From: an uncultured delta proteobacterium
Lineage (GTDB): Bacteria; Desulfobacterota; Binatia; Binatales; Binataceae
Length of the DNA: 64,000 bases
Direction: 5' to 3'
Assembly: GCA_963810495.1 (NCBI GenBank)
Contig: CAWENP010000004.1
Location: 12,860-76,859 of the forward strand
Part shown: one piece after another, positions 1 through 64,000 of the stretch
Layout of the letters: every line of letters begins with the position of its first letter
Position numbering within the stretch: the stretch's first letter is position 1
The notes under the pieces: generated by a model
Database searches by the model: none
What the model saw: only the letters and a program-made list of their open reading frames with translations
What the model was told of the DNA's origin: nothing
Program-made: the position numbers and the translations under genes

Positions 1-62
1 CGACGCCGACGCAACGATGGGATTCCTCAAGGCGAGGCCCAGATACGTCGTCGTGAGGTCGA

Positions 63-3000
63 TCACTGCTTGCCCCTTTTTTCCGCCTTGCCCGAGGCCG
101 TCTCCGCTTGGGTGGCCACTTGCGAGGATGGGATTCCGGCGCCGGCCATAGCGGCCCGATTTGCGTATACACGCCACTGGCGCACGACATCGTCCTGCGC
201 CGCCTGGAGCAACTCGCGCGCAGCTTCGGGATTGCTGCGCGCGAGCATCGTGTAGCGCGCTTCCTGATAGGCGTACTGCTTGAGCGGGATGCTGGGCGCC
301 TTCGAGTCGAGCTGAAAAGGATTCTTGCCTTCCTTTCGCAGCGCTGGGTTGTATCGCATAAGCGGCCAATAGCCGGAGAGCACCGCGTTCTTCTGCTGGT
401 TCAGGCCGAAGGCCATGTCGTAGCCGTGCGCGATGCAATGGCTGTACGCGAGGATCAGCGAGGGACCGTCGTACGCTTCAGCCTCGAGCAAAGCCCGGAC
501 CGTGTGCGTATCGTTGCCGCCCATCGCCACGCGCGCGACGTAAACCGAGCCGTAGCTGATGGCCTCCATCGCGAGGTCCTTCTTGGCGGTCTGTTTGCCA
601 CCGGCGGCAAACTTCGCAACCGCGCCGCGCGGCGTGGATTTGGACATTTGCCCGCCCGTGTTCGAGTACACTTCAGTATCCAGCACCATCACCTTCACGT
701 TCATTCCGGAGCCGAGCACGTGATCGAGTCCGCCAAACCCGATGTCGTAGGCCCATCCGTCGCCGCCCACGAGCCAAACGCTCTTGCGCACCAGCGCATC
801 GGCAACCGCCATCAGGTCGCGCGCGTCGCTGGTTTCGAGACCTCCAATAGCCCGCTTGACCTCGGCGACCCGCTGGCGCTGCCCCGCAATGCCGGCCTCT
901 GTCGATTGATCGGCCTCCAGGATCTCCGAGACCAGGCGCCCGCCGAGCTCACTGGAAAGGCGCCGGATCAGTTCCCGCGCGTAGTCAAACCGCTTGTCGA
1001 GCGCAAGCCTCATCCCGAGCCCGAACTCGGCATTGTCTTCGAACAAGGAATTTGACCACGCCGGCCCGCGGCCTTCGGCGTTCGAGGTGTACGGGGTGGT
1101 CGGCAAGTTGCCACCGTATATAGAGGAGCATCCGGTCGCGTTCGCGATGAGCAGCCGATCGCCGAAGAGTTGGGTGAGCAGCTTGATGTAGGGGGTCTCG
1201 CCGCATCCCGCGCACGCCCCGGAAAATTCGAACAGCGGCTCGAGCAGTTGTGCATCTTTGACTTGCGCGTGCGTGAGGATGTCTCGATTGAACTCCGGCA
1301 GCGACAAGAAGAAGTCCCAGTTCCTCGCCTCCGCGTCGCGAATTGGAGGCTGAGGCGACATGTTGATCGCTTTGTGTTGCACCTCGCTCTTGCTTTTGGC
1401 CGGGCACACTTCGACGCACAGGCGGCACGCGGTGCAGTCCTCGGGCGCCACTTGCAGCGTGTAACGCATCGCCTCGAGACCGCGCCATCGGGGCGCCGCT
1501 GACTTGAAGGTCGCAGGCGCATCGTCGAGGTAACTGGGCTCGTATACCTTGGCGCGAATCACGGCATGGGGGCAGACCAGCACACACTTCCCGCACTGGA
1601 TGCACAAGTCCTCATCCCAGACCGGAATCTCCTGCGCGATGTTGAGCTTTTCCCATTTCGCCGTGCCGGTGGGAAAGGTGCCGTCGGGCGGCAGCGCACT
1701 GGTGGGAACCGAATCACCATAGCCGGCCATGAGAGCGCCGAGGACGTCGCGAACGAAGGCCGGCGCGTGCGAGGGCACGGGGGCGAGAATATCGATCGCG
1801 CTGCTGGCCGTCGCCGGTATGGTGACCTCGTGCAGATGCGCAAGTGTAGTATCCACCGCGGCGAAGTTCCGTTGCACGATCGCTTCGCCTCGCTTCCCGT
1901 ACGTTTCCTGGATCGCCGATTTGATCGCCGCGATCGCCGCATCCGGCGGCAACACGCCGCTCACGGCAAAAAAGCACGCCTGCATGATCGTGTTGATGCG
2001 GCCACCCATGCCGGCCTCGCGCGCCACCTTGTAGGCATCGATGACGAAGAGGCGAAGCTCCTTATCGAGAATCTGCTGTTGCACCTTGCGCGGCAGATGG
2101 TTCCATACCTCGTCGGGCGCGTATGGCGCATTGAGGAGGAACGTCGCTCCCTGATCCGCTGCCGCGAGCACATCCATCCGCTCGAGGAAGGCGAACTGAT
2201 GGCATCCGATGAAGCTCGCCTTGCTGATCAGGTATGTCGAACGGATCGGGTCCGGCCCGAAGCGCAGATGTGACACCGTGACCGAGCCCGCCTTCTTCGA
2301 ATCGTAGACGAAGTAGCCTTGCGCGTAACTGGGCGTGTTCTCGCCGATGATCACGACCGAGTTCTTGTTCGCACCCACGGTGCCGTCCGATCCAAATCCA
2401 TAGAAGAGCGCGCGCACAGTCAGTGGACTTTCAGTAGAAAACGCGGGGTCGAATGCGAGGCTGGAATGAGTCACGTCGTCGTGAATCCCCACCGTGAAGT
2501 GATTCTTGGGAGTCTCCTTCAGGAGTTCATCGAAGACCGCCTTCACCATCGCGGGTGTGAATTCCTTTGATGACAAGCCGTATCGTCCCCCGATGATTCG
2601 CGGCCACCTGCCATCGATGGTACCCGCCGCCCACGCCTCGCTGAGTGCCGTCACGACATCGAGATAGAGCGGCTCGCCGCTGCCGCCGGGCTCCTTGGTG
2701 CGGTCCAGCACTGCTATCGCGCGCGTCGTTCTTGGCAAAGTTGCCGCGAGAGCGGCGCTGTCGAACGGACGAAACAATCGCACTTTGAGCAGGCCGACCT
2801 TTTCACCCCTGGCGATGAGGCGCTCGATCGTCTCCTCGGCAGCGCCGGCGCTCGAGCCCATCAGGATGATGACCCGTTCCGCTCCGGGATCTCCGACATA
2901 ATCAAACAGTCGATATGCGCGGCCAGTCCGGCGCGCGAAGCGATCCATGAGGTCCTGAACAATTGTCGGACATGCGCGATAGAAGGGATTGATGGCCTCG

Positions 3001-3674
3001 CGCGCCTGAAAGAAGACATCCGGATTCTGCGCCGTCCCGCGCAGCATCGGTCGATCTGGACTGAGCGCGCGATCGCGATGCTGCCGGACGAACTTCGCAT
3101 CGATGAGCGCGCGCAGATCGTCGTCTGATAGGGGATGGATCTTGTTGAGCTCATGCGAAGTGCGGAAGCCGTCGAAAAAATGCAGAAACGGGATCCGCGA
3201 TTCGAGGGAAGCGGCATGCGCAATCAGGGCGAAGTCGTGTGCTTCCTGAACGGAATTGGAGGACAGCAAGGCGAAGCCAGTCGCGCGTGCCGCCATGACA
3301 TCGCTGTGGTCGCCGAATATCGAAAGAGCATGCGTCGCGATGGTCCGTGCCGCGACGTGGATGACGCACGCGGTAAGCTCACCCGCGATTTTGTACATGT
3401 TGGGGATCATGAGAAGAAGGCCTTGCGAGGCGGTGAAGGTCGTGCCAAGGGCTCCCGCCTGCAATGCCCCATGTAGCGCGCCGGCGGCTCCGCCTTCGCT
3501 CTGCATTTCGACCACCTTCGGCACCGTGCCAAAGATGTTCCTGCGGCCCTCATCGCTCCACTGATCGGCCCATTCGCCCATCGGCGACGACGGCGTGATG
3601 GGGTAGATCGCGATCACTTCACTCAGGCGATAGGCAACAGATGCCGCCGCTTCATTCCCGTCAAGGATTTCCAT
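63..3674 (-). CDS. por: Pyruvate:ferredoxin (flavodoxin) oxidoreductase, single-polypeptide PFOR
   Basis: 1203-aa ORF. Two 4Fe-4S ferredoxin motifs (CIQCGKCVLVCP and CTACRLCVEVCP). TPP-binding region GDGWAYDIGFGG...VLDTEVYSNTGGQ. The length and domain order are typical of NifJ/YdbK-type PFOR. Confidence 0.93.
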   Translation of the reverse strand: MEILDGNEAAASVAYRLSEVIAIYPITPSSPMGEWADQWSDEGRRNIFGTVPKVVEMQSEGGAAGALHGALQAGALGTTFTASQGLLLMIPNMYKIAGELTACVIHVAARTIATHALSIFGDHSDVMAARATGFALLSSNSVQEAHDFALIAHAASLESRIPFLHFFDGFRTSHELNKIHPLSDDDLRALIDAKFVRQHRDRALSPDRPMLRGTAQNPDVFFQAREAINPFYRACPTIVQDLMDRFARRTGRAYRLFDYVGDPGAERVIILMGSSAGAAEETIERLIARGEKVGLLKVRLFRPFDSAALAATLPRTTRAIAVLDRTKEPGGSGEPLYLDVVTALSEAWAAGTIDGRWPRIIGGRYGLSSKEFTPAMVKAVFDELLKETPKNHFTVGIHDDVTHSSLAFDPAFSTESPLTVRALFYGFGSDGTVGANKNSVVIIGENTPSYAQGYFVYDSKKAGSVTVSHLRFGPDPIRSTYLISKASFIGCHQFAFLERMDVLAAADQGATFLLNAPYAPDEVWNHLPRKVQQQILDKELRLFVIDAYKVAREAGMGGRINTIMQACFFAVSGVLPPDAAIAAIKSAIQETYGKRGEAIVQRNFAAVDTTLAHLHEVTIPATASSAIDILAPVPSHAPAFVRDVLGALMAGYGDSVPTSALPPDGTFPTGTAKWEKLNIAQEIPVWDEDLCIQCGKCVLVCPHAVIRAKVYEPSYLDDAPATFKSAAPRWRGLEAMRYTLQVAPEDCTACRLCVEVCPAKSKSEVQHKAINMSPQPPIRDAEARNWDFFLSLPEFNRDILTHAQVKDAQLLEPLFEFSGACAGCGETPYIKLLTQLFGDRLLIANATGCSSIYGGNLPTTPYTSNAEGRGPAWSNSLFEDNAEFGLGMRLALDKRFDYARELIRRLSSELGGRLVSEILEADQSTEAGIAGQRQRVAEVKRAIGGLETSDARDLMAVADALVRKSVWLVGGDGWAYDIGFGGLDHVLGSGMNVKVMVLDTEVYSNTGGQMSKSTPRGAVAKFAAGGKQTAKKDLAMEAISYGSVYVARVAMGGNDTHTVRALLEAEAYDGPSLILAYSHCIAHGYDMAFGLNQQKNAVLSGYWPLMRYNPALRKEGKNPFQLDSKAPSIPLKQYAYQEARYTMLARSNPEAARELLQAAQDDVVRQWRVYANRAAMAGAGIPSSQVATQAETASGKAEKRGKQ

Positions 3675-4321
3675 ATTTGGCTCGTACTAGGAGGCGTTCG
3701 GCTTTCCCGAGATTTATGTCGGAGTTCTGCCCGCTGCGTTTGAGGAACTCCGCAAGGAGTATCCCCGGTTTCGCTCACGTCTTTCCGGCTTCGCAATGTC
3801 GTCGGTCCTTAACTTGAGCAAGAAGGAAGCCATCGGGACTGTCCGTTCGGCTCCGCCGAACCGGACGGACTTCATTCCCACGGTTCTCCCCCAATTCAAC
3901 CAGGCGGGTACCCGGGCGTCGGTTTTGGCCAAAGAGACGCTGGCTTCTCGGCTGGTGTGTGAATTGTCGTGTGTATCCGTAGGAATCACTTTTACCTGGT
4001 GTAACTGTGTCGCTAGGAAGCAACCGAAAATAGTAACGGCAGTAACTGCTGCTCGTCCGAAGACAAGAGAAGGGAAACCATTCGGTTCGAGCGCGAATTA
4101 TTGGCTGTCTCTAATCGAATCTTTCGCCCAGTCTTTCTCCGGCACGATTTTCGCGGTATGGCGAAGCGGACGAGGGATAACGGTTCAGCGTGGGGAGCGA
4201 CCAGTTGTTGTGGGTTAAGGGTCAGCGCAGGCCCTCCCGGCTGGCCTCGACGAGCCGGGTTGTCCCCGGAGATCCGGCAACGCCCAAGTCGGGACCGGGA
4301 TTGAGGTCAAATCGAGCGTTG

Positions 4322-4358
4322 TCGCAGCACTGCTTCTAATGCTGCGCTTGATTTCTTT
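4322..4358 (+). terminator. Hairpin (GCAGCA..TGCTGC) followed by a T-rich tract inside the 750-bp divergent PFOR/cox intergenic region; possible terminator of an unannotated small transcript
   Basis: Stem-loop plus TTGATTTCTTTTC read directly. No coding support for the ORFs in 3700-4420. Confidence 0.2.
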
Positions 4359-4425
4359 TCATGTTTGTGCGCATGGAGTGAGCGTAACAGCGTTACCCGG
4401 ATCTTTCGCGTGAAGCTGGACGGGG

Positions 4426-5166
4426 GTGAGCTCAATGATCCATGGGTGGCTCCCAGAGGACGTTTCGACATTCGGTCCGAATATCGACTCTATCCTCAAG
4501 CTGATCATTTACATTGTGAGCATCGCGTTCATTCTGGCCGAAGGCACGCTTTTGGCCTTCGTGATTTTGTATCGTCGCCGGAAGGGCAGGCGCGCAGCCT
4601 TTGTGCGCGGAGAGTCGCTACGCGAGCTCGCATGGGTGCTGATCCCGGTCGTCATCGTGATTTTTCTCGATGTGGCTATCGACGTTAGCGCGAAGCCGGT
4701 CTGGGATCTGGTCAAGGAGCAAAGTCCTCCTCCAGGGCTGACCGTAAAGTTGGATGCGTTCCAGTTCGGATGGGAGTTCACGTATCCGGGCCCCGACGGC
4801 CAGTTCGGCACGCACGACCTGGTCCAAACAACGACTTTAACTGTTCCCACGGGCCAGGTGATTCGCTTGCTCATGACGTCGAAGGACGCGATCCACAGTT
4901 TCTACGTGCCGCAGTTACGGCTTAAACAGGACGTCCTTCCCGGCCGGGAGATCCGTGCATGGTTCGAGGTAACGCGTCCCGGTAAATACGAAATCGCCTG
5001 CTCCCAGCTTTGCGGGGTATCGCACTTCGCCATGAAGGGTATCCTGCGCGTTCTGACGCCCGCGGAGTATCAGCAGTGGGTTAGCCAGCATTGGCCCAAG
5101 TCCGGCGCGGGGGCGGGTAAAGGCACATCAAGTGCGCGATCGTCCGCGAGCGGAAGGGAGGGATAG
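4426..5166 (+). CDS. coxB: Cytochrome c oxidase subunit II (CuA cupredoxin domain, no fused cytochrome c domain)
   Basis: Two N-terminal TM helices, then the CuA motif H-x34-C-x-E-x-C-G-x2-H-x2-M (HSFYVPQ...CSQLCGVSHFAM). GTG start at 4426, or ATG at 4435 preceded by a GGGGG Shine-Dalgarno sequence. No CxxCH motif. Confidence 0.88.
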   Translation: MSSMIHGWLPEDVSTFGPNIDSILKLIIYIVSIAFILAEGTLLAFVILYRRRKGRRAAFVRGESLRELAWVLIPVVIVIFLDVAIDVSAKPVWDLVKEQSPPPGLTVKLDAFQFGWEFTYPGPDGQFGTHDLVQTTTLTVPTGQVIRLLMTSKDAIHSFYVPQLRLKQDVLPGREIRAWFEVTRPGKYEIACSQLCGVSHFAMKGILRVLTPAEYQQWVSQHWPKSGAGAGKGTSSARSSASGREG

Positions 5167-5170
5167 GGCA

Positions 5171-6889
5171 ATGGCCGAGACCATACCCGAGGCGGCGCCA
5201 TCGGCCGAGGCCCATGAGAATATGGGCTTTTGGCGAGAATATTTATTTTCTGTCGACCACAAGGTCATCGCCAAGCAGTACCTGTTTCTGGGCCTCTTCA
5301 TGGGGTTTGTGGGAGTCGGCTTGTCCTACGTTTTCCGTTGGCAACTCGCCTGGCCCGGCACCGCCGTCCCCGGCTGGGGGAAGGTAAGCGCGACACAATA
5401 TTACGAACTCGTCACGATGCACGGAACGGTAATGGTCTTCTTCGTGGCGATGCCGGTCCTGCTTGGCGCTTTCGGCAATTTCCTCATCCCGCTGATGATC
5501 GGGGCGCGCGACATGGCCTTTCCGCGGCTCAACATGGTCTCGTTCTGGACGATTTTCGTGGGCTCGGTCCTCCTGCTTATTTCGTTTTTTGTGCCGGGTG
5601 GCGCGTCGCGCGCGGGCTGGACTCAGTATGTTCCACTCTCCGACGCGTCAAAGTATCTCCCGGGAAATTACTGGGGCGGAAACCTCTGGTTGATCGCCGT
5701 AGCGATCGATTTCGCTTCGGTCCTGATGGGCGGCATCAACTTTCTCACCACGGCAATCGCGATGCGCGCGCCGGGGATGACCATCTGGCGAATGCCGCTG
5801 CTGGTCTGGCAGGAACTGGTGGCGAGCGTCTTGTTCATGCTGAGCGTTGGACCGCTCATCGCCGGTGTGGTGATGCTGCTGTTTGACCGGATGGTGGGGA
5901 CGGGTTTCTTCCTGCCGGAAAAGGGCGCCGATCCACTGCTTTGGCAACACCTCTTCTGGTTCTTTGGCCATCCGGAGGTCTACGTAGTGGCCGTGCCGGG
6001 ACTCGGGATCGTGATGGAGATCCTCCCGGTATTCAGCCGCAAACCGATCTTTGGCTATCGCATGATCGTATGGTCCACGCTTGCGGCTGGTATCCTCAGC
6101 TTCATGGTGTGGGCGCACCATATGTTCGTGAGCGGGCTGGATCCGACGCTGGCGGCGCCTTTCAGCGCGACTACGATCGCAATTTCCGTCCCGTTCGCGG
6201 TGATGCTGTTTGCGATGATTGCGACGCTGTGGCGCGCTCAGATTACGTTCTCAACGCCGATGCTGTTCGCGCTGGGCGCGCTGGCGAATTTCTTACTCGG
6301 CGGCGTAACCGGCATTCCTTTGGGCACGGACGCGGCGGACATCTACCTGCACGACAGCTATTTTGTAATCGCCCATTTCCACAACACTCTCGTGCCGACC
6401 GCGGTCATCGCGGGATTTGGCGGGATCTACTACTGGTTCCCGAAGATGTTCGGCCGGATGATGAACGACTTCTGGGGAAAAATTCATTTCATCTTCACCT
6501 GGGTCGGCTTCAACCTGGTTTTTGTTCCGCTCTTCCTTATCGGGCTGGGCGGCGGGCAGCGCCGAATGTACATGTTGAAGGCATATACCTACTACAAGCC
6601 GCTCCAGCCGCTGCATGTGATTGCAACCATCGGCCTACTTATCATAATAGCCGGGCAGATTCCTTTCCTGGTGAATTTTTTCGTGAGCATGTTCCGCGGC
6701 AAACGTGCTGAGGCGAATCCGTGGCATGCCAACACGCTTGAATGGGCTACCGACTCTCCGCCACCGCATGAGAACTTCCACACCATACCGACGGTCGTGC
6801 GCGGGCCGTACGACTATAGCGTGCCCGGGATGGAGCAGGATTGGGCTCCGCAGAATGCAGAACTGCTGGCCGCCGCCGCACGGAATTGA
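5171..6889 (+). CDS. coxA: Cytochrome c oxidase subunit I (heme-copper oxidase catalytic subunit)
   Basis: The 585-aa ORF contains WFFGHPEVY and multiple TM helices with the conserved His ligands. The ATG at 5171 is preceded by GGGAGGGA and lies 4 nt after the coxB stop. The track ORF begins earlier at 5132. Confidence 0.93.
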   Translation: MAETIPEAAPSAEAHENMGFWREYLFSVDHKVIAKQYLFLGLFMGFVGVGLSYVFRWQLAWPGTAVPGWGKVSATQYYELVTMHGTVMVFFVAMPVLLGAFGNFLIPLMIGARDMAFPRLNMVSFWTIFVGSVLLLISFFVPGGASRAGWTQYVPLSDASKYLPGNYWGGNLWLIAVAIDFASVLMGGINFLTTAIAMRAPGMTIWRMPLLVWQELVASVLFMLSVGPLIAGVVMLLFDRMVGTGFFLPEKGADPLLWQHLFWFFGHPEVYVVAVPGLGIVMEILPVFSRKPIFGYRMIVWSTLAAGILSFMVWAHHMFVSGLDPTLAAPFSATTIAISVPFAVMLFAMIATLWRAQITFSTPMLFALGALANFLLGGVTGIPLGTDAADIYLHDSYFVIAHFHNTLVPTAVIAGFGGIYYWFPKMFGRMMNDFWGKIHFIFTWVGFNLVFVPLFLIGLGGGQRRMYMLKAYTYYKPLQPLHVIATIGLLIIIAGQIPFLVNFFVSMFRGKRAEANPWHANTLEWATDSPPPHENFHTIPTVVRGPYDYSVPGMEQDWAPQNAELLAAAARN

Positions 6890-6951
6890 AGCGGGATGCG
6901 ATGCTTTTGCGGTACGACCGGGGTGACAACTGCTAGGTAAACATAACGATC

Positions 6952-7560
6952 ATGGCAAACTCAGCCGTCGAAATCGTCCATCCTCTGCACGTAGTCGAAA
7001 GCACCTTCGAGATCGGCAAGCTTGGAATGTGGCTGTTCCTTGCCGGGGAAACGATGGTCTTCGGCGGGCTTATGGGTTGCTATACCTTGTTGATGATCGC
7101 CCGGGGAGGCTGGGGAGCGGCCGGTGCGCATGTCGCTTGGCGCCTCGGAGGCATCAACACTCTGGTTCTGTTCACCAGCAGTCTGACTGCTGCGCTCGCG
7201 CAAGGCGCTGCGCGAGATCGGGATTCAGCCGGTGTGAAGCGCTATCTCGGCGCCACCGTGGGCCTCGGCGTGCTCTTTCTGGTAATCAAGGCCTTCGAAT
7301 ATTCGGGCGATTTCGCCGAGGGTTTCACTCCCCGCGCCGGTCTTTTTTGGAGCTTCTACTACCTGATGACGGGGCTTCACGTGCTTCATCTGTTGGCCGG
7401 AGTCCTGGTCATCTTCGGCTTTCTTTTGATGATTAAACCCCGCACTCCTGAGGCCTGGCTCGAACGCAAGCTCAAATATGTGTGCCTTTATTGGTATTTT
7501 GTCGAGACAGTCTGGGTTTTCCTGTTTGCGCTGGTCTATTTGACCCCCGGTCTTGGATAG
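6952..7560 (+). CDS. coxC: Cytochrome c oxidase subunit III
   Basis: 202-aa polytopic protein with COX3-like N-terminal (WLFLAGETMVFGGL) and C-terminal (YWYFVETVWVFLF) signatures. It sits immediately downstream of coxA. Confidence 0.8.
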   Translation: MANSAVEIVHPLHVVESTFEIGKLGMWLFLAGETMVFGGLMGCYTLLMIARGGWGAAGAHVAWRLGGINTLVLFTSSLTAALAQGAARDRDSAGVKRYLGATVGLGVLFLVIKAFEYSGDFAEGFTPRAGLFWSFYYLMTGLHVLHLLAGVLVIFGFLLMIKPRTPEAWLERKLKYVCLYWYFVETVWVFLFALVYLTPGLG

Positions 7561-7852
7561 GATGAGCACTTCGATGGAACAAACGAATTTGGCTGCCGCG
7601 GACCCAGTGAAGACTTGGGGATTGCTTGTCGCCCTGTTGCTGATTGGCACCTTGGCACTGGCGCTGGGTCTGCCTCGAGGCCTGGCGCTGTGGGTCATCT
7701 TTGCCGCCGCGATCGCAGAAGCCTATGTTATCGGCCGCTACTATATGCGCCTCCGATCTGAAGACGTGCTGATATACATCCTGGCCCTGCTTCCCGTGAC
7801 GCTGGTTATCGTTCTCGCATTCGTGCTTATTCCGGACATCGTGAGGCATTAA
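7553..7852 (+). CDS. Small three-TM membrane protein, candidate oxidase subunit IV (CtaF/CoxD-like)
   Basis: 99 aa with 3 predicted TM helices. It overlaps the coxC stop and lies between two subunit-III genes. Confidence 0.4.
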   Translation: MDRMSTSMEQTNLAAADPVKTWGLLVALLLIGTLALALGLPRGLALWVIFAAAIAEAYVIGRYYMRLRSEDVLIYILALLPVTLVIVLAFVLIPDIVRH

Positions 7853-7867
7853 GCAGGAGGCTGACAC

Positions 7868-8506
7868 TTGGCTGCGGCAATTCCGCTTCGTCGAGCCTCT
7901 CATCCCAAACGCCGAGCAGCGTTTGCCGATGGCGGAGGTTCGGGTCCCGTTCGACCGGGAAGGAGAGCCGATCCGACGCTGGGCGTGCTGATCTTCATAG
8001 GCTCCGAAGTGATGTTGTTCGCAGGATTGATCAGCGCGTTTCTGGTCTCACGCGCGTCGGCGGCGTTTTGGCCGCCCTTAAACCAGCCCCGGCTTCCGGT
8101 CGCGATGACAGGACTCAACACCGGCTTTCTCGTCCTCAGCGGGTTTACGATGTGGAGAGTGGTGCGGCTGCTGCGTCAGCACGACAGGAAGCGGGCCGTG
8201 CGCTGGATGACGCTCACAAGTGCGCTCGGCGCCATCTTCCTTGCCGTTCAGGGCAGCGAGTGGGCACGACTCATTCACTTCGGGCTGACGATGACCTCGA
8301 GTGTGTATGGAGGAATGTTCTATTTGATCGTGGGCGCCCATGCGCTTCATCTCATTGCGGCGCTGGCTGTGCTGTCGTTCGTGACGGCGCGGGTCTGGCG
8401 CGGGCGCTACGAGTCAGATCTCCGTGGCATTGTGGCGTGTTCGGTCTACTGGACGTTCGTGGTGATTCTCTGGCCTATCCTTTATGCGCTGGTTTACTTC
8501 GGTTAG
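7868..8506 (+). CDS. Second cytochrome c oxidase subunit III family protein (paralogue)
   Basis: GSEVMLFAGLISAF, HALHLIAALAV and YWTFVVILW motifs fit the COX3 family. The true start is probably internal to the listed ORF. Confidence 0.65.
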   Translation: MAAAIPLRRASHPKRRAAFADGGGSGPVRPGRRADPTLGVLIFIGSEVMLFAGLISAFLVSRASAAFWPPLNQPRLPVAMTGLNTGFLVLSGFTMWRVVRLLRQHDRKRAVRWMTLTSALGAIFLAVQGSEWARLIHFGLTMTSSVYGGMFYLIVGAHALHLIAALAVLSFVTARVWRGRYESDLRGIVACSVYWTFVVILWPILYALVYFG

Positions 8507-8822
8507 CGTCGGCGTCTCCGCGACTGCCGCCAGCCTGTTCTGGGCGCCCATGGCCTACGCCTGCCCGCTGTGTTTTGCGTCGGCGGGGCCCGGCGTTGTG
8601 CACGCTTATCTGGTGAGCGCCTTTTTCATGATAGGCCTCGCCTGGGCGGTGATCGGCGGGATATGGCTATACGCCGCCCGTACGTACTCGGAAGCCGCCG
8701 AAGCAAGACATGCAGCCGCTCGCGTTGAAGTTCCTTGGATTCGAAACGCCGCTGTAGATTTCGACTGCGAGACGGCAACCAGACAACTAAAGCCCAGTGT
8801 GACTCGGAGGAGGACGACATGA
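8484..8822 (+). CDS. Small membrane protein with a CPLC (CxxC) motif directly before a TM helix; hypothetical
   Basis: The ORF lies inside the cox operon. A signal-like segment ends AYA, is followed by CPLCF, then a hydrophobic helix. No recognisable family. Confidence 0.25.
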   Translation: MRWFTSVSVGVSATAASLFWAPMAYACPLCFASAGPGVVHAYLVSAFFMIGLAWAVIGGIWLYAARTYSEAAEARHAAARVEVPWIRNAAVDFDCETATRQLKPSVTRRRTT

Positions 8823-9208
8823 CGAAGCTGCACTTACTTGGCGCGGGTTTGCTCGTGGCTGGCGCCTTTATGGTGGCCGCCGTGAGACCGGCGTCTGCGG
8901 AGACCGTAACGGTCCAGATGTTCGACACGCCGGCGAAATTTGTTCCGGACCCCGTAAAGGTTAAGGTCGGCGATACAATAAAGTGGGTGAACAAGGGCGA
9001 GACGGTCCACACGGCGACTACGGACCCGTCCTCGGCGCCCGACCCAAGCTGGGCATCGGTGCCAAAGGGGGCGGAGACATGGGACTCCGGTTACCTGAAC
9101 GCGGGGGATGACTGGAGCTACACGTTTAAGGTTCCCGGGGTTTACCAGTACTTCTGCACGACGCACGTAAAGGAAGGGATGAAAGGCGAAATCGACGTCG
9201 GGCCATAG
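8819..9208 (+). CDS. Plastocyanin/pseudoazurin-family blue copper protein (type-1 cupredoxin), secreted
   Basis: Signal peptide MTKLHLLGAGLLVAGAFMVAAV. Copper ligands H (VHTATT) and C-x2-H-x4-M (CTTHVKEGM). AGGAGG Shine-Dalgarno before the ATG at 8819; the track ORF starts earlier at 8735. Confidence 0.8.
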   Translation: MTKLHLLGAGLLVAGAFMVAAVRPASAETVTVQMFDTPAKFVPDPVKVKVGDTIKWVNKGETVHTATTDPSSAPDPSWASVPKGAETWDSGYLNAGDDWSYTFKVPGVYQYFCTTHVKEGMKGEIDVGP

Positions 9209-9296
9209 CCCGCATTCACCGGTTGTTTCGCTTTAAAGCGCGAGTTCCGGCTACGCGCGGTCTCGGCAGCCTGCAAGGTTTCAGGGGGAGAGGCGA

Positions 9297-10914
9297 ATGA
9301 AGCGTCTAAATCATCTTCTGGTCGCAGGGCTCGTGCTCTCAATAGCGTTAGCGCTGGTCCCGCTGAGAAGCACGCGCGCGGATGAATCGTCTATCTCGAA
9401 GTCAAGCTCGTCGGGCGATCCAGCCTCTGCCTCGGCGGCCGATCCGGCCAAAGCGAGGCGGGGCACGTACGAGCGGTTGCTTCGCGAGATCGATACGGAG
9501 CGCAGACATGAGGCGGAGGAAGAGCGCAAGCATGAGGACGAGGAGGCAGCGGAGCGCAAGCGTATAGAGGAACTGGAAAAGGAAGTAAGGGCGCTCCAGG
9601 CAAGCAAGGAGCAGCTCGCAAGCCAAACGAACGAAAACCAGACGCAACTCACCGCCGTCCAGAAAACTATCTCCTCTCAGCTCGGGCCCTTCGGTTTTGG
9701 CGATCGCATAAACGCCTTTCTCGGCCAACATTACTTCACGATGGTCGGAGACGCTTCCGCCGGGTACTACTACAGTCATAAAGCGGGATACAACGATCCG
9801 GTACTGGAGTTTCAAGTCAACCCGATGCTTCGACCGGCTGATTGGCTTCAGTTTTATGGTGCTTTCGGCGCGGTAGCCGGCCCCGGCGGAATTTCCTCTC
9901 TTGGTCCAACCCTTGCCAACATGCAGATCTTTCCGCTTGGACACGAGTTTCCTCTGGAGCTGGTCGCCGGGCTATTCGACATGCCCTTCGGCGACTTTTA
10001 CGAGAACCAGGGCCCGCCTTGGGTCAATCCGTTCGTAACCGCGCCGCTGCTTTACGGCGCGGAAGCGATCGAGCCGCCCGCTTCGCTGGGATTGCAGGCT
10101 CGCGGCGGGATTCAGTGGGGTCGGCTCGGGCAGGACGTTGACTATACAGTGTGGGCAGACTCGGGACCGAGTTTCGAATCGTCGCCCGGTGTGAATGTGA
10201 TCCCCGAACCGGTAATCGGCGAACGCCTGAATCCTCTCACCGGAACTAACATAGCCACCAACGGCAAGGGTTATGGCGGGAGGTTCAGGTTGTTTCCAAT
10301 ACCGGTCGACTCCGGCCTCGGACGGTTGGAACTTATGGCGACAACCTACAATGGCAAGTGGTTGGACGGGCTCTGGTACAATTCCTGGGGAGTGGGATAT
10401 GCCTATCGCGTCGGACCGTTTCGCACTCGAGGCGAGTGGGCGCAAACCTACCGTCAAATGCCCAGTCTTACGGGAGCGGCTGCGTATCCCGGTTGCTGCG
10501 GGCATGAGAACCGCCAGGGATGGTATGCGATGTTTGGTTACTTCCTCTACGGAATTCCTCATCCTTATCTTGGTGACTACCTGGAACCGAGGTTCGACAA
10601 GACTGAATTCCTGGTGCGTTACTCTGGTGTGAATCAGCGCGCCATCCTCGCCAACGATATTACGACTGCACCAGTCCAGGGCTTCAGTGGATCGCCGTCG
10701 ATCTTCAGCCCGCATGCGCGTGAAGTGGCACTGGCGCTCGACTACTGGTTTCAGCCCAATATTGTCTGGCAGAACGAGGTTGACTTCGAGCTCCCGGAGG
10801 CAGGGCGGGACGCTTTACAACTTCGTAGGTGGGGCCGCCCCACCGGTTGCGAGCAGCGTCGGCGCAACGACGAACGATGTCGCGGTGATGACTCAACTCA
10901 CGTTTGGCTTCTGA
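9297..10914 (+). CDS. Outer-membrane porin with N-terminal periplasmic coiled coil (DcaP/OprP-like); apparent frameshift near 10805
   Basis: Signal peptide, a charged coiled-coil stretch of about 70 aa (EEERKHEDEEAAERKRIEELEKEVRALQ), then aromatic-rich beta-strand sequence. After about 10805 the reading frame becomes junk. The +1 frame instead ends ...TQLTFGF-stop at 10914, a typical OMP C-terminal Phe. Confidence 0.5.
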
Positions 10915-10934
10915 TCGGCAAAGGGCCGACGACG

Positions 10935-11297
10935 ATGAAATTACTGATTGCTAAAGCCGGAATGATTTCCGTACTGCTGTTGGCCGGGACCATCGGCGCG
11001 CGCGCGGCGGATTCAGGAGCGCCTGCAGCGACCATTAGCGTGCAGAAACCGGCTGATCCCCCCAAAGCGGCGAACCAGTATGGCGCCACGCCTGAACAGC
11101 AAAAGCAGCATCTTGAGCTATTCCGCGAGGGGCAGGCGTTGTGGCCGATTTATTGTAATCACTGTCACAACGCTCGAAATCCGGCCGAGTTTGCTCCTTA
11201 TCAGTGGGACCAGATCATGATGCACATGCGCACGTTGGAGAACCTGCCGCCTCATGATCAAGATGCCATCCTGGAATATATGAAGACCGCGCGTTGA
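10935..11297 (+). CDS. Small secreted mono-haem c-type cytochrome
   Basis: Own ATG and signal peptide (MKLLIAKAGMISVLLLAGTIGARAAD) and a single CNHCH haem-binding motif. In the track it is fused in-frame to the porin ORF only because no stop intervenes. Confidence 0.6.
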   Translation: MKLLIAKAGMISVLLLAGTIGARAADSGAPAATISVQKPADPPKAANQYGATPEQQKQHLELFREGQALWPIYCNHCHNARNPAEFAPYQWDQIMMHMRTLENLPPHDQDAILEYMKTAR

Positions 11298-11387
11298 TAG
11301 GGTGTTCTACGGCGTCCAGCCTTGGAACGATTGGCATCGCTCGCCTGAGAGAGCGGGAACCGGGACGCTTTTCCAGCGTGTCTCAAC

Positions 11388-12296
11388 ATGAAAGCCACGA
11401 CTATAGAAGAGGTGGCCCAGCGTACCGCGCCAACGGTGAGCGAATACGCAGCCGCCTATTTCGAATTGACAAAGCCGCGCGTGCTCACGATGGTGCTTGT
11501 CACCGCGCTTGCGGGCTTCTACATGGGAAGCGACGAGCAGTTCGGGTTCGCGCCGGCGCTCAGAATCATAGTCGGCACCGCGTTGGCGGCCGGCGGAACA
11601 TTGGCGCTGAACGAATATGCCGAGCGCGACACGGACGCCCGGATGGAGCGGACGCGCCATCGGCCGCTGCCTTCAGGTCGTCTACGGCCGATCGAAGCGC
11701 TGATTTTCGGCGTCGTTACCGCCGTCGCTGGAATTTTCTATCTGTGGGTGGAGGTTAACCCGCTGAGCGCAATGGTTACCGCCGCGATAACCGCACTTTA
11801 TCTGGGTACATACACCCCGATGAAACGAATCACTTGGCTCTGCCACGTGATCGGCGCGGTTCCGGGCGCCCTGCCACCGGTGATCGGCTGGGCGGCGGCG
11901 CGCAACGGCCTGGGCGGAGAGCCACTGGTGCTTTTCGCCATCATGTTTCTGTGGCAGTTACCGCATTCGCTCTCGATCGCGCGGCTTTATCAGCGCGACT
12001 ACGCGCGCGCCGGGATCCGCATGTTGCCGCAGCCCGGTCGCTACGGCGATCCCGCAAATTCACTGATGATCGCGGCCGCCGCGGCGCTGCTCGTGGTTGG
12101 GATGCTGCCGGCGCTGATGAGGTTCGCCGGGCTCTTTTATGTGCCGGTCGCCCTTGTGCTTGGAGCGGTGCTGCTATTTCACTGCCTGCGCCTCGTGCTG
12201 GAAAGGCCCACGATTGCCGCGGCGCAGCGGGTCATGAAGTTTTCGCTGTTGTATCTGCCGGTGGTGCTGCTGGTGATGGTTGTTGACAAGCTCTGA
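11388..12296 (+). CDS. ctaB: Protoheme IX farnesyltransferase (heme O synthase)
   Basis: UbiA-family polytopic protein with the LNEYAERDTDARMERTRHRPLPSG motif. Last gene of the cox operon. Confidence 0.9.
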   Translation: MKATTIEEVAQRTAPTVSEYAAAYFELTKPRVLTMVLVTALAGFYMGSDEQFGFAPALRIIVGTALAAGGTLALNEYAERDTDARMERTRHRPLPSGRLRPIEALIFGVVTAVAGIFYLWVEVNPLSAMVTAAITALYLGTYTPMKRITWLCHVIGAVPGALPPVIGWAAARNGLGGEPLVLFAIMFLWQLPHSLSIARLYQRDYARAGIRMLPQPGRYGDPANSLMIAAAAALLVVGMLPALMRFAGLFYVPVALVLGAVLLFHCLRLVLERPTIAAAQRVMKFSLLYLPVVLLVMVVDKL

Positions 12297-12564
12297 CTGC
12301 ATAAACGTTCGAGCTATAGCTGCAAGCTGTACAGGGTGAACCGCTTAGGTCTGTACGGCCAATACCGCCAGCTTACGCTTCGGAGCCGCTCCGATGACGC
12401 CTGTGCCACCAAAATAACCACATTGCAGCGACAACCAGCAGAGCTGCTCCGGCTATCCACTGACCACCTGTGCTCCGCAAAAACACTTCGCTCCTGACTT
12501 GAAACCCGGATAGCTATTGGGGATTTTACGGAGGCACCGTCGACGACAGAGGGCCTTTTGCATC

Positions 12565-13655
12565 ATGCACGCAAGACTGAGTTGGTTCAGGATCCTGGGT
12601 GATCTAGTCCACTTTCTGTGTCTCGGCTTGCGCTCCAGAGCTTCGCTCGCGGCCGAGAATCTGTTCCTGCGCAAGCAGCTGGCATTCTATCAAGAGCGCA
12701 CGGTCAAGCCCCGACGTGCCGACAATCCGACGCGCCTGACTCTGGTACTGCTCAGCCACTGGTTCAATTGGCGCGATGCTTTGACCGTGGTGAGGCCAAG
12801 ACCTTGGTCGCCTGGCAGCGCAAGGGCTTCTGCCTTTTCTGGCGCCGAAAGTCCGAAGCTGGTCGGCGACCGATCCCAGCCGCGCTTCAAGATATGATTC
12901 GACAAATTGCGCGCGAGAACCCCTCGTGGGGCGAGGAGCGGATCGCAAACGAGCTGCTGCTGAAGCTCGGTCTGTGCGTGTCGCCGCGCACAATCCGGAA
13001 GTACATGTCGAAGTTGCCGGGCGCGCCGCGCGGTGGACCTCGGGGCGATCAGCGGTGGGCGGTCTTTCTCAGGAATCACGCCCGGTTGATTATCGCCTGT
13101 GATTTCTGCGTCGTAGTAACCGCTGGGTTCCGAATCCTCTACGTGTTTGTGGTGATGGAGCATGCCTCGCGTCGGTTGATTCACCTCAACGCCACCACCC
13201 ATCCCACCGCCGCCTGGACTCGCCAACAGCTACGAGAAACCATTCCTTTCGACCACCAGTATCGGTTCATCATCCACGACCACGACGCGATCTTTTCCGC
13301 CCAATTGGACGCTTCGCTGACCCGGCTCGGCCTTAAGGTGATCACCACGCCGAGGCGCAGCCCGCAGGCGAACTCACTTTGCGAAAGGCTAATCGGGACC
13401 CTGCGGCGGGAGTGTCTGGATTGGATTATTCCGTTGAGCGAAGGACACCTGAGAAAAATCCCGACGTCGTGGATGGCCCACTACAACCGAGGCAGACCAC
13501 ATTCCTCCTTGGGACCAGGCATTCCCTATCCAAGGTTGGGCGACCCGCAAGTCAAACCCTGCGGACACCACCTTCCGGTCGGTTATCAAGTCGTGGCCAC
13601 ACCGGTCTTAGGCGGACTGCATCACGAATACAGCGTGCAGAGGCTTGCGGCGTGA
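12565..13655 (+). pseudogene. DDE (rve/integrase-core) transposase, IS3/IS481-like, disrupted by a -1 frameshift near 12797
   Basis: The N-terminus (WFRILGDLVHFLCLGLRSRASLAAENLFLRKQLAFYQ...LTLVLLSHWFNWRDALTVVRP) continues in another frame as TLVAWQRKGFCLFWRRKS...HDHDAIFS...RGRPHSSLG (rve domain). The junction reads ccaag where ccaaag would restore the frame. Confidence 0.8.
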
Positions 13656-13659
13656 CGCT

Positions 13660-14303
13660 CCCGAAGAACGATGCTGGTGGGAAGATTCCGTGGCAGGGTG
13701 TGTTGCTTTCGGTGCAGCCACGGATCCGCTTGACCCGCTCGTTCGATCAGCGCAGCCATACCTACCTAGGCTACACCCTGAAGGTGAGTGGCAGGGTCGG
13801 AAGTGAAGCCCGAGAATTTCTCGTCGGTGTAGGGCAAGGCGCGCACACCAAACACCACTTTCGGGCTGGGAACGCAGTGTCCGGTGATGCGCTGCCGGTT
13901 GCCGGATCTGCGGTTGGAGACGGTTGAATTCTACAAGGTCAGCAAGTTGAAAGTTGGACTACCTGAGGCTGAGGACGAGGCCCCCCCACCTCCGTGGCAC
14001 GGTGTGCCACCGCCGCTGGCGGTCTACCGCGAGCGCGGTCATCGGCGACTCGCCGCGCGAACCTTCCAGGAGAAGTGCTGGAGCTGCATCTGGGGATGCC
14101 GGATGCCGGTCGAGATGATTGTTGATCAGTGGAATCCGAGTCGGCGCCACTACCGAACCGAGACCTTCTGTTACGGTCCTCGTTCTTGCCCGCTCTACCA
14201 AGCCGGACCGGCGCGCAGGGTTCCCGGCCGCCGCCGTGGAATGATCTACACGGAGGAGGACTGGGTTGACGATGAGGCGACTTCACACCGCCGGGAGGAG
14301 TAG
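13660..14303 (+). CDS. Hypothetical ORF(s) between the transposase and the right IS end; two overlapping frames, possibly one frameshifted Cys-rich gene
   Basis: Track ORFs 13379-13927 and 13884-14303 lie in different frames. No family recognised. Confidence 0.2.
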
Positions 14304-14538
14304 AACAGCCACGGCACGATTGCCCGGTGTTCTGGCCCGGACCCTACCAGACGCAAAAGCCTTCGCAATGCGTGTCCTTGGCCGCCACCCGAATAATTTT
14401 GCGGAGCACAACAGGTCCTGGTTCAGTGTGAACATATAGCCGTCACTGATGCTCTGCCCGCGGCGTCCGCGAAATGGAACACCAGTTCCTGCACTTTATA
14501 GCTGGCATTCGCACGCTACCGTTATCGCGCAAGCACAT

Positions 14539-14566
14539 GCGGGTTCAAGTCCCGCCCTCGGCACCA
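14539..14566 (+). other. 3'-terminal fragment of a tRNA gene (T-arm, acceptor 3' strand and CCA) with no matching 5' half
   Basis: GCGGGTTCAAGTCCCGC (T-stem/loop), CCTCGGC, A, CCA read directly. No complementary GCCGAGG lies within 80 nt upstream. Confidence 0.5.
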
Positions 14567-14681
14567 ATTTTCTACCCGACAGTGCTGTGATTTCTGGCCC
14601 AGGGTCGTCGCGCATCCCCGGCCGAAGCGCACGCCGCATCGCGATCGCGCATCGCATGGTCAGCCCGCTCCGAACGGCCGC

Positions 14682-15239
14682 TCAATCCGGCACCGGCATC
14701 GAACTGCCCGGACCCATCGTGGGCGATGCGTTGTTGTGCCGGCAATACGAACAGGTGTCGCTCTTGACCCTTACCGCAGCAGCGCTGACCGTCAGCGTGC
14801 TGGCGTCGCTGCCGACCTTGGTGGTGATGTGAATGATGGCGTCGACCTGGCGGCCCCATTTAGCGAGCGCCAGGTCGCGCAGCTTCTCATTGATACGGGT
14901 GCTGTCGATCGCATCGGGCGAGAACGGCTCGGTGTAGCTCAGGTCGCCGAGCTTGTCGTAGGGATCGTCGAGGCCGCCGGTCGACATCAGGATCCGTTGC
15001 CGGTCGAGCATCGTGTTGCCCTGCTGAATCATCTGCGGCGTGTTCTGCTGCTGCATCTGCATCGCCTGGCAGCCCATCGCGCCCAATGCGGCGCCCAGTG
15101 CGATCGCCGTGAGCCCTGGAAAGGACCACGCCGCTCTTCGCTTCACCCCGCGGCCGGCGCATCCCGGCCCGATTGCCCCTGCCACATCGATACCCACGAA
15201 CGCTTCCATGATATTCGCCCTCCCGCGCCTGAGATCCAT
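14682..15239 (-). CDS. Hypothetical lipoprotein/secreted protein
   Basis: Signal peptide with a lipobox-like LGAMGC, a Gln-rich linker, then a globular region of ordinary composition. Confidence 0.4.
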   Translation of the reverse strand: MDLRRGRANIMEAFVGIDVAGAIGPGCAGRGVKRRAAWSFPGLTAIALGAALGAMGCQAMQMQQQNTPQMIQQGNTMLDRQRILMSTGGLDDPYDKLGDLSYTEPFSPDAIDSTRINEKLRDLALAKWGRQVDAIIHITTKVGSDASTLTVSAAAVRVKSDTCSYCRHNNASPTMGPGSSMPVPD

Positions 15240-15469
15240 AGCAACCGAAATCTCCGTCTCCTGATGCGGAAAATCCCTATTGGCTTTAGGAAAACTCCTT
15301 ACAACGAGTACGACGACAACCCGATCAAAGCGAGGCGATGGCCGCGAGGCAGGGTCTGCTGGCGACCAATATCGCCCTTGCGTTCTGAGCGGAGAATCGC
15401 GACCCTGCTGTCGTCGCCTTCACCCCAGGAGCCTGTTCAATTGTCGAAGACTACCAACAGGACTAACAA

Positions 15470-16307
15470 CAGGTTGCACCGACTTCCAAATCCGCGCCGC
15501 GCCGGCAACTCCGATTCGCAAGGGCACGCCGCCGAAGACTCGACGAACTCCCGCATTCCGCTGCTCGAACGCGACCGCTCGCGCATCGCGATCATCGAAC
15601 CAAGTCGTGTCATCAAACGCATCGACGTCGCCGAGCATTGTGTGCTGTGCTTCTTCAAGGAAGTCATCGCGGAGCTCGTGCGTGAGGGCGCCCAGGCGCG
15701 CCACGTGCATAATGGCGAGAGCGAAGCAGGCGACTACCCGGTTTACGAGCTGGATTATGGGGGTCAGCGGCTCGCCATTGTTCATCCGGGAGTCGGCGCC
15801 TCCAGCGCGGCGGCGCGTCTGGAGCACATGATCGCGCTTGGATGCCGTAAGTTCGTCGCCTGCGGCGGCGCCGGAGTCCTTGTCGGATCCATAAGCGTCG
15901 GGCATATTGTCGTACCGACCGCGGCGATACGCGACGAAGGGACGTCATATCATTACCTGGCACCGGCGCGCGAGGTCGCACCAACACCGCGCGCGCTCGA
16001 AGCGATCGAAGCAGTACTGCGGGAGAACAATCACGATTACGTCCGCGGCAAGACCTGGACCACCGACGCGGTGTATCGCGAGACCCGCCCGCGGATGGCG
16101 CGGCGGCAGCGTGAAGGATGCGTGGTGGTCGAGATGGAGGCGGCAGCCTTCTTCGCGGTTGCGCGCTTCCGCCGCGTCGAGTTCGCGCAAATCCTGTATG
16201 GCGGCGACAGTCTCGCCGGCCTGCGATGGGATCCCCGTGGATGGAACCGTCACGCGATGCGCGAGCGTCTTTTTCATCTCGCGGCCGAGGCTTGCCTTCG
16301 GCTGTGA
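15470..16307 (+). CDS. Nucleoside phosphorylase, PNP/UDP family (uridine phosphorylase-like)
   Basis: The C-terminal 260 aa of the 523-aa track ORF match the family (VVEMEAAAFFAVA resembles the YEMESATL region). The upstream two-thirds overlap the minus-strand lipoprotein and are not coding. The start codon is uncertain; a TTG or alternative start is likely. Confidence 0.65.
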
Positions 16308-16580
16308 GACCCGCTCTGGACCCAGCGTGCATCGTTAACCATCGCGCTTTCGCAGTCTGGGGCTACGACTCAGTAAGGCGAAGTCCTAACTACCGCGACT
16401 CTCTCAAATCAAGACACGCTGAGACCGCATAGTTGCGCCGAATGAGCTGCGCAACTTCGCAGCCGTGCGTACAGGTCAGCGAAAAACGTGGTATGAAAAG
16501 CGAACCATTTGGCCGCCCGCCTGGGTTTGCAATGCGAACGCCCTGGCGGTTCCGTCCGGGGACATTCGGGAGCGCTAGCG

Positions 16581-18983
16581 ATGGCGGTTGCCAGCCGCGA
16601 GCAAAACCGGGGAGTGGGCGCGTTTATTCTGCGACAGCGCGCGCCTATCGGGATCGTTCTGATCGCGACCACGCTGTTCATGGCGTTTTGGGCGGCGCAC
16701 GTGCCGATCGCGACGCGCTTTGAAGATCTCTTCCCGGCGCGCCATCCTGACACCCTGCTCTATCGCCAGTTCCGCCGCCAATACGGCGGCGCGCAGCAGC
16801 TCGTCCTGATGCTCCGCGTGCGCCAGGGCGACATCTTCAACTTCCACACCCTGCAAGCGATCCAGGACATGACGCGCGAGGTCGACAAGCTATCCGGCGT
16901 CAACCACAATGAGGTTTTCTCACTCGCCTCGTATCGCGTGCTGTATGCGCGCGCCGAACCCGGCGCGCTGGTCTCGGCGCCTTTCATGTATCCCGACGTG
17001 CCGCACACGCAGCAGCAACTCGACGACCTCAAGAGCATCGTGCGCGCCCATCGCCAGCAGTTGGCGGGCCTGGTTGCGCGCGATGAGCGCGGCGCGGTGG
17101 TGATCGCGAGCTTCAACGAGACGGGCTTCGGCTACGGAGCATTGTTCGACGGCGTGCAGCGGATCATTCGCGAGCATGAGGACCGTAACACCCGGATCTA
17201 TGCGAGCGGCGCCGCAATGTTCGCAGCCTGGGGCTATCACTACCTGGCGCGCATCGGGATCACTTTCGCGGTCTCGGCGGCCCTGATGGTGCTCATCACG
17301 TTCCTCGCCCTCGGTCGGCGGACCGGTTGGTGGGCGCCCGTGCTGACCGGCCTCTGTTCGGCGATCTGGGGGCTCGGCTTCGTCGGCCTGATGCGCTTCA
17401 ACTTCGACCCGGTGATGCTGGTGGTACCGTTTATCCTGACCGCGCGTGATCTCAGCCACGGCATTCAGTGGCACGGCCGCTACTACGACGAACTTGACCG
17501 CGGCGACGATAAGCCGCGCGCGTGCGCGGCGACCGCCGACACAATGATGGCGCCGGGCTTGCTCGCCGTGCTCGCCAACGTCGCCGGCATCGTCTTCATC
17601 GCCGCGAGCGACGTTCCGGTGCTCAGGCAGATCGGCGTGGGCGGCGCGGTCTGGCTGGGAGCAAGTCTCGCGATGGTGTTCGTGTTCCAGCCGATCCTGA
17701 TGAGCTACCTGCCGCGCCCGGCGCTGCGCGAGTCGAGCTGGTTTGGCGGCTGGACTGATAGGGGACGATCGCTGGTCGATCGGATGGCCGCGTTTCCCAC
17801 GACTTCCGGCCTCGCGCGCGGCGCGCTGCTCGCCACCGGCACGCTTGTGATGATCGTCGGAGTGGCCGCGGCGCGGCGTGTGCGCGTCGGCTACCTGACG
17901 GTGGGCACGCCGATTTACCGGCCCGACGCCAAGGTCAACCGCGACACGGCCGAGATCGGAAAACTGCTGCCGGTCGACTCCGCTTGGGTGGTCGTCGACA
18001 CGCCCGGTTATCCCAGCCCGCAGTCCGCGGTGGGGATCGAGACGCTGCGGATGTCGGACGACCTGGCGAACTATCTCGTGAAGCGGGGCGACGCGGTCGC
18101 GGTGCTCGGCTTCGGCACGCTGGCGAGCAAGCCGATGAACATGCTGCTGCACTACGGCTACCCGAAGTATTTGGCGCTGCCCAACACCAACCAGCTCAGC
18201 GCCAACCTGTGGGGCTTCTTCTTCGCGGCGGCGGCGCCCGACGAGCCGCAAGCCTACTTCGCCTACGCGCCGGCGATGAACAACACCTGCATCCGCCTGC
18301 TCCTGTCCAACCATACCAGCGCCCGCCTGAGCCGCTTGCGCAACGACCTCGACGTCTTCGTGCGTGAGCGGGTGGCGGCCGACCCCGCGCTCAACCAAAT
18401 AAAGGTGCGCTACCTGGGCGGCGAGGCGGGACTCTACCTTGCCACGGACGATGTGATGGCGCGGCTGAACTGGGTCAACCTCGCCCTGGTGCTCGCCGCG
18501 ATCCTGGTGTGCTGCGCGATCGTGTTTCGCTCGTTGGCCGCCGGGCTGCTGTTCGCGGTGGCGTGCGTGATGGCGAACTTCGGTGCGTTCTTGTATATGA
18601 ACGCGCTCACCATGGGCCTCACCGTCGATACGATCGCGGTTATCTCACTGGGAATCGGACTGGGTATCGACTATGCGATCTACACCGTCGCGCGCATCCG
18701 CGACGAGGTGATCGAGGGGCGCGCGCTGAACGACGCGATAGCTACCGCGTTGCGCACCACCGGCGTATGGGTGTTTGCCACATACGCGGTGATGGTGGGT
18801 GGGATGCTGCCGTGGCTATTCTCGCCCCTGCTCTTCCACAACGAGATGAGCTCGCTGCTGATTTTGCTGATGAGCGCCAATCTGATTGTGGGCCTGTTCA
18901 TCCTGCCCGCGTTCATCGCGTGGCGCCGTTCGAGATTCATCACGCGCTACGAGTCCGCCGCACGCGGCGCCGCCCTGGTGTAG
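16581..18983 (+). CDS. RND-superfamily exporter, MMPL/HpnN-like (paralogue A)
   Basis: About 800 aa with 12 TM helices in a 1+5/1+5 arrangement and two large periplasmic loops. Conserved ILTARDLSHGIQW and GIGLGIDYAIYTVARIRDEV segments. The ATG at 16581 follows an in-frame stop. Confidence 0.85.
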   Translation: MAVASREQNRGVGAFILRQRAPIGIVLIATTLFMAFWAAHVPIATRFEDLFPARHPDTLLYRQFRRQYGGAQQLVLMLRVRQGDIFNFHTLQAIQDMTREVDKLSGVNHNEVFSLASYRVLYARAEPGALVSAPFMYPDVPHTQQQLDDLKSIVRAHRQQLAGLVARDERGAVVIASFNETGFGYGALFDGVQRIIREHEDRNTRIYASGAAMFAAWGYHYLARIGITFAVSAALMVLITFLALGRRTGWWAPVLTGLCSAIWGLGFVGLMRFNFDPVMLVVPFILTARDLSHGIQWHGRYYDELDRGDDKPRACAATADTMMAPGLLAVLANVAGIVFIAASDVPVLRQIGVGGAVWLGASLAMVFVFQPILMSYLPRPALRESSWFGGWTDRGRSLVDRMAAFPTTSGLARGALLATGTLVMIVGVAAARRVRVGYLTVGTPIYRPDAKVNRDTAEIGKLLPVDSAWVVVDTPGYPSPQSAVGIETLRMSDDLANYLVKRGDAVAVLGFGTLASKPMNMLLHYGYPKYLALPNTNQLSANLWGFFFAAAAPDEPQAYFAYAPAMNNTCIRLLLSNHTSARLSRLRNDLDVFVRERVAADPALNQIKVRYLGGEAGLYLATDDVMARLNWVNLALVLAAILVCCAIVFRSLAAGLLFAVACVMANFGAFLYMNALTMGLTVDTIAVISLGIGLGIDYAIYTVARIRDEVIEGRALNDAIATALRTTGVWVFATYAVMVGGMLPWLFSPLLFHNEMSSLLILLMSANLIVGLFILPAFIAWRRSRFITRYESAARGAALV

Positions 18984-19310
18984 GGAACGAGCGCGTTAGA
19001 CTTCGTCGGCCGCGATGATCGTCGCTTGAACAGGACCGTTGTCGGCGATGTACTTCGAGATTTCCTGTGCGGTCTTTGCCAGGTCACGGCTGGGCTCCCA
19101 CCGTCGTGAGCCTACGGGTGTGCGGTTGAATAGCGGGTCACTTTTAAACAGCCTAACCTCAACGGCACGTACAGAACACCGCGCATCTCTGAGAAAACCC
19201 AGAATATGGCGCCGCTGGATGGCCGTTCCGGGAACAGCCCACACGGTAGACATGAGCCCATCTCCTTCACTTCGATTTAGGGCTGGCTATCACAGTATTC
19301 TTGCGCTGGT

Positions 19311-20381
19311 TCAAGCGCGCAGGAGGAAGATTTGATGAAATGGATTTTTTACCGGCAATTTATCGAATCTCGAGAAACCGGCTTCCTGCGCCAGCGCTCG
19401 CGCTTTGGCTTCACCGATTACCGAGCCTAACCCCTCTCCGCCCTGCGCCAGCGAAACCGTCATGCAATGCATCGTGCTCGACGCATACATGGTGCGCCCC
19501 TGCGGATTAAGATTTTCCTCCAGCCGGTCCGAGGCGCGCGCCTCTGACCACAGGACCGCGCCATCCGGCTTGACGATCCGGCGAATCGCGGCCAAAACCT
19601 GCCGCGGCCGCGCCATGTCATGGATGCAGTTGAAGGCCATTACCAGATCAAAGCGCCCGGCAAACGGCAGTTCCTCCGCGTCGAGCCGCTCGAAAGCGAC
19701 GCGTCCGGCAACTCCCGCCTGGGCGGCTTTGCGAAGGGCTCGATTGATCGACGTCTCGTCCATATCGTAGCCCAAAAATCGGCTGTTCGGATATGCCCTT
19801 GCAACCGGAATCAGGCACTGCCCGGCACCACATCCGATCTCCGCCGCTTCAGACCCGGCGATTAGCCGCTGATGAATATCCGGTACCGCTGGAATCCACT
19901 CCTGAGCGACCCAGGTCTCGTAACCCGCGTGGAAAAGCCGCTCGATAGCTTCGACGATATCGCCTCCAAAATCGGTGAAAGGAACGCCGCCGCCTTGCTC
20001 GAACGAGTTCATCAGCTTTCCGAGCTGGCGGTAACAGGCCACCGCATACTGAAAAGCTCCGCCCATGAAGAACGTGTTGTCCTCGCGCGCTAGCACGATC
20101 GCCTGCTCGGGATCCAATCGAAAAGTGGCATTAGCCGGGTCGTAATCGAGGTATCCGGACGCCGCCATCGTTGCCGCCCATTCGCGGAGGTAACGCTCGT
20201 TCAGCCGAGTCCGTTCGGCGAGCTGCTGCGAGGTCATCGGCGTGCCGTTCGCCATCGCCTTGAAAATTCCAAGGCGGTCACCGATGTAGGCGAGCGCAAC
20301 AGTGAGCGCCGCGCCGAAGTCCACCCCTACCTGGCGCGTCAGCGCGGCCGCTTTTTTTCGATCCGGCGTAATTTCATCCAT
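19311..20381 (-). CDS. Class I SAM-dependent methyltransferase with an N-terminal winged-helix/dimerisation region (O-methyltransferase-like)
   Basis: Motif I EIGCGAGQCL, an acidic loop YDMDE and motif IV-like DLVMAFNCIHD. Confidence 0.8.
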   Translation of the reverse strand: MDEITPDRKKAAALTRQVGVDFGAALTVALAYIGDRLGIFKAMANGTPMTSQQLAERTRLNERYLREWAATMAASGYLDYDPANATFRLDPEQAIVLAREDNTFFMGGAFQYAVACYRQLGKLMNSFEQGGGVPFTDFGGDIVEAIERLFHAGYETWVAQEWIPAVPDIHQRLIAGSEAAEIGCGAGQCLIPVARAYPNSRFLGYDMDETSINRALRKAAQAGVAGRVAFERLDAEELPFAGRFDLVMAFNCIHDMARPRQVLAAIRRIVKPDGAVLWSEARASDRLEENLNPQGRTMYASSTMHCMTVSLAQGGEGLGSVIGEAKARALAQEAGFSRFDKLPVKNPFHQIFLLRA

Positions 20382-20727
20382 GTGTCGCCGACACTAGCGA
20401 TGCGGCCCCTCGCCGTCAAAGCCCTGCCTGATGAGCGCCTCGGCCGCCTTCGAACGAACCCCCTCACTATCCGCTTGGGATGCACCGGCGCGCGGCACTG
20501 CTCCTCCAAGAGGCCCGGATAATACACGTCAGATTCCGCCTTGACGCAACTCTGGACGCGCGCCTAGGCTCACCCACTCCAATACTCAGTTCTCTTGCAA
20601 CCGAGCAGTCAACTGTGAGACAAAATCCGGAATAGCCGTAACAAAGATGCCCACAGCCTGTTCTGCTCACTGCCTGACGAGCGACTAGTTGCACGCTGCT
20701 CGTCATGGACTTCAGGGAGGAGGTCCG

Positions 20728-21393
20728 ATGCTGGGAAGAAAAACTCGCTTATCTGTGGTTTGGCTGGCCGCCCTGTCCATGATCTCCGGATGCGCGGGCA
20801 TGAGCGCAAGGGAGCAGTGCATGCTGCTCGGCGCAGGCGCAGGCGTAGTGGTCGGCGGAGGGGTGGCGGCTGGCACGGTCGCAGTCCACGGCAATCGTGA
20901 CCAATTCACCTGGGCCGTTCCCGCAGGCGTGGTAGGCGGCGCCCTCATCGGTGGCTTGGCCGGCTATCTCCTGTGCCCGCCACCACCACCTCCACCACCG
21001 CCTCCTCCACCGCCACCACCTCCGCCTCCTCCGCCACCACCTCCGCCACCACCGGAAAAGATAATCCTGCGTGGCGTTCACTTTGACTTTGACCGGTCAA
21101 ATATCCGTCCGCAGGATGCGGCCGTGCTCGACGAGGCTGCGGAAACTCTGAAGTCGCATCCGAACGTGACGGTCAACGTCAATGGTTACTGCGACGCGAT
21201 CGGCTCGGTCAGGTACAACCTGCGGCTCTCCGAACGCCGGGCCAACGCGGTCGTGAGGTACCTGGCAGACCACGGCGTGGCCGAAGGCCGCATGAGCCCG
21301 CACGGCTATGGGAAGACACACTTCGTCGCGACCAACCGGACGGCGGAAGGACGCGCCCAAAACCGCCGGGTCGAACTGGTGCCGAACCAGTAG
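20728..21393 (+). CDS. OmpA/MotB-domain lipoprotein (Pal-like) with a run of 26 consecutive prolines
   Basis: Lipobox LSMISGC, a Gly-rich segment, then CPPPP...(26 P), then a C-terminal OmpA_C-like domain (NGYCDAIGSVRYNLRLSERRANAV...NRRVEL). GGAGGAGG Shine-Dalgarno 7 nt before the ATG. Confidence 0.85.
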   Translation: MLGRKTRLSVVWLAALSMISGCAGMSAREQCMLLGAGAGVVVGGGVAAGTVAVHGNRDQFTWAVPAGVVGGALIGGLAGYLLCPPPPPPPPPPPPPPPPPPPPPPPPPPEKIILRGVHFDFDRSNIRPQDAAVLDEAAETLKSHPNVTVNVNGYCDAIGSVRYNLRLSERRANAVVRYLADHGVAEGRMSPHGYGKTHFVATNRTAEGRAQNRRVELVPNQ

Positions 21394-21404
21394 CATCGGC
21401 CATA

Positions 21405-21448
21405 CCCTGCCGCAGCCTCAAAACGGGCTGCGGCAGGGACTCGTTTCC
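21405..21448 (+). terminator. GC-rich hairpin downstream of the OmpA-like gene
   Basis: CCCTGCCGCAGCC ... GGCTGCGGCAGGG stem; the trailing T-tract is weak. Confidence 0.4.
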
Positions 21449-21455
21449 GACGACT

Positions 21456-21851
21456 TTGATGCGTAATGCCAAAATATGCGGCGTGCTCGTCGGCGCTGCC
21501 TTGCTCGCGACCGTCGCGATTTCGGCCTGTGTGCGCGAATCGGAGCAAAAGCTCGCCGCAAAACCCACCCCGGCGGCAGCGAGCGACGAAATCGAATCGG
21601 GAGTCTATGGCTTCTCGGGCGCGATCAAAGGCGGGAGCCCTTCGGGCGTGATGGGCGAATGCATCTGGATCTACGACGCCGACAACAAGAAGCAGATCGC
21701 CAAGGGCGATTGCGATCAAGGCAACTTCCGAGTCGTGCTCAGGCCGGGAACTTACGTCGTGCGCGGACCCGGCGGCAACCAGAAGATCGAGATCAAGCCG
21801 CACCAGTGGATCAAGATCAAGTCGCTTGTCGAGCTCCCGGGTTCGCTGTAG
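21456..21851 (+). CDS. Hypothetical lipoprotein with a carboxypeptidase-regulatory-like beta-sandwich feel
   Basis: Lipobox ISAC; GNFRVVLRPGTYVVRGPGG. Confidence 0.45.
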   Translation: MMRNAKICGVLVGAALLATVAISACVRESEQKLAAKPTPAAASDEIESGVYGFSGAIKGGSPSGVMGECIWIYDADNKKQIAKGDCDQGNFRVVLRPGTYVVRGPGGNQKIEIKPHQWIKIKSLVELPGSL

Positions 21852-21896
21852 TGCCGCCGCCGCAGCACCTCTTTTTCCCACGCGGCTTGTTTGCCG

Positions 21897-22070
21897 CTAG
21901 GCGACCTTTCTGAAAGCGGTCGCTTCGTCGTCCTCAGCGAACCGCGTTCCTCCCGGCGAGAGCGGATACCGGCGTACCGGCGTCATACCCCATACGTACC
22001 AGTCCAGCACGGCCAGTACGGCTACGATCACTGCGCCAAGAATCAAAGTAGTGATCGACGGAAGAATCAT
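21897..22070 (-). CDS. 58-aa hydrophobic small protein with a strong Shine-Dalgarno sequence
   Basis: My own translation is MILPSITTLILGAVIVAVLAVLDWYVWGMTPVRRYPLSPGGTRFAEDDEATAFRKVA. AGGGGAGGAG lies 6 nt upstream. It is absent from the ORF track because it is under 60 aa. Confidence 0.3.
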   Translation of the reverse strand: MILPSITTLILGAVIVAVLAVLDWYVWGMTPVRRYPLSPGGTRFAEDDEATAFRKVA

Positions 22071-22503
22071 CTTCGGCTCCTCCCCTCTGCGAAGTCCCCT
22101 GCTCTGAGGCTGCGGGCTTCGGGTAAAAAAACGGTAACAACATCTCTTAAGACCTTTTGTTCAATGGATGCGTGAAATCACGCTCGGGAGGAGTTACAGC
22201 ATCCATCGTGCCATCGACAGCAGACCTTGCGTGATCGCGAAAGGTCGGATTTTTCGACTGAATATAAGGGCTACGCAGCCTTGCTCATGCAGCCCGGCCC
22301 ATGGGAACCTTTGCGAAACGCGAATCAGACGCGAAATGGGAAGCGTCATACAGCGAACGCCTGGCGTTCGAAACTGATACGTTGCTGCAGTCCCTCTACT
22401 ATGCCGATCAGCTATTGCGATTTGGGTCACAAGCTCGTATTGGTTGCTTAAGTTCAAGTTGAGCAAGCTGAACGCGCCGATTCAGCCGGAGAGGAGGGAG
22501 CCA

Positions 22504-22893
22504 ATGACGTCGAAATCCTTGAAACTGACGATGCTGGGTCTGGTAGCGGTCTGCGTCGCGGGCATCTATTCCGCCATTTCGTTTGCGCAGGCCTCAACAT
22601 CACCTATGGCCGAGCCAACCACCGCTCAGGCTCCATTCGGAAAAAAGAGCGGCACTTGGCATAAGTACCGCAAGGAAGACGTGCAGGCCGTCATGACCAA
22701 GGTCGCCCAGGATGTCTGGCACGCGCAATACTCAGGGGCCAGCGGGCAACACATGGAGCAGTTGTTTCTCGAAGGTCAGCGCGCCTATTTTCACGGCGAC
22801 TATGACGCCGCGATGCATGACTTCCTCGCCACGGAACGCATTGTTTCGAAATATCCCAATGACGTAACCGCAGGGGCGCGGCCGGCGCCATAA
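22504..22893 (+). CDS. Secreted hypothetical protein upstream of RND paralogue B
   Basis: GGAGAGGAGGGAG Shine-Dalgarno, then ATG. Signal peptide LTMLGLVAVCVAGIYSAISFAQA. About 105 mature residues. Confidence 0.5.
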   Translation: MTSKSLKLTMLGLVAVCVAGIYSAISFAQASTSPMAEPTTAQAPFGKKSGTWHKYRKEDVQAVMTKVAQDVWHAQYSGASGQHMEQLFLEGQRAYFHGDYDAAMHDFLATERIVSKYPNDVTAGARPAP

Positions 22894-22992
22894 CCTGCTG
22901 GCCCTGCGCCGAGGGCTTCGCTCGGTATTTCCGGCCGGTGCGAGAGCGCGGATCATAGGCACCGCCATCGACCGGCAGAAATCGGGCTAACA

Positions 22993-25434
22993 ATGGGTTC
23001 GTATCGATCCGGCAATTGGGGGTTCGGCGACTTTATCCTGAAGCATCGCCGTTCCATCGGCGTCCTGCTGCTACTGATTACCGCCTTCATGGCGTGGAAC
23101 GCGGCGCACGTCAGGGCGGCGACCAGGTTCGAAAGCCTCTTTCCGTCCGGCCATCCCAACGTCAAGCTCTACCAGCAATACGAGCGGCGCTACGGCGGTG
23201 CGCAGACGCTGGTGCTGCTGATGCGCGTGCGACGCGGCGATGTCTTCAACCACGACATGCTGGGCAAGATCGTCGAGGTCCAGAACGCCGTCAACGGCCT
23301 GCCTGCGGTTGACCACAACCAGGTTTTTTCGCTGGCCTCTTACCGTGTCGCCTTCACCGAGGCGGTGCCCGGCGGACTCGCTTCGAAATGCTTCATGTAT
23401 CCGGAGCCGCCGAAGACGCAGCACGAGCTGGACGAGCTGAGGCAGAACGTCCACGCGCATCGTGATCGCGTACAGGGGTTGCTGACGTTCGACGACAAGG
23501 GCGCGTTGGTGCTCGCGGCCTTCAACGCCGACCGGATCGACTACGGGAGGCTATTTGACGACATCCAGGCCATCGTCCATCGCTACTCCGACAGCAACAC
23601 CGACATCTACATTGCGGGCCTGCCGGTGATCGTGGGATGGGGCTACCACTACTTCGACGACATCGCGATCATTTTCCTGGGCTCGGTAGTGCTGATGCTG
23701 CTCATCCTGTATCTCAGCCTGGGCCAGCGCTCGAGCTGGTGGGCGCCGATTCTGACGGGCTCGTTCTCGGCGTTGTGGGGACTCGGGTTCGTGGGTCTGA
23801 TGGGCTACAACTTCGACCCCATCATGATGGTCATCCCATTCATCCTGACCGCCCGCGACTTGAGTCACGGAATCCAATGGCAGGGACGCTATTACGACGA
23901 GCTCGACGTGCTCGACGACAAGTTCGCGGCCTGCGCCGCGACCACCGACGTGATGCTGCCGCCGGGGTTTCTATCGATCATCGCCGACATCGCGGGCATC
24001 ATCTTCATCTCGCTGGGCGGGATCCCTGTGCTCAAGGAGATCGGGCTGGCGGGTGCGGTATGGCTGGCGGGCAGCCTGACGATGGTGTTCGTGTTTCAGC
24101 CAATTTTCATGAGCTATCTGCCACGGCCGCGGATCAAGCCGCGTAGCTGGGCGGAGCGCGGGCTGTGGGCGGGCGGCTCGAGGTTGGGCGGGATGGTCGA
24201 GGCGCTGGTGCGCGTGCCCGTGACACCGGGTGCGCTGCGCACGGCTATCCTGATTAGCGGCGCGGCCTTTATCGTATGGGGCGTGGCCTCGGGCCAGCGC
24301 GCCAAGATCGGTTACACGACGGCCGGCACGCCGCTGTACCCTCCCAGCTCCAAGGTCAATCGCGACATGGCGGAGATCGGCAAATATCTTCCCCTCGATG
24401 AGGGATGGATCGTGCTCGAGACGCCCGACTGGCCGAGTCGCCAGTCGTCGCTGGGGCCGCCGGTATTGCGGATGGAGGACGATCTTGCGGCTTACCTGCA
24501 GGCGCGCGGACAGACCGCGGCGGTGGTTTCGTTCTCGAACAGCGTAGTCAAAGGGCTCAACCGGCTGTTGCATAACGGCCACCCGAAGTTCTTCGCGATG
24601 CCGCAGATCTCGGCGCTCAACGGCAACATCTGGTGGATGTTCTTCGGCGGCACGGCGCCGGGCGAGATGGAGCGCTTCTTCGCCAATAATCCGCAAGTCA
24701 CCAGCACTTGCATCCGCGTATTGCTGCCCGACCACACCTACGAACGGCTCAGACTGCTGCACAATCAAATCCAGGACTTCGTCAATTTGCGCGTCAACAA
24801 CGACCCCGAACTCAAGGGCGTCACTGTGCGATACCTGGGCGGCGAGGCGGGACTTTACGCGGCGGCCAACGACGTGCTCTACCGCCTCGATTTAATCAAT
24901 ATCACGTTCGTGTTGGCCGCGATCTTCATCTTCTGCGCGGTTTCGTTTCGATCCGCCGTGGCGGGCGCACTGTTCATCGTGTCGTGCGTGATGGCCAATT
25001 TCGGCGCTTTCGTTTACATGGGCGCGCGCGGCATCGGACTCACCGTCGACACAATCCCGATCATCTCGCTCGGCATCGGGCTGGGCGTCGACTATGGCAT
25101 CTACACCGTCGCGCGTATTCGCGACGAAGTTATGAACGGGCGGCGGCTCGACGATGCGATCACCACGGCGCTGCACACCACGGGCGCGGCGGTGTTCAGC
25201 ACCTTCGCAGTGATGATCGGCGGAATTTTGCCGTGGGCGTTCTCGCCGTTGCAATTCCACAACGAGATGAGCGTGCTGCTGATTTTTCTGATGGCGACCA
25301 ACATGATCGCGGGCGTGCTGATCCTGCCCTGCTTCATCTCGTGGCGCCGCCCCGCCTTCATTTGCAAGTACGAAACCGCGCCGCCAGCGGGCGCGACCGG
25401 CGCAGCGCGATCTGCCGCGGGGCGCTTCAACTAA
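22993..25434 (+). CDS. RND-superfamily exporter, MMPL/HpnN-like (paralogue B)
   Basis: Roughly 60% identical to paralogues A and C along the full length, with the same conserved segments and topology. Confidence 0.85.
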   Translation: MGSYRSGNWGFGDFILKHRRSIGVLLLLITAFMAWNAAHVRAATRFESLFPSGHPNVKLYQQYERRYGGAQTLVLLMRVRRGDVFNHDMLGKIVEVQNAVNGLPAVDHNQVFSLASYRVAFTEAVPGGLASKCFMYPEPPKTQHELDELRQNVHAHRDRVQGLLTFDDKGALVLAAFNADRIDYGRLFDDIQAIVHRYSDSNTDIYIAGLPVIVGWGYHYFDDIAIIFLGSVVLMLLILYLSLGQRSSWWAPILTGSFSALWGLGFVGLMGYNFDPIMMVIPFILTARDLSHGIQWQGRYYDELDVLDDKFAACAATTDVMLPPGFLSIIADIAGIIFISLGGIPVLKEIGLAGAVWLAGSLTMVFVFQPIFMSYLPRPRIKPRSWAERGLWAGGSRLGGMVEALVRVPVTPGALRTAILISGAAFIVWGVASGQRAKIGYTTAGTPLYPPSSKVNRDMAEIGKYLPLDEGWIVLETPDWPSRQSSLGPPVLRMEDDLAAYLQARGQTAAVVSFSNSVVKGLNRLLHNGHPKFFAMPQISALNGNIWWMFFGGTAPGEMERFFANNPQVTSTCIRVLLPDHTYERLRLLHNQIQDFVNLRVNNDPELKGVTVRYLGGEAGLYAAANDVLYRLDLINITFVLAAIFIFCAVSFRSAVAGALFIVSCVMANFGAFVYMGARGIGLTVDTIPIISLGIGLGVDYGIYTVARIRDEVMNGRRLDDAITTALHTTGAAVFSTFAVMIGGILPWAFSPLQFHNEMSVLLIFLMATNMIAGVLILPCFISWRRPAFICKYETAPPAGATGAARSAAGRFN

Positions 25435-25733
25435 CGTGACCCACGACCGCGGTGCCGCTGGGTTGCGCCGCGCTGCTGGCGGCTTGTCGCGTGGTGACTT
25501 CCAGTGAAGTCCGCCAATTTATCGCATCAATGGCCGGTTGACATCGCAGTCGATTCCGGAGTAGACCGGCTTACTGAGTTGATTTCATGCGCTTTTGTGC
25601 GCATTGCGAGCAGGAGTTCCGGGGGGAAGGATTGAACGGCTAACTAACTAGAAGTGAACGGCTGATTAAACTTCATCGCAGTGCTCGCATCCCGTAGGCT
25701 GCGGAGCACGATGAGGCGGGACTCTCCAAGGCT

Positions 25734-26741
25734 ATGCGTGTGCGAAGAGGAGCGTTCTGGGCGCTAGCGGGCGCCGTGGCGGGGGTGGCTGTGATAGCCG
25801 GCACCCTTGTGTCCAGCGCCGCGATAAGCGGCAGCACCGTCAGCGGCGCGCATCCGTGGCAAGCGCTTTACGGCGTTGCGATTCGCCCCGACGGCAGCAT
25901 CTACATCGTTGGCTCGAAGGGTCTGCTGATGGTCTCGGATGACCATGGCAAGAGCTGGAACGAGCAGGTCCTCCACGAGCGCGACGGCAACGTCCTCTTC
26001 CAAGACCGCGACCTGTACGCGATTCAGTTCACGCCCGACGGCAAGAGCGGCTGGATTGCAGGCGAGATGGGGATCGTCCTGCACTCCGACGACAGCGGCA
26101 AGACCTGGACGCGCCAGCAGACCGGGATCGCGAGCAACCTGTTCAATGTCTCCGCGGTCGATGCGCAACACGCGTACGCGTGCGGTGCGGAGGGAGTGCT
26201 GCTCAGCACCGTCGACGGCGGACAGCACTGGAATGTCTACAAGTATAAAGAGCCGATAATTTTTTTCGATGTCCACTATACCGACCCCAACAGCGGCTGG
26301 ATGGTGGGCGAGTTCGAGACGATCCTCCACACCACTGACGGCGGCAAGACCTGGAACGTCAGTCACGGTGGCAACACCAGCGACTTTACGATCGGCCCCA
26401 GTTTCTCGATCGTCTTCACCGATCTCCAGCATGCTCTGGTTACTGGGCTAAACGGCGAGGTCCTGATCACTGAGGACAGCGGCAAGACCTGGAAGGCCCT
26501 GAAGCTGCCGGAGCCCCTGGCGACTTACACGGCGGCCGTGGCGGGAGGGCGGGTTTGGCTGGGCGGTGAAGGCGGGCGGCTGGTCGGAATGGATGCGGCC
26601 GGCAAATGGGCGGTTCATCGGCCTACCTTCAACGACATCGCTGCCGTGGCGTTCCTGGGCAACGTGGGCTACGCGGTCGGCCTTAACGGACTGATCCTGC
26701 GGACGGACAACGCGGGTGAGCAATGGCAGGTGGTAAAGTAA
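25734..26741 (+). CDS. Periplasmic BNR/Asp-box repeat beta-propeller (Ycf48-like)
   Basis: Signal/anchor segment, then six S-x-D-x-G-K-T/S-W repeats (DDHGKSWNE, SDDSGKTWTRQ, TVDGGQHWN, TTDGGKTWNV, TEDSGKTWKAL, TDNAGEQWQV). Overlaps the start of RND paralogue C by 19 nt. Confidence 0.8.
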   Translation: MRVRRGAFWALAGAVAGVAVIAGTLVSSAAISGSTVSGAHPWQALYGVAIRPDGSIYIVGSKGLLMVSDDHGKSWNEQVLHERDGNVLFQDRDLYAIQFTPDGKSGWIAGEMGIVLHSDDSGKTWTRQQTGIASNLFNVSAVDAQHAYACGAEGVLLSTVDGGQHWNVYKYKEPIIFFDVHYTDPNSGWMVGEFETILHTTDGGKTWNVSHGGNTSDFTIGPSFSIVFTDLQHALVTGLNGEVLITEDSGKTWKALKLPEPLATYTAAVAGGRVWLGGEGGRLVGMDAAGKWAVHRPTFNDIAAVAFLGNVGYAVGLNGLILRTDNAGEQWQVVK

Positions 26742-29167
26742 GAAAAGAGCAGGCCGTCGGCCCGATCGGCGTATTCGTCCTTCGCTTCCGCGCACCGATC
26801 GGCATCGTGTTGCTGCTCTTCAGTGCCTTCATGGGGTACGAATGTACCCGGGTCCGCATCGCCACGGACTTCGCCGAATTCTTTCCCCGCACGCATCCGA
26901 ACGTTCAGCTCTACGAAAACTGGAAAAGGTACGGCGGCGCTCAGACCCTGGCCATGATGGTCCAGGTCAAGCAAGGCGACATTTTCAACTTTGATACCCT
27001 GCGGCGGATCCAGGGCATCCAGCGCGACATCGACAAGCTGCCCGGCGTGGACCACAACGAGGTCCTCTCGCTGGCCTCTTACCGGGTGAGCTACGCAGAG
27101 GCGGCGCCAGGCTCGCTCACCATCAAGCCCTTCATGTTCCCCGACGTGCCCACCACGCAGGAGGACCTCGAGGAGCTTAAGCGCCACGTTTTCTCCAACC
27201 GCGCCCGCATCGCGCACCTGGTTAGCGCTGACAACAAGAGCGCGCTGGTGATGGCCTCATTCAACGAGCGGGGGCTCGACTACCGCGAGCTGTTCAACGA
27301 CATCCAGGAGATCGTCAGGAAGTACCAGAATGAAAACAACCAGATCTTCGTAGCCGGCGAGCCGATCATCCGCGGCTTCGGCTACTACTACGAACACCTG
27401 ATAGACCTCCTGTTTCTGGCTGCGGTCGCGACGATGATCGCCATCTTGTACCTCACGCTCGGCCAGCGAACGCGATGGTGGGCGCCGATCGTCACCGGCG
27501 CGCTGTCGGCCGTCTGGGGCCTCGGGTTCGTTGGATTGATGGGCTACAACTTCGACCCCGTGATGCTGGTCATCCCGTTCATCCTTACCGCGCGCGACAT
27601 GAGCCACGGCATCCAGTGGCAGGGCCGCTTCCACGACGAGCTCGACCGGCTCGGCGACAAGTACGCGGCCTGCGAGGCGACCACCGACTTCATGCTGCCA
27701 CCCGGCTTGCTGTCTATTCTGGCCGACGTAGCCGGCATCATCTTCATCTCCTTCGGCGGCATCCCGGTCCTGCAGCATATCGCGCTGGCCGGCTCGGTGT
27801 GGCTCGCCGGCAGTTTGACGATGGTCTTCATCTTCCAGCCGATCTTCGTCAGCTACCTGCCTGTTCCCAAGATTAAAGAGAAGAAGCGAGTCGGCGCCGA
27901 GCCGGGAGGGCTCAAGACGGCCAAGACTTTCGTCGACTGGCTGGTCCACATACCGGTCACGCCGGGACCGGCACGGACTGGTCTGCTGGTCTTCGCTCTG
28001 TGCTTCCTGGCTGCCGGCATTGTCGCCAGCATTCGCCAGGACATCGGCTACAAGACGCCAGGCACGCCGCTCTACCGGTCCAACGCCAAGGTCAATCGGG
28101 ACATCGTCGCAATCGGCAAGAAGTTCCCGCTCGAGGAGGGGTGGGTCATCCTGACCACGCCGGTGGGCAAGGAGGCGGCGGCTGGCCAAACAGTGCTGGC
28201 GCCGCGAGTGCTCAGGATGGTTGACGACATGCGCTCGTACCTGCTCCAGGATCCCCGTGTCGCCGTGGTCGTCTCCTTTTCGTCGACCATTTCATATCCG
28301 CTCAACCAGATGTTCCACTATGGCCATCCCAAGTACCTCGCGGACCCCGACTCGATCCGGCTATCGGGAAATCTCTGGTTCCTTTATCTCAATGGATCGG
28401 CGCCGGGAGAGCTGGAGCGCTTCATCTCCGACCGCTCCAATCACGACACCTGTATTCGTATCCTGTTGCGCGACCATACCTACGACACGCTCAACGGCCT
28501 GCGGGACCGGATTAGTCAGTTCGTTAACGAGCGGGTTAAGAACGACCACGAATTGGCGAATGTGCACGTGTGGTATTTGGCAGGCCTGGCGGGACTGTAC
28601 CAGGCCGCGAATGACGTTCTGTATCAACTGGATTTTCTCAATATCACTTTTGTGCTCACCGTGGTGTTTCTGTTCTGCGTGATCTCCTTCCGTTCCTTTG
28701 TGGCCGGATGCATGTTCCTGTTCTCCTGCGTTCTCGCCAACTTCGGCGCTTTTATATATATGGGGTTACGTGGTATTGGTCTGACGATCGACACGATACC
28801 GGTGATTTCGCTGGGTATCGGCCTGGGCGTGGACTACGGAATTTATACCGTGTCGCGTATCCGGGACGAGGTGATGGGCGGGATGGCGGTGGAAGATGCA
28901 ATCGTGCTGGCTTTGAAGACCACTGGTCTAGCCGTCTTCAGCACGTTCATGGTTATGATCGGCGGAATCTTTCCCTGGATTTTTTCACCATTGCTGTTCC
29001 ATAACGAGATGAGCACGCTGCTCATCTTTCTGATGGCGTGCAACATGGTTGCGGGCGTGCTGATTCTGCCGTGCTATCTGCAGATCGCGCGGCCCAGGTT
29101 CATGTTTGGGCGTGGCCAGGCGCCAAAGTCGGAGAACGGACAAAAGGATGTCGTCGCGGCATTTTAG
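26723..29167 (+). CDS. RND-superfamily exporter, MMPL/HpnN-like (paralogue C), in an operon with the BNR, DUF1302 and DUF1329 genes
   Basis: 814 aa with the same architecture as paralogues A and B; second repeat GIGLGVDYGIYTVSRIRDEV. Confidence 0.85.
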   Translation: MAGGKVRKEQAVGPIGVFVLRFRAPIGIVLLLFSAFMGYECTRVRIATDFAEFFPRTHPNVQLYENWKRYGGAQTLAMMVQVKQGDIFNFDTLRRIQGIQRDIDKLPGVDHNEVLSLASYRVSYAEAAPGSLTIKPFMFPDVPTTQEDLEELKRHVFSNRARIAHLVSADNKSALVMASFNERGLDYRELFNDIQEIVRKYQNENNQIFVAGEPIIRGFGYYYEHLIDLLFLAAVATMIAILYLTLGQRTRWWAPIVTGALSAVWGLGFVGLMGYNFDPVMLVIPFILTARDMSHGIQWQGRFHDELDRLGDKYAACEATTDFMLPPGLLSILADVAGIIFISFGGIPVLQHIALAGSVWLAGSLTMVFIFQPIFVSYLPVPKIKEKKRVGAEPGGLKTAKTFVDWLVHIPVTPGPARTGLLVFALCFLAAGIVASIRQDIGYKTPGTPLYRSNAKVNRDIVAIGKKFPLEEGWVILTTPVGKEAAAGQTVLAPRVLRMVDDMRSYLLQDPRVAVVVSFSSTISYPLNQMFHYGHPKYLADPDSIRLSGNLWFLYLNGSAPGELERFISDRSNHDTCIRILLRDHTYDTLNGLRDRISQFVNERVKNDHELANVHVWYLAGLAGLYQAANDVLYQLDFLNITFVLTVVFLFCVISFRSFVAGCMFLFSCVLANFGAFIYMGLRGIGLTIDTIPVISLGIGLGVDYGIYTVSRIRDEVMGGMAVEDAIVLALKTTGLAVFSTFMVMIGGIFPWIFSPLLFHNEMSTLLIFLMACNMVAGVLILPCYLQIARPRFMFGRGQAPKSENGQKDVVAAF

Positions 29168-29254
29168 GCGCGAATAGGTTTGGGTCTTGGGGAAGAAGGA
29201 GTGTTGATGATCCGCAAAATGTCTGGTTAGCAACCAACTCTTGGGGAGGCCTCT

Positions 29255-31141
29255 ATGGGGACTATGGGGACCGAATTTGGTTCGCGGACATGGTGGCAGA
29301 CTGCGCTCAGATTGGCGGCCGCGTTTGCCTTGGTGATGGCGGTGCTCAGTATCTGCGCTGCATCTTCGCGGGCGCAGGACTCGTCGGCTAAGGCGCCGAC
29401 GCAGATTAATGGCGGGCCGCCGATGGCAGATGTCCTGGCCCAGACGAACCCTCCGAGCCAGCCCGAAAGGAGCATCTGGAAGGATTTCCATCTCTCGGGA
29501 TTTCTCAATGAGACCGACGGGATGTGGATTAACCCATCCAATCTCAAGCAGTACACGCCGAGTCGCAATAGTCTGGCCACGGCGCGCACCTGGCTGCAGG
29601 CGGACGAGAACTTCCACCTTGGCGCAAATAACGACTTCTTCATGCGCGAATGGTTCGTGTACGAGCCGCCGTATGCATTTGACAGCTCCAACGACAGGTT
29701 CAGTGCGGCCGGCAGTCCGGGCATGGGGACAATGAACGACTTCTACAATCAGTACACCGTGCGCGACGCATGGTGGAAGCTGACGGCCGGGCCGCTGACG
29801 CTGTATACGGGCAATCAAATCGTGGTGTGGGGTCAGTCGCTGGCCTTCCGCGTGGGCGACGTTATCAACCCGGTAGACACCAACTGGAACTTCGGCTTTG
29901 CCAACCTGGAGCAGTCACGCATCCCGCAATGGATGCTCCATCCGATTCTTAACCTTCCTGACTTGGGTCCGCTGACTTCGAATTTCGTGGAAGGGGTGCT
30001 GATCCCCGGGGCGCAACCAATTTGGAACAGCTGCAATCATCCTGACGGCCGCTACTACCCATCCGGCGACGACGGCTCAGAGTGTAATACGGCGGGCCGG
30101 GTGAACAATGGCTTCCCGGGCGCCAACCACGCGCCGAGCGCCCGCTTCGACGCGCACTACACCAACTTCGCCAGTCCGGGGCGAGAACTCTCTACCAACG
30201 GGTTCCCGTATCCGGAGAATCCCAATGGCGGGAACATACTCGGTTGGCCGCTGCCGCGCGTCTTCTACTTCTGTTCACAGCTCCAAGGCCTATTCGCAGC
30301 GACCCATCAAAAGAACCCCGTAGCGGCCAACCGACAGAGGTTGTGTAACCTGACGGGTGGCCCGGTCATCATCGGCCAGTGGCACGTACCGGCGGTGCAG
30401 TGGAAGAACATGGAAGAGGGCCTGCGCTTTCACACGCTGATCGGCGGCAACGAGATCACGGCGCTCTACTTCAACAGCTTCCAATACTACCCGATCATTA
30501 CGTGGTCGCCTTTCAGCAATCAGTTCCCCGCGGTCTTCGAACCGGTGCAGTACGGGGGTGTGACGATAGACCGGCCGATTCCGGTGCCGCCGAGCCTGGG
30601 CGAGTACCTTCCGCTTGTGGCCCGCGCCGAAGCGGTTTATCAGAACCACGCGCCATTTGGCACCTGGAGCACCAGCGGGACCAACCCGGTCAAGTACTCA
30701 GATATCATGACGTGGATGGTGGCCTTCGACCTCGACAACGCTTACTCGCCGTGGCTTACCACGACCGGTAACCTGTTCGCCAATCTCGAGTTCCTCGACC
30801 AGATAAACATGGACACCAGCAACGACATGATTGATGGGCCGAACGGCGCGCTGGTCAACGAGGCCGTGCAAAAGAACGACATCAGTATGTTGTTGAATAT
30901 CTCGACGTCGTACTGGTGGAACGCGGTCGTGCCGACCTGGACGATGATCTACTCGCTCAAGGGGACGTCTTTCGCGTTCTTCCCTTCCATCCAGTTTAAC
31001 CCGCCGTGGACCAACAAGTACTTTGCCAGAATCGGCCTCATCTACGTGATGGGCTCGGATATGAACTACGTCGGCGTGCCGTTGTTCAAGGGTCAGAACA
31101 TGCTCAATATCACCGCCCAGTACAACTTCAGCGCCTTGTAG
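29255..31141 (+). CDS. DUF1302-family outer-membrane protein
   Basis: Signal peptide, about 600 aa of aromatic-rich beta-strand character, and the family-typical LYTGNQIVVWGQSLAFRVGDVINPVD segment recalled from memory. GGGGAGG Shine-Dalgarno. Confidence 0.7.
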   Translation: MGTMGTEFGSRTWWQTALRLAAAFALVMAVLSICAASSRAQDSSAKAPTQINGGPPMADVLAQTNPPSQPERSIWKDFHLSGFLNETDGMWINPSNLKQYTPSRNSLATARTWLQADENFHLGANNDFFMREWFVYEPPYAFDSSNDRFSAAGSPGMGTMNDFYNQYTVRDAWWKLTAGPLTLYTGNQIVVWGQSLAFRVGDVINPVDTNWNFGFANLEQSRIPQWMLHPILNLPDLGPLTSNFVEGVLIPGAQPIWNSCNHPDGRYYPSGDDGSECNTAGRVNNGFPGANHAPSARFDAHYTNFASPGRELSTNGFPYPENPNGGNILGWPLPRVFYFCSQLQGLFAATHQKNPVAANRQRLCNLTGGPVIIGQWHVPAVQWKNMEEGLRFHTLIGGNEITALYFNSFQYYPIITWSPFSNQFPAVFEPVQYGGVTIDRPIPVPPSLGEYLPLVARAEAVYQNHAPFGTWSTSGTNPVKYSDIMTWMVAFDLDNAYSPWLTTTGNLFANLEFLDQINMDTSNDMIDGPNGALVNEAVQKNDISMLLNISTSYWWNAVVPTWTMIYSLKGTSFAFFPSIQFNPPWTNKYFARIGLIYVMGSDMNYVGVPLFKGQNMLNITAQYNFSAL

Positions 31142-31313
31142 GAGGGAACAAAACCTGAGGTTCGGACGGTTAACAGGGTTGGAGCATCGTTTGAGTGCTC
31201 AATTCGTAAAGGTTATGCTCCTGATAGTGTCCGAGTCCTGACGCTTCAGGTCTTGGGGGACCAGATGCGGTTAATGGCTGGATATTTTGGCCGAACAATC
31301 GGGGACCGGCGAG

Positions 31314-31355
31314 CGCCGGGCGCGCCGCGTTTGCGGCGCGCCCGGCGTTTGTGTT
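31314..31355 (+). terminator. Rho-independent terminator or attenuator between the DUF1302 and DUF1329 genes
   Basis: Perfect 15-bp stem CGCCGGGCGCGCCGC / GCGGCGCGCCCGGCG with a 4-nt loop, followed by TTTGTGTT...TTTTT. Confidence 0.7.
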
Positions 31356-31406
31356 AGTGGCGTTTTTAGGTTCCCGCAAAGCATTACGGTAAGGAGGGAA
31401 AGAAGC

Positions 31407-32726
31407 ATGAGCGCGGCACGTAAGCTGCTAATCGGACTGCTGGGCCTGCTCTTGTGTCCCCTGGCGTTGGGTGCCGCACAGGCGGCGGAGGACACTATCC
31501 CGCCCGGCACCAAGATCACTATGCAGAACTGGCAGCAGTACAAGGCCTTCATGCCCGACGGCATGGTAGCGCTGTTTTCCGGCCAGTATGCGTGGAAGAT
31601 GCCGGACGATGTCGAGATGGATGTGGGTCCCACCACGATCCATCCGTTGCCGAAGCCATTCTGGGATGCGGTGGAAAAATATTCCGCGCAGACGCGCCTG
31701 GTGAAGCTGCCCAACGGCGCGTACAACATCGAGAACTACGTCGCCGGTGTGCCGTTCCCGCATCCCGAAGGTGCCGACAAGGGCACCGAAATCGCGGACG
31801 ACGTGACGTTCCGCCCCGGTGGTGTCCTCTACACCGGTTTCCCTGACCTGCAGGGCAACGAGGAATCATCCTTCTGCACGGTGGACCGCTTCGGCAGCAA
31901 GGCCTGCACGCGGGTCGACTACGACTACCGTCAGCTCGCCTACATCTGGTTCCCCGGCCTCCCGCACCTGGATCCTCATGCCGCCGGAGCATGGTATGGC
32001 GAATGGCTGATGGTGGAAGTGCCCGAGGAGTCCAAGTACACGGCCGACCTGACCCTCTTCTGGCAGGACGTGACGCGCAATCCTGACGACTTCGTCTTCA
32101 TCCCCGCGCTACGCCGTTCGCTGCGGCTTTCGACCTCGGCGCGCTGCGCGCCGCTGTTTGGCAGCGACATGACGCACGACGACCAGCGGGTGGGATGGAA
32201 CGGCGGGGCCTCGGTGTTCGAGGGCACCTATTTGCGCGACCAGAAAATCCTGGCCCTGGTCGACATGACTCACGAGGACGGCAAGTTCCCCGATAACTAC
32301 GACATGCCTCTGGGATGGGCGCGGCCGTCGTGGGGTCAATGGGAGGTCGTCCCGGTGTGGGTAACCGATGTCGAGCGGATTCCCTCGATGCGGCCCGGCT
32401 ACTGCTACGGCAAGCGCATCATGTACACCACGCAGGCGTACTATGCCAATGTCCATCTCGACCTGTACGACGCTAATTCGAAGCTCTGGAAAGTCGTCAA
32501 TATCGGGCTTAGCCCGGCCGTCGACAGATTACACCCCGAGTGGGGCAAGCAGTATTTCGGTGGAATCATCGAGCAGTACTGGGATCTCCAGAATCAGCAC
32601 GCGAGTCACGTGTTTACCGCCGATCGCGAGGGTAATGATCTCACGCCCGACATCGGCTTTGGCACGACCTACGACAACGTCTCGAGATACCAGAGTCCCA
32701 GTGGTCTGATGCAGTTGATGCGTTAA
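31407..32726 (+). CDS. DUF1329-family periplasmic protein
   Basis: AAGGAGGG Shine-Dalgarno, then ATG at 31407. Signal peptide, then ITMQNWQQYKAFMPDGMVALFSGQY ... NYVAGVPFPHPEG, matching the DUF1329 pattern I recall. The track ORF starts upstream at a TTG. Confidence 0.7.
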   Translation: MSAARKLLIGLLGLLLCPLALGAAQAAEDTIPPGTKITMQNWQQYKAFMPDGMVALFSGQYAWKMPDDVEMDVGPTTIHPLPKPFWDAVEKYSAQTRLVKLPNGAYNIENYVAGVPFPHPEGADKGTEIADDVTFRPGGVLYTGFPDLQGNEESSFCTVDRFGSKACTRVDYDYRQLAYIWFPGLPHLDPHAAGAWYGEWLMVEVPEESKYTADLTLFWQDVTRNPDDFVFIPALRRSLRLSTSARCAPLFGSDMTHDDQRVGWNGGASVFEGTYLRDQKILALVDMTHEDGKFPDNYDMPLGWARPSWGQWEVVPVWVTDVERIPSMRPGYCYGKRIMYTTQAYYANVHLDLYDANSKLWKVVNIGLSPAVDRLHPEWGKQYFGGIIEQYWDLQNQHASHVFTADREGNDLTPDIGFGTTYDNVSRYQSPSGLMQLMR

Positions 32727-32750
32727 TGCACATACACGCCTGGTAACCTG

Positions 32751-32790
32751 GCCGGGCGCGGCGCACCGTACCGCCGCGCCCGGCTTTTTT
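32751..32790 (+). terminator. Rho-independent terminator after the DUF1329 gene
   Basis: GCCGGGCGCGGCG-loop-CGCCGCGCCCGGC followed by TTTTTT. Confidence 0.75.
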
Positions 32791-32919
32791 GCGTACCCAG
32801 CGCGACGCTGACCTGGAAGTGAAAGTCGTCGCCCAAGTCCGTCGCCCAAGTTCGTCGGACAGCAATTCAAGGAGACTCAGGTTCAGATCGGCCGCACTTG
32901 GCCGTCGGGGACATGCGCG

Positions 32920-34228
32920 ATGATTCATTTCTCGGGCCGCGTTCGGGTCCTGCTGCTGTTCGGTGCGGCGACCTGCGCGTTAGCGGCGCTCGCGATGGCC
33001 GAGTCGACGCCGTCTCCATACCAATTGATCGACGCCCACTTTGCGATGACCGTTACCTTGCTCGCCAATGGCGAGGTGCTGATCGTGGGTGGCGGCGACA
33101 ATCATGTCTTCGGCGACCAATCTCGCGGAAATTTACAATCCCGCGACCGATGCCTTCACGCCGGCGGGCAGCGGCCTGATGCCCATCGAGCGCACATATC
33201 ATACGGCGACCCTGCTCAAGGACGGCCGGGTGCTGATCGCGGGCGGGATGAATCGCATGGGCAAGGCGCTCGACAGCGCAATCCTATTCGATCCCGAAAG
33301 CGGCAAGTTCATCCCAACTGGCAGCATGGCCGAGCCGCGTTACGCCGCCGCCGCCACGCTGCTGCCTGACGGTCGCATCCTCATCAGCGGCGGCGCCTCG
33401 ACCTCGGAGGGCTACGCGGGCGCCAACCAGGAGAAGCAAGAGGAACAATCGCTTGACACTGCAGAACTCTACGACCCCGGGACCGGCAAGTTCTCGCCCG
33501 CAGGCAAGATCGAGCGCGTCTACGACCTCACCAGCAACAAAATCATGATGCGTGCGAGCATGACCACGGCGCGCCGCGAGCATAGCGCGACCCTGATCAC
33601 GGCCGGCCCGCTAAGCGGGCGGGTGCTGATTGCGGGCGGGATCGGCGACAAGAACAAGCCGATCGCAAGCGCCGAGTTGTACGACCCGGCAACCAACACC
33701 TTCAAGGCCACCGGCGACATGACGGTCGCGCGCACCTATCAGGGCGCCACCGCGCTGCGTGACGGGCGGGTGTTTATCGCCGGCGGCACCGACGCCAGCG
33801 ATCAGGCTCTCGCCACCGCCGAACTCTATGATCCCGCCATCGGCAAGTTTGCGCTCACTCCGGACCCCATGCAGCACGCGCGCTACCGCCAGGTCGCAGT
33901 CCTGCTCCCTGACGGCGACGTGTTGCTGGCGGGAGGAGCGAGCAACGCGGGCGTGCTGGCAAACGCCGAGATTTTCGATCCGCGGACCGGCAAGTTTCGG
34001 CCCACGGGACTGATGAAGGACTACCGGATGGCGGCGGGCGCAGTGCTGCTGCATAACGGCACTGTCTTTATCGCGGGCGGGTACAACAATCGCCCGACGT
34101 ACGCGCCAGGCGCACTCAGCATGGGTTCGACGTCGGTATCGTTCAGGGTGCTCAACACGGCCGAAATCTATAACCCGATGAACGGACAGTTCGTCGACAC
34201 GCGCTCGCTCGGACACGGCCCCGGCTAG
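32920..34228 (+). CDS. Secreted Kelch-repeat beta-propeller protein (galactose-oxidase-like fold) with an apparent frameshift near 33100
   Basis: Signal peptide and the first blade (LLANGEVLIVGGGD) are in frame 1. Six further blades (LLKDGRVLIAGG, LLPDGRILISGG, LRDGRVFIAGG, LLPDGDVLLAGG, LLHNGTVFIAGG) are in frame 2, beginning at SSATNLAEIYNPATDAF. Confidence 0.65.
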
Positions 34229-34286
34229 CCGTCGGCGTTCAGGAGCGCTTTTCTCAAAAATTGGCCAGCAACTAAGGGCCCCCGCA

Positions 34287-34832
34287 TTGAACATCAGATC
34301 GAAGTGCTTCACGCTCGTCGCCGCGATCTCGTTGCTCCAGGCATGCACCGCTGGCGCGCCGCAGTTCGCGGCGCCGGAACACAACCCGCCGGCCTCGACC
34401 ACCACAGCCCAGGGCGATGCCGCTATGGACGCACAAAGGCCGGCCGCATCTCTCGAGAAGGGACAGATAGAAGTGACCGGCGTGTGGCGGGGAAAATCCT
34501 CGGCCGAGTGCGCCATGCTCATCCCCGATGAGACGCGATGCGGCGCCGTCAACGACATCACTCTCACGCTGCTGCAGCAGGGCGCCAAGGTGGGCGGTTT
34601 CTATAAGTGCAGCTACGGCAACATGGACTGCCGCAACGGCAACGAAACCGGCAAGGTCGCCCTGGGCACGATGGGCACTTACCTCCTCCAGATGCGGGTG
34701 ATGATGCCGGACGGATCGGACTGTATATTCAACGGCCGGCCCAAGAGCGACGCGATCGAGGGCAGCTACCTGTGCCTGCAGGGCGGCGGGCTGATCGAAC
34801 GCGGCATCTGGCGGGCCCGCCGCAGTTACTAG
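34287..34832 (+). CDS. Hypothetical Cys-rich lipoprotein
   Basis: Lipobox LLQAC. A degraded partial copy lies at 40040-40250. Confidence 0.5.
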   Translation: MNIRSKCFTLVAAISLLQACTAGAPQFAAPEHNPPASTTTAQGDAAMDAQRPAASLEKGQIEVTGVWRGKSSAECAMLIPDETRCGAVNDITLTLLQQGAKVGGFYKCSYGNMDCRNGNETGKVALGTMGTYLLQMRVMMPDGSDCIFNGRPKSDAIEGSYLCLQGGGLIERGIWRARRSY

Positions 34833-34898
34833 GTCAGCCGTTTTTTCAGATAGTGCTTCTGATGGCCGCGAGGGTAGTCGGGATGGGTGCCGATGATC

Positions 34899-35423
34899 TC
34901 ATACCGCGCCGCGACGTCCGCTCGTCTTCGATTCTTCCCCCGGAGCGCAAAAGGCCGTCGACATAGACCCTGCCGAAGTGGGCGGCCGGAACATCGCGGA
35001 TCTTAGTGCTGCTGGAAGTCCTGCGGATGGACGCCCTGCCGACGCCGTCACGCGGATGTCACGCGCCGGCAATCCCATCGCGAGCAGTGCCAGATATAGC
35101 GGAATTCTACGATCCAGCCTGATCGTGAGCACGTTGCTATCCGAAGAGGGCTCAGTGAAGACGATCTCGGCCGGCGCGACTCCGTGACTCTGCGCGTATG
35201 CATCCGCGATCCATACTGCGGCACGCGGATTAGTTGGCAGATATACGGCGCCCATCTTTGCTGCTGTAAGAGCCACCAGCCGAAGGTTCTTGACGTTGAG
35301 ATAATAGTATTCTCTGGCAAAAATGCTGTGCACTATCAGTTCGGCCGGCAAGATTATCGCGGCAAGCGCGATGAGAATCACACGGCAACGAACTGATAAT
35401 CGGCTGAACTGTCGCATTGCCAT
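34899..35423 (-). CDS. Membrane-anchored protein with a TadE/TadG-like N-terminal pseudopilin-type domain; hypothetical
   Basis: N-terminal hydrophobic segment LIALAAIILPAELIVHS followed by YYLNVKNLRLVALTAAKMGAVY. This resembles the TadG N-domain pattern of the neighbouring gene at 36378-37586. Weak assignment. Confidence 0.3.
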   Translation of the reverse strand: MAMRQFSRLSVRCRVILIALAAIILPAELIVHSIFAREYYYLNVKNLRLVALTAAKMGAVYLPTNPRAAVWIADAYAQSHGVAPAEIVFTEPSSDSNVLTIRLDRRIPLYLALLAMGLPARDIRVTASAGRPSAGLPAALRSAMFRPPTSAGSMSTAFCAPGEESKTSGRRGAV

Positions 35424-35438
35424 CAGCAGCCTACTCTC

Positions 35439-35608
35439 CTACTGCTGATCGCGCGCCCACTCTTCGACCGCCTCGAGGCTAAACCGCCAGTCGCTACCAA
35501 TACGGAAACCCGGCAATTTTCGTTGTCTCAACAGCCGATAAATCGTGGTCTTGTGAATGTGCAGAAATTCCGACAATTCTGCCACGGTTAAGTATTTGCC
35601 TTGCGTCA
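35439..35608 (-). CDS. Small HTH_17 (excisionase/MerR-like, BldC-like) DNA-binding protein, copy 1
   Basis: My own translation: MTQGKYLTVAELSEFLHIHKTTIYRLLRQRKLPGFRIGSDWRFSLEAVEEWARDQQ (56 aa). Not in the ORF track. Confidence 0.6.
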
Positions 35609-35690
35609 TATCAGTCACTCCACGATGAGCATGCCTCGGCAGCGAATTGATAATCGGCTGAACTTTCGATTTGCCATCAGCAGATGCTCC

Positions 35691-35894
35691 TCAAGTATCG
35701 GCCCCTATCTGATCGAGCTGCCACTGTTTAATCGATTCAAGACTAAACCGCCAGTCGCTGCCAATCCGAAAGCCTGGCAGTTTTCCCTGCTTGAGCATCC
35801 GATAAATCGTAGTCTTATGAACCTGCAGATATTCCGACAATTCGTCGACGGTTAGATATTTGATTTGCATCATGCGAATCACTTCACCGTTCAC
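35691..35894 (-). CDS. Small HTH_17 (excisionase/MerR-like, BldC-like) DNA-binding protein, copy 2
   Basis: MQIKYLTVDELSEYLQVHKTTIYRMLKQGKLPGFRIGSDWRFSLESIKQWQLDQ; about 70% identical to copy 1. Confidence 0.65.
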   Translation of the reverse strand: MNGEVIRMMQIKYLTVDELSEYLQVHKTTIYRMLKQGKLPGFRIGSDWRFSLESIKQWQLDQIGADT

Positions 35895-36328
35895 AGATTT
35901 CCCGATTCGCCACGCGCCAGAGAGTAAGATCGGGGACCATACTTGGCCAAATACGCACGCAAAGATTCAAGGCCGGAATCCCGAGCTGCAATTCTCCAAC
36001 CTTCGGGCGACGCTTGCTGCACTTGCCAATGCCCCGCTGCGAGCCGGATGACGATACGCGCGCCGTTTCCGAGCGAGGCGCTGGCGCGCCCTCCAAAGCG
36101 ATCCAGGGCGATACCGAAGTCCGCCAGCAGCTGTTCCCAATAGACCCAGGTCATTCGGTTACGCGGACTCGCGACAGGGTGGATATCCTCCTTCCCGATG
36201 GAGTATCGCTCCATCAGAGTTTGGACCAGGTGAGCGGCACTATTGGCCTCAAACTCGGAGGCTCCATTTTCGGGAATAACTCGCCGCAAGAGCCGAATTT
36301 TTCTCAGCGCGTCTTCAACTCTCATCAT
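35891..36328 (-). CDS. DUF2786-like protein (phage/plasmid-associated family)
   Basis: N-terminal pattern ALRKIRLLRRVIPENGASEFEANSAAHLVQTLMERYSI fits the K-I-x-K-L-L-A-L-A...E-A...A-Q-x-L-M signature I recall for DUF2786. Confidence 0.4.
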   Translation of the reverse strand: MMRVEDALRKIRLLRRVIPENGASEFEANSAAHLVQTLMERYSIGKEDIHPVASPRNRMTWVYWEQLLADFGIALDRFGGRASASLGNGARIVIRLAAGHWQVQQASPEGWRIAARDSGLESLRAYLAKYGPRSYSLARGESGNL

Positions 36329-36377
36329 CTGATCTCTTGGCAGCTACCGTTTTTCGACTCCCTTGCTCCATCAGTTT

Positions 36378-37586
36378 CTATTGCGACAGGCGCAGAAGGA
36401 TCTCCGAAGCGATGGTCTGAAAGACGCCCTGCAAATCGGCGGCGGTGGGCGCGAAGACCGCCTGTCCCACCGGTTCGTTGGGGTTGAACGTGGAGCTGGC
36501 AGGATCATTGGCGATTTGCTGAAGAAACGCCTGACTTATCGTGTTGCCCAAGCCGATCGAGTAAATCACGATATTCTGCGAGCGCATGCTGTTGGCAACC
36601 TGAACCGCGCGATACATAGCGTCGTTGGAGATGTTGGCCATGCTCAACGTCTCCATTGTCCCGGTTTGCTGTGAAGGGAAACTTGTCGCACCACAACTGG
36701 CGCCGTTGCCGTTAGTCGGATCCATGAAAGAGAAATTGCTACACCAACCCAGGGCATTCTCGGGAGGGGAGCAGCCGCCAACGTTGAGCAAGGTGGACGG
36801 AGGGCAGTTCAGAGTGTCCTGAACGGTGTTGGCCCAGCCGTCGGTAAAGAAGACCGCCACTTGGACCACGTTCTCGCCCGCCGCCACAGGGATGCTGACA
36901 ATCTGAGCCTGTCCGTCCAGCAATCCGCCCTGCGAAAAGGTGGCCCCGCCGAACCGCATCGCGTTGACCGCATTGGTTATCGGAGTCAGGAAATTAGTCC
37001 CTATGGGTACATCGACACTCGCGACCGACGAGAAACTGACGTCCGCGATCTGATCGTTGGCATTGTCGAAGTAAGTCAGAAAATTGTCGACAGCGGGCGG
37101 CAGCGCCTGCGCTCCGCCATTGAGATTCATGGAGCCAGATCTGTCCAACACCAGCGACATGATGAGCTTGGGTCGCGTCGTCTGGGCGCTGGAACTAACC
37201 TGCAACGTTTGAAGCCCCGACAGCAGGCGGAGAAAGAAGGTGTTGATCGTGGCCGTGGCGTTGACGTTTACCACCGCGTTGTTGTTGGCGTCCGTAGTGA
37301 TGGCGACATTGAACGCCGGCGGGCTAAAATCTCGCCCACTCCCCGATCCATAGTTGGTATTGAACGCGCTCTGCGCGATCGCCGTGGCCTGGGCCTGCCC
37401 CTGGCTGATGTTGCGCATGGCCGCAAGCGCGGCGGCATCGACAGCCTTGGAGAGTTTCGCCCGCGTGACAAAGGCGAAGCCAAGGTCAACCCCAAGACCC
37501 ATGAACAGAATGAGAACGGGCAAGCTGAGTGCAAACAGCATGAAGACTTGGGCACGCTGGTGTCGTCTATTGTTAGTTAGCTGCAA
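36378..37586 (-). CDS. TadG-like Flp-pilus assembly protein with a von Willebrand factor A domain
   Basis: TadE/G-like N-terminus (FMLFALSLPVLILFMGLGVDLGFAFVTRAKLSKAVDAAALAA) and a vWA MIDAS motif (LVLDRSGSM). Confidence 0.75.
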   Translation of the reverse strand: MQLTNNRRHQRAQVFMLFALSLPVLILFMGLGVDLGFAFVTRAKLSKAVDAAALAAMRNISQGQAQATAIAQSAFNTNYGSGSGRDFSPPAFNVAITTDANNNAVVNVNATATINTFFLRLLSGLQTLQVSSSAQTTRPKLIMSLVLDRSGSMNLNGGAQALPPAVDNFLTYFDNANDQIADVSFSSVASVDVPIGTNFLTPITNAVNAMRFGGATFSQGGLLDGQAQIVSIPVAAGENVVQVAVFFTDGWANTVQDTLNCPPSTLLNVGGCSPPENALGWCSNFSFMDPTNGNGASCGATSFPSQQTGTMETLSMANISNDAMYRAVQVANSMRSQNIVIYSIGLGNTISQAFLQQIANDPASSTFNPNEPVGQAVFAPTAADLQGVFQTIASEILLRLSQ

Positions 37587-37607
37587 GAGAGTATCCTCCG
37601 CCGGATC

Positions 37608-38144
37608 TTAGAAATACGCCGCCTCGTACAATGTCGACGGCATGGCCAGCTTCAGCAGATTCTGAATCGGAGTTATTGGCTGGTATGAGTAGAATATCTC
37701 CGTTATGTAGATCGTCTGGCCGAGCTGTAGCATGGCGGCTGCCGACGATGGCACGCTCGCCGTGTTTCCCACTCCACTCCCCACCCTGCTATTTTGCGAA
37801 ACGCCCCCCTCCGAGAACTGGTTGGTAATTGTATAGACCTTGTTGATGTTGGTGACCGAGGTGATGATCACCTCTCCGTTGCTGCTCAAATTCAACGGCG
37901 AGTCCCCCGCAATCACGGCAGCGGCGGAGGCCGACAAAGTCGTCCCGCGCGATGCCAGGTTGGAACCTTGTCTGGATAGGCTGGTCATGACCTGCTCGTC
38001 GTGGATCGCGCGGCTGAAATCGACCAACATGCAGAAGAGGACGAGCATCAGGGCCGCGATGAGAGCAAACTCCACCGCCGCCTGGCCGGATTCGGCCGCT
38101 GAGATCTTTCTGCCTACTGAACCGGGATGCCATGTGTGTCTCAT
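37608..38144 (-). CDS. TadE-like pseudopilin
   Basis: SGQAAVEFALIAALMLVLFCMLVDFSRA is the classic TadE N-terminal motif. Confidence 0.7.
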   Translation of the reverse strand: MRHTWHPGSVGRKISAAESGQAAVEFALIAALMLVLFCMLVDFSRAIHDEQVMTSLSRQGSNLASRGTTLSASAAAVIAGDSPLNLSSNGEVIITSVTNINKVYTITNQFSEGGVSQNSRVGSGVGNTASVPSSAAAMLQLGQTIYITEIFYSYQPITPIQNLLKLAMPSTLYEAAYF

Positions 38145-38158
38145 GCCGCTACTCCCAA

Positions 38159-38640
38159 CTAGTTCGTCTCGCTGGCAGGAAAAGGCTCGTTTTTGAAACT
38201 GACGCTCGACGTGAAAGTGTACGTTCCATTCGGAAAACCACGTGCAACCATTGGCGTCATCAGCTTGAGGTTACTGGTGACCGAGACCGTTACGGTGTCT
38301 CCCGGTCCGCCCGCGCTGCCGCTGCCGCCCAGCAAGCTCGAAATCTGAATGTTCGTTACCTGCTGGCCAAAGGCCGCCTGTTGAAGTGTCGCGATGATCG
38401 AATTCACGCGTGAGAGAGACTGCCCGGGGTTTTTGGGATCCGGGAGATGATTCCCCGTGGACGCGAACCGGCCGGCCTCCTGCACCGCGTTCTCAACTTC
38501 CATTTGCACGAGGAACAGGTGCCCGAAATCGAACACCGCGAAGATCAGAAAGAAGAACAACGGCGCGACCAGGAGAAATTCGACCATCGCCTGACCCCTG
38601 ATTGATCGAGGCATGCGAGCTCGAAGTGCCAAGCGCAGCT
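38159..38640 (-). CDS. TadE-like pseudopilin (second copy)
   Basis: RGQAMVEFLLVAPLFFFLIFAVFDFGHLF. The track ORF extends upstream to 38770. The internal Met at 38640 fits the family's N-terminus. Confidence 0.6.
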
Positions 38641-38989
38641 TGCCTGCTCTGCGGGATCTCAGATCATTCCCGCCTTGACGGAAGAAAGTCGCGGAGCTGC
38701 AGCTCTTAGCGCTTACTACAGTCATCTTGCCGCTCCCTCCGGTCTTTAAAGATAAGAAATAAGCTAACATAAATACTTTAAAGATGTTAAGACAAAGATG
38801 AACTCTTTATTTCATGCAGAGTGTCAGAATTTGACGTAATTCAACCTCGTTGGGGTCGCCAACGTGAAAACGGAATGTTTGACGTTCCTGGGTCGGCTAG
38901 AGCGTAAGAGATCTCTGGAGTCTCACACTTCCAGCCATGAAGGCTAAACTACTCAGAGCGTCCAGCAGAGAGACTGATTTTTCGCAGTT

Positions 38990-39685
38990 TTAGCGGCGAG
39001 CCGCCGAATTGCTCCGAAGAATTAAATGACGCTCGCCACGCGCGAGGAATCGCTCTTCGGTCATATCGGCAAGTATCTTGGATACCATCGGCCGCGAGCT
39101 TCCAATCATCTCTGCAAGGTCTTCCTGGCTCAGCTCGGGAACGATCAAAACCCCGCGCTTTTCCTCGACGCCAAAACGGGTGACGAGGTCCCGGAGCACG
39201 AACTCCAGTCTTTTTCGAAACGAAAGCCCCAAGAACCGTGCGAGGCGCTCAAACGTCGCCGACCATGTTGCATTAAGACTCTCCAGCAGTCTGATCGCGA
39301 TTTCAGGATCGAGTCTTCGAAGCATTTCGACCAAGTGCTCGCGGCTGAACAGTCCCACGATGCATTTGGTCAAGGCCTGGGCCTCGAGAGCATGATGACG
39401 CCGACCATCGCTAGCCACGTTTTCGATGATTCCCAGGGGTTCGCCCGGACGTGCGATGAACAAAAAGCTTCTGCTGCCATTGGCGAGAGGCAGATATAGC
39501 TTGACCAGCCCTTTGAAGACTAAAAAAATCAAATCCGCCGGCGCGCCGGAGACAAAAATAGTCGCTCGCCTCTCGTACGTCACAAAGGTGCAGCGATTTT
39601 CAACTTCGGCTGCCAGCTCTTTGGGCAGAGCCCAGGATTCCAGTTGCTGTTCAAGACGGAGACGAAATTCCGAAGGATTACTCAT
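38990..39685 (-). CDS. Crp/Fnr-family transcriptional regulator (paralogue 1)
   Basis: cNMP-binding beta-roll and a C-terminal HTH (EDLAEMIGSSRPMVSKILADMTEERFL). Lies upstream of an AT-rich region and the tad-like cluster on the same strand. Confidence 0.88.
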   Translation of the reverse strand: MSNPSEFRLRLEQQLESWALPKELAAEVENRCTFVTYERRATIFVSGAPADLIFLVFKGLVKLYLPLANGSRSFLFIARPGEPLGIIENVASDGRRHHALEAQALTKCIVGLFSREHLVEMLRRLDPEIAIRLLESLNATWSATFERLARFLGLSFRKRLEFVLRDLVTRFGVEEKRGVLIVPELSQEDLAEMIGSSRPMVSKILADMTEERFLARGERHLILRSNSAARR

Positions 39686-40039
39686 GGCGCGTCCGTCTTA
39701 GAATGGGACCTACCTGGTTTAGACTTGGACCGCCGCGTCGCGTGAAAGGGAGCCTCCGAAGGAAACCATTCCAGCGCTGCGCGACGATTACCCGGAGTTT
39801 TGAACACCCTAAGCCTGTCGCTCAGCCGCCCGACTAACACCTTCCGGAACCTGTCACGCAGGCCAACGGGCCTGGTGGTGTTTGTCTGACACGGGGAGCC
39901 ACAGCAGGCTAAAAGCTAACACAGAATGATATTGCTTAACAAGGGCCAGATTGTCATAATTAAGCTATCCCGCAGGATATAGGGCCGCAGTACGCGGCAT
40001 CGGCGTGTACGCCGCCGGCCGCCACCGCGGACAGCGCAA

Positions 40040-40250
40040 GGCGACGCCGCTATGGACGCACAGAGGTCGGACGCCACTCTTCAGAAGGGCAGATAGACGC
40101 GACCGGCGTGTGGTGCGGGGAATCCTCGGCCGAGTGCGTCACGCTCATCCCGACGCGACGCGCTCGAGAGTGCACTACCCTATGCCTGCAGGGCGGCGGG
40201 CTGATCGAACGCGGCATCTGGCGAGCCTGCCGCAATTACCAGGTGCTGAT
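40040..40250 (+). pseudogene. Degraded, internally deleted copy of the lipoprotein gene at 34287-34832
   Basis: Nucleotide-level similarity to 34420-34500 and 34770-34830, including TGCCTGCAGGGCGGCGGGCTGATCGAACGCGGCATCTGGCG, with the middle roughly 240 bp missing. Confidence 0.6.
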
Positions 40251-40258
40251 TACGGAAA

Positions 40259-41434
40259 TCAGACAGACAGACCGTAGACGCGGCGGACATTGTCGCCCAA
40301 GACGTCGCGCCGGCGCTGCGGGTCGGCTATCTTCGCGCCGAATTTCTCCAGCTCCTCGATATAGTTGCCGGTATGGTCGGGATGCGGGAAGTCGGTCGCC
40401 CAGAAAAAGCGATCGCTGCCGCACAGATCGACCATCGCGGGCAGTGATTTTTCGTCCGGATCGGCGGACACCCAGACGTTGCGCCTGAAATAGAAGCTTG
40501 GCTTTTCCTTGAGCGGAACGCCGCGTCCCATGACGCTGTCGTAGACCGCGTCCATCCGGTCGAGCCAGTATTGAATCCATCCGGCTCCGACTTCAAGAAT
40601 CACGATCTTGAGCTTCGGGAACTTGTCAAAGGTGCCATATTGCATGAAACTCGCGAGCGCATGGCGGATCGCGTCGGACGCGGTGACGTTGAGGAACCAA
40701 TGCTGCTTGCGCACATACTCCTTGTCGTAACGGCCCGGCCAGCACCATTGCGGCTCGAGTGAGACATGGATGCCGAGCGGAACGTCGAGTTCCTGCGCTT
40801 TGGCGAAAAGCACGTTGTTGTCGGTATGCGCGTGGGGCTTGCGATTCATCGTGAACTGCACGACCCATCCGCCCTTGTGGCCAGCCTTGACGGCGCGTTC
40901 GAGCTCGTCGGCGGCGGCCTTCGGATCACCCAATGACAAGTGCGCCACCGGAATCAGACGTCCGCCACTATCCGTACACCAATCGGCAATCCAGCGGTTG
41001 TATGCCCGACACATCGCCTGCGCATAGTCCACGTCGTCGCACTCGGTTTCCCAGGTCAGCTCGAGGCTTGGGTAAATGATGGCGGCGTCGAGGCCCTCGA
41101 GATCGAGTCGCTCGATACGCTCCTTAGCGTCGGCGGCGCCGAGCGGAAGCCGCTCGCCATATTTTATCCGCGGATCGAACTCACCTTTTTCACGGGTCAC
41201 CTGGCCCATCTGTGCAACCGCGCCGAAGTTGCCGCCCCGGCTGACGCGCGAGGGCACACCGTTGATTTCGAGATACTCAAGTCCGTCCTTGTCTTGCTTC
41301 ATGCGGACCGCATTAGCCCGGTACTTGGCCTCGCAGTACTCCTCCCAGCATTTGACCGATTCCAAGATGTGACCGTCGGCGTCGACGGCGCCAGGGTATT
41401 TAAGCTTGTGAATTTTCTCTTCGACTCGTGCCAT
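40259..41434 (-). CDS. Amidohydrolase-2 family metal-dependent hydrolase/decarboxylase (ACMSD/LigW-like)
   Basis: DADGHILE near the N-terminus and a TDFPHPD signature near the C-terminus. Confidence 0.75.
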   Translation of the reverse strand: MARVEEKIHKLKYPGAVDADGHILESVKCWEEYCEAKYRANAVRMKQDKDGLEYLEINGVPSRVSRGGNFGAVAQMGQVTREKGEFDPRIKYGERLPLGAADAKERIERLDLEGLDAAIIYPSLELTWETECDDVDYAQAMCRAYNRWIADWCTDSGGRLIPVAHLSLGDPKAAADELERAVKAGHKGGWVVQFTMNRKPHAHTDNNVLFAKAQELDVPLGIHVSLEPQWCWPGRYDKEYVRKQHWFLNVTASDAIRHALASFMQYGTFDKFPKLKIVILEVGAGWIQYWLDRMDAVYDSVMGRGVPLKEKPSFYFRRNVWVSADPDEKSLPAMVDLCGSDRFFWATDFPHPDHTGNYIEELEKFGAKIADPQRRRDVLGDNVRRVYGLSV

Positions 41435-41567
41435 TTTAGCCTGCCTCGCTTCGATTTGAACTTTCGTAAGCTGGCCATCCCGAGTATTACAGGCCGGGCA
41501 AGCGCGTCAAGGTTTGATGATGTCCCGGTTCATTTCGATGTTTCGATTGAGCCAAGACGACGCAAGA

Positions 41568-42542
41568 TCAAACCGTGCCCAGCCTTAGGATTTGCCGTGC
41601 GTTCTTCTCGTAGATCATCTCGCGTTCGGACGCGGTCAGCCCGAGCCCGTCGATGAACTCGATGGTCCATTCCATGAATCGAGTGCTACGGACGAAGTAG
41701 TCGCTGCCAAAGACAATGTGCTCGAGGCCAACCAGCTCGCGCGCGCAATTGAACGCGCCGCGGTTCCATCCCAGCGCTGTGTCGACGTATAGCTTGCGCA
41801 TCCACTCGCTCGGTCGCCGCGCAGGTTGCTTGTATCCGGGGAAGAACCCCGGCACGTCGAAAACGAGGTCGGTCCGCCGCGCCAGAAACGGCAGCGTGCC
41901 GCCCAGGTGCGCCAGGACCAGGATGATATCAGGGAAGCGCTCGTAGAGCCCGCCGCAGATCAGCCGGTAGGCGGAGAGCGTGGTATCGAAGGGAAACGAG
42001 AGCAGCGGCCCCGGTTGATCGTCGCGATAGCAGGGCGAGTTGGAGGGATGCATGAACACCGGCACGCCCCGCCGGTTGGCTTCCTCCCAAAATGGGTAGT
42101 ATTCGGCGGAGTCGAGATAGCGCCCGCCGATATTCGACGTGACCAGTACGCCCACGAAACCGAGTTCATCCAGCGCACGCCTCATCTCCTCGAGCGCGAG
42201 CTTCATGTTGTTGAAGGGCAGATGGGCGAACCCTCTGAAGCGCTGCGGGTCGCGGCGGCAGGCGGCCGCGATCGCGTCGTTCACCAGCCGGCACAACTCG
42301 GGTGCATGCTCGTCTACGCGGCTGTAAACCGGTGGACAGGACAAGATCTCGATATCGATGCCGGCGCGGTCGATGTCGGCAAGCCGTCCGGCGTGGTCCC
42401 ACGCCGGCAGAGTCGTACCGGCCCATGTGGCGAGCAATCTCCTCTGCTCGTCCTGTCCCAGCTCAATTGCGTCGGGGTAGAAGTGTTTCGCCGCGCGAAA
42501 AAATCCGCCCGGGAAGGCATGACAATGGAAATCAATTTTCAT
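41568..42542 (-). CDS. Amidohydrolase-2 family metal-dependent hydrolase/decarboxylase
   Basis: MKIDFHCHAFPGGFF N-terminal metal-binding motif, SNIGGRYLD, and a C-terminal FGSDYF. Confidence 0.75.
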   Translation of the reverse strand: MKIDFHCHAFPGGFFRAAKHFYPDAIELGQDEQRRLLATWAGTTLPAWDHAGRLADIDRAGIDIEILSCPPVYSRVDEHAPELCRLVNDAIAAACRRDPQRFRGFAHLPFNNMKLALEEMRRALDELGFVGVLVTSNIGGRYLDSAEYYPFWEEANRRGVPVFMHPSNSPCYRDDQPGPLLSFPFDTTLSAYRLICGGLYERFPDIILVLAHLGGTLPFLARRTDLVFDVPGFFPGYKQPARRPSEWMRKLYVDTALGWNRGAFNCARELVGLEHIVFGSDYFVRSTRFMEWTIEFIDGLGLTASEREMIYEKNARQILRLGTV

Positions 42543-42730
42543 GGCTGAACGCGCCCTTGGCGCGGAAATCCAAATTCCTCGAGCTCGATGTTTACCACCG
42601 GCTCAAATAATCGTGAAGGACGGCTACGTCAACATCCTGCGGTCCGATTCCAGCCGTCGCGTAGGCGCGCGCGCCGGCGTCCCCCCGGGCCGCCGAGATA
42701 GTCAAAATATGGCGGCGAAGAATCGAAAAG

Positions 42731-42832
42731 CGGTTGATAGCCCCCGGCGAGGCGATGCTCAGCGCCAGAGTCGATCGGCCGCTTCACAAGACGGTAGCCC
42801 GTCCGCACTGCTGGTTCCGACGAAATCAAGCA
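42731..42832 (+). repeat. Direct repeat of about 100 bp, copy 1 (about 85% identical to 44963-45062)
   Basis: GCGGTTGA...CGAGGCGATGCTCAGCGCCAGAGTCGAT...CAAGACGGTAGCCCGTCCGCACTGCTGGTTCCGACGAAAT versus the second copy, read directly. Confidence 0.6.
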
Positions 42833-42874
42833 AAACCAACACTTCTCGAGTGTTGATCAAAAATCCGCCCTTCA

Positions 42875-43010
42875 TAGTGCATTAAAGGTAGAGAGAGTTA
42901 AAAAAGACTTAATTTTTCTTGGTTGATACATCGCGCACAGATAGGCTAAGTGTGTATCTGGTGTTCATTTTCTATCGTTACTGATCCTAGTGGTCGTTCA
43001 CGGTCGTTCG
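42875..43010 (+). repeat. Left copy of an inverted repeat pair of about 140 bp (AT-rich, promoter-like) bracketing a 4.6-kb segment
   Basis: ATAGTGCATTAAAGGTAGAGAGAGTTAAAAAAGACTTAATTTTTCTTGGTTGATACATCGCGCACAGATAGGCTAAGTGTGTATCTGGTGTTCATTTTCTATCGTTACTGATCCTAGTG. It aligns at about 85% with the reverse complement of 47540-47673. Confidence 0.7.
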
Positions 43011-43036
43011 ACATAGAAAAGGGAAAGGCAGACGCG

Positions 43037-43285
43037 ATGGCGCGCGTGGCGGCTCGACTTGAGCAGTTCCTGACCATCAAGGATGTGGCGGATCTACTGA
43101 GCGTTCATCCGATGACCGTCTACAGACTGCTCAAGCAGGGACGTTTGCCGGGTGTTCGCCTCGGCGGTGTCTGGCGGTTTAGCCGTCAAGCGATGGAAAG
43201 ATGGGAAAGCGACCAGGAAAGACGTACTTTGGGAACCTTTTCCAACTACCGTAATTATCCCCGTAGCGATCGATCCGCGAAATAA
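43037..43285 (+). CDS. HTH_17 (excisionase/MerR-like, BldC-like) DNA-binding protein
   Basis: LTIKDVADLLSVHPMTVYRLLKQGRLPGVRLGGVWRFSRQAMERWE. ATG at 43037 after a GGGAAAGG Shine-Dalgarno. Confidence 0.65.
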   Translation: MARVAARLEQFLTIKDVADLLSVHPMTVYRLLKQGRLPGVRLGGVWRFSRQAMERWESDQERRTLGTFSNYRNYPRSDRSAK

Positions 43286-43605
43286 ACGGGGCCAATATGT
43301 TGGAGAAAAACGGACCCATGCTCAGGTTGTTCTATACCGTGGCCGATGCAGAAGCGCTTAAGGAATCGCTTGCAGACTGCATCTGTTCTCTATGCAAACG
43401 GAAGTACCGTAATCATCGCGACGCCGATCATCTTTTCTTCGACCTACATCGAAGATCTGATCCCGAAGACGCAAACTAAGCCGTAGCTCAAACGGCGGAG
43501 AACCATACCAGCCGCCAGGAGTGGGCCTATCTCCGAGGCGCGCCGGTCGTGCTTTCAGAACTACCCCACGATCGGGGAGAAAAGGTTCAGACGGAGGCAT
43601 CGAGA

Positions 43606-44055
43606 ATGACGCAGCCCAAATGGAAAGTGGCGCTCTTCAAACGGAAATCGGAAATCCAGCCCAAGGAGCTCATTCAATTTATATGGAATTTGCCTGCCAC
43701 AGAGTTCATTGAGCCGCCAGCGCTCAGTTCCGCTCCGGCCGAGGGTAACAATGCGTCGCCAGGCCAAGCCGCCCGGGCTCCCAGCGAGGAGCGCAACTAT
43801 CTGGCCAAGGGGTCCAGGGTGAGCGCCAAGCTCAGCTTCCAGGGGCCGGCCCGGATCGACGGCGAGTTCGAAGGTGAAATCATCGCCACGGACAATGTGA
43901 TTCTCGGCGACAATGCGGTGGTTACCGCCGAAATCAAGGCGGCGTCGATCATCGTGGCCGGCAGGTTTTCTGGTGACATGACCGTCAGCGACCGCATTGA
44001 GATTCGTCCTTCTGCCAGGGTCTCGGGCAAGCTAACACTAAGGACAGCAGGATGA
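43606..44055 (+). CDS. Bactofilin-domain protein (free cytoplasmic paralogue)
   Basis: The beta-helical repeat pattern ARIDGEFEGEIIATDNVILGDNAVVTAEIKAASIIVAGRFSGDMTVSDRIEIRPSARVSGKL fits the bactofilin (DUF583) consensus. GGAGG Shine-Dalgarno 8 nt before the ATG at 43606. Confidence 0.7.
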   Translation: MTQPKWKVALFKRKSEIQPKELIQFIWNLPATEFIEPPALSSAPAEGNNASPGQAARAPSEERNYLAKGSRVSAKLSFQGPARIDGEFEGEIIATDNVILGDNAVVTAEIKAASIIVAGRFSGDMTVSDRIEIRPSARVSGKLTLRTAG

Positions 44056-44942
44056 CCGAGTCGACGCGCAGGCAGGCTCCGGTTCCGATACAGCAGCGGC
44101 AAGAGCCCTGTGCACAGTTGACCGAGATGCTCGCGGCGTACGGGCTTTCTTCGGACATGGCCGCGGAAATCGAAGCTCACCTGATCCCCGTCACATTTGA
44201 AAAGGGAGCGGTCGTGTTCCTGCGTGGAACTTCGGCTGACCTCCTCTTTTGCGTTCTCAAAGGGTTCGTCAAGCTCTATTTGCCTCTCGGCGACAACAAC
44301 AGGACGCTCGTCGATCTTGCGCGCCCAGGTGATCTCATAGGATTCGTCGATGAGATGGATTCCAGAGGTCGTCGGCAGGTGCTCGAGGCGCAAGCTTTAA
44401 CGAGATGCTCGATAGGGCTGCTGAGTCGTGAGCTTTTGGCACAACTGCTACGCAAAATCGATCATGAAACAGTGGTTCGGTTACTCGAGCACTTCAACAC
44501 CGCCTGGTCGACGCTCTTCGCGCGGTACGTCGCCTTCATAGGTTCTTCGTTCCGTGAGCGGCTCGAACAGGTGTTTTACAGCCTAGGCGAGCGATTCGGC
44601 TCCCGCGATAAGCGGGGTACTCTACTGGTACCAGAGCTAAGCCACGAAGACCTGGCAGAAATGATCGGGAGCTCTCGACCTATGGTCAGCAAGCTGATCG
44701 TCGATATGAGCAACGAGGGTTTGCTTGAACGCGGCGAGAAGCGCCGTTTCATTCTTCGGCCGAAGGCGCACAGGTCTACGTCTATTCTTCCTGACGGCCT
44801 TCAAACCCGCATCGCGCCCAATGCTAGTTCTAAACAGGTCGCTGGGGTTTTCGCACCTTTGTCCTCCGCGATTCGCGCGCGCACATACGTGCCAGGGCGG
44901 TCTACCGGGCCGCGAAACAATTCCTACCGATCGCCCGTCTAG
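44052..44942 (+). CDS. Crp/Fnr-family transcriptional regulator (paralogue 2) with a C-terminal extension of about 60 aa
   Basis: About 55% identical to Crp-1 (EDLAEMIGSSRPMVSKLIVDMSNEGLL). Start overlaps the bactofilin stop (ATGA). Confidence 0.85.
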   Translation: MTESTRRQAPVPIQQRQEPCAQLTEMLAAYGLSSDMAAEIEAHLIPVTFEKGAVVFLRGTSADLLFCVLKGFVKLYLPLGDNNRTLVDLARPGDLIGFVDEMDSRGRRQVLEAQALTRCSIGLLSRELLAQLLRKIDHETVVRLLEHFNTAWSTLFARYVAFIGSSFRERLEQVFYSLGERFGSRDKRGTLLVPELSHEDLAEMIGSSRPMVSKLIVDMSNEGLLERGEKRRFILRPKAHRSTSILPDGLQTRIAPNASSKQVAGVFAPLSSAIRARTYVPGRSTGPRNNSYRSPV

Positions 44943-44962
44943 CCGAGCCAGGCTCTCCGGCG

Positions 44963-45062
44963 AGCGGTTGAGGATCCCTCGCGAGGCGATGCTCAGCGCT
45001 AGAGTCGATACGGGCGCTACTCAAGACGGTAGCCCGTGCGCACTGTTGGTTCGACGATTTAA
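44963..45062 (+). repeat. Direct repeat of about 100 bp, copy 2 (immediately 3' of Crp-2)
   Basis: See copy 1. Confidence 0.6.
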
Positions 45063-45186
45063 TTGCCGGCCGAGTAGCCCTCGATGGCGGCGATTGCCGG
45101 TCCACCGCGCAAGGGGTGACCGAGGGGAATGGCGAGATCACCGATGCGCCAGACGTATCGCCCGAAGGTAGCGCGCGGGTCGCACA

Positions 45187-47457
45187 CTAGCGCATGATCT
45201 GCATCAGCCCGCCTGGCATCGAGTACTGCGTGACGTTGTCAAATTCGCGGGAAACTTCAGCGTTGAACATGATCAGGCGGCCACTCGGGTCTGTGCTGTT
45301 TCCCAACGTTGCGTGCTGATTTTGCAGGTCCCAGGTAGAAGCGGCAAATCGTCCGTAAATCGTTTCACCATCGGTTCCCGGAACTTGTCGCGGAAAGTAG
45401 GCGCTCAATGTGACTTTCCAAAGGTTGCGGTTAGAGTCATATAGGTCCTCCCACAAGCTTCGGGCGGTCTCCTCGTCGATATATTCAATTCGCTTGGCGT
45501 AACAATAGCCGGCAGCCTCAGATGGAATACGGTGAATATTGATCACCCAGACGTTTCTGAGGCTCCACCTTCCCCAGGAAGGCCGCGCGAACCCCAGCGG
45601 CATATCATACTGACGCGGAAAATCAGACACCGCCTCGCTGAGGTTGACGAGGGCCAGCACTTTCATGTTTCGTAGGTAATCGGCATCAAAATTCGCCAGG
45701 CCCCCGTTGAACCCCGGTTTCTGATCGTCGTGCGTCCAATCGGTACCAAGCAAAGGTGCGCAGCGGGCGCTTACCGAAACAGCTACGGAACGCCTGAGCG
45801 CTGGAAGAAATATAAAATTTAACTCATTCTGCTGAGCGTTCTGCGGAAGGATGTCGAGATCGGTCGTATACTTGGCCTGCTCAGGTTCTTCGGTCATTAG
45901 CCACTGTGTGTAAAAGGCGCCGTCGGCACGCGGGTCCGTCCTCGGCACTCCCAGGTCGGTATTGAAAGCGAGCTGTCTGTAGACAAAGGCCCATTTGGCC
46001 GTGGTCGCGTTGCCAAACCGGTCCAACATTGTCACGTTCCAAAGCCCTCCACCGGGCATGCCCACTGCCAGGTGCGGGCTATATGTGTACCACAAGTCGG
46101 CGAGAATTTCGTATCCCTTGTCCGGTCCTTGAGGAACGGGAAACGGCTCGCCCGCGACATAGTTCGCGATGTCGTTGCGTCCATTGGGCAGATGAACTAC
46201 TCGAACGTCCCCGCTGTACTTCTCACTTGCCTCCCTGAAACTCCGCGGTGCCACGATATGGATCGGCGGGCCGACGTCCATCTCGATATCATTTGGCATC
46301 CTGAGGCCGTACTTGCCCGAGAACAGGGCGATCATACCGTCGGGCATGAAAGCCCTGTATTGCTCCCAGTTTGAAATAGTAATTCTTGTACCCGCCCGGA
46401 CGGTGCCCTCCGTCCCTTGTGAGTTACTGTCGATATCCGACTGCTTGACGAGAGGAGAAGGCAGCTCTGCGTTAGCTATTCGCGGCACCTTGGGTTCGAC
46501 TGGAAGCGGGGACGCGTGGGTCCAATGGCCAGCAGCCGAGGCAATCGCCTCTACGTGTGTTAAGGGAAAGACTGATCGCCCGCTCCCCGGTGCGACGCTC
46601 CCGTCCTTTCGCGCACTCCGGACGGTATAGTCAGGTGCGACTGGAGCGGGAACACGATGTGGGATCTCGATCATGAGGTTCGAAGGCGAAACCGGTGCGT
46701 TGGGTGCAGCAACAGATGATGCACTAGTCGTCGCGCTAGTAGGGCCGTACGTGGCTCCATTTAAGGCGGCGAATGCGCCGGCCGTCGGCACCTTAACAGC
46801 AAAGGTCGAGAGGGCCTCACTTGGTGCGCGCGACGCAGGCGCTGTGGATTCGGGTGCGATGGGCCGTACGGTGGCTCGGCTAGTTTCGCGGTGCGCAAAA
46901 TGAGCTCCACTCAGAGGCGACAGCTCCCGAGTGGCATGGGCAGGTTCCGCTTTCGTACCAAGCGTGGCTACTCTGACCGATTCGTCTGCAATATTGCCGC
47001 GCCAGTCGTGCAGATAAGCGATTAAAAGGGTTCCGCCTAACGCCGCAAGAGCCGCGCCGGGTACGGCGACCCGCCACATACGTGCTCGTTTGGGAGAGAC
47101 GGTGAATTCAGGGTCCTGCGTTCCTTGTCTTACCTCTTGAGGGTCCTGCGCTGCTTGTCCTACCACTTGGGGCGCGATCAAATTGCCAAACACCTTGGCA
47201 GATGGGTAAATCTCGATGCGTTCGCTGCCAGTTATGTCGCCCCTGACTGTTCCCGACACAATGATTGAGACTGCCTTTATGTCACCAGTTATCATGGCGC
47301 TCTCGCCGATGACGACGCTGTCATTGGCGGCAATCGTGCCATCGAAGTGACCATCGATTCGGACCTTGCCGCTCGCTGTGGAGCCCTCCGGCAAGTGCCA
47401 TTCCGGCGTTGAAATCTGCTCAAGCCGCATACTCGGTCGCTTTTTGAACAGCGCCAT
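45187..47457 (-). CDS. Fusion protein: N-terminal bactofilin domain, single TM helix, Ala/Pro/Ser-rich linker, C-terminal DUF1329 domain
   Basis: Residues about 25-110 (VRIDGHFDGTIAANDSVVIGESAMITGDIKAVSIIVSGTVRGDITGSERIEIYPSAKVFGNL) are paralogous to the protein at 43606-44055. The TM helix is VAVPGAALAALGGTLLIAYL. The C-terminal 440 aa are about 50% identical to the protein at 31407-32726 (ISNWEQYRAFMPDGMIALFSGKY...NYVAGEPFPVPQG...MPGGLMQIMR). Confidence 0.8.
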   Translation of the reverse strand: MALFKKRPSMRLEQISTPEWHLPEGSTASGKVRIDGHFDGTIAANDSVVIGESAMITGDIKAVSIIVSGTVRGDITGSERIEIYPSAKVFGNLIAPQVVGQAAQDPQEVRQGTQDPEFTVSPKRARMWRVAVPGAALAALGGTLLIAYLHDWRGNIADESVRVATLGTKAEPAHATRELSPLSGAHFAHRETSRATVRPIAPESTAPASRAPSEALSTFAVKVPTAGAFAALNGATYGPTSATTSASSVAAPNAPVSPSNLMIEIPHRVPAPVAPDYTVRSARKDGSVAPGSGRSVFPLTHVEAIASAAGHWTHASPLPVEPKVPRIANAELPSPLVKQSDIDSNSQGTEGTVRAGTRITISNWEQYRAFMPDGMIALFSGKYGLRMPNDIEMDVGPPIHIVAPRSFREASEKYSGDVRVVHLPNGRNDIANYVAGEPFPVPQGPDKGYEILADLWYTYSPHLAVGMPGGGLWNVTMLDRFGNATTAKWAFVYRQLAFNTDLGVPRTDPRADGAFYTQWLMTEEPEQAKYTTDLDILPQNAQQNELNFIFLPALRRSVAVSVSARCAPLLGTDWTHDDQKPGFNGGLANFDADYLRNMKVLALVNLSEAVSDFPRQYDMPLGFARPSWGRWSLRNVWVINIHRIPSEAAGYCYAKRIEYIDEETARSLWEDLYDSNRNLWKVTLSAYFPRQVPGTDGETIYGRFAASTWDLQNQHATLGNSTDPSGRLIMFNAEVSREFDNVTQYSMPGGLMQIMR

Positions 47458-47539
47458 CTCGATGCCTCCCGTCAGAAACCTAGCCAGGTTCGCGAATAAA
47501 ACATCAAACGGCGATGCGGCCCAAAAAAGATTCTCGGAA

Positions 47540-47673
47540 CTGACCGCGCACGATCACTAGGATCAATAACGATAGAGAATGAACAGCAGACATACATCTA
47601 GCCTCTCTGTGCGCGATGTATCAATTCAAAGGGACCAGATCGTTTTTAACTATCTTTATCTTTGATGCACTAT
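47540..47673 (-). repeat. Right copy of the inverted repeat pair
   Basis: Reverse complement is ATAGTGCATCAAAGATAAAGATAGTTAAAAACGATCTGGTCCCTTTGAATTGATACATCGCGCACAGAGAGGCTAGATGTATGTCTGCTGTTCATTCTCTATCGTTATTGATCCTAGTG. Confidence 0.7.
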
Positions 47674-47748
47674 ATTGTGCGAATGTTCATACGGAACCCG
47701 CCGAAATCCTGATACGCTCGGCCTCGGAGGAGCGCCGAAAGAATCTAG

Positions 47749-49005
47749 ATGGCCCTGACCGGCAATAGAATCAACTCCGCCTCCGTAACAGGCGAAGATA
47801 TCGACTCGGCTCGCGCGTGGCTGACCGTCGCAGCGGGATTCCTCGCCTGCTTCACCTTGTTCGGCGTGGCGTATAGCTTTGGCGCGTTCTTCAAGCCGAT
47901 GGCGCAGGAGTTCGGCGCCACTCGCGAGGCCACCTCGGCGATCTTCTCGATCACCGCCGCGCTCTACTTCGCACTCAGCCCGCTCACCGGATACCTGTCC
48001 GACCGTTTTGGGCCGCGGCCCGTGGTCGGGGCGGGCGCGCTCGCGACGGGCGGCGGAGTCATCCTCACGGCATTCATCCCGCGCCTGTGGTTCGCGTACT
48101 TCACCTACAGCCTGGGCGTCGGCATCGGCGTCTCGTGCTGCTACGTGCCGTTGGTCGCGATGATCGCGGGATGGTTCGATCGGCGGCGCAACACGGCGCT
48201 GGGCCTCGCCGTCGCGGGCATCGGGGCCGGCACTCTCACGATACCGCCGCTCTCGGGCGAGCTCATCGTGCATCTGGGATGGCGCCGCGCGTACGTGATC
48301 CTGGGCGTTGCGGCAGCCGCGCTGCTGATGCTATGTGCGGCGCTATCGAAACGGCCGCCGGCAGGAGCGCAGCACGTCGCGCGTCCGCGCTTCGGAGAAT
48401 TCATCCGCGAGCGCAACTTCATCGTGCTCTACGTCTCGTCGGCGCTGGCCAACGTCGCAACCGCGATTCCATTCGTCTTTCTCCCGGTTTACGCGCGCGA
48501 GCACGGCATCAGCGAAGTCGCCGCGGCCGCGCTGATAAGTTTCATCGGGCTGACCAGCATGCTCGGCCGCGTCGGTTTGGGCACGCTCGCCGACCGCGTC
48601 GGGCTCATCCGGCTCTACCAGGCTGCGGTGCTCGCGCTCGGGCTCTCGTACTTCATCTGGCTCGCAGCGCATGGCTATCCGATGATGGTGCTGTTCGCGC
48701 TCGCGATGGGTGCGAGTTACGGCGGCTACGTCGCGCTCAATCCGTCGGTGGTGGCGGAGTTGTTCGGCGTGGCCGGGATGGGCGTGGTGCTGGGGACGCT
48801 CTACACCAGTATCGCAGCGACCGCCCTCTTCGGCCCGCCGATGGTCGGCGCGATCATCGACCGCACCGGAAGCTATCAACTGGGGATTCTTTTCACTATC
48901 GCGACGACGCTCGCGGGATTCCTGGTGCTGCTCGCGCTCAAGCCGCGAAAGGTTCCGGCCGACGAAAATGAAGGGAGCGCGGCGCTGGCGCATTCCGAAA
49001 TCTAG
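47749..49005 (+). CDS. MFS transporter (oxalate/formate-antiporter or monocarboxylate-type)
   Basis: 418 aa with 12 TM helices and the MFS motif GYLSDRFGPRPVV between TM2 and TM3. Confidence 0.85.
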   Translation: MALTGNRINSASVTGEDIDSARAWLTVAAGFLACFTLFGVAYSFGAFFKPMAQEFGATREATSAIFSITAALYFALSPLTGYLSDRFGPRPVVGAGALATGGGVILTAFIPRLWFAYFTYSLGVGIGVSCCYVPLVAMIAGWFDRRRNTALGLAVAGIGAGTLTIPPLSGELIVHLGWRRAYVILGVAAAALLMLCAALSKRPPAGAQHVARPRFGEFIRERNFIVLYVSSALANVATAIPFVFLPVYAREHGISEVAAAALISFIGLTSMLGRVGLGTLADRVGLIRLYQAAVLALGLSYFIWLAAHGYPMMVLFALAMGASYGGYVALNPSVVAELFGVAGMGVVLGTLYTSIAATALFGPPMVGAIIDRTGSYQLGILFTIATTLAGFLVLLALKPRKVPADENEGSAALAHSEI

Positions 49006-49010
49006 TCGAG

Positions 49011-49505
49011 ATGGCGCCGATGGTCATAATTCTTATCGGAGTGGCGGGCTCGGGAAAGACCACCGTCGGGCGCATCCTGGCCGCGCGCCTTGGATGCGAG
49101 TTCCACGACGGCGACGATCTCCATCCGCCGCGGAATCGGGAAAAGATGAGCCGCGGCATCGCGCTCACCGACGACGATCGATTGCCGTGGCTCTACGCCG
49201 TGCGAGACCTCGTGCAACGATGCCTTGCTGAGAACCGATGCGCAGTCATCGCGTGCTCCGCGCTCAAGCAGGCATACCGGGATTTGCTGATCGTCGATGC
49301 GGCGAAGGTCAAGCTGGTGTATCTGAAAGGATCGCAGGCGCTGATTACGCAGCGGCTCGCGCAGCGCGCCGGCCACTTCTTCGATCGGCGGCTCCTGCAG
49401 AGCCAATTCGATACGCTGGAAGAGCCGGCGGACGCGATCGTCGTCGATATCTCGGAGATTCCGGAGAAAATCGCCGACACAATCCGCGCTCGCCTGGGCC
49501 TGTGA
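49011..49505 (+). CDS. gntK: Gluconokinase (thermoresistant GntK family P-loop kinase)
   Basis: GVAGSGKTTVG Walker A motif, FHDGDDLHP, KM..G..L.D.DR.PWL. Confidence 0.72.
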   Translation: MAPMVIILIGVAGSGKTTVGRILAARLGCEFHDGDDLHPPRNREKMSRGIALTDDDRLPWLYAVRDLVQRCLAENRCAVIACSALKQAYRDLLIVDAAKVKLVYLKGSQALITQRLAQRAGHFFDRRLLQSQFDTLEEPADAIVVDISEIPEKIADTIRARLGL

Positions 49506-49544
49506 ACGGAACGGAAGCTTTTAAGATTGTCTTCGCCAGTGCGC

Positions 49545-50486
49545 TCACCGATGCGTTAGCTTGCCAACCGCCTCGCGCTCCTCCGCGCTCAGCCTCCATT
49601 CTCCCGCCTTGACGTTCTGGCTCACCTGCTCGGGGGTGGTGGCGCCGCAAATCACGCTTGAGTTCTGCGGCTCCGACACCAACCATCCGACCGCCAGTTC
49701 GAGCAGCGTATGGCCGCGCTCGCGCGCGAAGTTCTCGAGCTTCTCCAGCAAATCGAAGTTCGGCTCGGTCAGCGTCCGCGTCGCGATCCTCTCCATCAGC
49801 GCCATCCGGGTGCCCTTGGGCAACTCGGCGCCGCGGCGGTACTTGCCGGTCAGGAAGCCGCTCGCCAGCGGAAAAAACGGCAGGATGCCGACGCCGAAGT
49901 GGCGGCAGGCGGGAAGCAGTTCGCGCTCGATATGGCGGTCGAGCAAGCTGTATTCATTTTGCGCCGAGATGTAGGCCGGAAGGCCGCGGGCGCGCGAGAT
50001 CCCCAGCGCCTCGGCCAGTTGCCAGGCGGCGAAGTTGCTGCATCCGAGGTAACGGACTTTACCGGCGCGCACCAGGTCGGCGAGCGCCTCGAGCGTCTCC
50101 TCCTGCGGCGTGTCGGCGTCGGGCGTGTGAAGCTGGTAGAGGTCGATGTAATCCGTATTCAGGCGCCGGAGACTGTCCTCAGCGGCGGCCATCACGTAGC
50201 GGCGCGACGCGCCGTGCAGATAGGGCCCCTCGCCCATCGACATCCCGAACTTGCTCGCCACGACGACTTCGCGCCGTCGTTTGCCCAGTGCCTTGCCCAG
50301 CAATTCTTCCGAGCCGCCACGGTTGCCATAGATGTCGGCGGTGTCGAAGAGCGTAACGCCTTCGTCGAGCGCACGATTGACGATCGCCTTGGTCTGTTCG
50401 GCGTCGCACTTGATCGCGAAGTTGTTGCAGCCGAGGCCCACGGCTGAAACCTTGAGCCCCGATTTTCCCATGTTGCGGTATTCCAC
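49545..50486 (-). CDS. Aldo/keto reductase
   Basis: MEYRNMGKSGLKVSAVGLGC, LFDTADIYG and other AKR signatures. Confidence 0.88.
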   Translation of the reverse strand: MEYRNMGKSGLKVSAVGLGCNNFAIKCDAEQTKAIVNRALDEGVTLFDTADIYGNRGGSEELLGKALGKRRREVVVASKFGMSMGEGPYLHGASRRYVMAAAEDSLRRLNTDYIDLYQLHTPDADTPQEETLEALADLVRAGKVRYLGCSNFAAWQLAEALGISRARGLPAYISAQNEYSLLDRHIERELLPACRHFGVGILPFFPLASGFLTGKYRRGAELPKGTRMALMERIATRTLTEPNFDLLEKLENFARERGHTLLELAVGWLVSEPQNSSVICGATTPEQVSQNVKAGEWRLSAEEREAVGKLTHR

Positions 50487-50508
50487 AGCGCCTCTCTTTC
50501 TTTTGCTG

Positions 50509-51615
50509 CTATTTATCGAAGATCGCGAGGGGCAGCAGCGCCGAGACCACGAAATTCGGCACGTCGACCACCTCGCTCAGCCGCAAGTCCACCGCCACGC
50601 TGCAAATCGCGTAAGCCTGCTGCCGGCTCCAGCCACGCTCCATCAACAGCGCGATCATGTTCATCAGCGCGTGATGCGCCGCCATGGTCGCGTTCTCCGA
50701 TTCGTTGACGCCGTCGCGGATGCACATCCCGGTGGTCGCGATAAACCGTTTCGGTGCCGCCAGTTCCGGCGGCACGAAATAGTCGTCGCGCTCGAAGCGC
50801 GGGAAGCGAATCTTGTGACGCGCCGCCTCGCCCTTGCGCAACGCGAATTTCACCAGCACCGATGCGCACATCTCGACCGCGGTACCGCAGGACTCCCCGT
50901 CGCCCTGCGCGAAGTGCGCGTCGCCGACCGAAAACAGCGCGCCCGGGACGAACACCGGCAGCAATAGCCGCGCGCCCGCGCTCAATTGCTTGATGTCGAG
51001 ATTGCCGCCATTCTCGCGCGGCGGAATCGTGCGCAGCCCCTCCGACGCGATCGGCTCGCGCGCGGGCACGGCGCCCGTCGCCTCGGGCGGAAGGACAAAG
51101 CCGCCGCGCTCGCGCAGATTCTCTTCGCGCCGCAGCATCTCGAGTCGCAACTTTTGCGACGGTGCGACCCCAATGGTTCCCATAAACGAACCGTCGCGCA
51201 CGCGCACTCCGGGAAGCTCGGCCGAGGTGGCCCAGCCGTCGGCGATTTTCCATTTCACGATGAACGGGTCGGGAAATTCATCGCGCAGGAACCCGAAACC
51301 CGGCATCTGGATCGTGAAACCCCAGTTCGCGGGCTTGAGCTCGCGGATATCCACTTCGAGCAAGTCGCCCGGCTCCGCCCCTTTCACGAATACCGGCCCG
51401 GTGAGCGGATGCACCACGCTCATGTCGACCTTGAGCAGGTCGGCGGCGGCGGTCGCCGCGGTGACCTGGCCGTCAAGTGCGTCCCTGGTCTCGAGCTCGA
51501 CCTCCTCGCCCGGTTCGGCTTCCAGCGCGGGCGGGATATCGCAGTGCCAGCGATTGTGGCCCTTTAAGGGTTCTCCGGCGCATTGAACGCCATAGTTCAC
51601 CTTGATGCTTTTCAT
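50509..51615 (-). CDS. Formamidase/acetamidase family (FmdA_AmdA) amidohydrolase
   Basis: MKSIKVNYGVQCAGEPLKGHNRWHCDIPP is the family's N-terminal region. The ATG at 51615 is preferred over the longer track start at 51663. Confidence 0.78.
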   Translation of the reverse strand: MKSIKVNYGVQCAGEPLKGHNRWHCDIPPALEAEPGEEVELETRDALDGQVTAATAAADLLKVDMSVVHPLTGPVFVKGAEPGDLLEVDIRELKPANWGFTIQMPGFGFLRDEFPDPFIVKWKIADGWATSAELPGVRVRDGSFMGTIGVAPSQKLRLEMLRREENLRERGGFVLPPEATGAVPAREPIASEGLRTIPPRENGGNLDIKQLSAGARLLLPVFVPGALFSVGDAHFAQGDGESCGTAVEMCASVLVKFALRKGEAARHKIRFPRFERDDYFVPPELAAPKRFIATTGMCIRDGVNESENATMAAHHALMNMIALLMERGWSRQQAYAICSVAVDLRLSEVVDVPNFVVSALLPLAIFDK

Positions 51616-51740
51616 AGGATTATGCCGCCTTTCTAATCTGCTTCTCGCGCCACACGGTAGCACTTACTCGCGAAATTCCAAGGTTCCGCGCCAAGCGGTC
51701 GCCGGAAACGGTGGCGCAAAGGTGGCGAATGACCGAAATG

Positions 51741-51800
51741 GCGTGCTAGCGATTTTGGCGATGCGAGGCCCACGCGACCGGGCCTACTCATCGCTTGGCA
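51741..51800. promoter_or_regulatory. Imperfect palindrome (arms CGATTTTGGCGATG / CATCGCTTGGCAAAATCG) about 130-190 nt upstream of the formamidase gene
   Basis: Read directly; function unknown. Confidence 0.2.
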
Positions 51801-52150
51801 AAATCGACCACGGAGAACGCACGCCCCTACGGGCATAGCGCCTGGGATCGAAAGCCTGCGGCCGTGATTAGCGTCTCGCCGGGTGCGATCGGCGGTTTCG
51901 GCGTCAATCATCACCTGCGCCAATCATTATGCAACTCATTAGTGAGACGTTAGACTAAGAACTCCTGCTATATTCGTCCCGCCGGGCTAGTTTCAGGCCT
52001 GAGATCGCTTCAACATGGCCGCTCGCTTAATACTCACATAATAATCTCTTATCGAGATCGTCAAGATACACTATCGATTTCGCTTGCTCGATACCATATT
52101 GACAATGGTGTGTACTGGCAAAGCCAATCGCCCGTCGAGGCAGACCCGCG

Positions 52151-53020
52151 ATGGAAGGGGTCGGGTTAGACCGCTTCCCATCGTCAGGGTGGGCCGAATG
52201 GCTCACCCGCGCCGCCGCGCCGCCGGCGGCGGCAACCAACTATTATCGCTCGATCTGGATTTCCGACCTGCATCTCGGCACCCCGCGCTGCAAGGCCGAA
52301 GCGCTCTACGATTTCCTGCGCCATCATAGGGCCGACAACCTTTACTTGGTCGGTGACATCGTCGACGGCTGGGTGCTCGGCCCTTCGTGGTACTGGAGCG
52401 CGGCGCAGACCGCGGTGATCGAAGAGATAGCGGCGTGGCATCGAAGCGGCACGCGCGTCGTGTTTCTGCCCGGCAATCATGACGAGTTCAGCGCCGACCT
52501 GGTTCAATCTTTTATTGGCCCGATACCCGTTCTGAGCGAACTGATTCATCAGACCGCCGAAGGACGCCGGATGCTCGTGATCCACGGCCATCAGTTCGAC
52601 GGCTCGCTCAATCCGAATCGCTGGTTCCTGCGGATGGGTAACCAGGCCTATCTGACCGCGATGCGCATCGACCGCTGGTACAATGGCGACGGCAGGCCGC
52701 GGCGCGAGCGCAACGGTCAGCTTTCCGCTTATCTCAAGGGCGGGATCAAAAAGGCCGTCGAATACCTGACCGACTTCAGCGATCGCGCGGTGTCCGAGGC
52801 CGCCCGCCGATACAAGGCCGACGGCGTGATCTGCGGCCACGTTCATCGCCCCGAGCAGCGCCTGATCGGATCCATCTGGTACATCAACGACGGCGATTGG
52901 GTGAGCAGTTGCACCGCAGTGGCGGAAGATCGAAACGGCGTGCTTGCGCTGCTGCGATGGGACCGCGCGCGAGGCGGTCATGCCGCGTGCCTGCCGGCGC
53001 CCGAGGCGCCGCTGTCATGA
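52151..53020 (+). CDS. Calcineurin-like metallophosphoesterase, LpxH-like (UDP-2,3-diacylglucosamine diphosphatase family)
   Basis: IWISDLHLGT, YLVGDIVDGW and VVFLPGNHDE motifs. Start codon uncertain. Confidence 0.65.
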   Translation: MEGVGLDRFPSSGWAEWLTRAAAPPAAATNYYRSIWISDLHLGTPRCKAEALYDFLRHHRADNLYLVGDIVDGWVLGPSWYWSAAQTAVIEEIAAWHRSGTRVVFLPGNHDEFSADLVQSFIGPIPVLSELIHQTAEGRRMLVIHGHQFDGSLNPNRWFLRMGNQAYLTAMRIDRWYNGDGRPRRERNGQLSAYLKGGIKKAVEYLTDFSDRAVSEAARRYKADGVICGHVHRPEQRLIGSIWYINDGDWVSSCTAVAEDRNGVLALLRWDRARGGHAACLPAPEAPLS

Positions 53021-54250
53021 ATGTCGCGTGCGCTTTACCACCGCCGCGAGCGGCCACGCGCGAAACGCGGATCGATCTGATCTTCTTCGATGCGGGCGGC
53101 GGCCATCGCGCCTCCGCAACGGCGCTCAAAGCGCTGGCCGACCAGGAGCAGCGCGGCTGGCAGATCCGGATGGTGAATCTGCGCGACGTCCTGGAGCCGA
53201 TCGACGTCTTCCATCGCCTCACGGGCGTCCGGGTCGAGGACCTGTACAACCGGATGCTCAAGTACGGACTGACTATCGGGACCGGGCCGATGCTGCGCGC
53301 GGTCCAGTTCCTGATTCGCCGGATGCATCCGCACAACGTTGCGCTGCTCGCCCGTTACTGGCAGGAGCGGCACACCGACCTCGTCGTATCGCTGATCCCA
53401 AACTTCAACCGCGCGATTTTCGAGGGCCTGCGTATCGCTGACCGCGCGCGCGGCCGACCGGCGACGCCAATGGTCACGGTCCTCACCGACCTCGCCGATT
53501 GTCCGCCGCATTTCTGGATCGAGCGCCAGGAGCAATACCTGATCTGCGGCACCACAAAGGCGGCCGAGCAGGCCATGGCGATGGGCTATCCGCCCGCTGG
53601 GCGTGCTCCGGACGTCGGGGATGATCGTGCGGCCCGAGTTTTATCGCAGACCGGAAATCAACCGCGAACAGGAGCGCCGCCGGCTCGGATTGCGCCCCGA
53701 TCTGCCGACTGGCCTGGTGATGTTCGGAGGATTCGGCTCGCGCCGCATGCTGACAATCGCACGGCGCGTGGCCGAAGCCGGGGTGAAGACGCAACTGATC
53801 TTTTTGTGCGGGCACAATCAGCGGCTTCGCGAGCAGCTTTCGGCGATGAAGCTGCCATTTCCCTGTCACGTCGAAGGTTTTACGCGAGACATTCCGCGGC
53901 TCATGCAATTGAGTGACTACTTTGTCGGCAAGCCCGGTCCCGGCAGCGTAAGCGAGGCGCTGGTGATGGATCTGCCGGTGATCGTCGAGCGCAACGCCCG
54001 GACTATGGTGCAGGAGCGTTACAACACGGAGTGGATCGAGCGGCATCAGTTCGGCGTGGTGCTGCGCTCGTTCAACGAAATCGTGGCCGGGATCAAGCAG
54101 ATGCTCGACCCGCAGCGCCTCGCGCATTTTCGCTCGCGCGCCCGCGCGTTCAACAACCGCGCCGTGTTCGAAATCCCCGACCTGCTCGAAGCGCTCATCG
54201 CAGCCGCGCCCGGCGAATCCGCGCCTGCTGCATTCCAGGCGCTGGCCTGA
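53017..54250 (+). CDS. Monogalactosyldiacylglycerol-synthase-like glycosyltransferase (GT28, MGDG_synth/UgtP-like) with an apparent +1 frameshift near 53595
   Basis: N-terminal half (IDLIFFDAGGGHRASATALKAL...) in one frame and C-terminal half (SGMIVRPEF...GKPGPGSVSEALVMDLPVIV) in another. The ATG at 53017 overlaps the LpxH-like stop (ATGA). Confidence 0.7.
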
Positions 54251-54280
54251 TAGGAAGGCGCCTGGGAGGGCGCCACGGCG

Positions 54281-55510
54281 ATGAAATTTCCGAGCGGGTT
54301 TCTGTGGGGCACGGCGACGGCGGCGCATCAGGTCGAGGGTGGCAACGTAAACTGCGATTCGTGGCTGCTCGAGCATCTCGACAGCACTATCTATACCGAA
54401 TCCTCAGGCGACGCCTGCGATCATTACCATCGCTACGCGGACGATATGGCATTGCTCGCGGGGCTCGGCTTCAACGCCTACCGTTTCTCGATCGAATGGG
54501 CGCGGATCGAACCCGAAGAGGGTGAGTTTTCGCTCGCGCAACTCGAGCACTACCGGCGGATGCTCGCGGCGTGCCAGCAAAACGGGCTCAAAGCGGTCGT
54601 GACGCTGCATCATTTCACCTCGCCGCGCTGGCTGGCGGCGCGCGGCGGATGGGAATCGCGCGAGACCGCGCGGCTGTTCGCGCGCTACTGCGAACGCACT
54701 GTCGGCCACCTCGGCGACCTCGTCGACGTCGCCTGCACCATCAACGAACTCAACCTCGGCGTTTACCTGCATCAGACGGGCATCCTTCACAGCGACGAGA
54801 CCATCGTGCGCTCGCCGATGCGGGCGGCGGCGGCGCGCGCACTGGGTATCGAGCCGAAGATGTTTTCGAGCTTTCCGTTTTGCGTGCGCACCCGCTCGCG
54901 TGACGTGCTGCTGGAGGCGCATCGCCTCGGCGTCCAGGCGTTGCGCGCCGGCCCGGGCAAGTTCCCGGTCGGGTTGACGCTCGCGATGAGAGAGATGCAG
55001 GCGGTGGCGGGCGGCGAGCATCTTCGCGACCGTGCGCGTCACGACGCCGAAGATATATTCCTCGAAGCGGCGCGACACGACGACTTCATCGGGGTGCAGT
55101 GCTACGCGCGCCAGCGCTTCGGCCCGCAAGGCATGCTGCCGCCGGAAACCGGAGTCGAATTCACCCAGATGGGCTACGAATTCTGTCCCGAGGCGCTCGA
55201 GGCGACAATTCGCTATGCGAGCGCGAGTACTCAGTTGCCGATCATCGTCACCGAAAACGGCATCGCCACCGACGACGACACGCGAAGAATCGCCTTCGCC
55301 AAGCGTGCGATGGCCGGCGTCGCGCGCTGCATCAGCGACAAGATCGACGTGCGCGGGTACTTCTACTGGACGGCGCTCGACAACTTCGAATGGCTGTTCG
55401 GCTACCATCCGAAGTTCGGCCTGATCGCGGTCGACCGCGAGACGCAGCGCCGCACGGTCAAGCCGAGCGCCGAATGGCTGGGCCGCATCGCACGCGCCAA
55501 CGAGATCTAG
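54281..55510 (+). CDS. Glycoside hydrolase family 1 beta-glucosidase
   Basis: FLWGTATAAHQVEGG N-terminal signature and the catalytic nucleophile motif IVTENG. Confidence 0.88.
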   Translation: MKFPSGFLWGTATAAHQVEGGNVNCDSWLLEHLDSTIYTESSGDACDHYHRYADDMALLAGLGFNAYRFSIEWARIEPEEGEFSLAQLEHYRRMLAACQQNGLKAVVTLHHFTSPRWLAARGGWESRETARLFARYCERTVGHLGDLVDVACTINELNLGVYLHQTGILHSDETIVRSPMRAAAARALGIEPKMFSSFPFCVRTRSRDVLLEAHRLGVQALRAGPGKFPVGLTLAMREMQAVAGGEHLRDRARHDAEDIFLEAARHDDFIGVQCYARQRFGPQGMLPPETGVEFTQMGYEFCPEALEATIRYASASTQLPIIVTENGIATDDDTRRIAFAKRAMAGVARCISDKIDVRGYFYWTALDNFEWLFGYHPKFGLIAVDRETQRRTVKPSAEWLGRIARANEI

Positions 55511-55754
55511 CGTAGCGCCGCACCTCGCGGTGCAATCGCTTTTCCGATCTCGCCGCGCGCCCGCGGAAGACGTGGTTCCTTGAAAACATATGCTTGCATC
55601 GTTACTAGCGCTTATTTGAGTCCTATGGAGCAAATCGCTTTCGCTGCACCTTATGGCGTGTTTAGGCAGAAGTAGGGCTATCATTGGCATTAATTGGCAT
55701 GCTAAAGAACAGATCCCTGAAGCACACGCATCACTGGAACGGGAGGCCTCAAGG

Positions 55755-56294
55755 ATGACCACCAGCTCCGAGCGGGAGGCACGCCAACGTCTAAGTGTCT
55801 GCCTGGCAACATTGGCCGCGTTCAAGCCGGCGGACTTGGCGCAAACGGACCGCCGAAGGTCGATCTTTCGCAAAGGCCTGCCATACTTCGAGCGCACCCT
55901 GACCCTGTTCCGCCAGGTCGCACACTCTAACTTGCGGGACCTGCCCCCGGATTTCGTCAACGTAGTAGCCGACGACGCGGAACAGACGCTCGCGCGATTT
56001 CGCGAAATCCTCAGCTTCAATGGTGAGGGCGTCGAAAATCCGAAGCAGGCGAGCGCCGCGATGATCTCGGCGGTGCGCGATGCGTACGAGCCGATCTACG
56101 AGAAGCTCTCACCCATCATCAGGGCGCCGGCAAGCGAGCCGGAAGTCGAGCGCAAGCCAAAGCTGAGCTTTGCGTTCGCACTCGGTGTGATAATCGCGAT
56201 GCTTGCCGCGGTAATCGTCGCCTCTCGCTATGCCGGCCATCATTACGCACCATACACGGTGCTTGCCGACAAGGTGATGAGCGCGCTGCGCTGA
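55755..56294 (+). CDS. Hypothetical protein with a C-terminal TM anchor
   Basis: GGGAGG Shine-Dalgarno 8 nt before ATG. 179 aa with a C-terminal helix FAFALGVIIAMLAAVIVASRYA. Confidence 0.4.
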   Translation: MTTSSEREARQRLSVCLATLAAFKPADLAQTDRRRSIFRKGLPYFERTLTLFRQVAHSNLRDLPPDFVNVVADDAEQTLARFREILSFNGEGVENPKQASAAMISAVRDAYEPIYEKLSPIIRAPASEPEVERKPKLSFAFALGVIIAMLAAVIVASRYAGHHYAPYTVLADKVMSALR

Positions 56295-56335
56295 AGCTTC
56301 CCGCCCTTTCGCGAAGGACGGCTGCCTGTTCGACG

Positions 56336-57538
56336 TCAGACGCGTTCGATTATCGACGCGATCCCCTGCCCCACCCCGATACACATCGTGCATAGTGCGT
56401 AGCGCGCCTTGCGATGCTCCAGTTCGCGGAGCGCGGTCAGCATCAGCCGCGCCCCGCTCATCCCCAGCGGATGCCCGAGCGCGATCGCGCCGCCATTGGG
56501 GTTGACGTGCTCGGCGTCATCGGGAAGCCCAAGCTGGCGGAGCACCGCGAGCGACTGCGCCGCGAACGCCTCGTTGAGCTCGACCACGTCGATGTCGCGA
56601 AGGGCGATATGAGTCAGATCGAGCGCCTTGCGCGAGGCCGGCGCAGGCCCGATTCCCATTATTCGCGGCGGCACGCCGGCGGTCGCGGCGCCCACCACTC
56701 GCGCTCGCGGCTTCAGGCCGTATTCCTTCACGGCAACTTCCGAAGCCACGATGAGCGCCGCGGCGCCGTCGTTGACGCCGGACGCGTTGCCCGCGGTCAC
56801 TGAGCTTGACGGGCCGAACAGCGCCGGCAACCTGGCCAGCGTTTCGAGCGTGGTGTCGGGACGCGGATGCTCGTCGGTACTTACCGAGACGGTTTCGCGC
56901 CGCCCGGCGATCTTGACCGGCACGATCTCCTCGGCGAAGCGGCTCGCCGCCTGCGCCCGTTTCGCGCGCATCTGGCTGCGGTAGGCGAACGCGTCCTGGT
57001 CGGCGCGCGAGACTTCGAAATCCGCCGCCACGTTGTCGGAGGTCTCGGGCATCGAGTCGACGCCGTAGGCCTTCTTCATCAGCGGATTGACGAAGCGCCA
57101 TCCGATGGTCGTGTCGTAGATCTCCGCGTTACGCGAGAAGGCGCTCGTCGCCTTGGGCATCACGAAAGGCGCGCGCGACATGCTCTCCACGCCTCCCGCG
57201 ATCACCAGGATGGCCTCGCCGGTTTTTACCGCCCGCGCCGCCTGCACCACGGCCTCCATCCCGGAGCCGCACAGGCGGTTGACGGTGACGCCGCTCACGT
57301 CGACCGGCAACCCGGCCAGCAACGCCGCCATGCGGGCGACGTTGCGATTGTCCTCGCCGGCCTGGTTGGCGCACCCGAAAATGACGTCGTTGACGCGGCT
57401 CCAATCGATCGAGGCGTTGCGCTCGACGAGCGTCCTTATCGGGATCGCCGCGAGGTCGTCGGTCCTGACCCCGGACAGCGCTCCGCCATAACGTCCAATC
57501 GGCGTCCGCACTGCATCGCAAATGAAAGCTTCGGCCAT
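56336..57538 (-). CDS. pcaF: 3-oxoadipyl-CoA/acetyl-CoA C-acyltransferase (thiolase, PcaF/PaaJ-like)
   Basis: MAEAFICDAVRTPIGRYGGALSGVRTDDLAAIPI...NRLCGSGMEAV...GGVESMSRAPFVM closely follows the PcaF N-terminal pattern recalled from memory. AAGGAAGG Shine-Dalgarno. Confidence 0.85.
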   Translation of the reverse strand: MAEAFICDAVRTPIGRYGGALSGVRTDDLAAIPIRTLVERNASIDWSRVNDVIFGCANQAGEDNRNVARMAALLAGLPVDVSGVTVNRLCGSGMEAVVQAARAVKTGEAILVIAGGVESMSRAPFVMPKATSAFSRNAEIYDTTIGWRFVNPLMKKAYGVDSMPETSDNVAADFEVSRADQDAFAYRSQMRAKRAQAASRFAEEIVPVKIAGRRETVSVSTDEHPRPDTTLETLARLPALFGPSSSVTAGNASGVNDGAAALIVASEVAVKEYGLKPRARVVGAATAGVPPRIMGIGPAPASRKALDLTHIALRDIDVVELNEAFAAQSLAVLRQLGLPDDAEHVNPNGGAIALGHPLGMSGARLMLTALRELEHRKARYALCTMCIGVGQGIASIIERV

Positions 57539-57583
57539 TGCTCAGTCCTTCCTTTGATATTGCTTAAATTATTGCCTTAACTT

Positions 57584-57607
57584 GAAAAATTTGCCTCTTC
57601 GGCAAAT
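57584..57607 (-). terminator. Hairpin ATTTGCC-gaaga-GGCAAAT followed by TTTTT on the minus strand
   Basis: Perfect 7-bp stem read directly. Lies upstream of the thiolase start. Confidence 0.35.
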
Positions 57608-57620
57608 CGAGTGGGTGAAG

Positions 57621-57673
57621 GACGATCCGCGCGTTGAAGACGGGGCGGGGGCGGCGCGGGCCGGTAACGAGCC
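57621..57673 (-). repeat. 53-bp dispersed repeat, copy 1 (identical except for one indel to 60352-60405)
   Basis: GACGAT(T)CCGCGCGTTGAAGACGGGGCGGGGGCGGCGCGGGCCGGTAACGAGCC. On the minus strand it starts GGCTCGTTACCGG, an ISL3-like terminal inverted-repeat beginning. Confidence 0.6.
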
Positions 57674-58255
57674 GCCGTCAACAGCGACGCCACTTCCCCT
57701 CTAAGGCGCAGGGCAAACTCTTGGGCTTCTTGCCGTAGGGAATGCGTGGCATCTGCTCTGAGCGACAAAGCCTGGTGGCGTACAGAAAGCGCAAGGCGCA
57801 GACCACTTGATTGAATCGGGACCAGGAAGCCTTTTGGTGGATCAGATGCAGTTAGCGCGGAGGTCATTTGCTCACGTACTATTCGGGACAGCGATCGAAA
57901 TGCTTGGCGAAGTCGGCGGCGCTCGCATGGCGCCAACCACCGCGCAGCGGTTAGCTAACAATACGCTCGCCGCGTCGTCGCTTGCTGGGGGAAAAAGTCG
58001 GAAAACTGTGACGGCGGCCCGGTCGACTCAGCACGTTGTTCGGCCATCATCAGATACAACAACGGTTCCTGACACCTTCATTGGGCCTGGACCCCCCTCG
58101 GGTCGTCCAGGCGGCGCACGCCCGTATTGCTGCTGATGGTCAGCCACTGCTCGCCGATCACGGCCACGGAATATCGCAGCCGCTGACCGCTTCGGTAAGG
58201 TGCTCGCGAAAATCGACGCCGATGGACAGGCTAACCACGAACCGCCGGGATAAGG

Positions 58256-58657
58256 CTAGTCTTTCCGGACCGCGATGCACTCGATTTCAATATCAAACGG
58301 GCCCGTCCATACCGGCACACAGAAGAAAATGCGGGCTGGCGGATTTTTGGGAAAGTAGCGCTTGTAAAGTTCGTTGAATGCCTTGAAGCGCTCCGGGCTT
58401 ACACAGATTACGTTGACCTTCAGGACGTGCTCGAGGTCGGATCCCGCCGCCTCAAGTGCCGTCTTCAACTCTTCCAGGCAGCGTTCGGCCTGCTGTTCAA
58501 AAGGCGCGTGGACGAGAAGTTCTCCGGTCTTGGGATCAAATGGCGGCAGACCCGAGACGAAGATCATGTCGCCGGCGCGAGTGCAGACCGAGACCGGCAC
58601 ACCCCATTTCTCGAAATTGCTGTCAAACGGTTCGACGCGGATAATTTCCCTCTTCAC
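58256..58657 (-). CDS. RidA/YjgF-family enamine/imine deaminase
   Basis: 133 aa with the typical RidA core (GDMIFVSG...NVICVSPERFKAFNELY...EIECIAV). Confidence 0.82.
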   Translation of the reverse strand: MKREIIRVEPFDSNFEKWGVPVSVCTRAGDMIFVSGLPPFDPKTGELLVHAPFEQQAERCLEELKTALEAAGSDLEHVLKVNVICVSPERFKAFNELYKRYFPKNPPARIFFCVPVWTGPFDIEIECIAVRKD

Positions 58658-58900
58658 GATCTGTCTCCTTGTACGATTTGGTTGTTTCCGTCGACGTCCA
58701 TGAAGACGTTGTCCTGGCCGAAGTGAGCCTTGAAGCGATCAAGAATTCGGCCGGCGATTGATGATTTCTCCTTGATGGCTGGCCCATCAACTATGATGAC
58801 CGTTATACGAAATAGACGAACGCGGTCCTGCCCTGCGCCTTATTCCAACCTGTTCTAAAGCGGCCGTGTCTAACCGTACTCCGGTGACAAGCATTCGGCA

Positions 58901-60308
58901 CTACCTCGCACGCTTGGCAGCGGAGATGGGAGGGACGTTACCAAAGAGGAGGATAAGCCCTTCCGGCATGGTGGGATGAGCGATGACCGCGTCGCGTATC
59001 GCGGTGTACGGCAATCCGGCAAGCATCGTCATCTGCACGGTTGCCATGACGTCTCCAGCGCCGGCGCCAAACATGGTGAATCCGAGGATGCGGTCGCTTT
59101 CCGTCTCGATCAACACCTTCATAAATCCGCGCGTTTCAGAAATCGTCATCGCGCGAAGGACGGCAGCCATGGGCAACTTGGCAACGCGATAAGGGATGCC
59201 GCGCTGTTTCGCCTCCGTTTCGCTGAGTCCGATACGGGCCAACTCCGGGTCGGTGAACATGCAGAACGGAACCTGGCGGCCGGTCGTCACGCGATTGCCG
59301 CCGGCGATGTTGTCACTCACGACCCTGAAATCATCGGTTGAGATATGTGTGAATTGTGGGCTTCCGGCGCAATCTCCGATGGCCCAAACACCCTCGGCGG
59401 TCGTCTGCAAACGCTCGTTCACCTTCACATAGCCGCGGTCGGTCGTCTCCACTCCCGCCTTTTCGAGGCCGATGCCGCTCGTATTTGGCGTACGTCCTCC
59501 GGCTACCAGCAGGTGCGTGCCTTCCAGGGAAAGTTCGGCTCCGTCGCGCGAGCCGAGGAGCCTGATCCACTCGCCGGAGTTGCCCTTGACGCGGGTTATT
59601 TTTGCATTCGTCACGACGGTGATGCCTTCATCCCGGCACATTTCTTCCAGTCCCTGCGAGATATCTTCGTCTTCGTGGTGCGCGAGGCGGCTATTGCGGT
59701 CGATCAGCGTGACCTCGGCGCCGAAACGGCGGAAGGCCTGGGCGAGTTCGAGTCCGACATAACCAGCGCCCAGAACCAGGAGGTGTTTCGGGATGTGATC
59801 AAGTTCCAAGTGCCTCGATGTGGGTAAGCGGCTTCGCCTCGGCCAATCCCGGAATTGGCTCAAGCGTGGCGCGCGAGCCGGTGTTGATGACGACATTTTT
59901 GCCGCGGAATGTGCGTGTCCCGCCGTCGTTCAAGGCAACTTCGATGGTTTTCGGGCCAACGAAGCATCCTGTGCCCATCACCAGTTCCGCGCCGCTCTTC
60001 GTGAAGTAGTGGTCGCGAAAAATATCGACAACGTTCCTCACCATCTTGCGCTTGCGCTCACGCACGGCTGCCATGTTGATGCGAACATTCTCTTTGCTGA
60101 TGCCGAATTCGTTGCTGCGATAAAAGAACGAGGCAACCTTGGCGCTGTGGATGATGTTCTTGCTGGGCAGGCACGCGATGTTCGGGCACGAACCGCCCAC
60201 ATATTTGCGCTCGATCACAACCACGCGTTGTCCCTTTTGTGCGAAGGTCCAGGCAAGAATTTTGCCGCCGGTGCCGCTGCCGAGCACGAGGAGATCGTAT
60301 TCTTCCAT
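58901..60308 (-). CDS. Class I FAD-dependent pyridine-nucleotide disulfide oxidoreductase (dihydrolipoamide-dehydrogenase/mercuric-reductase-like core) with an apparent frameshift near 59812
   Basis: N-terminal FAD motif DLLVLGSGTGG and the redox-active CPNIAC are in the 59799-60308 ORF. The NAD motif LLVLGAGYVGLE and the dimerisation domain are in the 58901-59896 ORF. The join reads gcacttggaactt, where one fewer g gives ALELDHIPKH. Confidence 0.78.
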
Positions 60309-60351
60309 GGTTTTCTTCCCTTTTATGAGTTTTTAGCCTCTACCGCAAATT

Positions 60352-60405
60352 TGACGATTCCGCGCGTTGAAGACGGGGCGGGGGCGGCGCGGGCCGGTAA
60401 CGAGC
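60352..60405 (-). repeat. 53-bp dispersed repeat, copy 2, directly 3' of the ISL3 transposase remnant
   Basis: See copy 1. Confidence 0.6.
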
Positions 60406-60467
60406 CAGGCGACGCGGTGGGGCTGGGTGCTGGTAAGCACCGGGCCCGCTGGCGCGTGCCGGCGACC

Positions 60468-60883
60468 TCAGAGCTTGGGCAACATGCAGGTCAGGACCTT
60501 CAGTCGCAGATACTCCTCATCGCGCAGCCCGTAGGCCCGGCGCTGGATGACGCGGATCTTGTTGTTGAGTCCTTCGACGAAGCCCAAGGAGACCTTGTTC
60601 TCGGGGCGACAGTAGGCGGCAATCCCGCCCCAGGCCCTCGCAGCCTGACGAACTTCCTCGTACGGCTTGAGGCGTTGCCACTTCAGGCCGCTCTCCAATT
60701 CTCGAAGAAGCGGCGCGCCCAGCCCTCGCGGTGGTAATCCCAGAGCTGGCCGAAGGCCTCCTTGAGCAGGTAGGCGGTGTTCAGTCGTTTGTTGGCCGCC
60801 AACAACTGCTTGAGGGCGCGGCGGCCGTCGAGCGTCAGGTTCTCCCGGTGCGAGAGCAGCATGTTCTTCTCCCCCCGCATCAA
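60468..60883 (-). pseudogene. ISL3-family transposase remnant (C-terminal 130 aa, frameshifted and 5'-truncated)
   Basis: Two overlapping frames encode LNTAYLLKEAFGQLWDY...ARRFFENW and SLGFVEGLNNKIRVIQRRAYGLRDEEYLRLKVL, the conserved ISL3 C-terminal motifs. Confidence 0.65.
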
Positions 60884-61508
60884 GTGCAGAAATGTACAAG
60901 AACATAGCCTGTTATTTATCCAATGCTAGGTTCTGATGAAAAGTTTTATCGCTCATCAGAGATTTGGCTCAGATACGATGGTTTGAAGCCGATGCTCGGC
61001 TAATTTGCCTACACCGCACGCCAGCCGGGCTGTTCGGGGTCAACTAGCTTGACGTCGACGGGCGACATGCCGCATATGGCGATCACCGCGGGCTCCGAGC
61101 CGCCGGCGATAACGCCGTCGTAATGCGGTGTGCCGGCCACCCGGAGAACGATACTTCTGGCTAAATTGGCAAGCGTCTTCAGGAAAATCCCGCCATATGC
61201 CACAGCAGTCCCGAGAGAAAAATAGCCTTGATAAGTCATTGAATGATTTGCAGAAGAAGGGAAAGCATGGCGAGCTTGTAATTGAGCCTCCTGACCGAGG
61301 TCGCTTGAGGCTGGCATTATCAACTCTTCCGGAGCCCGAAAAGGTGGCCGACCCAAATAGTTGTTCGTCAGGCTATTTTCTTCTGACTCATACCCTAGCT
61401 TACTTAGCCCATTCTTTATCCATTAAACCTGATTGACGACCCATGTCCGGCGCTGTATCATTGGCTCGCCAATTAGCGCAGACGCTCGTTGGCGCCCTCG
61501 CCCTCACC

Positions 61509-61883
61509 CTATTCGTTCGCGATGTCCGGCGTGACCCGTCCCATCTCCATCGCCTGACTGGCTGGCACGTCCTGAATGCCGATGACAATCTGGTCATCGG
61601 GCGCTCCCGTCGGGGTCTGAAACAGTTTCCAAAGACGCTGTATCAATTCCCGCTTATATTCAGGTGGACGCCCGACCCGCATCAAAAGCGTGAGCGCGGC
61701 AGTTGCCGCTGGTTCTCCGGCGGTGAACCCGCTGCCCGGCGAATAGTCCTGAAACACGACATGCACCCAATTTTTCGGCACACCCGCATATTCGGAATGC
61801 AGGGTCGTCAGTTCCATCGCGGGCTTGGCCTTGGCGTCACTGCTGAGTGCGCCGTCTTGAGTAATCAAGGTGTAGAGCGGCAT
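61509..61883 (-). CDS. Tautomerase-family protein (4-oxalocrotonate-tautomerase-like, catalytic Pro1)
   Basis: The chosen start gives MPLYTLITQDG..., with Pro directly after the initiator Met as in the tautomerase superfamily. The track ORF extends to 61937. Confidence 0.55.
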   Translation of the reverse strand: MPLYTLITQDGALSSDAKAKPAMELTTLHSEYAGVPKNWVHVVFQDYSPGSGFTAGEPAATAALTLLMRVGRPPEYKRELIQRLWKLFQTPTGAPDDQIVIGIQDVPASQAMEMGRVTPDIANE

Positions 61884-61990
61884 GGGAGCAACTCCCATAC
61901 TGATGTTTCGCAGGCGTTCGCGTTGACGGTGGCCCACATAAGCGGGCCGCTGGAAAATTAAGTTGTCTTAATTATTGCCTTATTATTGCC

Positions 61991-62932
61991 TCATACCGCG
62001 CGACGCCGGCGGCGCGATTGCCGGGTCCGTGCCGCAGGCCGCGCCGTCCGCGCCGGTGTGGATCGACGTGAAGGCGGCTGTCCGGCAGCCGCTGCAAGCG
62101 TGAAATCGAATTCGATCGCGTCCGGCGCTCGTTCGCCCTTGCCGTTTGCCGCGCGGCTCTTGTGATAGGCAACGGTCAAGGATTGCTTCGCGCCGAATAC
62201 CGCGTCCGATTCGATGTAGGAATCGCCGGCAATATACAGTGCGGTAATCAGTGGCTCGTATCCCTCGGCAGTGATTATGAAGTGGATATGCGCCGGACGG
62301 TACGGATGGCGCCCTTGCGCGCGAAGCAGCACGCCCACCGGCCCGTCATCCGGGACAGGGTAGCTTTTCGGCTTGACCGAGCGAAACTCGTAGCGCCCGT
62401 CGGCGCCGGTGCGGAACCTGCCGCGCAGGTTCATCCCCGTCTGATGCTCGTCCTGGATGTCGTACAAACCGTTGGGCGCGGCCTGCCACACGTCCAGCAG
62501 CGCCTCGGCGAGCGGCCGCCCGCGAGCGTCCGTCACCTGCCCGCGCAACACGATTGCCTCTCCCGGCGTAGTGCCCGCGATGCTGGCGCCGAGCGGTTGC
62601 TCCGGCGCGCCGTTGCGATAGAAGGGCCCCAGCAGGCTCGAATCGGTGCCGTGCCCCAGGCGCCGATGCCGCACCAGGTCAACCATCGCACTCACTCCAA
62701 GCGTGTCGGAGAGCAGGATGAACTCCTGGCGCTTGTCGTCGGTGATGTGGCCCACGGCGGTCAGGAACTCGATTCCCGTTTTCCATTCAGCCGGAGTCAG
62801 TCCGGTCTCGCGCACGAAGCCGTGCATATGGCGGATGAGGGAAGTCATGATCTCCTTCATCCGTGGATTGGGCGCCTTGGCAAGGCGCGCGAGCGCTGCC
62901 GCCGTGAGGCCGTTTTCAGTCAGTGTTTTCAT
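61991..62932 (-). CDS. Intradiol ring-cleavage dioxygenase (hydroxyquinol/catechol 1,2-dioxygenase family)
   Basis: N-terminal helical Dioxygenase_N-like region, then a core with the Fe ligands (Y...Y...HIHF). ATG at 62932. The low-complexity C-terminal tail may be read-through. Confidence 0.78.
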   Translation of the reverse strand: MKTLTENGLTAAALARLAKAPNPRMKEIMTSLIRHMHGFVRETGLTPAEWKTGIEFLTAVGHITDDKRQEFILLSDTLGVSAMVDLVRHRRLGHGTDSSLLGPFYRNGAPEQPLGASIAGTTPGEAIVLRGQVTDARGRPLAEALLDVWQAAPNGLYDIQDEHQTGMNLRGRFRTGADGRYEFRSVKPKSYPVPDDGPVGVLLRAQGRHPYRPAHIHFIITAEGYEPLITALYIAGDSYIESDAVFGAKQSLTVAYHKSRAANGKGERAPDAIEFDFTLAAAAGQPPSRRSTPARTARPAARTRQSRRRRRAV

Positions 62933-63125
62933 CGCGCACCCTCGTCTTCGCTGATAGAGCGTTTTGAACCTCTCTTTGTCCAACGAGAGATCGCCGCGAG
63001 CATCGCGAGCGGCGGGAGATGTTCGTCTGAATTCCACTGGGGCACAGGCACTTCGAGCGGCTCGCGAAAATCGATCATCGGACCTCTCCGTAACCCTCTC
63101 CTTGGGACAAGCAGAGGGAACAACA

Positions 63126-63905
63126 TCACGCGCCTGATGCGTGCGCTCGCGCGGTGCGCTCGTTCAGATCGCGCAACACCGCCAACTCGGCGGCCGACGG
63201 CGGCGCGGTCTGCACCAGGTTCGCCGCGACCCTTAGCGGCCATCCGGTAGCCGCTATCGCCTGTTCGGCCGTGACTCCGGAATGCAGGCTGGTGAGCGTA
63301 AGCTCTTTGGTTAGGGGATCGGGCGTGAGAATTCCGAGGTCGGTTATCACGGCGCTGGGGCCGCGGCCCGGCATCCCGAGCTTATCGCGGCTGTCGCCGC
63401 CCTCGAGGTAGCCGGCCGAGGTGACGAAGTCGAGCCTGGCGACGAAGGCGCGCTTGCTCTGGCGCAGCATGACCAACACCTCGCGCGCGCTGCACGCGAT
63501 CTCGGCCGCACCGCCGGCGCCCGGCAGCCGCACTTGCGGCGAGCGGTAATCCCCGACCACGGTGGTGTTGAGATTGGCGAAGCGATCGATCTGGGCGGCG
63601 CCCAGGAAGCCGACGTCCACTCGGCAACCTTGCAGCCAGTAGGCGAAGATCTCCGTGATCGAGACCACGGTATCGGCGGTCTCGGCCAACTCTCCGTCGC
63701 CGATCGAGAGCGGCAGCACGCTCGGTTTCGCGCCGATCGTGCCCGATTCATAAATCAGCACCGCGTTGGGTGCGTGCGTGAGCCGGGCCAGGTTGGCCGC
63801 GGCGCTCGGCAATCCGATTCCGACGAAGCACACGACTCGATCGCGCAGCATCCGCGCCGCCGCGACCGTCATCATCTCGTCGGCGCTGTATTGCGACTCA
63901 GCCAT
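63126..63905 (-). CDS. Family-I CoA-transferase beta subunit (glutaconate/3-oxoadipate CoA-transferase subunit B type)
   Basis: MMTVAAARMLRDRVVCFVGIGLPSAAANLA...ESG and LDFVTSAGYLEGG...GMPGRGPSAVITDLGI match the GctB-like pattern. Confidence 0.78.
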   Translation of the reverse strand: MAESQYSADEMMTVAAARMLRDRVVCFVGIGLPSAAANLARLTHAPNAVLIYESGTIGAKPSVLPLSIGDGELAETADTVVSITEIFAYWLQGCRVDVGFLGAAQIDRFANLNTTVVGDYRSPQVRLPGAGGAAEIACSAREVLVMLRQSKRAFVARLDFVTSAGYLEGGDSRDKLGMPGRGPSAVITDLGILTPDPLTKELTLTSLHSGVTAEQAIAATGWPLRVAANLVQTAPPSAAELAVLRDLNERTARAHASGA

Positions 63906-64000
63906 TGGCTGCCTGATGCGGACGCTTGCCGCCCGCCGGAGCGAGGCTGCGCCGGAACTCCGCGAAGTCCGCGGTCGCCATCACGTGGCGCTCGATCCAA
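63897..64000 (-). CDS. Partial ORF (C-terminus only) ending ...HQAANG, overlapping the start of the CoA-transferase B gene; possibly the alpha subunit
   Basis: Translational coupling (ATGGCTGA overlap). Too short to classify. Confidence 0.25.

What the first reader, a model, noticed from the sequence alone, without database searches (positions are those of the whole stretch)
4426..12296. Atypical cytochrome c oxidase operon with cupredoxin, mono-haem cytochrome c and a porin embedded
coxB has a CuA site but no fused cytochrome c domain. The operon also encodes a type-1 blue copper protein (8819-9208) and a 120-aa CxxCH cytochrome (10935-11297), both with signal peptides. These are plausible dedicated electron donors. 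There are two subunit-III paralogues flanking a subunit-IV-like gene, a small CPLC membrane protein and a coiled-coil OM porin, all before ctaB. A porin inside a terminal oxidase operon is unusual.
Basis: partly seen in the sequence, partly recalled or inferred. Interest (0 to 1): 0.55.

Follow-up and report, generated by a model that had tools for sequence, protein, structure and literature searches.

The report
Oxidase operon with porin–cytochrome module
An uncultured soil bacterium (Candidatus Binataceae) keeps an outer-membrane pore and its own tiny haem protein, plus a blue copper protein, inside the operon for its oxygen-reducing enzyme, and the same pore-plus-haem pair heads other respiratory operons in this family, which points to an undescribed link between the cell surface and respiration.

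Summary
Window 4426-12296 (+) encodes an A1-type aa3 oxidase: coxB with CuA and no cytochrome c domain, coxA, subunit III, subunit IV and a second subunit III. It also encodes a conserved CxxC membrane protein, a type-1 cupredoxin, a stalked 16-strand porin, a ~70-residue monohaem cytochrome c and haem O synthase.

One correction: an extra G at 10803 frameshifts the porin in this window. That makes a mechanical 666-aa ORF running into the cytochrome.

The nine genes from coxB to the cytochrome keep their order in 9 other Binataceae species and in a 99%-identical strain. ctaB follows in at least six of these ten.

The main new result concerns the porin and cytochrome. They form an obligate two-gene module, adjacent in 83 of 83 loci, with several copies in some genomes. 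Paralogous pairs precede Rieske/cytochrome b operons, NirK-like genes or cupredoxins.

No curated family covers either protein, and I found no literature on the pair.

The parts list parallels the Acidithiobacillus rus operon (Cyc2, cupredoxin, coxBACD, ctaB). However, the Cyc2 defining motifs are absent, so this is an analogue and not a member.

An outer-membrane electron-entry role is my preferred reading. It is inferred, not shown.

The parts
4426..5166 (+). coxB, subunit II of an aa3-type oxidase. It has a CuA site and no cytochrome c domain. The likely start is ATG 4435.
   Evidence: COX2 1.9e-16, COX2_TM 5.2e-5. TIGR02866 CoxB 2.5e-40. CSQLCGVSHFAM and DAIHSF are seen in the translation. 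The gene call in L087 corresponds to 4435-5166.
5171..6889 (+). coxA, subunit I (572 aa), A1-type with GHPEVY. The mechanical ORF starts at 5132.
   Evidence: COX1 1.5e-138. TIGR02891 2.4e-180. The gene call in L087 is 572 aa.
6952..7560 (+). Subunit III paralogue a (202 aa, short CyoC/QoxC/CtaE-like form).
   Evidence: COX3 1e-14. CyoC 1.9e-26 and QoxC 1.8e-25. It is the copy retained next to coxA in other Binataceae cox loci, L029 and L073.
7553..7852 (+). Subunit IV-like small membrane protein. The NCBI-type call corresponds to 7574-7852 (92 aa).
   Evidence: COX4_pro 3.8e-7, 30.8 bits against a cut-off of 28.9. caa3_sub_IV 1.9e-4. Gene call.
7868..8506 (+). Subunit III paralogue b (212 aa), the extra copy specific to this operon type.
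   Evidence: COX3 4.8e-24. aa3_CtaE_Actin 9.9e-34. It is 28-33% identical to paralogue a and is present in all 9 orthologous loci with full context, but absent from cox loci L029 and L073.
8484..8822 (+). Small membrane protein. It has a signal-like N-terminus, an invariant CxxC (CPLC) and one conserved transmembrane helix. No family matches it, and it is not annotated in the NCBI relative.
   Evidence: No Pfam or NCBIfam hit. Conserved in 9 loci. Substitutions are biased to the third codon position, 56/52/138. No gene is called there in L087.
8819..9208 (+). Periplasmic type-1 (blue) copper protein, plastocyanin/amicyanin-like, with a signal peptide.
   Evidence: Copper-bind 5.6e-12. Plastocyanin 1.6e-13 and rusticyanin only 0.04. 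H64, C113, H116 and M121 are invariant in 12 sequences.
9297..10914 (+). Outer-membrane porin. In order it has a signal peptide, a disordered linker, a ~75-residue helical stalk and a 16-strand barrel with a long conserved L3 loop. A Cys-Cys(-Gly-His) insertion lies in loop L6. The gene is frameshifted here by an extra G at 10803.
   Evidence: Indel. AlphaFold2 pLDDT 75 with secondary structure. Foldseek to Omp32/OmpF/OprO/OprP/OmpM1 at E 1e-11 to 1e-9. Conservation by segment. CC motif only in cox-linked orthologues.
10935..11297 (+). Monohaem c-type cytochrome (120-aa precursor, conserved core of ~70 residues: CNHCH ... APYQWDQIMMHMR). It is the obligate partner of the porin.
   Evidence: Family alignment. 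Adjacent to the porin in 83 of 83 loci. Below threshold for Cytochrome_CBB3, 16.4 bits against 27. AlphaFold2 three-helix core with pLDDT above 90. No significant PDB fold match.
11388..12296 (+). ctaB, haem O synthase.
   Evidence: TIGR01473 8.2e-75, above its cut-off. UbiA 4.9e-55. It follows the cytochrome in L001, L004, L005, L008, L059 and L087, but no hit was found in L002, L003, L006 or L010.

Best explanation
**Shown.** This is a conserved Candidatus Binataceae operon for an A1-type aa3 cytochrome oxidase. Into it are built a plastocyanin-like cupredoxin and a two-gene outer-membrane module. The module is a stalked 16-strand general-porin-type barrel followed by a very small secreted monohaem cytochrome c that always accompanies it.

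**Inferred mechanism.**
1. The porin trimer sits in the outer membrane with its helical stalk in the periplasm.
2. [quoted passage not shown]
3. A small reduced solute enters the pore and reduces the haem. Fe2+ is the most likely solute by analogy; another redox-active metal or a soluble shuttle is possible.
4. Electrons pass to the cupredoxin and then to CuA of the oxidase.

This would be a split, two-gene analogue of the fused cytochrome-porin Cyc2. The operon as a whole would be an analogue of the Acidithiobacillus rus operon.

The second subunit III and the CxxC protein are taken to be oxidase subunits or assembly factors. Paralogous porin-cytochrome pairs would feed or drain other periplasm-facing respiratory modules in the same way.
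For: - **Gene identities:**
- **Conserved order:** the nine genes from coxB to the cytochrome keep their order in L001-L006, L008, L010 and L059 and in strain L087; ctaB follows in L001, L004, L005, L008, L059 and L087.
- **Adjacency:** the porin and cytochrome are adjacent on the same strand in 83 of 83 loci. The median gap to the first possible start codon is 11 nt, and some pairs overlap.
- **Inherited as pairs:** porin and cytochrome pairwise distances correlate at r = 0.87, and the cox-linked pair forms its own clade in both proteins.
- **Neighbours:** the genes next to paralogous pairs are all periplasm-facing electron-transfer proteins. They are class I cytochrome c, Rieske, cytochrome b, multihaem c, a NirK-like two-domain copper oxidase and cupredoxin.
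- **Same channel in every context:** the pore interior is at least 97% conserved across all contexts. This covers acidic L3 residues D228/D233/E236 and the basic wall R269/R329/R331/R343/R378/R386/R406/R441. Loops and the stalk vary. That argues against a channel tailored to each neighbouring enzyme's substrate.
- **Fold:** a 16-strand barrel matching general porins, including OprO and OprP.
- **Cyc2 parallel:** Cyc2 is described as a 16-strand OprO/P-like porin with a monohaem domain plugging the periplasmic mouth, and its cytochrome part is more conserved than its porin part (PMC8406198). The same conservation pattern is seen here.
Against: - No experiment or expression data exist, and the organism is uncultured.
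- The barrel has a classical constriction loop L3, like ordinary diffusion porins, so it may simply be a porin.
- The Cyc2 signature motifs are absent, the proteins are not fused, and no porin fusion appeared among the best 150 relatives of the cytochrome domain.
- There is no dihaem Cyc1-like cytochrome in the operon.
- The cupredoxin is not a rusticyanin (E = 0.04).
- Physical contact between the porin and the cytochrome was not modelled.
- The porin is frameshifted in this particular sequence. If the frameshift is real, the module is not functional in this strain.
- Binatota have been described as methylotrophs and alkane degraders, with no mention of iron oxidation (PMC8262859).
Confidence: 0.4

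Rival explanations
1. Ordinary parts, co-expressed. The porin is a general diffusion porin of Binataceae, with many paralogues. Its stalk perhaps tethers or organises the envelope. The small cytochrome is just a soluble periplasmic carrier shuttling electrons between inner-membrane complexes (Rieske/cytochrome b or ACIII to aa3 or NirK). The pairing would reflect co-regulation, or the stalk holding the carrier near the membrane, and not electron entry through the outer membrane.
For: - Foldseek's best matches are general porins (Omp32, OmpF/C/K36) and the stalked attachment porin OmpM1.
- The L3 loop with an acidic patch facing a basic wall is the classical diffusion-pore layout.
- The neighbours are complexes that need a soluble carrier.
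- The cytochrome domain belongs to a wider family of small periplasmic or lipoprotein cytochromes. That family gave 825 representatives at E <= 1e-3.
Against: - Co-regulation alone rarely keeps two genes adjacent in 83 of 83 paralogous loci at 37-48% porin identity.
- Most of these operons already encode a separate class I cytochrome c, so a second carrier tied to a porin needs its own reason.
- There is no SLH or other wall-binding domain ahead of the stalk.
Confidence: 0.35
2. Copper supply. The porin imports copper for the copper enzymes encoded next to it (CuA/CuB oxidase, cupredoxin, NirK-like). The cytochrome reduces Cu(II) to Cu(I). The CxxC membrane protein then hands the copper on. 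The surface-exposed Cys-Cys(-Gly-His) loop of the cox-linked porin would be the metal-binding site.
For: - The Cys-Cys insertion in the predicted extracellular loop L6 occurs only in cox-linked orthologues.
- Cox, cupredoxin and NirK-like neighbours are all copper proteins.
- A conserved periplasmic CxxC protein lies in the operon.
Against: - The commonest neighbour, in about 30 loci, is a Rieske/cytochrome b complex with no copper.
- The Cys-Cys loop is absent from every other class.
- The His of CCGH is not invariant: L059 has CCGP.
- There is no similarity to known copper porins or chaperones in Pfam or NCBIfam.
Confidence: 0.12
3. A decaying or accidental insertion. The porin-cytochrome cassette landed in the cox operon by chance, near an IS element, and is non-functional here, as the frameshift would suggest.
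For: There is a frameshift in the porin. An rve-type transposase lies 320 nt downstream of ctaB, and 1.3 kb is deleted relative to L087.
Against: - The same arrangement, with an intact porin, occurs in 9 species-level relatives and in the 99% strain.
- The cox-linked porin and cytochrome form their own conserved clade.
- A single-base G-run indel may be an assembly error.
Confidence: 0.05

Closest known systems
[quoted passage not shown]
   Same: One operon combines an outer-membrane 16-strand porin carrying a single c-type haem, a periplasmic cupredoxin, the four aa3 oxidase subunits and haem O synthase. A transposase lies nearby.
   Different: - Here the porin and the haem protein are two genes, placed after the cox genes instead of before them.
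- The porin has a coiled-coil stalk.
- There is no dihaem Cyc1.
- There is one cupredoxin, of plastocyanin type and not rusticyanin.
- There is an extra subunit III and a CxxC protein.
- The host is a neutrophilic soil/peat lineage with no known iron oxidation.
Cyc2 fused cytochrome-porin (Keffer et al. 2021, PMC8406198)
   Same: A 16-strand barrel of OprO/OprP-like general-porin fold plus one CxxCH haem domain of a few tens of residues. The cytochrome part is more conserved than the porin part.
   Different: - It is not fused.
- The AXPXFAR[QK][TY] motif is absent, and PXL is not kept (LWPIY-CNHCH-NARNPAE).
- The N-terminus of the porin is a helical stalk, not a cytochrome.
- Homology between the barrels was not testable, because no Cyc2 sequence was available.
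General trimeric porins and phosphate porins OprO/OprP; stalked attachment porin OmpM1 of Veillonella
   Same: Sixteen strands, a long L3 loop and a C-terminal Phe. Foldseek E values are 1e-11 to 1e-9. Like OmpM1, there is an N-terminal helical stalk.
   Different: - Sequence identity is about 12%.
- Pfam Porin_O_P is reached only locally, and only in some paralogues.
- There is no SLH domain.
- It is always followed by a cytochrome gene.
Standard bacterial aa3 oxidase operons (ctaCDEF / coxBAC with ctaB)
   Same: Subunits I-IV and haem O synthase. CuA and GHPEVY are present.
   Different: Two 5-helix subunit III paralogues, an extra CxxC membrane protein, and cupredoxin, porin and cytochrome genes inside the operon.
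Porin-multihaem cytochrome conduits (MtrAB, PioAB/MtoAB)
   Same: A separately encoded outer-membrane barrel and c-type cytochrome in adjacent genes.
   Different: Those systems use a 26-strand barrel that sheathes a decahaem protein. Here there are 16 strands and one haem, which cannot span the membrane.

Membership tests
A-type (aa3) haem-copper oxidase operon | Subunit I of the COX1 family with the GHPEVY (Glu of the D channel; His-Tyr) motif | tested here: met
   COX1 1.5e-138. FFGHPEVYVV is seen in the translation.
A-type (aa3) haem-copper oxidase operon | Subunit II with the CuA ligands (H ... CxxxCxxxHxxM) | tested here: met
   COX2 1.9e-16. DAIHSF and CSQLCGVSHFAM are present. Gln replaces the usual Glu between the cysteines.
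A-type (aa3) haem-copper oxidase operon | Subunits III and IV and haem O synthase | tested here: met
   COX3 twice, COX4_pro, and cyoE_ctaB 8.2e-75.
caa3-type oxidase | Cytochrome c domain fused to subunit II | tested here: not met
   No Cytochrom_C hit and no CxxCH in the 246-aa CoxB.
Type-1 cupredoxin (plastocyanin/azurin family, PF00127) | Profile match above threshold and the His-Cys-His-Met copper ligands | tested here: met
   46.4 bits against a cut-off of 21.2. H64, C113, H116 and M121 are invariant.
Rusticyanin | Match to the rusticyanin equivalog model | tested here: not met
   TIGR03095 E = 0.04, 14 bits against a cut-off of 146.7.
Cyc2 fused cytochrome-porin | A single polypeptide with an N-terminal monohaem domain followed by the porin | tested here: not met
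   Two genes are present. The porin N-terminus is a linker plus a helical stalk and has no CxxCH. There is no fusion in 83 loci or among the top 150 relatives of the cytochrome domain.
Cyc2 fused cytochrome-porin | AXPXFAR[Q/K][T/Y] 5 residues before CXXCH, and PXL 4 residues after (PMC8406198) | tested here: not met
   The consensus is ...GAKLWPIY-CNHCH-NARNPAEF... The upstream motif is absent. A Pro is at the right place but is followed by A-E, not x-L.
Cyc2 fused cytochrome-porin | 16-strand barrel with OprO/OprP-like fold | tested here: met
   The AlphaFold2 model has 16 main strands. OprO 4rjw gives E 1.7e-10 and OprP 2o4v gives 6.1e-10.
Cyc2 fused cytochrome-porin | Fe(II) oxidation at the outer membrane | not testable with these tools
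   This needs expression and biochemistry.
rus-type iron-oxidation operon | Dihaem c4-type Cyc1 encoded next to the outer-membrane cytochrome | tested here: not met
   The only CxxCH protein in 4426-12296 is the monohaem 120-aa cytochrome.
Phosphate-selective porin O/P (PF07396) | Profile match over the barrel above the gathering score | tested here: inconclusive
   There is no hit for the window porin or for P0002. There are local hits only in paralogues: P0052 at 23.7 bits over ~55 residues, and P0063 at 17.2 bits, below the cut-off. The profile against OprP in the PDB gives E = 0.46.
Class I c-type cytochrome (PF00034 / PF13442) | CxxCH plus a profile match above threshold | tested here: inconclusive
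   CxxCH is invariant. Cytochrome_CBB3 gives 16.4 bits against 27. The best PDB sequence match is R. marinus cytochrome c at E = 0.003. The three-helix model has no significant Foldseek match.
Porin-multihaem conduits (MtrAB/PioAB/MtoAB) | A ~26-strand barrel enclosing a decahaem cytochrome | tested here: not met
   16 strands and one haem.
OmpM/SLH attachment porins | An N-terminal SLH domain ahead of the stalk | tested here: not met
   There is no SLH hit. Residues 22-54 are predicted disordered and are not conserved.

The most novel reading that the evidence does not exclude
Binataceae, a widespread uncultured soil and peat lineage, would possess a previously unrecognised family of split porin-cytochrome units. 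Each unit is a stalked 16-strand porin plus a ~70-residue monohaem partner. The units would act as outer-membrane electron gates, and dedicated paralogues would be wired to the aa3 oxidase (via a cupredoxin), to Rieske/cytochrome b complexes and to NirK-like enzymes. That would give these bacteria an unreported capacity to oxidise Fe(II), or another external donor or shuttle, at the cell surface.
Probability: 0.3. Interest if true: 0.8.

Novelty: new variant of a known kind. Interest (0 to 1): 0.62.

Why it matters
If the porin-cytochrome pair is an electron gate, it would be a second, unfused solution to the problem that Cyc2 solves. It would be found in an abundant soil and peat phylum currently described only as methylotrophic and alkane-degrading. 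It would also supply a sequence marker, the adjacent gene pair, for a process that is hard to track in metagenomes.

Even on the conservative reading, several things need explaining. These are a respiratory operon that always carries its own outer-membrane protein, two subunit III paralogues, and an unannotated CxxC protein. In addition, both module proteins currently lack any curated family.

Tried and rejected
**Searches that gave nothing useful**
- Pfam and NCBIfam gave nothing usable for the porin, the cytochrome or the CxxC protein.
- Profile searches against PDB sequences gave only coiled-coil noise for the porin and a weak R. marinus cytochrome c match for the cytochrome.
- The promoter and terminator scan was at shuffled background, so it is uninformative on operon structure.
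- Foldseek of the cytochrome model found no significant match.
- I looked for a Cyc2 sequence in the supplements of Keffer et al. to run a profile comparison. None is held.
- The profile search with the cytochrome alignment listed only the closest 120 of 1438 hits, so taxonomic breadth outside Binataceae stayed unresolved.
- The exhaustive representative search showed a wider family but has no names or context.
- No second porin-cytochrome module and no Rieske/cytochrome b operon lie in this window.

**Readings considered and dropped**
- That the 666-aa ORF is a natural porin-cytochrome fusion. It is a 1-bp frameshift artefact of this sequence.
- That the porin is a substrate channel for the neighbouring enzyme. 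The pore lining is the same next to an oxidase, a NirK-like gene and a bc-type complex.

Full report
**1. What is there**

On the + strand between 4426 and 12296 lie ten genes with overlaps or gaps of at most 90 nt. Family scans identify most of them:
- CoxB: COX2 1.9e-16, CuA motif CSQLCGVSHFAM, no cytochrome c domain and no CxxCH.
- CoxA: COX1 1.5e-138, GHPEVY present, so A1-type.
- A 202-aa subunit III: COX3 1e-14.
- A subunit IV-like protein: COX4_pro 3.8e-7, just above the gathering score.
- A second 212-aa subunit III: COX3 4.8e-24.
- A plastocyanin-like cupredoxin: Copper-bind 5.6e-12.
- Haem O synthase: 8.2e-75.

The cupredoxin's four type-1 copper ligands (H64, C113, H116, M121) are invariant in twelve relatives.

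The small CPLC ORF (8484-8822) matches no family. It is nevertheless conserved in nine orthologous loci as a signal-like N-terminus, an invariant CxxC and one transmembrane helix. Its substitutions fall mainly on third codon positions, 56/52/138. It is therefore a real gene, although it is not called in the NCBI annotation of a 99% relative.

**2. A correction to the gene model**

Mechanically, 9297-11297 is one 666-aa ORF. The porin's genuine C-terminus, ending in the typical TQLTFGF, lies in the +1 frame and stops at 10914. Joining the frames at 10805/10807 gives a 538-aa protein that aligns end to end with homologues.

Comparison with a 99.3%-identical contig (L087, GCA_049581525.1) shows a single extra G at window 10803, in GCAGGGCGGG. 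I cannot tell whether this is an assembly error or a real lesion in this strain. The relatives have an intact gene.

The cytochrome (10935-11297) starts 20 nt after the repaired porin stop.

**3. Organism and conservation**

All homologues come from Candidatus Binataceae (Binatota) metagenome-assembled genomes.

A scan of species-representative genomes with the porin alignment gave 80 loci. A tblastn search with the ten window proteins gave these results:
- The order coxB-coxA-cox3-cox4-cox3-CxxC-cupredoxin-porin-cytochrome is kept in L001-L006, L008, L010 and L059 (porin identity 68-84%) and in L087.
- L007 and L009 are orthologous but are cut by contig ends.
- ctaB follows in six of the ten.
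- Other Binataceae cox loci (L029, L073) have a single subunit III and none of the extras.

**4. The porin and the cytochrome are one module**

In every one of the 80 loci, the porin homologue is followed on the same strand by a homologue of the small cytochrome. About 70 of these are paralogous porins at 37-48% identity that are not next to an oxidase.

With my own ORF extraction, 82 of 83 porin genes have a downstream CxxCH...MHMR protein. The remaining one has a tblastn hit. The median distance to the first possible start codon is 11 nt.

Several genomes carry more than one pair, for example L001+L027, L006+L057 and L008+L048. L038 and L065 have two pairs in tandem.

Pairwise distances of porins and of their cytochromes correlate at r = 0.87. 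The cox-linked pair forms its own clade in both proteins.

I clustered the neighbouring ORFs and scanned representatives against Pfam (confirmed on public gene calls). The recurrent contexts are:

| Context of the porin-cytochrome pair | Loci |
|---|---|
| The cox operon described here | 9, plus 2 truncated |
| Followed by a cupredoxin, sometimes then an NHL/beta-propeller protein | 12 |
| Followed by class I cytochrome c, GltD-like FeS flavoprotein, Rieske protein, cytochrome b and multihaem cytochrome c | about 30 |
| Followed by cytochrome c and a NirK-like two-domain copper oxidase | 12 |
| Smaller groups | remainder |

Every recurrent partner is a periplasm-facing electron-transfer component.

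**5. Anatomy of the two proteins**

*Porin.* The AlphaFold2 model (84-sequence alignment, pLDDT 75, pTM 0.66) has these parts:
- a signal peptide;
- a disordered, unconserved linker (22-54);
- a long helix (56-129), consistent with the coiled-coil hits in Pfam;
- sixteen main strands with a 35-residue loop between strands 5 and 6, the position of the constriction loop L3 in classical porins.

Foldseek matches general trimeric porins at E 1e-11 to 1e-9 with about 12% identity. The matches include Omp32, OmpF/C/K36, OprO at rank 6, OprP at rank 19, and the stalked attachment porin OmpM1.

Across all 84 sequences, L3 and strands 9 and 12-15 are the most conserved parts. Acidic L3 residues and a set of arginines on the wall are at least 97% conserved. 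L4, L6, L8, the periplasmic turn T6, the stalk and the linker vary. The channel interior is therefore the same whatever enzyme is encoded next door.

The cox-linked orthologues alone carry an insertion with adjacent cysteines, PGCCGH (CCGP in L059), in L6. By standard porin topology L6 should face outward. This remains unexplained.

*Cytochrome.* It has a Sec signal peptide. In the cox-linked clade there is also a Pro/Ala-rich linker. The conserved core is about 70 residues: LWPIYCxxCHNAR...APYxWDxIMMHMR...AILEYLK. The model has three helices with pLDDT above 90 and no significant PDB fold match.

The cytochrome is below threshold for Cytochrome_CBB3. Its closest solved relative by sequence is R. 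marinus cytochrome c at E = 0.003.

An exhaustive profile search found 825 representative proteins at E <= 1e-3. Most are 90-150 aa. Some have lipoprotein signals, some are fused to a class I cytochrome domain, and a few are giant multi-repeat proteins. None of the best 150 looks like a porin fusion: all but five are at most 231 aa, and those five are multi-repeat cytochrome proteins of 342-1412 aa.

**6. Mechanism**

*Shown:* the gene identities, the conserved order, the obligate pairing, the fold class, and the shared pore lining.

*Inferred:* the pair works together at the outer membrane.

My preferred reading rests on two published descriptions:
- Cyc2 is a 16-strand OprO/P-like porin whose single-haem domain is thought to plug the periplasmic mouth, so that Fe2+ must enter the pore. 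Its cytochrome part is more conserved than its porin part (PMC8406198).

The Binataceae operon contains the same kinds of parts, with the cytochrome-porin split into two genes. On this reading a small reduced solute enters the pore, reduces the docked cytochrome, and electrons run through the cupredoxin to CuA.

I put this at about 0.4. The main rival, at about 0.35, is that this is an ordinary diffusion porin co-expressed with, or scaffolding, an ordinary periplasmic carrier. A copper-supply role (about 0.12) is suggested by the Cys-Cys loop, the CxxC protein and the copper enzymes nearby. It does not fit the commonest neighbour, a Rieske/cytochrome b complex.

**7. Comparison and membership**

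The oxidase is a member of the A-type family. It is not caa3.

The cupredoxin is a member of the plastocyanin/azurin family and is not a rusticyanin.

The module is not a member of the Cyc2 family. It is unfused, the AXPXFAR[QK][TY] motif is absent, and PXL is not kept. It resembles Cyc2 only in architecture.

It is not an Mtr/Pio-type conduit: it has 16 strands and one haem.

Membership of Porin_O_P is inconclusive.

**8. Literature**

The genomic survey of Binatota describes complexes I, II, ACIII and IV, and does not mention porins, cupredoxins or iron oxidation (PMC8262859). Searches combining Binatota, Binatia or Binataceae with cytochrome c oxidase or Cyc2, and two Cyc2 evolution papers, gave no description of this module.

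**9. Verdict**

The interesting object is less the atypical oxidase operon than the porin-cytochrome pair embedded in it. That pair is a conserved family-wide module with several copies in some genomes, no curated family and no published description. Its function is inferred by analogy only, so I score interest at 0.62 and classify it as a new variant of a known kind.

Noticed in passing
window 10803 and 13904; window 12468/12469: Relative to the 99.3-99.6% identical contig L087 there are six 1-2 bp indels in 20 kb. One frameshifts the porin. One splits the ORF after the IS element (13379-13927 / 13884-14303). The window also lacks 1.3 kb between ctaB and the transposase; in L087 that stretch carries a VTT-domain gene and a UPF0182 gene.
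   Followed up: partly
window 12618-13655 (+): An IS-type transposase (rve_3 1.6e-13, HTH_32) lies immediately downstream of ctaB. It marks the end of the conserved synteny.
   Followed up: partly
window 8484-8822 (+): A conserved CxxC single-pass membrane protein with no family assignment. No gene is called here in the NCBI annotation of the near-identical contig. It could be an oxidase subunit or an assembly factor.
   Followed up: partly
porin residues 399-403 (window about 10491-10505): Adjacent cysteines (PGCCGH) lie in the predicted outward-facing loop L6. They are present only in the cox-linked porin clade. The His is replaced by Pro in L059. The role is unknown.
   Followed up: partly
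L017, L026, L029, L031, L040, L047, L057 and about 25 further loci, 11.5-16 kb in locus coordinates: Paralogous porin-cytochrome pairs head an operon encoding a class I cytochrome c, a GltD-like FAD/FeS protein, a Rieske protein, cytochrome b and a membrane-anchored multihaem cytochrome c. This is an unusual Rieske/cytochrome b complex with a flavoprotein subunit.
   Followed up: partly
L012, L021, L036, L038, L044, L065, L084 (for example L084 11900-13666): Other pairs are followed by a cytochrome c, a NirK-like two-domain copper oxidase and, in some of these loci (for example L084), a second cytochrome c. A sigma-54 activator and universal stress protein genes lie upstream in L084.
   Followed up: partly
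L037, L046, L049, L054, upstream of the porin on the opposite strand: A distant haem-copper oxidase pair (24-27% identity to CoxA) sits next to Rieske-type modules. Its oxidase or NO-reductase subtype was not determined.
   Followed up: no
proteins P0254, P0269, P0277, P0321; P0286, P0290, P0298: The small cytochrome domain also occurs in giant proteins with 8-17 matched stretches; one of these, P0254, was scanned and also has PKD domains. It also occurs in about 110-aa proteins with lipoprotein signal sequences. This points to a broad cytochrome c domain family that is not captured above threshold by Pfam.
   Followed up: partly
window 63-3674 (-): A pyruvate:ferredoxin/flavodoxin oxidoreductase (1203 aa) is transcribed divergently from the cox operon. 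A 750-nt non-coding spacer separates them and holds three of the indels.
   Followed up: no
window 16509-31141 (+): Three MMPL/RND-like transporter genes lie together with a YCF48-like BNR-repeat protein and a DUF1302 protein. This looks like a repeated export or uptake cluster unrelated to the finding.
   Followed up: no

Follow-up and report, generated by a model that had tools for sequence, protein, structure and literature searches.

Separate gene-sized insertions probably gathered ancient RND/MMPL paralogues beside a known four-gene cassette in Binataceae

The closest described systems are cassettes of the AmeABCD type, which occur in Castellaniella, Aromatoleum and Pseudomonas. Four-component relatives are Castellaniella defragrans AmeABCD, Shewanella Sama_1588-1591 and Pseudomonas PP_0765/0766 together with PP_2018/2019, and plasmid 2 of Aromatoleum aromaticum EbN1 carries the genes in the order YCF48-MMPL-DUF1302-DUF1329. 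Deletion phenotypes have been reported for AmeABCD and every member of the AmeD lineage is said to be cassette-encoded (PMC6394551); cofitness of the four cassette genes has also been reported (10.1101/072470). The published functions conflict, being given as export of envelope components, as efflux and tolerance, or as ester hydrolysis and uptake. The DUF1302/DUF1329/BNR/RND cassette is widespread, with conservation both among pathogens and among bacteria that degrade hydrophobic compounds, and its mechanism is still lacking.

We analysed a 64,000-nt stretch of DNA (the window) from an uncultured soil bacterium of the Binataceae (Binatia). The Binatota genome paper makes no mention of RND or MMPL genes, and the window carries three of them as intact open reading frames on the same strand within 13 kb.

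16581..18983, + strand: paralogue A, 800 aa, stand-alone AmeD-like RND/MMPL protein, A-type clade
22993..25434, + strand: paralogue B, 813 aa, stand-alone AmeD-like RND/MMPL protein, B-type clade
26723..29167, + strand: paralogue C, 814 aa, cassette-linked AmeD-like RND/MMPL protein

As the first-pass annotation had proposed, the three proteins are collinear, aligning over about 800 residues (MAFFT), and the motifs it quoted are present in all of them, LASYRV, WGLGFVGLM..NFDP.M.V.PFILTARD.SHGIQW and GIGLG.DY.IYTV.RIRDEV being invariant across A, B and C. The paralogy stands, while the proposed identity of about 60% is slightly generous compared with the measured 56% for A-B, 50% for A-C and 58% for B-C. 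All three pass the gathering threshold of Pfam MMPL (PF03176; 68.3, 63.4 and 51.5 bits for A, B and C against 20.5). Their top NCBIfam match is TIGR00921 (HAE3) at 104-119 bits, well below its cutoff of 351.9, and TIGR03480 (HpnN) falls far short of its cutoff of 751.85, scoring 26.7 bits for A, 20.9 bits for B and giving no match for C. The alignments place the proteins in the same RND subfamily, not in unrelated ones, and they are true paralogues.

The hydropathy profile and the AF2 secondary structure predict 12 TM segments, TM1 being separated from TM2 and TM7 from TM8 by a large periplasmic loop; these periplasmic domains are the least conserved portions of A, B and C (42-53% identity). 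The AF2 model of C (pLDDT 79.7) matches MmpL3/4/5, Patched/NPC1 and HpnN in Foldseek with TM-scores of 0.63-0.72, and the predicted fold agrees with that of lipid-type RND transporters. Residues R291-D292..H295 in TM4 and D704-Y705 in TM10 (C numbering) are invariant in the three proteins, the TM10 D-Y pair aligning to the D-Y motif of MmpL3, and these conserved charged or polar residues may form a proton relay. With dN/dS of 0.08-0.24 across the genes (0.08-0.24 for A and 0.08-0.17 for B), purifying selection acts on all three, which together with the invariant TM4 and TM10 residues suggests that function is retained in A, B and C.

Pfam matches of the neighbouring genes bear out the further claim that just one paralogue has the full accessory set. 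Among the three, the complete BNR-RND-DUF1302-DUF1329 cassette is found at C only, and A and B lack a cassette with DUF1302, DUF1329 or BNR both in the window and among the orthologues examined.

25734..26741, + strand: BNR/Ycf48-like beta-propeller (AmeC-like), Pfam PSII_BNR 116 bits
29255..31141, + strand: DUF1302 protein, putative outer-membrane beta-barrel (AmeA-like), Pfam 33 bits against a cutoff of 23.2
31287..32726, + strand: DUF1329/LolA-like periplasmic protein (AmeB-like), Pfam 75 bits, also supported by the EbN1 cassette
32750..32785, + strand: strong intrinsic terminator-like hairpin, 14 bp with 13 GC, followed by a T-run
33001..34228, + strand: Kelch beta-propeller gene (Pfam), conserved 3' of the cassette
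34287..34832, + strand: 181-aa protein that matches no Pfam model, conserved downstream of the Kelch gene and last gene of the conserved block
45187..47457, - strand: orphan DUF1329 paralogue (Pfam, translation and blastp)

The BNR gene and the start of C share 19 nt, and all C-type genes (21/21) have BNR upstream with an identical overlap, consistent with translational coupling of the two. The hairpin at 32750-32785 would close the cassette operon; a sigma-70 promoter scan gave no useful signal, returning fewer matches than shuffled sequence. We propose that C is the pump of an envelope-spanning cassette, in which the BNR propeller, the RND protein, the DUF1302 outer-membrane barrel and the DUF1329 LolA-like carrier would act together. 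At many C-type loci of other Binataceae, a DUF3108-like gene occupies the expected DUF1302 position. The Kelch gene is frameshifted near 33106 relative to locus L006, with tblastn matches in two frames. The orphan DUF1329 protein is 48% identical to the cassette copy and is part of a fusion that also has a bactofilin domain at its N-terminus, a TM segment and a linker rich in Ala and Pro.

The neighbours 5' of the paralogues are those originally described: a phosphorylase before A, a small secreted protein (smB) before B and the BNR propeller before C. This variety had been taken as a sign of partner swapping, a reading that the comparison of loci does not support for the first two. The features around A are as follows.

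12462..14417, + strand: IS element with 21-nt terminal inverted repeats, an rve_3/HTH_32 transposase at 12618-13655 and a 139-aa ORF (Pfam)
15441..16307, + strand: phosphorylase PNP_UDP_1 (PNP), Pfam 124 bits, a 288-aa gene call from contigs L087 and L088
16467..18961, + strand: inserted segment, A plus about 115 nt of native leader, homologous to A loci elsewhere
18996..19253, - strand: 85-aa ORF at the right junction of the A insertion, a gene call in L088
19311..20381, - strand: Rv2258c-like SAM methyltransferase (Pfam), backbone gene syntenic with L046 5874-7172

Synteny between the window and L046, a contig of the nearest reference genome (84-86% nucleotide identity), breaks exactly at 16311-19308, and at this site L046 carries a different 1.3-kb gene encoding a 427-aa alpha/beta-hydrolase. 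Blastn matches to the A loci L001, L002 and L008 are confined to 16467-18961. The gene order APH-GST-TPR-A-183aa-LOG is seen in three samples and A's leader of about 115 nt is common to those loci; APH-GST-TPR-A appears to be the older context of A. The L046 genome holds its A orthologue (93% identical) on a separate contig, with flanks that lack homology. Between the window and this genome, dS is lowest for A (0.18, compared with 0.41 for B and 0.53 for C), indicating that A was shared more recently. We propose that A and its leader inserted between the phosphorylase and methyltransferase genes, displacing the alpha/beta-hydrolase gene, in this strain cluster only. Because it came with its own leader, A is probably regulated independently; an Rfam scan of the entire window gave no match to a leader RNA 5' of A.

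The longest phosphorylase ORF spans 14736-16307, of which 15441-16307 is the likely true gene. In L046 the gene following the phosphorylase is the 427-aa hydrolase, with no RND gene, and the phosphorylase would be an accidental neighbour whose adjacency to A arose by A's insertion. Assignment of the phosphorylase as HpnG was rejected (34.7 bits against a model cutoff of 187), and the model scores together with the non-conserved adjacency led us to reject the idea that the phosphorylase and A form an HpnN/HpnG pair. A search of the window found no trace of the displaced hydrolase or of the TPR gene that neighbours A in its native context, and the 85-aa ORF showed no homology with L046, L008 or L001. 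No repeats or target-site duplications lie at the A and B junctions, the repeat search detecting only the IS inverted repeats at 12462/14397, and no insertion mechanism is visible for either gene. The IS element itself lies about 110 bp left of a conserved 20.3-kb block.

Paralogue B stands in a different setting.

20689..21393, + strand: backbone gene syntenic with L046 and L094, OmpA-family protein (Pfam) containing a proline run (~27 residues)
21456..21851, + strand: sm131, putative lipoprotein of 131 aa
22504..22893, + strand: smB, secreted protein of 129 aa with a signal peptide
22971..25532, + strand: gene-sized indel carrying B, defined by blastn breakpoints between the window and L094 and by junction sequences

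Contig L094 is 87.5% identical to the window on either side of the indel, and there 15 nt join smB to the BNR promoter region in place of the window's 2.56 kb. Homology between B and another locus, L004, covers the CDS only. Two sister species also have B in the gap between smB and BNR and a third lacks it there, suggesting that B entered this site by an insertion of its own; alternatively, the L094 lineage may have lost the segment by a precise deletion. B occurs near the cassette in two arrangements, one in the window, L042 and L046 and the other in L006, L045 and L047.

The secreted protein smB lies directly 5' of BNR-C without B in L093 and L094, and B orthologues elsewhere lack smB. Its place beside BNR-C in relatives without B indicates that smB is a gene of the cassette neighbourhood and does not belong to B. 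The smB family is narrow and restricted to Binataceae, with 34 clusters among 5.8 billion proteins, and searches of Pfam and NCBIfam gave zero matches. An MmpS-like partner role of smB for B was rejected, given the lack of a family match and the linkage to the cassette in relatives. All close relatives have the putative lipoprotein sm131 near B or near the cassette.

A neighbour-joining tree built from 86 Binataceae homologues places A, B and C in three separate clades (bootstrap 100 for A, 100 for C, 100 for A+B and 72 for B), a result at odds with the local family expansion proposed at first. With two proteobacterial cassette RND proteins as outgroup, A+B is monophyletic in 40/60 bootstraps and the remaining clades in 30/60, values that fit more than one deep branching order; depending on that order, the A+B ancestor may have lost a cassette. 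Orthologues of each paralogue occur in other Binataceae genomes at 63-94% identity, usually on different contigs. Among the loci sampled (best-hit loci of incomplete MAGs, 80 of 129 retained), all three types are present in at least 8 of 45 species-representative genomes, normally on different contigs, and all named homologue matches are Candidatus Binataceae. The Binataceae would carry an old group of AmeD-like RND paralogues, inner-membrane transporters found across the lineage, in which A and B form sister clades and are normally stand-alone genes at other genome locations. The reading we favour, and consider probable, is that A, B and C are ancient paralogues gathered beside the known four-gene cassette by separate gene-sized insertions and not by recent duplication.

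The clustering may itself have been selected. A and B could be satellite pumps that draw in trans on the BNR, DUF1302 and DUF1329 proteins encoded with C, analogous to the several HAE1 pumps that share TolC, with solo RND insertions near the cassette kept for co-regulation or co-inheritance. Two independent gene-sized insertions of paralogues within 10 kb of one cassette are consistent with this proposal, as are the two arrangements in which B accompanies the cassette and a scan that detected no terminator-like site in the B-BNR interval. A is also under strong purifying selection at its new site (dN/dS 0.08 between strains), and in Pseudomonas the DUF1302/DUF1329 pair shows cofitness with the BNR/RND pair although the two pairs are unlinked. 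We nevertheless regard selected clustering as unlikely: A, B and C lie on different contigs in most Binataceae genomes, the leader of A points to regulation of its own, and the periplasmic domains, the expected docking sites for partners, are the portions that have diverged most. It seems about equally doubtful that solo A- and B-type genes are mobile gene-sized units, captured repeatedly beside the cassette because their products dock its partners. If they are, one accessory set would serve several pumps with different substrate-binding periplasmic domains.

The model of the first-pass annotation was a recent tandem duplication at this locus, after which the copies diverged and recruited new partners, and three collinear paralogues on one strand within 13 kb are what it would predict. 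It is highly improbable on the present data, as A, B and C are 50-58% identical to one another while each has orthologues at 84-94% identity in other species, with separate clades supported by bootstraps of up to 100. Moreover, the sister genome holds A on another contig, one relative lacks B at B's site, and neither PNP nor smB, once supposed to be partners, accompanies A or B elsewhere. It is barely conceivable that an assembly or binning chimera joined the three genes, because despite the metagenomic source and block flanks that differ between assemblies, the 20.3-kb block (14527-34832) recurs with both junctions in the independent ENA contig L088 at 98.5% identity, the PNP-A junction recurs in the JGI contig L087, and the nucleotide identity between paralogues (~67-70%) is too low to mislead an assembler; with three assemblies in agreement, the gene arrangement is no assembly artefact.

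Under the favoured history of ancient paralogues and separate insertions, we infer that A, B and C are proton-driven and extract hydrophobic or lipid-like molecules from the inner membrane, the direction and the substrate both being part of this proposal. C would pass its substrate on to periplasmic and outer-membrane partners, and A and B would either act alone, delivering to the periplasm (cf. HpnN and MmpL3), or rely in trans on the partners of C. In the Binataceae, nature has set a pump with a cassette beside two sister pumps that lack one, the three differing mainly in their periplasmic domains, and this contrast could reveal the accessory-binding surfaces and whether the accessory set is shareable. 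For annotation, adjacency to the phosphorylase or to the small secreted protein should not be taken as partnership, the clustering being secondary.

The mycobacterial lipid and siderophore exporters MmpL3/4/5 are the best structural matches of C (TM-score 0.64-0.68, E about 1e-23) and the sole sequence matches in the PDB, with 13-15% identity and with TM10-12 covered, including the GxGxDYxxF/Y motif. Unlike the MmpL systems, the locus has no MmpS-type partner, AcpM context or C-terminal cytoplasmic domain, its host is diderm and C has outer-membrane partners. The hopanoid transporter HpnN (HAE3; PDB 5KHN) is absent from the PDB sequence matches and no hopanoid genes lie near A, B or C, yet its fold resembles the C model (TM-score 0.64). 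A and B may be compared in function with HpnN, a stand-alone RND lipid exporter that needs no dedicated outer-membrane partners.

The C cassette has the four components of the AmeABCD type, in a gene order identical to that on EbN1 plasmid 2, whose RND protein is a full-length homologue of C (29% identical, 96% of the length aligned, E 6e-97), and BNR-RND coupling is also found in a P. aeruginosa PA83 plasmid. C and its AmeABCD-type relatives are all 12-TM RND proteins of the HAE3/MMPL class. C differs from the proteobacterial members in its host, a member of the Binataceae, and in an identity to them of only 25-29%. Compared with the AmeABCD type, the Binataceae cassette has additional genes, smB on its upstream side and the Kelch gene and the 181-aa protein on its downstream side, and, unlike the AmeD lineage of PMC6394551, it has in A and B close paralogues without a cassette of their own.

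Transporters A, B and C of the window are intact same-strand reading frames that are collinear in alignment, which bears out the first-pass annotation on the presence and position of three paralogues.

16581-18983, + strand: A, 800 aa
22993-25434, + strand: B, 813 aa
26723-29167, + strand: C, 814 aa
32750-32785: strong terminator-like hairpin that closes the cassette (BNR-C-DUF1302-DUF1329, AmeABCD type)

That annotation's pairwise identity of "about 60%" becomes 56% for A-B, 50% for A-C and 58% for B-C on measurement, while the segments it quoted are all invariant in the alignment and the neighbours it named are present as described: a PNP_UDP_1 phosphorylase upstream of A, a 129-aa protein with a signal peptide (smB) upstream of B, a BNR/Ycf48-like propeller gene sharing 19 nt with the start of C, and DUF1302 followed by DUF1329 downstream of C. 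Its RND/MMPL family assignment is also correct. All three proteins exceed the Pfam MMPL threshold; their top NCBIfam model is HAE3 (TIGR00921), with scores under the cutoff, and with the HpnN model (cutoff 752) A and B reach just 21-27 bits and C gives no match.

All named relatives in databases are Candidatus Binataceae MAGs. The block 14527-34832 was found again in an independent ENA contig (L088) at 98.5% nucleotide identity, and the junction between the phosphorylase gene and A in a JGI contig (L087), which shows that the arrangement is real and common to a cluster of strains. Beyond this block the flanks are not the same between assemblies. The 20.3-kb block has an IS element 110 bp from its left edge, and in L088 a DDE_3 transposase adjoins the right end.

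12462-14417: IS element with 21-nt inverted repeats GACCACCTGTGCTCCGCAAAA / TTTTGCGGAGCACAACAGGTC, an rve_3/HTH_32 transposase and a 139-aa ORF

The three transporters had been read as a local family expansion with partner swapping. We replace this reading: A, B and C are ancient paralogues that were brought together secondarily, through two insertions of gene size next to a known cassette. In a scan of GTDB species representatives (79 loci, all from Binataceae-like MAGs), BLAST and a neighbour-joining tree of 86 sequences group the homologues into A-type, B-type and C-type clades and a few more cassette-linked clades, with bootstrap values of 100 for A, C and A+B and 72 for B. Orthologues of each transporter are 63-94% identical, compared with 50-58% among A, B and C themselves. 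All three types occur in at least 8 of 45 genomes, mostly on separate contigs, a lower bound because 80 of 129 loci were taken in and MAGs are incomplete. Rooting with two proteobacterial cassette RNDs gives no settled deep branching order.

The insertion of A is apparent from comparison with the closest species representative, the sister genome MFD09286.bin.2.82 (L046). Synteny at 84-86% nucleotide identity covers the phosphorylase, methyltransferase, OmpA, sm131 (a 131-aa putative lipoprotein), smB, B, BNR, C, DUF1302, DUF1329, Kelch and p181 (a 181-aa protein) genes, and breaks at window 16311-19308, where the sister genome carries an opposite-strand gene for a 427-aa alpha/beta-hydrolase. 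Its A orthologue (93% nucleotide identity) lies on a different contig with no flanking homology. An APH-GST-TPR(Zn-ribbon)-A-183aa-LOG context is conserved in three other samples at 79-88% identity, and L008 and L091 provide two more A contexts. An upstream leader of ~115 nt is common to the window A and the TPR-linked copies, so A moved with its own 5' region. Between the window and the sister genome, dS is 0.18 for A, under half of that for B (0.41) or C (0.53), which points to exchange or relocation of A at a time when the two species had already diverged. Neither remnants of the hydrolase or TPR genes in the window nor repeats at the A insertion junctions were found.

B is a gene-sized indel too. 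In L094, which is 87.5% identical on both sides, 15 nt stand in place of window 22971-25532, a segment comprising the B gene and ~100 nt. In L006, L045 and L047, B sits beyond the other end of the cassette and in reverse orientation, and L004 is homologous to the window only within the B coding sequence. Distant B-type genes adjoin an MFS transporter and lasso-peptide-like genes (PqqD, transglutaminase-core, asparagine synthase) or an orphan DUF1329, and in the loci examined never adjoin BNR or DUF1302. Nine B-type loci, L004 included, have PqqD-like, transglutaminase-core3 and asparagine synthase genes, sometimes with an ABC exporter, and several have a 14-TM MFS transporter upstream; the window itself holds no lasso-peptide-like genes. 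The smB family comprises 34 clusters at 57-98% identity (5.8 billion proteins searched). We reject smB as a partner of B, since L093 and L094 have smB immediately 5' of BNR-C-DUF1302-DUF1329-Kelch and no B between the two.

C-type genes overlap an upstream BNR in 21 of 21 cases, and only five have DUF1302 downstream, many having a DUF3108-like gene instead. The "full accessory set" is thus variable within the C-type clade, with DUF3108-like lipoprotein genes in its place. Among C-type loci L053-L078, those of most other Binataceae have one or two such genes after the BNR-RND pair, not DUF1302 and DUF1329.

All three transporters are under purifying selection (dN/dS 0.08-0.24) and keep the TM4 R-D..H and TM10 D-Y motifs, the latter aligning with the MmpL3 D-Y motif. 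Their TM bundles are 58-76% identical and their two periplasmic domains 42-53%, so that most of the divergence falls in the regions expected to contact substrates and partners. The AF2 model of C (pLDDT 79.7, pTM 0.75) resembles MmpL5/4/3, Patched/NPC1/Dispatched and HpnN (TM-score 0.63-0.72, identity 11-15%), model-based matches that are of the lipid-transporting RND class; a PDB sequence search matched only MmpL proteins, in the TM10-12 region only. We infer that C, working with its three partners, would use protons to drive the export of a hydrophobic or lipid molecule, substrate and direction being part of this proposal. A and B could be stand-alone relatives acting like HpnN or MmpL3, or alternatively could use C's partners in trans. 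In 10 of 18 A-type transporters of other Binataceae, the TM10 Asp equivalent to D704 of C, which aligns with the MmpL3 D-Y Asp, is replaced by Asn, and in six of those ten the adjacent Tyr is also replaced by Phe; the window's A keeps D-Y. Energy coupling may be altered in this part of the A-type clade.

A second DUF1329 domain, 48% identical to the cassette copy, occurs elsewhere in the window.

45187-47457, - strand: 756-aa ORF fusing an N-terminal bactofilin domain (27-98), a single TM segment, a long linker rich in Ala, Pro and Ser, and an entire DUF1329 domain (359-735)

Just upstream lie a second, stand-alone bactofilin gene (43549-44055) and the gene for a Crp-type regulator (44052-44942). 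Anchoring of DUF1329 in the membrane is architecturally unusual, and the protein might be an orphan partner of A or B. Compared with its intact L006 orthologue (429 aa), the Kelch beta-propeller gene (33001-34228), always 3' of the cassette, is split between two reading frames near 33106, whether by a genuine frameshift or by an error in sequencing; it is also in two pieces in L042 and L046. Between p181 and an amidohydrolase gene, a 5.3-kb segment (34833-40154) absent from the sister genome holds a Crp-family regulator, two small ORFs and three pilin-type genes similar to TadE/TadG, one of which encodes a VWA domain; it also has ~180-nt direct repeats at 35445-35887. In the OmpA-family protein (20689-21393), an uninterrupted run of ~27 prolines joins the N-terminal membrane/lipoprotein part to the OmpA domain. 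Upstream of the IS element, window 63-12296 encodes a pyruvate:ferredoxin oxidoreductase (63-3674, - strand), a cytochrome c oxidase cluster (4426-8506; COX2, COX1 and two COX3), a cupredoxin, a 666-aa protein that matches no Pfam model and a UbiA-type prenyltransferase, perhaps haem O synthase.

The Binatota genome paper makes no mention of RND or MMPL genes, and we found no account, in the literature on this cassette type or on Binatota genomes, of cassette-free clades in the AmeD-like lineage or of their genes repeatedly coming to lie next to the cassette. In Castellaniella, AmeABCD makes cells tolerant to monoterpenes and able to efflux Nile Red (PMC6394551), the four cassette genes show cofitness in Shewanella, Kangiella and Pseudomonas (10.1101/072470), and P. 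putida mutants have fatty-ester phenotypes (10.1101/2020.07.04.188060). A 2026 study reports no solved DUF1302 structure and predicts a DUF1302-DUF1329 complex (PMC13499233). Among PLSDB plasmid records, the nearest cultured-bacterial homologue found is encoded in the YCF48-MMPL-DUF1302-DUF1329 cassette on plasmid 2 of Aromatoleum EbN1, which is embedded in beta-oxidation-like genes; the gene order of this cassette is identical to that of the window cassette, and its RND protein aligns with 96% of C at 29% identity.

Follow-up and report, generated by a model that had tools for sequence, protein, structure and literature searches.

The DNA examined here (the window, a stretch of 64,000 nucleotides) comes from a Candidatus Binataceae (Binatota) MAG, that is, from an uncultured soil bacterium that is not a proteobacterium. 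A cassette of four ORFs, all on the + strand between positions 25734 and 32726, encodes in this order a Ycf48/BNR-like beta-propeller (BNR), an RND pump, a DUF1302 protein and a DUF1329 protein (Table 1). The sequence-only reading of this DNA had described four head-to-tail genes on one strand, which were recovered with the same coordinates and orientation. Its four protein identities and their order agree with the Pfam and NCBIfam matches, the AF2 models and the Foldseek results; indeed, PF14870, PF03176, PF06980 and PF07044 all scored above GA in the Pfam profile search.

Table 1. Features of the four-gene cassette and of its surroundings in the window
Feature	Position	Strand	Basis
Small secreted protein, ~129 aa; module membership uncertain	22504..22893	+	Conserved upstream neighbour
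Paralogous RND pump RND2, 813 aa, 58% identical to the module pump	22993..25434	+	Pfam/NCBIfam
Promoter-like site: TTGACA, 18 nt, TAGACC	25538..25567	+	Conservation; ~170 nt upstream of BNR start
Periplasmic Ycf48/BNR-like beta-propeller, 335 aa, N-terminal signal or anchor	25734..26741	+	PF14870
Inner-membrane RND pump, MMPL/HAE3-like, 814 aa	26723..29167	+	PF03176
Predicted outer-membrane beta-barrel, divergent DUF1302, 628 aa, signal peptide	29255..31141	+	PF06980 and AF2
GC-rich 20-pair hairpin, then interrupted U-tract	31309..31352	+	-47.3 kcal/mol, z = -4.97
Periplasmic LolA-like DUF1329 protein, 439 aa, signal peptide	31407..32726	+	PF07044 and AF2
Intrinsic terminator after DUF1329	32750..32791	+	14-pair stem (hairpin 32750-32785), 13 G-C, 8-nt loop, T6; -33.7 kcal/mol, z = -4.0
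Secreted Kelch beta-propeller gene, frameshifted in the window	32920..34228	+	Kelch Pfam matches
Lipoprotein-like protein, 181 aa, lipobox LLQAC	34287..34832	+	Conserved downstream neighbour

Genes and signals of the cassette

The BNR protein, whose N-terminus is hydrophobic, matches PSII_BNR (PF14870) with 115.9 bits (GA 27; 2.8e-33) and also the BNR and Sortilin-Vps10 families of Pfam; against the NCBIfam Ycf48 model (NF010237) it reaches 121 bits, under the cut-off of 326. Its gene lies immediately upstream of the pump gene, and the 19-nt overlap claimed for this pair is present (BNR stop at 26741, RND ATG at 26723) and recurs in five orthologous and three paralogous cassettes, eight in all. 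The pump matches MMPL (PF03176; 51.5 bits, GA 20.5), and its best NCBIfam model is HAE3 (TIGR00921; 118.8 bits, 1.8e-34, under the cut-off of 351.9). Its hydropathy fits the RND layout of 12 helices and two large loops (~180-190 aa) in the periplasm. Residues D292 (TM4) and D704-Y705 (TM10) are invariant across 14 relatives, and the TM10 motif GxGxDYxxY aligns with the D-Y proton-relay motifs of MmpL3. N-terminal signal sequences are present on all three accessory proteins (BNR, DUF1302 and DUF1329).

Two other identities were considered for the pump and rejected: (i) a tripartite HAE1 system of the AcrAB-TolC type (ACR_tran, 14.8 bits vs a GA of 28) and (ii) the hopanoid transporter HpnN, whose model TIGR03480 gave no match for the module pump at E <= 0.01 (RND2 and RND1 scored 20.9 and 26.5 bits, respectively, vs a cut-off of 751.85). 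No membrane-fusion-protein or TolC-family match was obtained among the cassette and flanking genes scanned.

The third protein matches PF06980 with 33.4 bits (GA 23.2), over model positions 4-212 of 541 only, and a precomputed PF06980 match exists for about half of its close homologues. Its AF2 model (pLDDT 62, pTM 0.61) has ~18-20 strands, and the top Foldseek matches in the PDB are MOMP, general porins, OccAB1/3 and AlgE; the same structural neighbours have been published for a Pseudomonas DUF1302 protein (PMC13499233). The partial Pfam match and this medium-confidence model (pLDDT 62) point to a probable, divergent DUF1302 barrel.

The DUF1329 protein matches PF07044 with 75.5 bits (GA 23.1; 6.3e-21) and LolA_like with 4.5e-7. 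Its AF2 model (pLDDT 81, pTM 0.85) resembles LolA3 (9tp6, TMt 0.77), 3bk5, the DUF1329 structure 4z48 (TMt 0.73) and 3buu, the LolA-like half-barrel being located in the C-terminal part (TMt 0.77 to LolA3). Translation most likely starts at the ATG at 31407, since this codon is preceded by the SD sequence TAAGGAGGG and gene calling on L001, a near-identical contig, also gives a protein of 439 aa. A TTG start at 31287 was set aside in favour of this SD-preceded ATG.

Upstream of the BNR gene, TTGACA and TA.AC of the promoter-like box do not vary among the five orthologous loci, irrespective of which gene (RND2 or the 129-aa gene) stands upstream, and we infer promoter function for this box. A consensus scan missed it because of its weak -10 element. 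The strong internal hairpin and the textbook terminator predicted by the sequence-only reading are both present. The hairpin is located in the 265-nt spacer, 168 nt past the end of the DUF1302 gene and 55 nt short of the DUF1329 start codon; it is retained with wobble changes in loci L003 and L004, is absent from L005 and L006, and had no match in an Rfam search. It may act as a partial terminator, a 3' stabiliser or a processing site. In the scan of the cassette, no terminator other than this hairpin at 31309 was found before position 32750. Given the spacer and its very stable hairpin, DUF1329 may or may not be co-transcribed with the first three genes.

Neighbourhood and conservation in Binataceae

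The neighbourhood is conserved in relatives: all four genes are syntenic in five related MAGs, with 74-96% protein identity to the window (74-90% for the BNR orthologues), across a rearrangement that moved RND2. The orthologue of RND2 lies downstream of the cassette on the opposite strand in L005 and L006, and in the window a 299-nt gap with the conserved promoter-like box separates RND2 from the BNR gene; RND2 is not a fixed part of the module. In each of the five orthologous loci the 129-aa gene stands 5' of the cassette, next to it or separated from it by RND2. On the 3' side, the Kelch gene follows DUF1329 in all five loci; it carries a 1-nt insertion at 33107 in the window and is a single 435-aa ORF in L001. 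The gene of the 181-aa lipoprotein-like protein is kept 3' of it in the five loci. Neither this protein nor the 129-aa protein has a Pfam or NCBIfam match. The RND paralogue directly upstream, a third RND gene, a second DUF1329 gene in the window and the promoter-like box had escaped the earlier reading.

An aromatic-catabolism context had also been proposed for the cassette, and it is not supported, the genes in question being 7.5-29 kb away on the opposite strand. In brief, the Amidohydro_2 genes lie 7.5 kb downstream, past the Kelch, lipoprotein, Tad-pilin and Crp genes, the thiolase gene at ~24 kb and the intradiol dioxygenase gene at ~29 kb. The block conserved across the five MAGs contains no hydrocarbon-catabolic gene and no LuxR, AraC or TetR regulator.

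Furthermore, a distant locus (L072) keeps all four families reordered as DUF1329-BNR-RND-DUF1302-like, at 34-55% identity. DUF1302 and DUF1329 have undergone a large expansion in Binataceae, and most of these paralogues do not adjoin an RND or BNR gene. Each genome contains, besides several DUF1302 barrel genes that are orphans, DUF1329 carrier genes in tandem, for example after ctaA-ctaB, and one class of DUF1302 paralogue adjoins an alpha/beta-hydrolase and a phosphodiesterase. The BNR-RND cassettes are of several types, with DUF1302 and DUF1329, with DUF1302 and DUF3108-like lipoproteins, or with DUF3108-like lipoproteins alone; partial cassettes include some in which such lipoproteins replace DUF1329, and others lack DUF1302 or RND. 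These many unlinked paralogues and partial cassettes indicate that the four proteins are not obligate partners.

Relation to known systems

The cassette is an ordinary new Binataceae member of the known DUF1302/DUF1329/Ycf48-like BNR/HAE3-type RND system (AmeABCD type). The label 'functionally uncharacterised', given to this gene combination by the sequence-only reading, is out of date, as mutant phenotypes for Ame, RB-TnSeq cofitness, proteomics of the 'Nanopod' cluster and AlphaFold-Multimer predictions have been published. AmeABCD of Castellaniella defragrans 65Phen (PMC6394551) comprises the same four families, namely AmeA (DUF1302), AmeB (DUF1329/LolA-like), AmeC (COG4447, Ycf48-like) and AmeD (HAE3 RND, 12 TMS); compared at the level of protein families, it also shares with the window the single strand and the signal peptides on three accessory proteins. 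Deletion and transposon phenotypes have been published for it, deletion of ameABCD lowering tolerance to monoterpene hydrocarbons and raising Nile Red accumulation (PMC6394551). The two systems differ in gene order (DUF1302-DUF1329-BNR-RND vs BNR-RND-DUF1302-DUF1329), in host (Betaproteobacteria vs Binatota) and in context, since ameABCD lies inside a monoterpene-catabolic island whereas the conserved block of the window cassette has no catabolic neighbours.

The same four families occur in Sama_1588-1591 of Shewanella amazonensis and in PP_0765/PP_0766 and PP_2018/PP_2019 of P. putida, BNR and RND being always adjacent (10.1101/072470; 10.1101/2020.07.04.188060; PMC10866462). In the Pseudomonas sets the two pairs are at separate loci and DUF1302/DUF1329 is under a LuxR-type regulator, whereas no regulator adjoins the window cassette. 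RB-TnSeq showed cofitness of the four genes in Shewanella, Kangiella and Pseudomonas (10.1101/072470), and P. putida needs them to grow with Tween 20 and with butyl stearate (10.1101/2020.07.04.188060); this fatty-ester phenotype fits uptake as well as export. Published AlphaFold-Multimer models predict a barrel-carrier complex (DUF1302-DUF1329, ipTM 0.84; PMC13499233) and a carrier-propeller-pump complex (DUF1329-BNR-RND trimer; PMC10866462). DUF1302 and DUF1329 proteins are also present in outer-membrane-vesicle (nanopod) preparations (PMC3110197). Outside Proteobacteria, the 'Nanopod' cluster of the Desulfobacterota member ORM2a, for which proteomics have been published, groups a porin-like protein, DUF1329, a Ycf48-related protein and an MMPL transporter and is highly expressed in this anaerobic benzene degrader; it differs from the window in its order and context, with a universal stress protein and a hypothetical gene between the pairs (PMC13101534).

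More remote likenesses were found to lipid-handling systems. HpnN and the MmpL3/4/5 lipid exporters share with the window pump the MMPL Pfam family and a 12-TM layout in which two periplasmic loops are of medium size. The similarity to MmpL3/4/5 is remote (E about 1e-7, TM10-12 only), and the window pump is far under the cut-offs of the NCBIfam models for HpnN and MmpL3. HpnN is described as functioning with no periplasmic or outer-membrane partner dedicated to it (PMC6394551). The Lol pathway (LolCDE-LolA-LolB; LolA3, PMC13103446) likewise combines an inner-membrane engine, a soluble hydrophobic-groove carrier and an outer-membrane acceptor. However, the engine in the window would be a PMF-driven RND pump and not an ABC transporter, the acceptor a large barrel and not LolB, and DUF1329 has an extra N-terminal region of ~130-190 aa. 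The resemblance is one of analogy and not of membership in a Lol system.

Proposed mechanism and alternatives

The family and fold assignments are consistent with the idea, already put forward from the sequence, of an envelope-spanning transporter of hydrophobic compounds. In the best explanation, the cassette probably encodes an AmeABCD-type four-part transporter that moves hydrophobic or amphiphilic cargo from the inner to the outer membrane; the physical contacts, the transport direction and the cargo are those that we infer for it. The PMF-driven 12-helix pump, using the D292 and D704-Y705 relay, would take up hydrophobic or amphiphilic cargo from the inner membrane or from the outer leaflet of that membrane. 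The BNR propeller, which would be made in a fixed ratio to the pump through the conserved 19-nt overlap, would sit on the pump from the periplasmic side, as its partner in docking or assembly. The DUF1329 protein, soluble and LolA-like, would load the cargo in its hydrophobic groove and ferry it across the periplasm, and the DUF1302 barrel (~18-20 strands) would accept it and insert it into, or pass it through, the outer membrane. Transport would most likely be outward. As the conserved block contains envelope-protein neighbours and no catabolic or regulatory genes, a lipid of the cell's own envelope as the cargo, or a general clearance of hydrophobes, seems to us somewhat likelier than one specific xenobiotic.

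An alternative role is dedicated efflux of solvents or xenobiotics, as proposed for AmeABCD, in which a Binatota cell living on hydrocarbons would expel toxic ones (terpenes, aromatics, alkanes) that partition into its membranes. In favour of this role are the phenotype and the Nile Red data of the Ame deletion (PMC6394551), the high level at which benzene degraders express the homologous 'Nanopod' cluster (PMC13101534) and the alkane degradation reported for Binatota genomes (PMC8262859); we consider it unlikely, however, in view of a five-MAG block devoid of hydrocarbon-catabolic genes and of LuxR/AraC/TetR regulators, of nearest catabolic genes 7.5-29 kb away on the opposite strand, and of RB-TnSeq phenotypes that are pleiotropic elsewhere (10.1101/072470). 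The reverse direction appears quite improbable. The closest characterised bacterial RND pumps by sequence, HpnN (PMC6394551) and MmpL3/4/5, are exporters, the conserved D and D-Y relay fits a proton antiporter, and dye accumulation rises, rather than falls, in the Ame mutant (PMC6394551). These points stand against hydrophobic-nutrient uptake, in which DUF1302 would admit nutrients as a channel of the FadL or Occ kind and DUF1329 would ferry them inward to the BNR-RND complex, although such uptake would account for the requirement of P. putida for these genes on Tween 20 and butyl stearate (10.1101/2020.07.04.188060), for the DUF1302/DUF1329 genes found within phenol, phenanthrene and steroid catabolic clusters (PMC7012976; 10.1101/072470), for the resemblance of the barrel model to the substrate channels OccAB and AlgE, and for the DUF1302 paralogue class beside an alpha/beta-hydrolase and a phosphodiesterase.

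Finally, BNR-RND and DUF1302-DUF1329 could be two independent pairs that are merely adjacent, the hairpin and long spacers delimiting separate units of unrelated functions. The separate loci of the pairs in P. stutzeri and P. putida (10.1101/072470; 10.1101/2020.07.04.188060), the mostly unlinked DUF1302/DUF1329 genes of Binataceae and the 265-nt spacer with its -47 kcal/mol hairpin would agree with this. Nevertheless, split pairs are still cofit (10.1101/072470), the four genes are found together under at least three orders (window, L072 and Ame/Sama; PMC6394551), and published multimer models tie DUF1329 to both pairs (PMC10866462), which makes such independence hardly credible.

The mechanism of the AmeABCD-type transporter is no more testable through the Binataceae copy, as the host is uncultured and the locus offers no clue to the cargo. 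The DUF1302/DUF1329/BNR/RND system is widespread, with strong fitness phenotypes, and the Binataceae copy extends it into the uncultured phylum Binatota. This copy adds a further gene order and the related locus a fourth, which supports BNR-RND as a fixed core with the barrel and the carrier as mobile partners, and the genomes reveal a lineage-specific expansion of barrels and carriers. Tentatively, and with more doubt than confidence, the four families of Binataceae could be regarded as a mix-and-match kit, with a few BNR-RND 'engines' in several cassette types, rather than as a fixed machine. If so, a shared pump would be the hub serving many substrate-specific carriers and barrels, in a general hydrophobe-trafficking network of a phylum noted for its hydrocarbon and methylotrophic metabolism.

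The cassette and its products

Four long ORFs with high third-position GC fill positions 25734-32790 of the plus strand, and their products match the BNR, MMPL, DUF1302 and DUF1329 families (table), so that the four-gene observation of the sequence-only reading is correct, including the two DUF profiles on which it could have failed. The DUF1302 match exceeds the gathering score and spans the N-terminal 40% of the model only, while the top NCBIfam model of the pump is the HAE3 subfamily TIGR00921 (1.8e-34, under that model's curated cut-off). The 19-nt overlap claimed earlier, from the RND start codon to the BNR stop codon, is present. For the DUF1329 gene, the start codon is almost certainly the ATG at 31407, just after TAAGGAGGG; the gene called on L001, a near-identical contig, agrees with this start (439 aa). 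N-terminal signal sequences are present in all three non-pump proteins, and the hydropathy of the pump fits an RND layout (TM1, a loop of ~180 aa, TM2-6, TM7, a loop of ~190 aa and TM8-12).

Coordinates of the cassette, its RNA folds and more distant genes in the window
Feature	Position	Strand	Profile match or folding energy
BNR propeller, 335 aa	25734-26741	+	PSII_BNR/Ycf48 2.8e-33
RND pump, 814 aa	26723-29167	+	MMPL 9.6e-14
DUF1302 barrel, 628 aa	29255-31141	+	DUF1302 3.3e-8
DUF1329 carrier, ORF as first listed	31287-32726	+	DUF1329 6.3e-21; LolA_like 4.5e-7
20-pair hairpin	31309-31352	+	-47 kcal/mol
Terminator, then T6	32750-32785	+	-33.7 kcal/mol
Amidohydro_2 genes	40259-42542	-	
Second DUF1329, 48% identical	45190-46422	-	
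Thiolase	56336-57538		
Intradiol dioxygenase, adjoining CoA-transferase	61991-63037		

The TM10 motif GLGVDYGIY of the pump (D704-Y705) aligns with both D-Y motifs of MmpL3, pairs that form the proton relay in MmpL3 structures. Since D292 (TM4, TARDMSHG) and D704-Y705 are also invariant in 14 paralogues and orthologues, the pump looks active, as judged from its residues. An alignment of 30 sequences gave an AlphaFold2 model of the DUF1302 protein with medium confidence (pLDDT 62, pTM 0.61), a large barrel of ~18-20 strands in which residues 251-371 form a poorly modelled insertion with two invariant cysteines. Closest to this model in the PDB are MOMP, general porins, OccAB1/3 and AlgE; OccAB and AlgE were also named as neighbours of a Pseudomonas DUF1302 protein (PMC13499233). 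The AlphaFold2 model of the DUF1329 protein is good (pLDDT 81, pTM 0.85), and its structural matches include LolA3 of P. gingivalis (TMt 0.77), 3bk5, the DUF1329 crystal structure 4z48 (TMt 0.73) and 3buu; this protein is therefore modelled as a LolA-like half-barrel with an extra N-terminal region.

Conservation, gene order and putative expression signals

With one genome per species scanned, the barrel alignment detected 65 loci, almost all in Binataceae-type MAGs. The whole cassette is present in five loci, namely L003-L006, with identities to the window of 74-90% (BNR), 88-93% (RND), 76-89% (DUF1302) and 86-96% (DUF1329), and L001 (99-100%), which was added from an exact-sequence look-up and not from the barrel scan. 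In the barrel, carrier and BNR searches, the closest named homologues are proteins of 'Candidatus Binataceae bacterium' MAGs; such MAGs are also the main source of the related loci, and an identical DUF1329 protein is encoded on a contig of GCA_049581525.1. Binataceae are placed by NCBI in the phylum Candidatus Binatota, and the earlier 'Proteobacteria' framing is therefore inapplicable to the window copy.

In all five loci the order is a small 129-aa secreted protein, BNR, RND, DUF1302, DUF1329, a secreted Kelch propeller and a 181-aa lipoprotein. RND2, a paralogous pump, separates the small gene from BNR in the window, L001, L003 and L004 but is elsewhere, on the other strand, in L005 and L006, and so does not belong to the unit as a constant component. 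The 19-nt overlap is kept in the five loci and in three paralogous cassettes; as a conserved ..A-TGG (Gln-Trp) of the propeller's last Asp-box supplies the RND ATG, this conservation could in part be protein-driven. A distant lineage encodes all four genes in the order DUF1329-BNR-RND-barrel beside methylamine dehydrogenase genes, with identities to the window of 41% (BNR), 55% (RND), 34% (DUF1329) and 36% (barrel). Such a cassette lies immediately upstream of mau genes at 6575-13358 of L072, and also in L073 and L074; the L072-type barrel, 36% identical to that of the window, has no Pfam hit on record. The published order elsewhere is DUF1302-DUF1329-BNR-RND (PMC6394551; 10.1101/072470), from which the window cassette differs. 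The four families thus stay together across at least three gene orders, BNR and RND always being paired.

Upstream of BNR, TTGACA (25538-25543), an 18-nt spacer and TA.AC are invariant in the alignment of the five loci, whichever gene is upstream, which suggests that the cassette has its own promoter; in the window this promoter-like box reads TTGACA-18 nt-TAGACC (within 25538-25610, plus strand). The partly conserved palindrome ATGCGCTTTTGTGCGCAT, 3' of the box within the same interval, folds as RNA no better than shuffled sequence (z = 0.05) and is a possible DNA operator. The hairpin and the terminator noticed earlier are real, both folding far better than shuffled sequence. The hairpin is retained in the two closest loci only and has no informative covariation. 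Rfam gave no match over 14000-36500 (E <= 0.1), and neither the hairpin nor the 5' leader is therefore a known RNA. REP-like repeats with GCCGGGCGCG stems number 10 in the window versus 4.4 expected, a count reached by 1 of 100 shuffles and not significant.

Neighbouring genes, paralogues and partial cassettes

A link with aromatic catabolism, proposed from the proximity of amidohydrolase-2, intradiol dioxygenase and thiolase genes, is not supported because of their distance, strand and the intervening genes: between the cassette and the Amidohydro_2 genes alone lie the Kelch gene, the lipoprotein gene, TadE/TadG-like pilin genes and a Crp-family regulator. The Kelch gene (32920-34228, plus strand) carries a 1-nt insertion at 33107 that causes a frameshift, L001 having a single 435-aa ORF, and is either a pseudogene or an assembly error. 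A pyridine-nucleotide-disulphide oxidoreductase gene (58901-60308, minus strand) is likewise split, into two overlapping ORFs, which suggests that indel errors occur in the assembly of the window. Positions 39985-40239 (plus strand) are similar to the 181-aa lipoprotein gene that follows Kelch (37-70% over 30-75 aa) and may be a gene remnant. Upstream, an OmpA-domain lipoprotein (20689-21393, plus strand) has a 28-proline run joining its N-terminal region to the OmpA domain, and the ~550 nt at 21900-22440, between a 131-aa lipoprotein gene and the small secreted-protein gene, hold no convincing ORF and no Rfam match.

Two further MMPL/HAE3-like pumps, RND2 (22993-25434) and RND1 (16509-18983), are encoded on the plus strand within 10 kb upstream of the cassette, neither with its own BNR gene; they are 58% and 50% identical to the module pump, and the mutual identity of the three is 50-58%. 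RND1 and the PNP_UDP_1 protein upstream of it were considered as HpnN/HpnG, but both fall far under the equivalog cut-offs and this assignment was discarded. The second DUF1329 lies within a 756-aa ORF (45187-47457, minus strand) whose N-terminus matches Bactofilin and which is either two genes read as one or a fusion. DUF1329 paralogues are solitary or form tandem triplets after ctaA-ctaB; between one and three copies follow this pair in other Binataceae (L068, L070). An IS481/IS3-like transposase (12618-13655, plus strand) directly follows the heme O synthase gene of the window (UbiA/CtaB, 11388-12296).

The same MAGs encode about 55 further DUF1302-like loci for which no RND, BNR or DUF1329 gene lies within 10 kb. 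Contexts that recur among them are (i) a divergent BNR and a formyltransferase on the opposite strand, then an alpha/beta-hydrolase and a phosphodiesterase, and (ii) a position between type II secretion E/F genes, an enoyl-CoA hydratase and hisG. Partial cassettes consist of BNR-RND-DUF1302 followed by two DUF3108-like lipoproteins, without DUF1329 (L011, L022-L024, L080), of BNR-RND followed by a DUF3108-like gene, without a barrel (L079), or of BNR and a barrel without a pump (L078). A polysaccharide deacetylase is usually encoded upstream, divergently, in L011, L022, L023, L024, L079 and L080. The DUF3108-like lipoproteins were compared with DUF1329, and no relationship was detected (hhalign probability 0.4%).

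Relation to known systems and possible transport role

The identity of the module and its suspected role in moving hydrophobic substrates were largely rightly read, but it can no longer be called uncharacterised, since mutants, cofitness data and complex predictions are published. In Castellaniella defragrans, AmeA (DUF1302), AmeB (DUF1329), AmeC (COG4447) and AmeD (HAE3 RND) form such a system (PMC6394551). Nanopod (outer-membrane-vesicle) preparations of Delftia also contained DUF1302 and DUF1329 proteins (PMC3110197), and, outside Proteobacteria, a benzene-degrading Desulfobacterota strain shows high expression of a porin/DUF1329/Ycf48/MMPL cluster (PMC13101534).

The reading with the best support is a relay from pump to carrier to barrel, in which a PMF-driven pump with the propeller docked on it would load the LolA-like carrier with a hydrophobic molecule for delivery to the outer-membrane barrel. 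The four genes could instead be two unrelated gene pairs, as the scattered paralogues might invite; all four are cofit in RB-TnSeq data of Shewanella, Kangiella and several Pseudomonas strains (10.1101/072470), AlphaFold-based co-folding predicts that the barrel forms a complex with the carrier and that carrier, propeller and pump form a trimer (PMC10866462), and a 2026 study describes DUF1302 as an 18-strand barrel with a DUF1302-DUF1329 ipTM of 0.84 (PMC13499233).

Transport in the relay is probably outward. Inward movement of hydrophobic nutrients is a rival reading; P. putida needs both gene pairs to grow on Tween 20 and butyl stearate (10.1101/2020.07.04.188060). Dedicated solvent efflux is a further rival: AmeA-AmeD are induced on alpha-phellandrene, growth on monoterpene hydrocarbons is poor both in a transposon mutant of ameB and in a strain with ameABCD deleted, and the deletion strain accumulates more Nile Red (PMC6394551). 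Export of a cell-wall component was proposed by the RB-TnSeq authors (10.1101/072470). At the window locus, the conserved block comprises only envelope and secreted proteins, without a catabolic or regulatory gene, behind a sigma-70-like box, and we therefore weakly favour either an endogenous envelope lipid as cargo or a general clearance of hydrophobes.

The lineage-specific mix-and-match of the four families is the most interesting lead. In summary, the window cassette is a differently ordered member of a known and partly characterised system, in an uncultured phylum.
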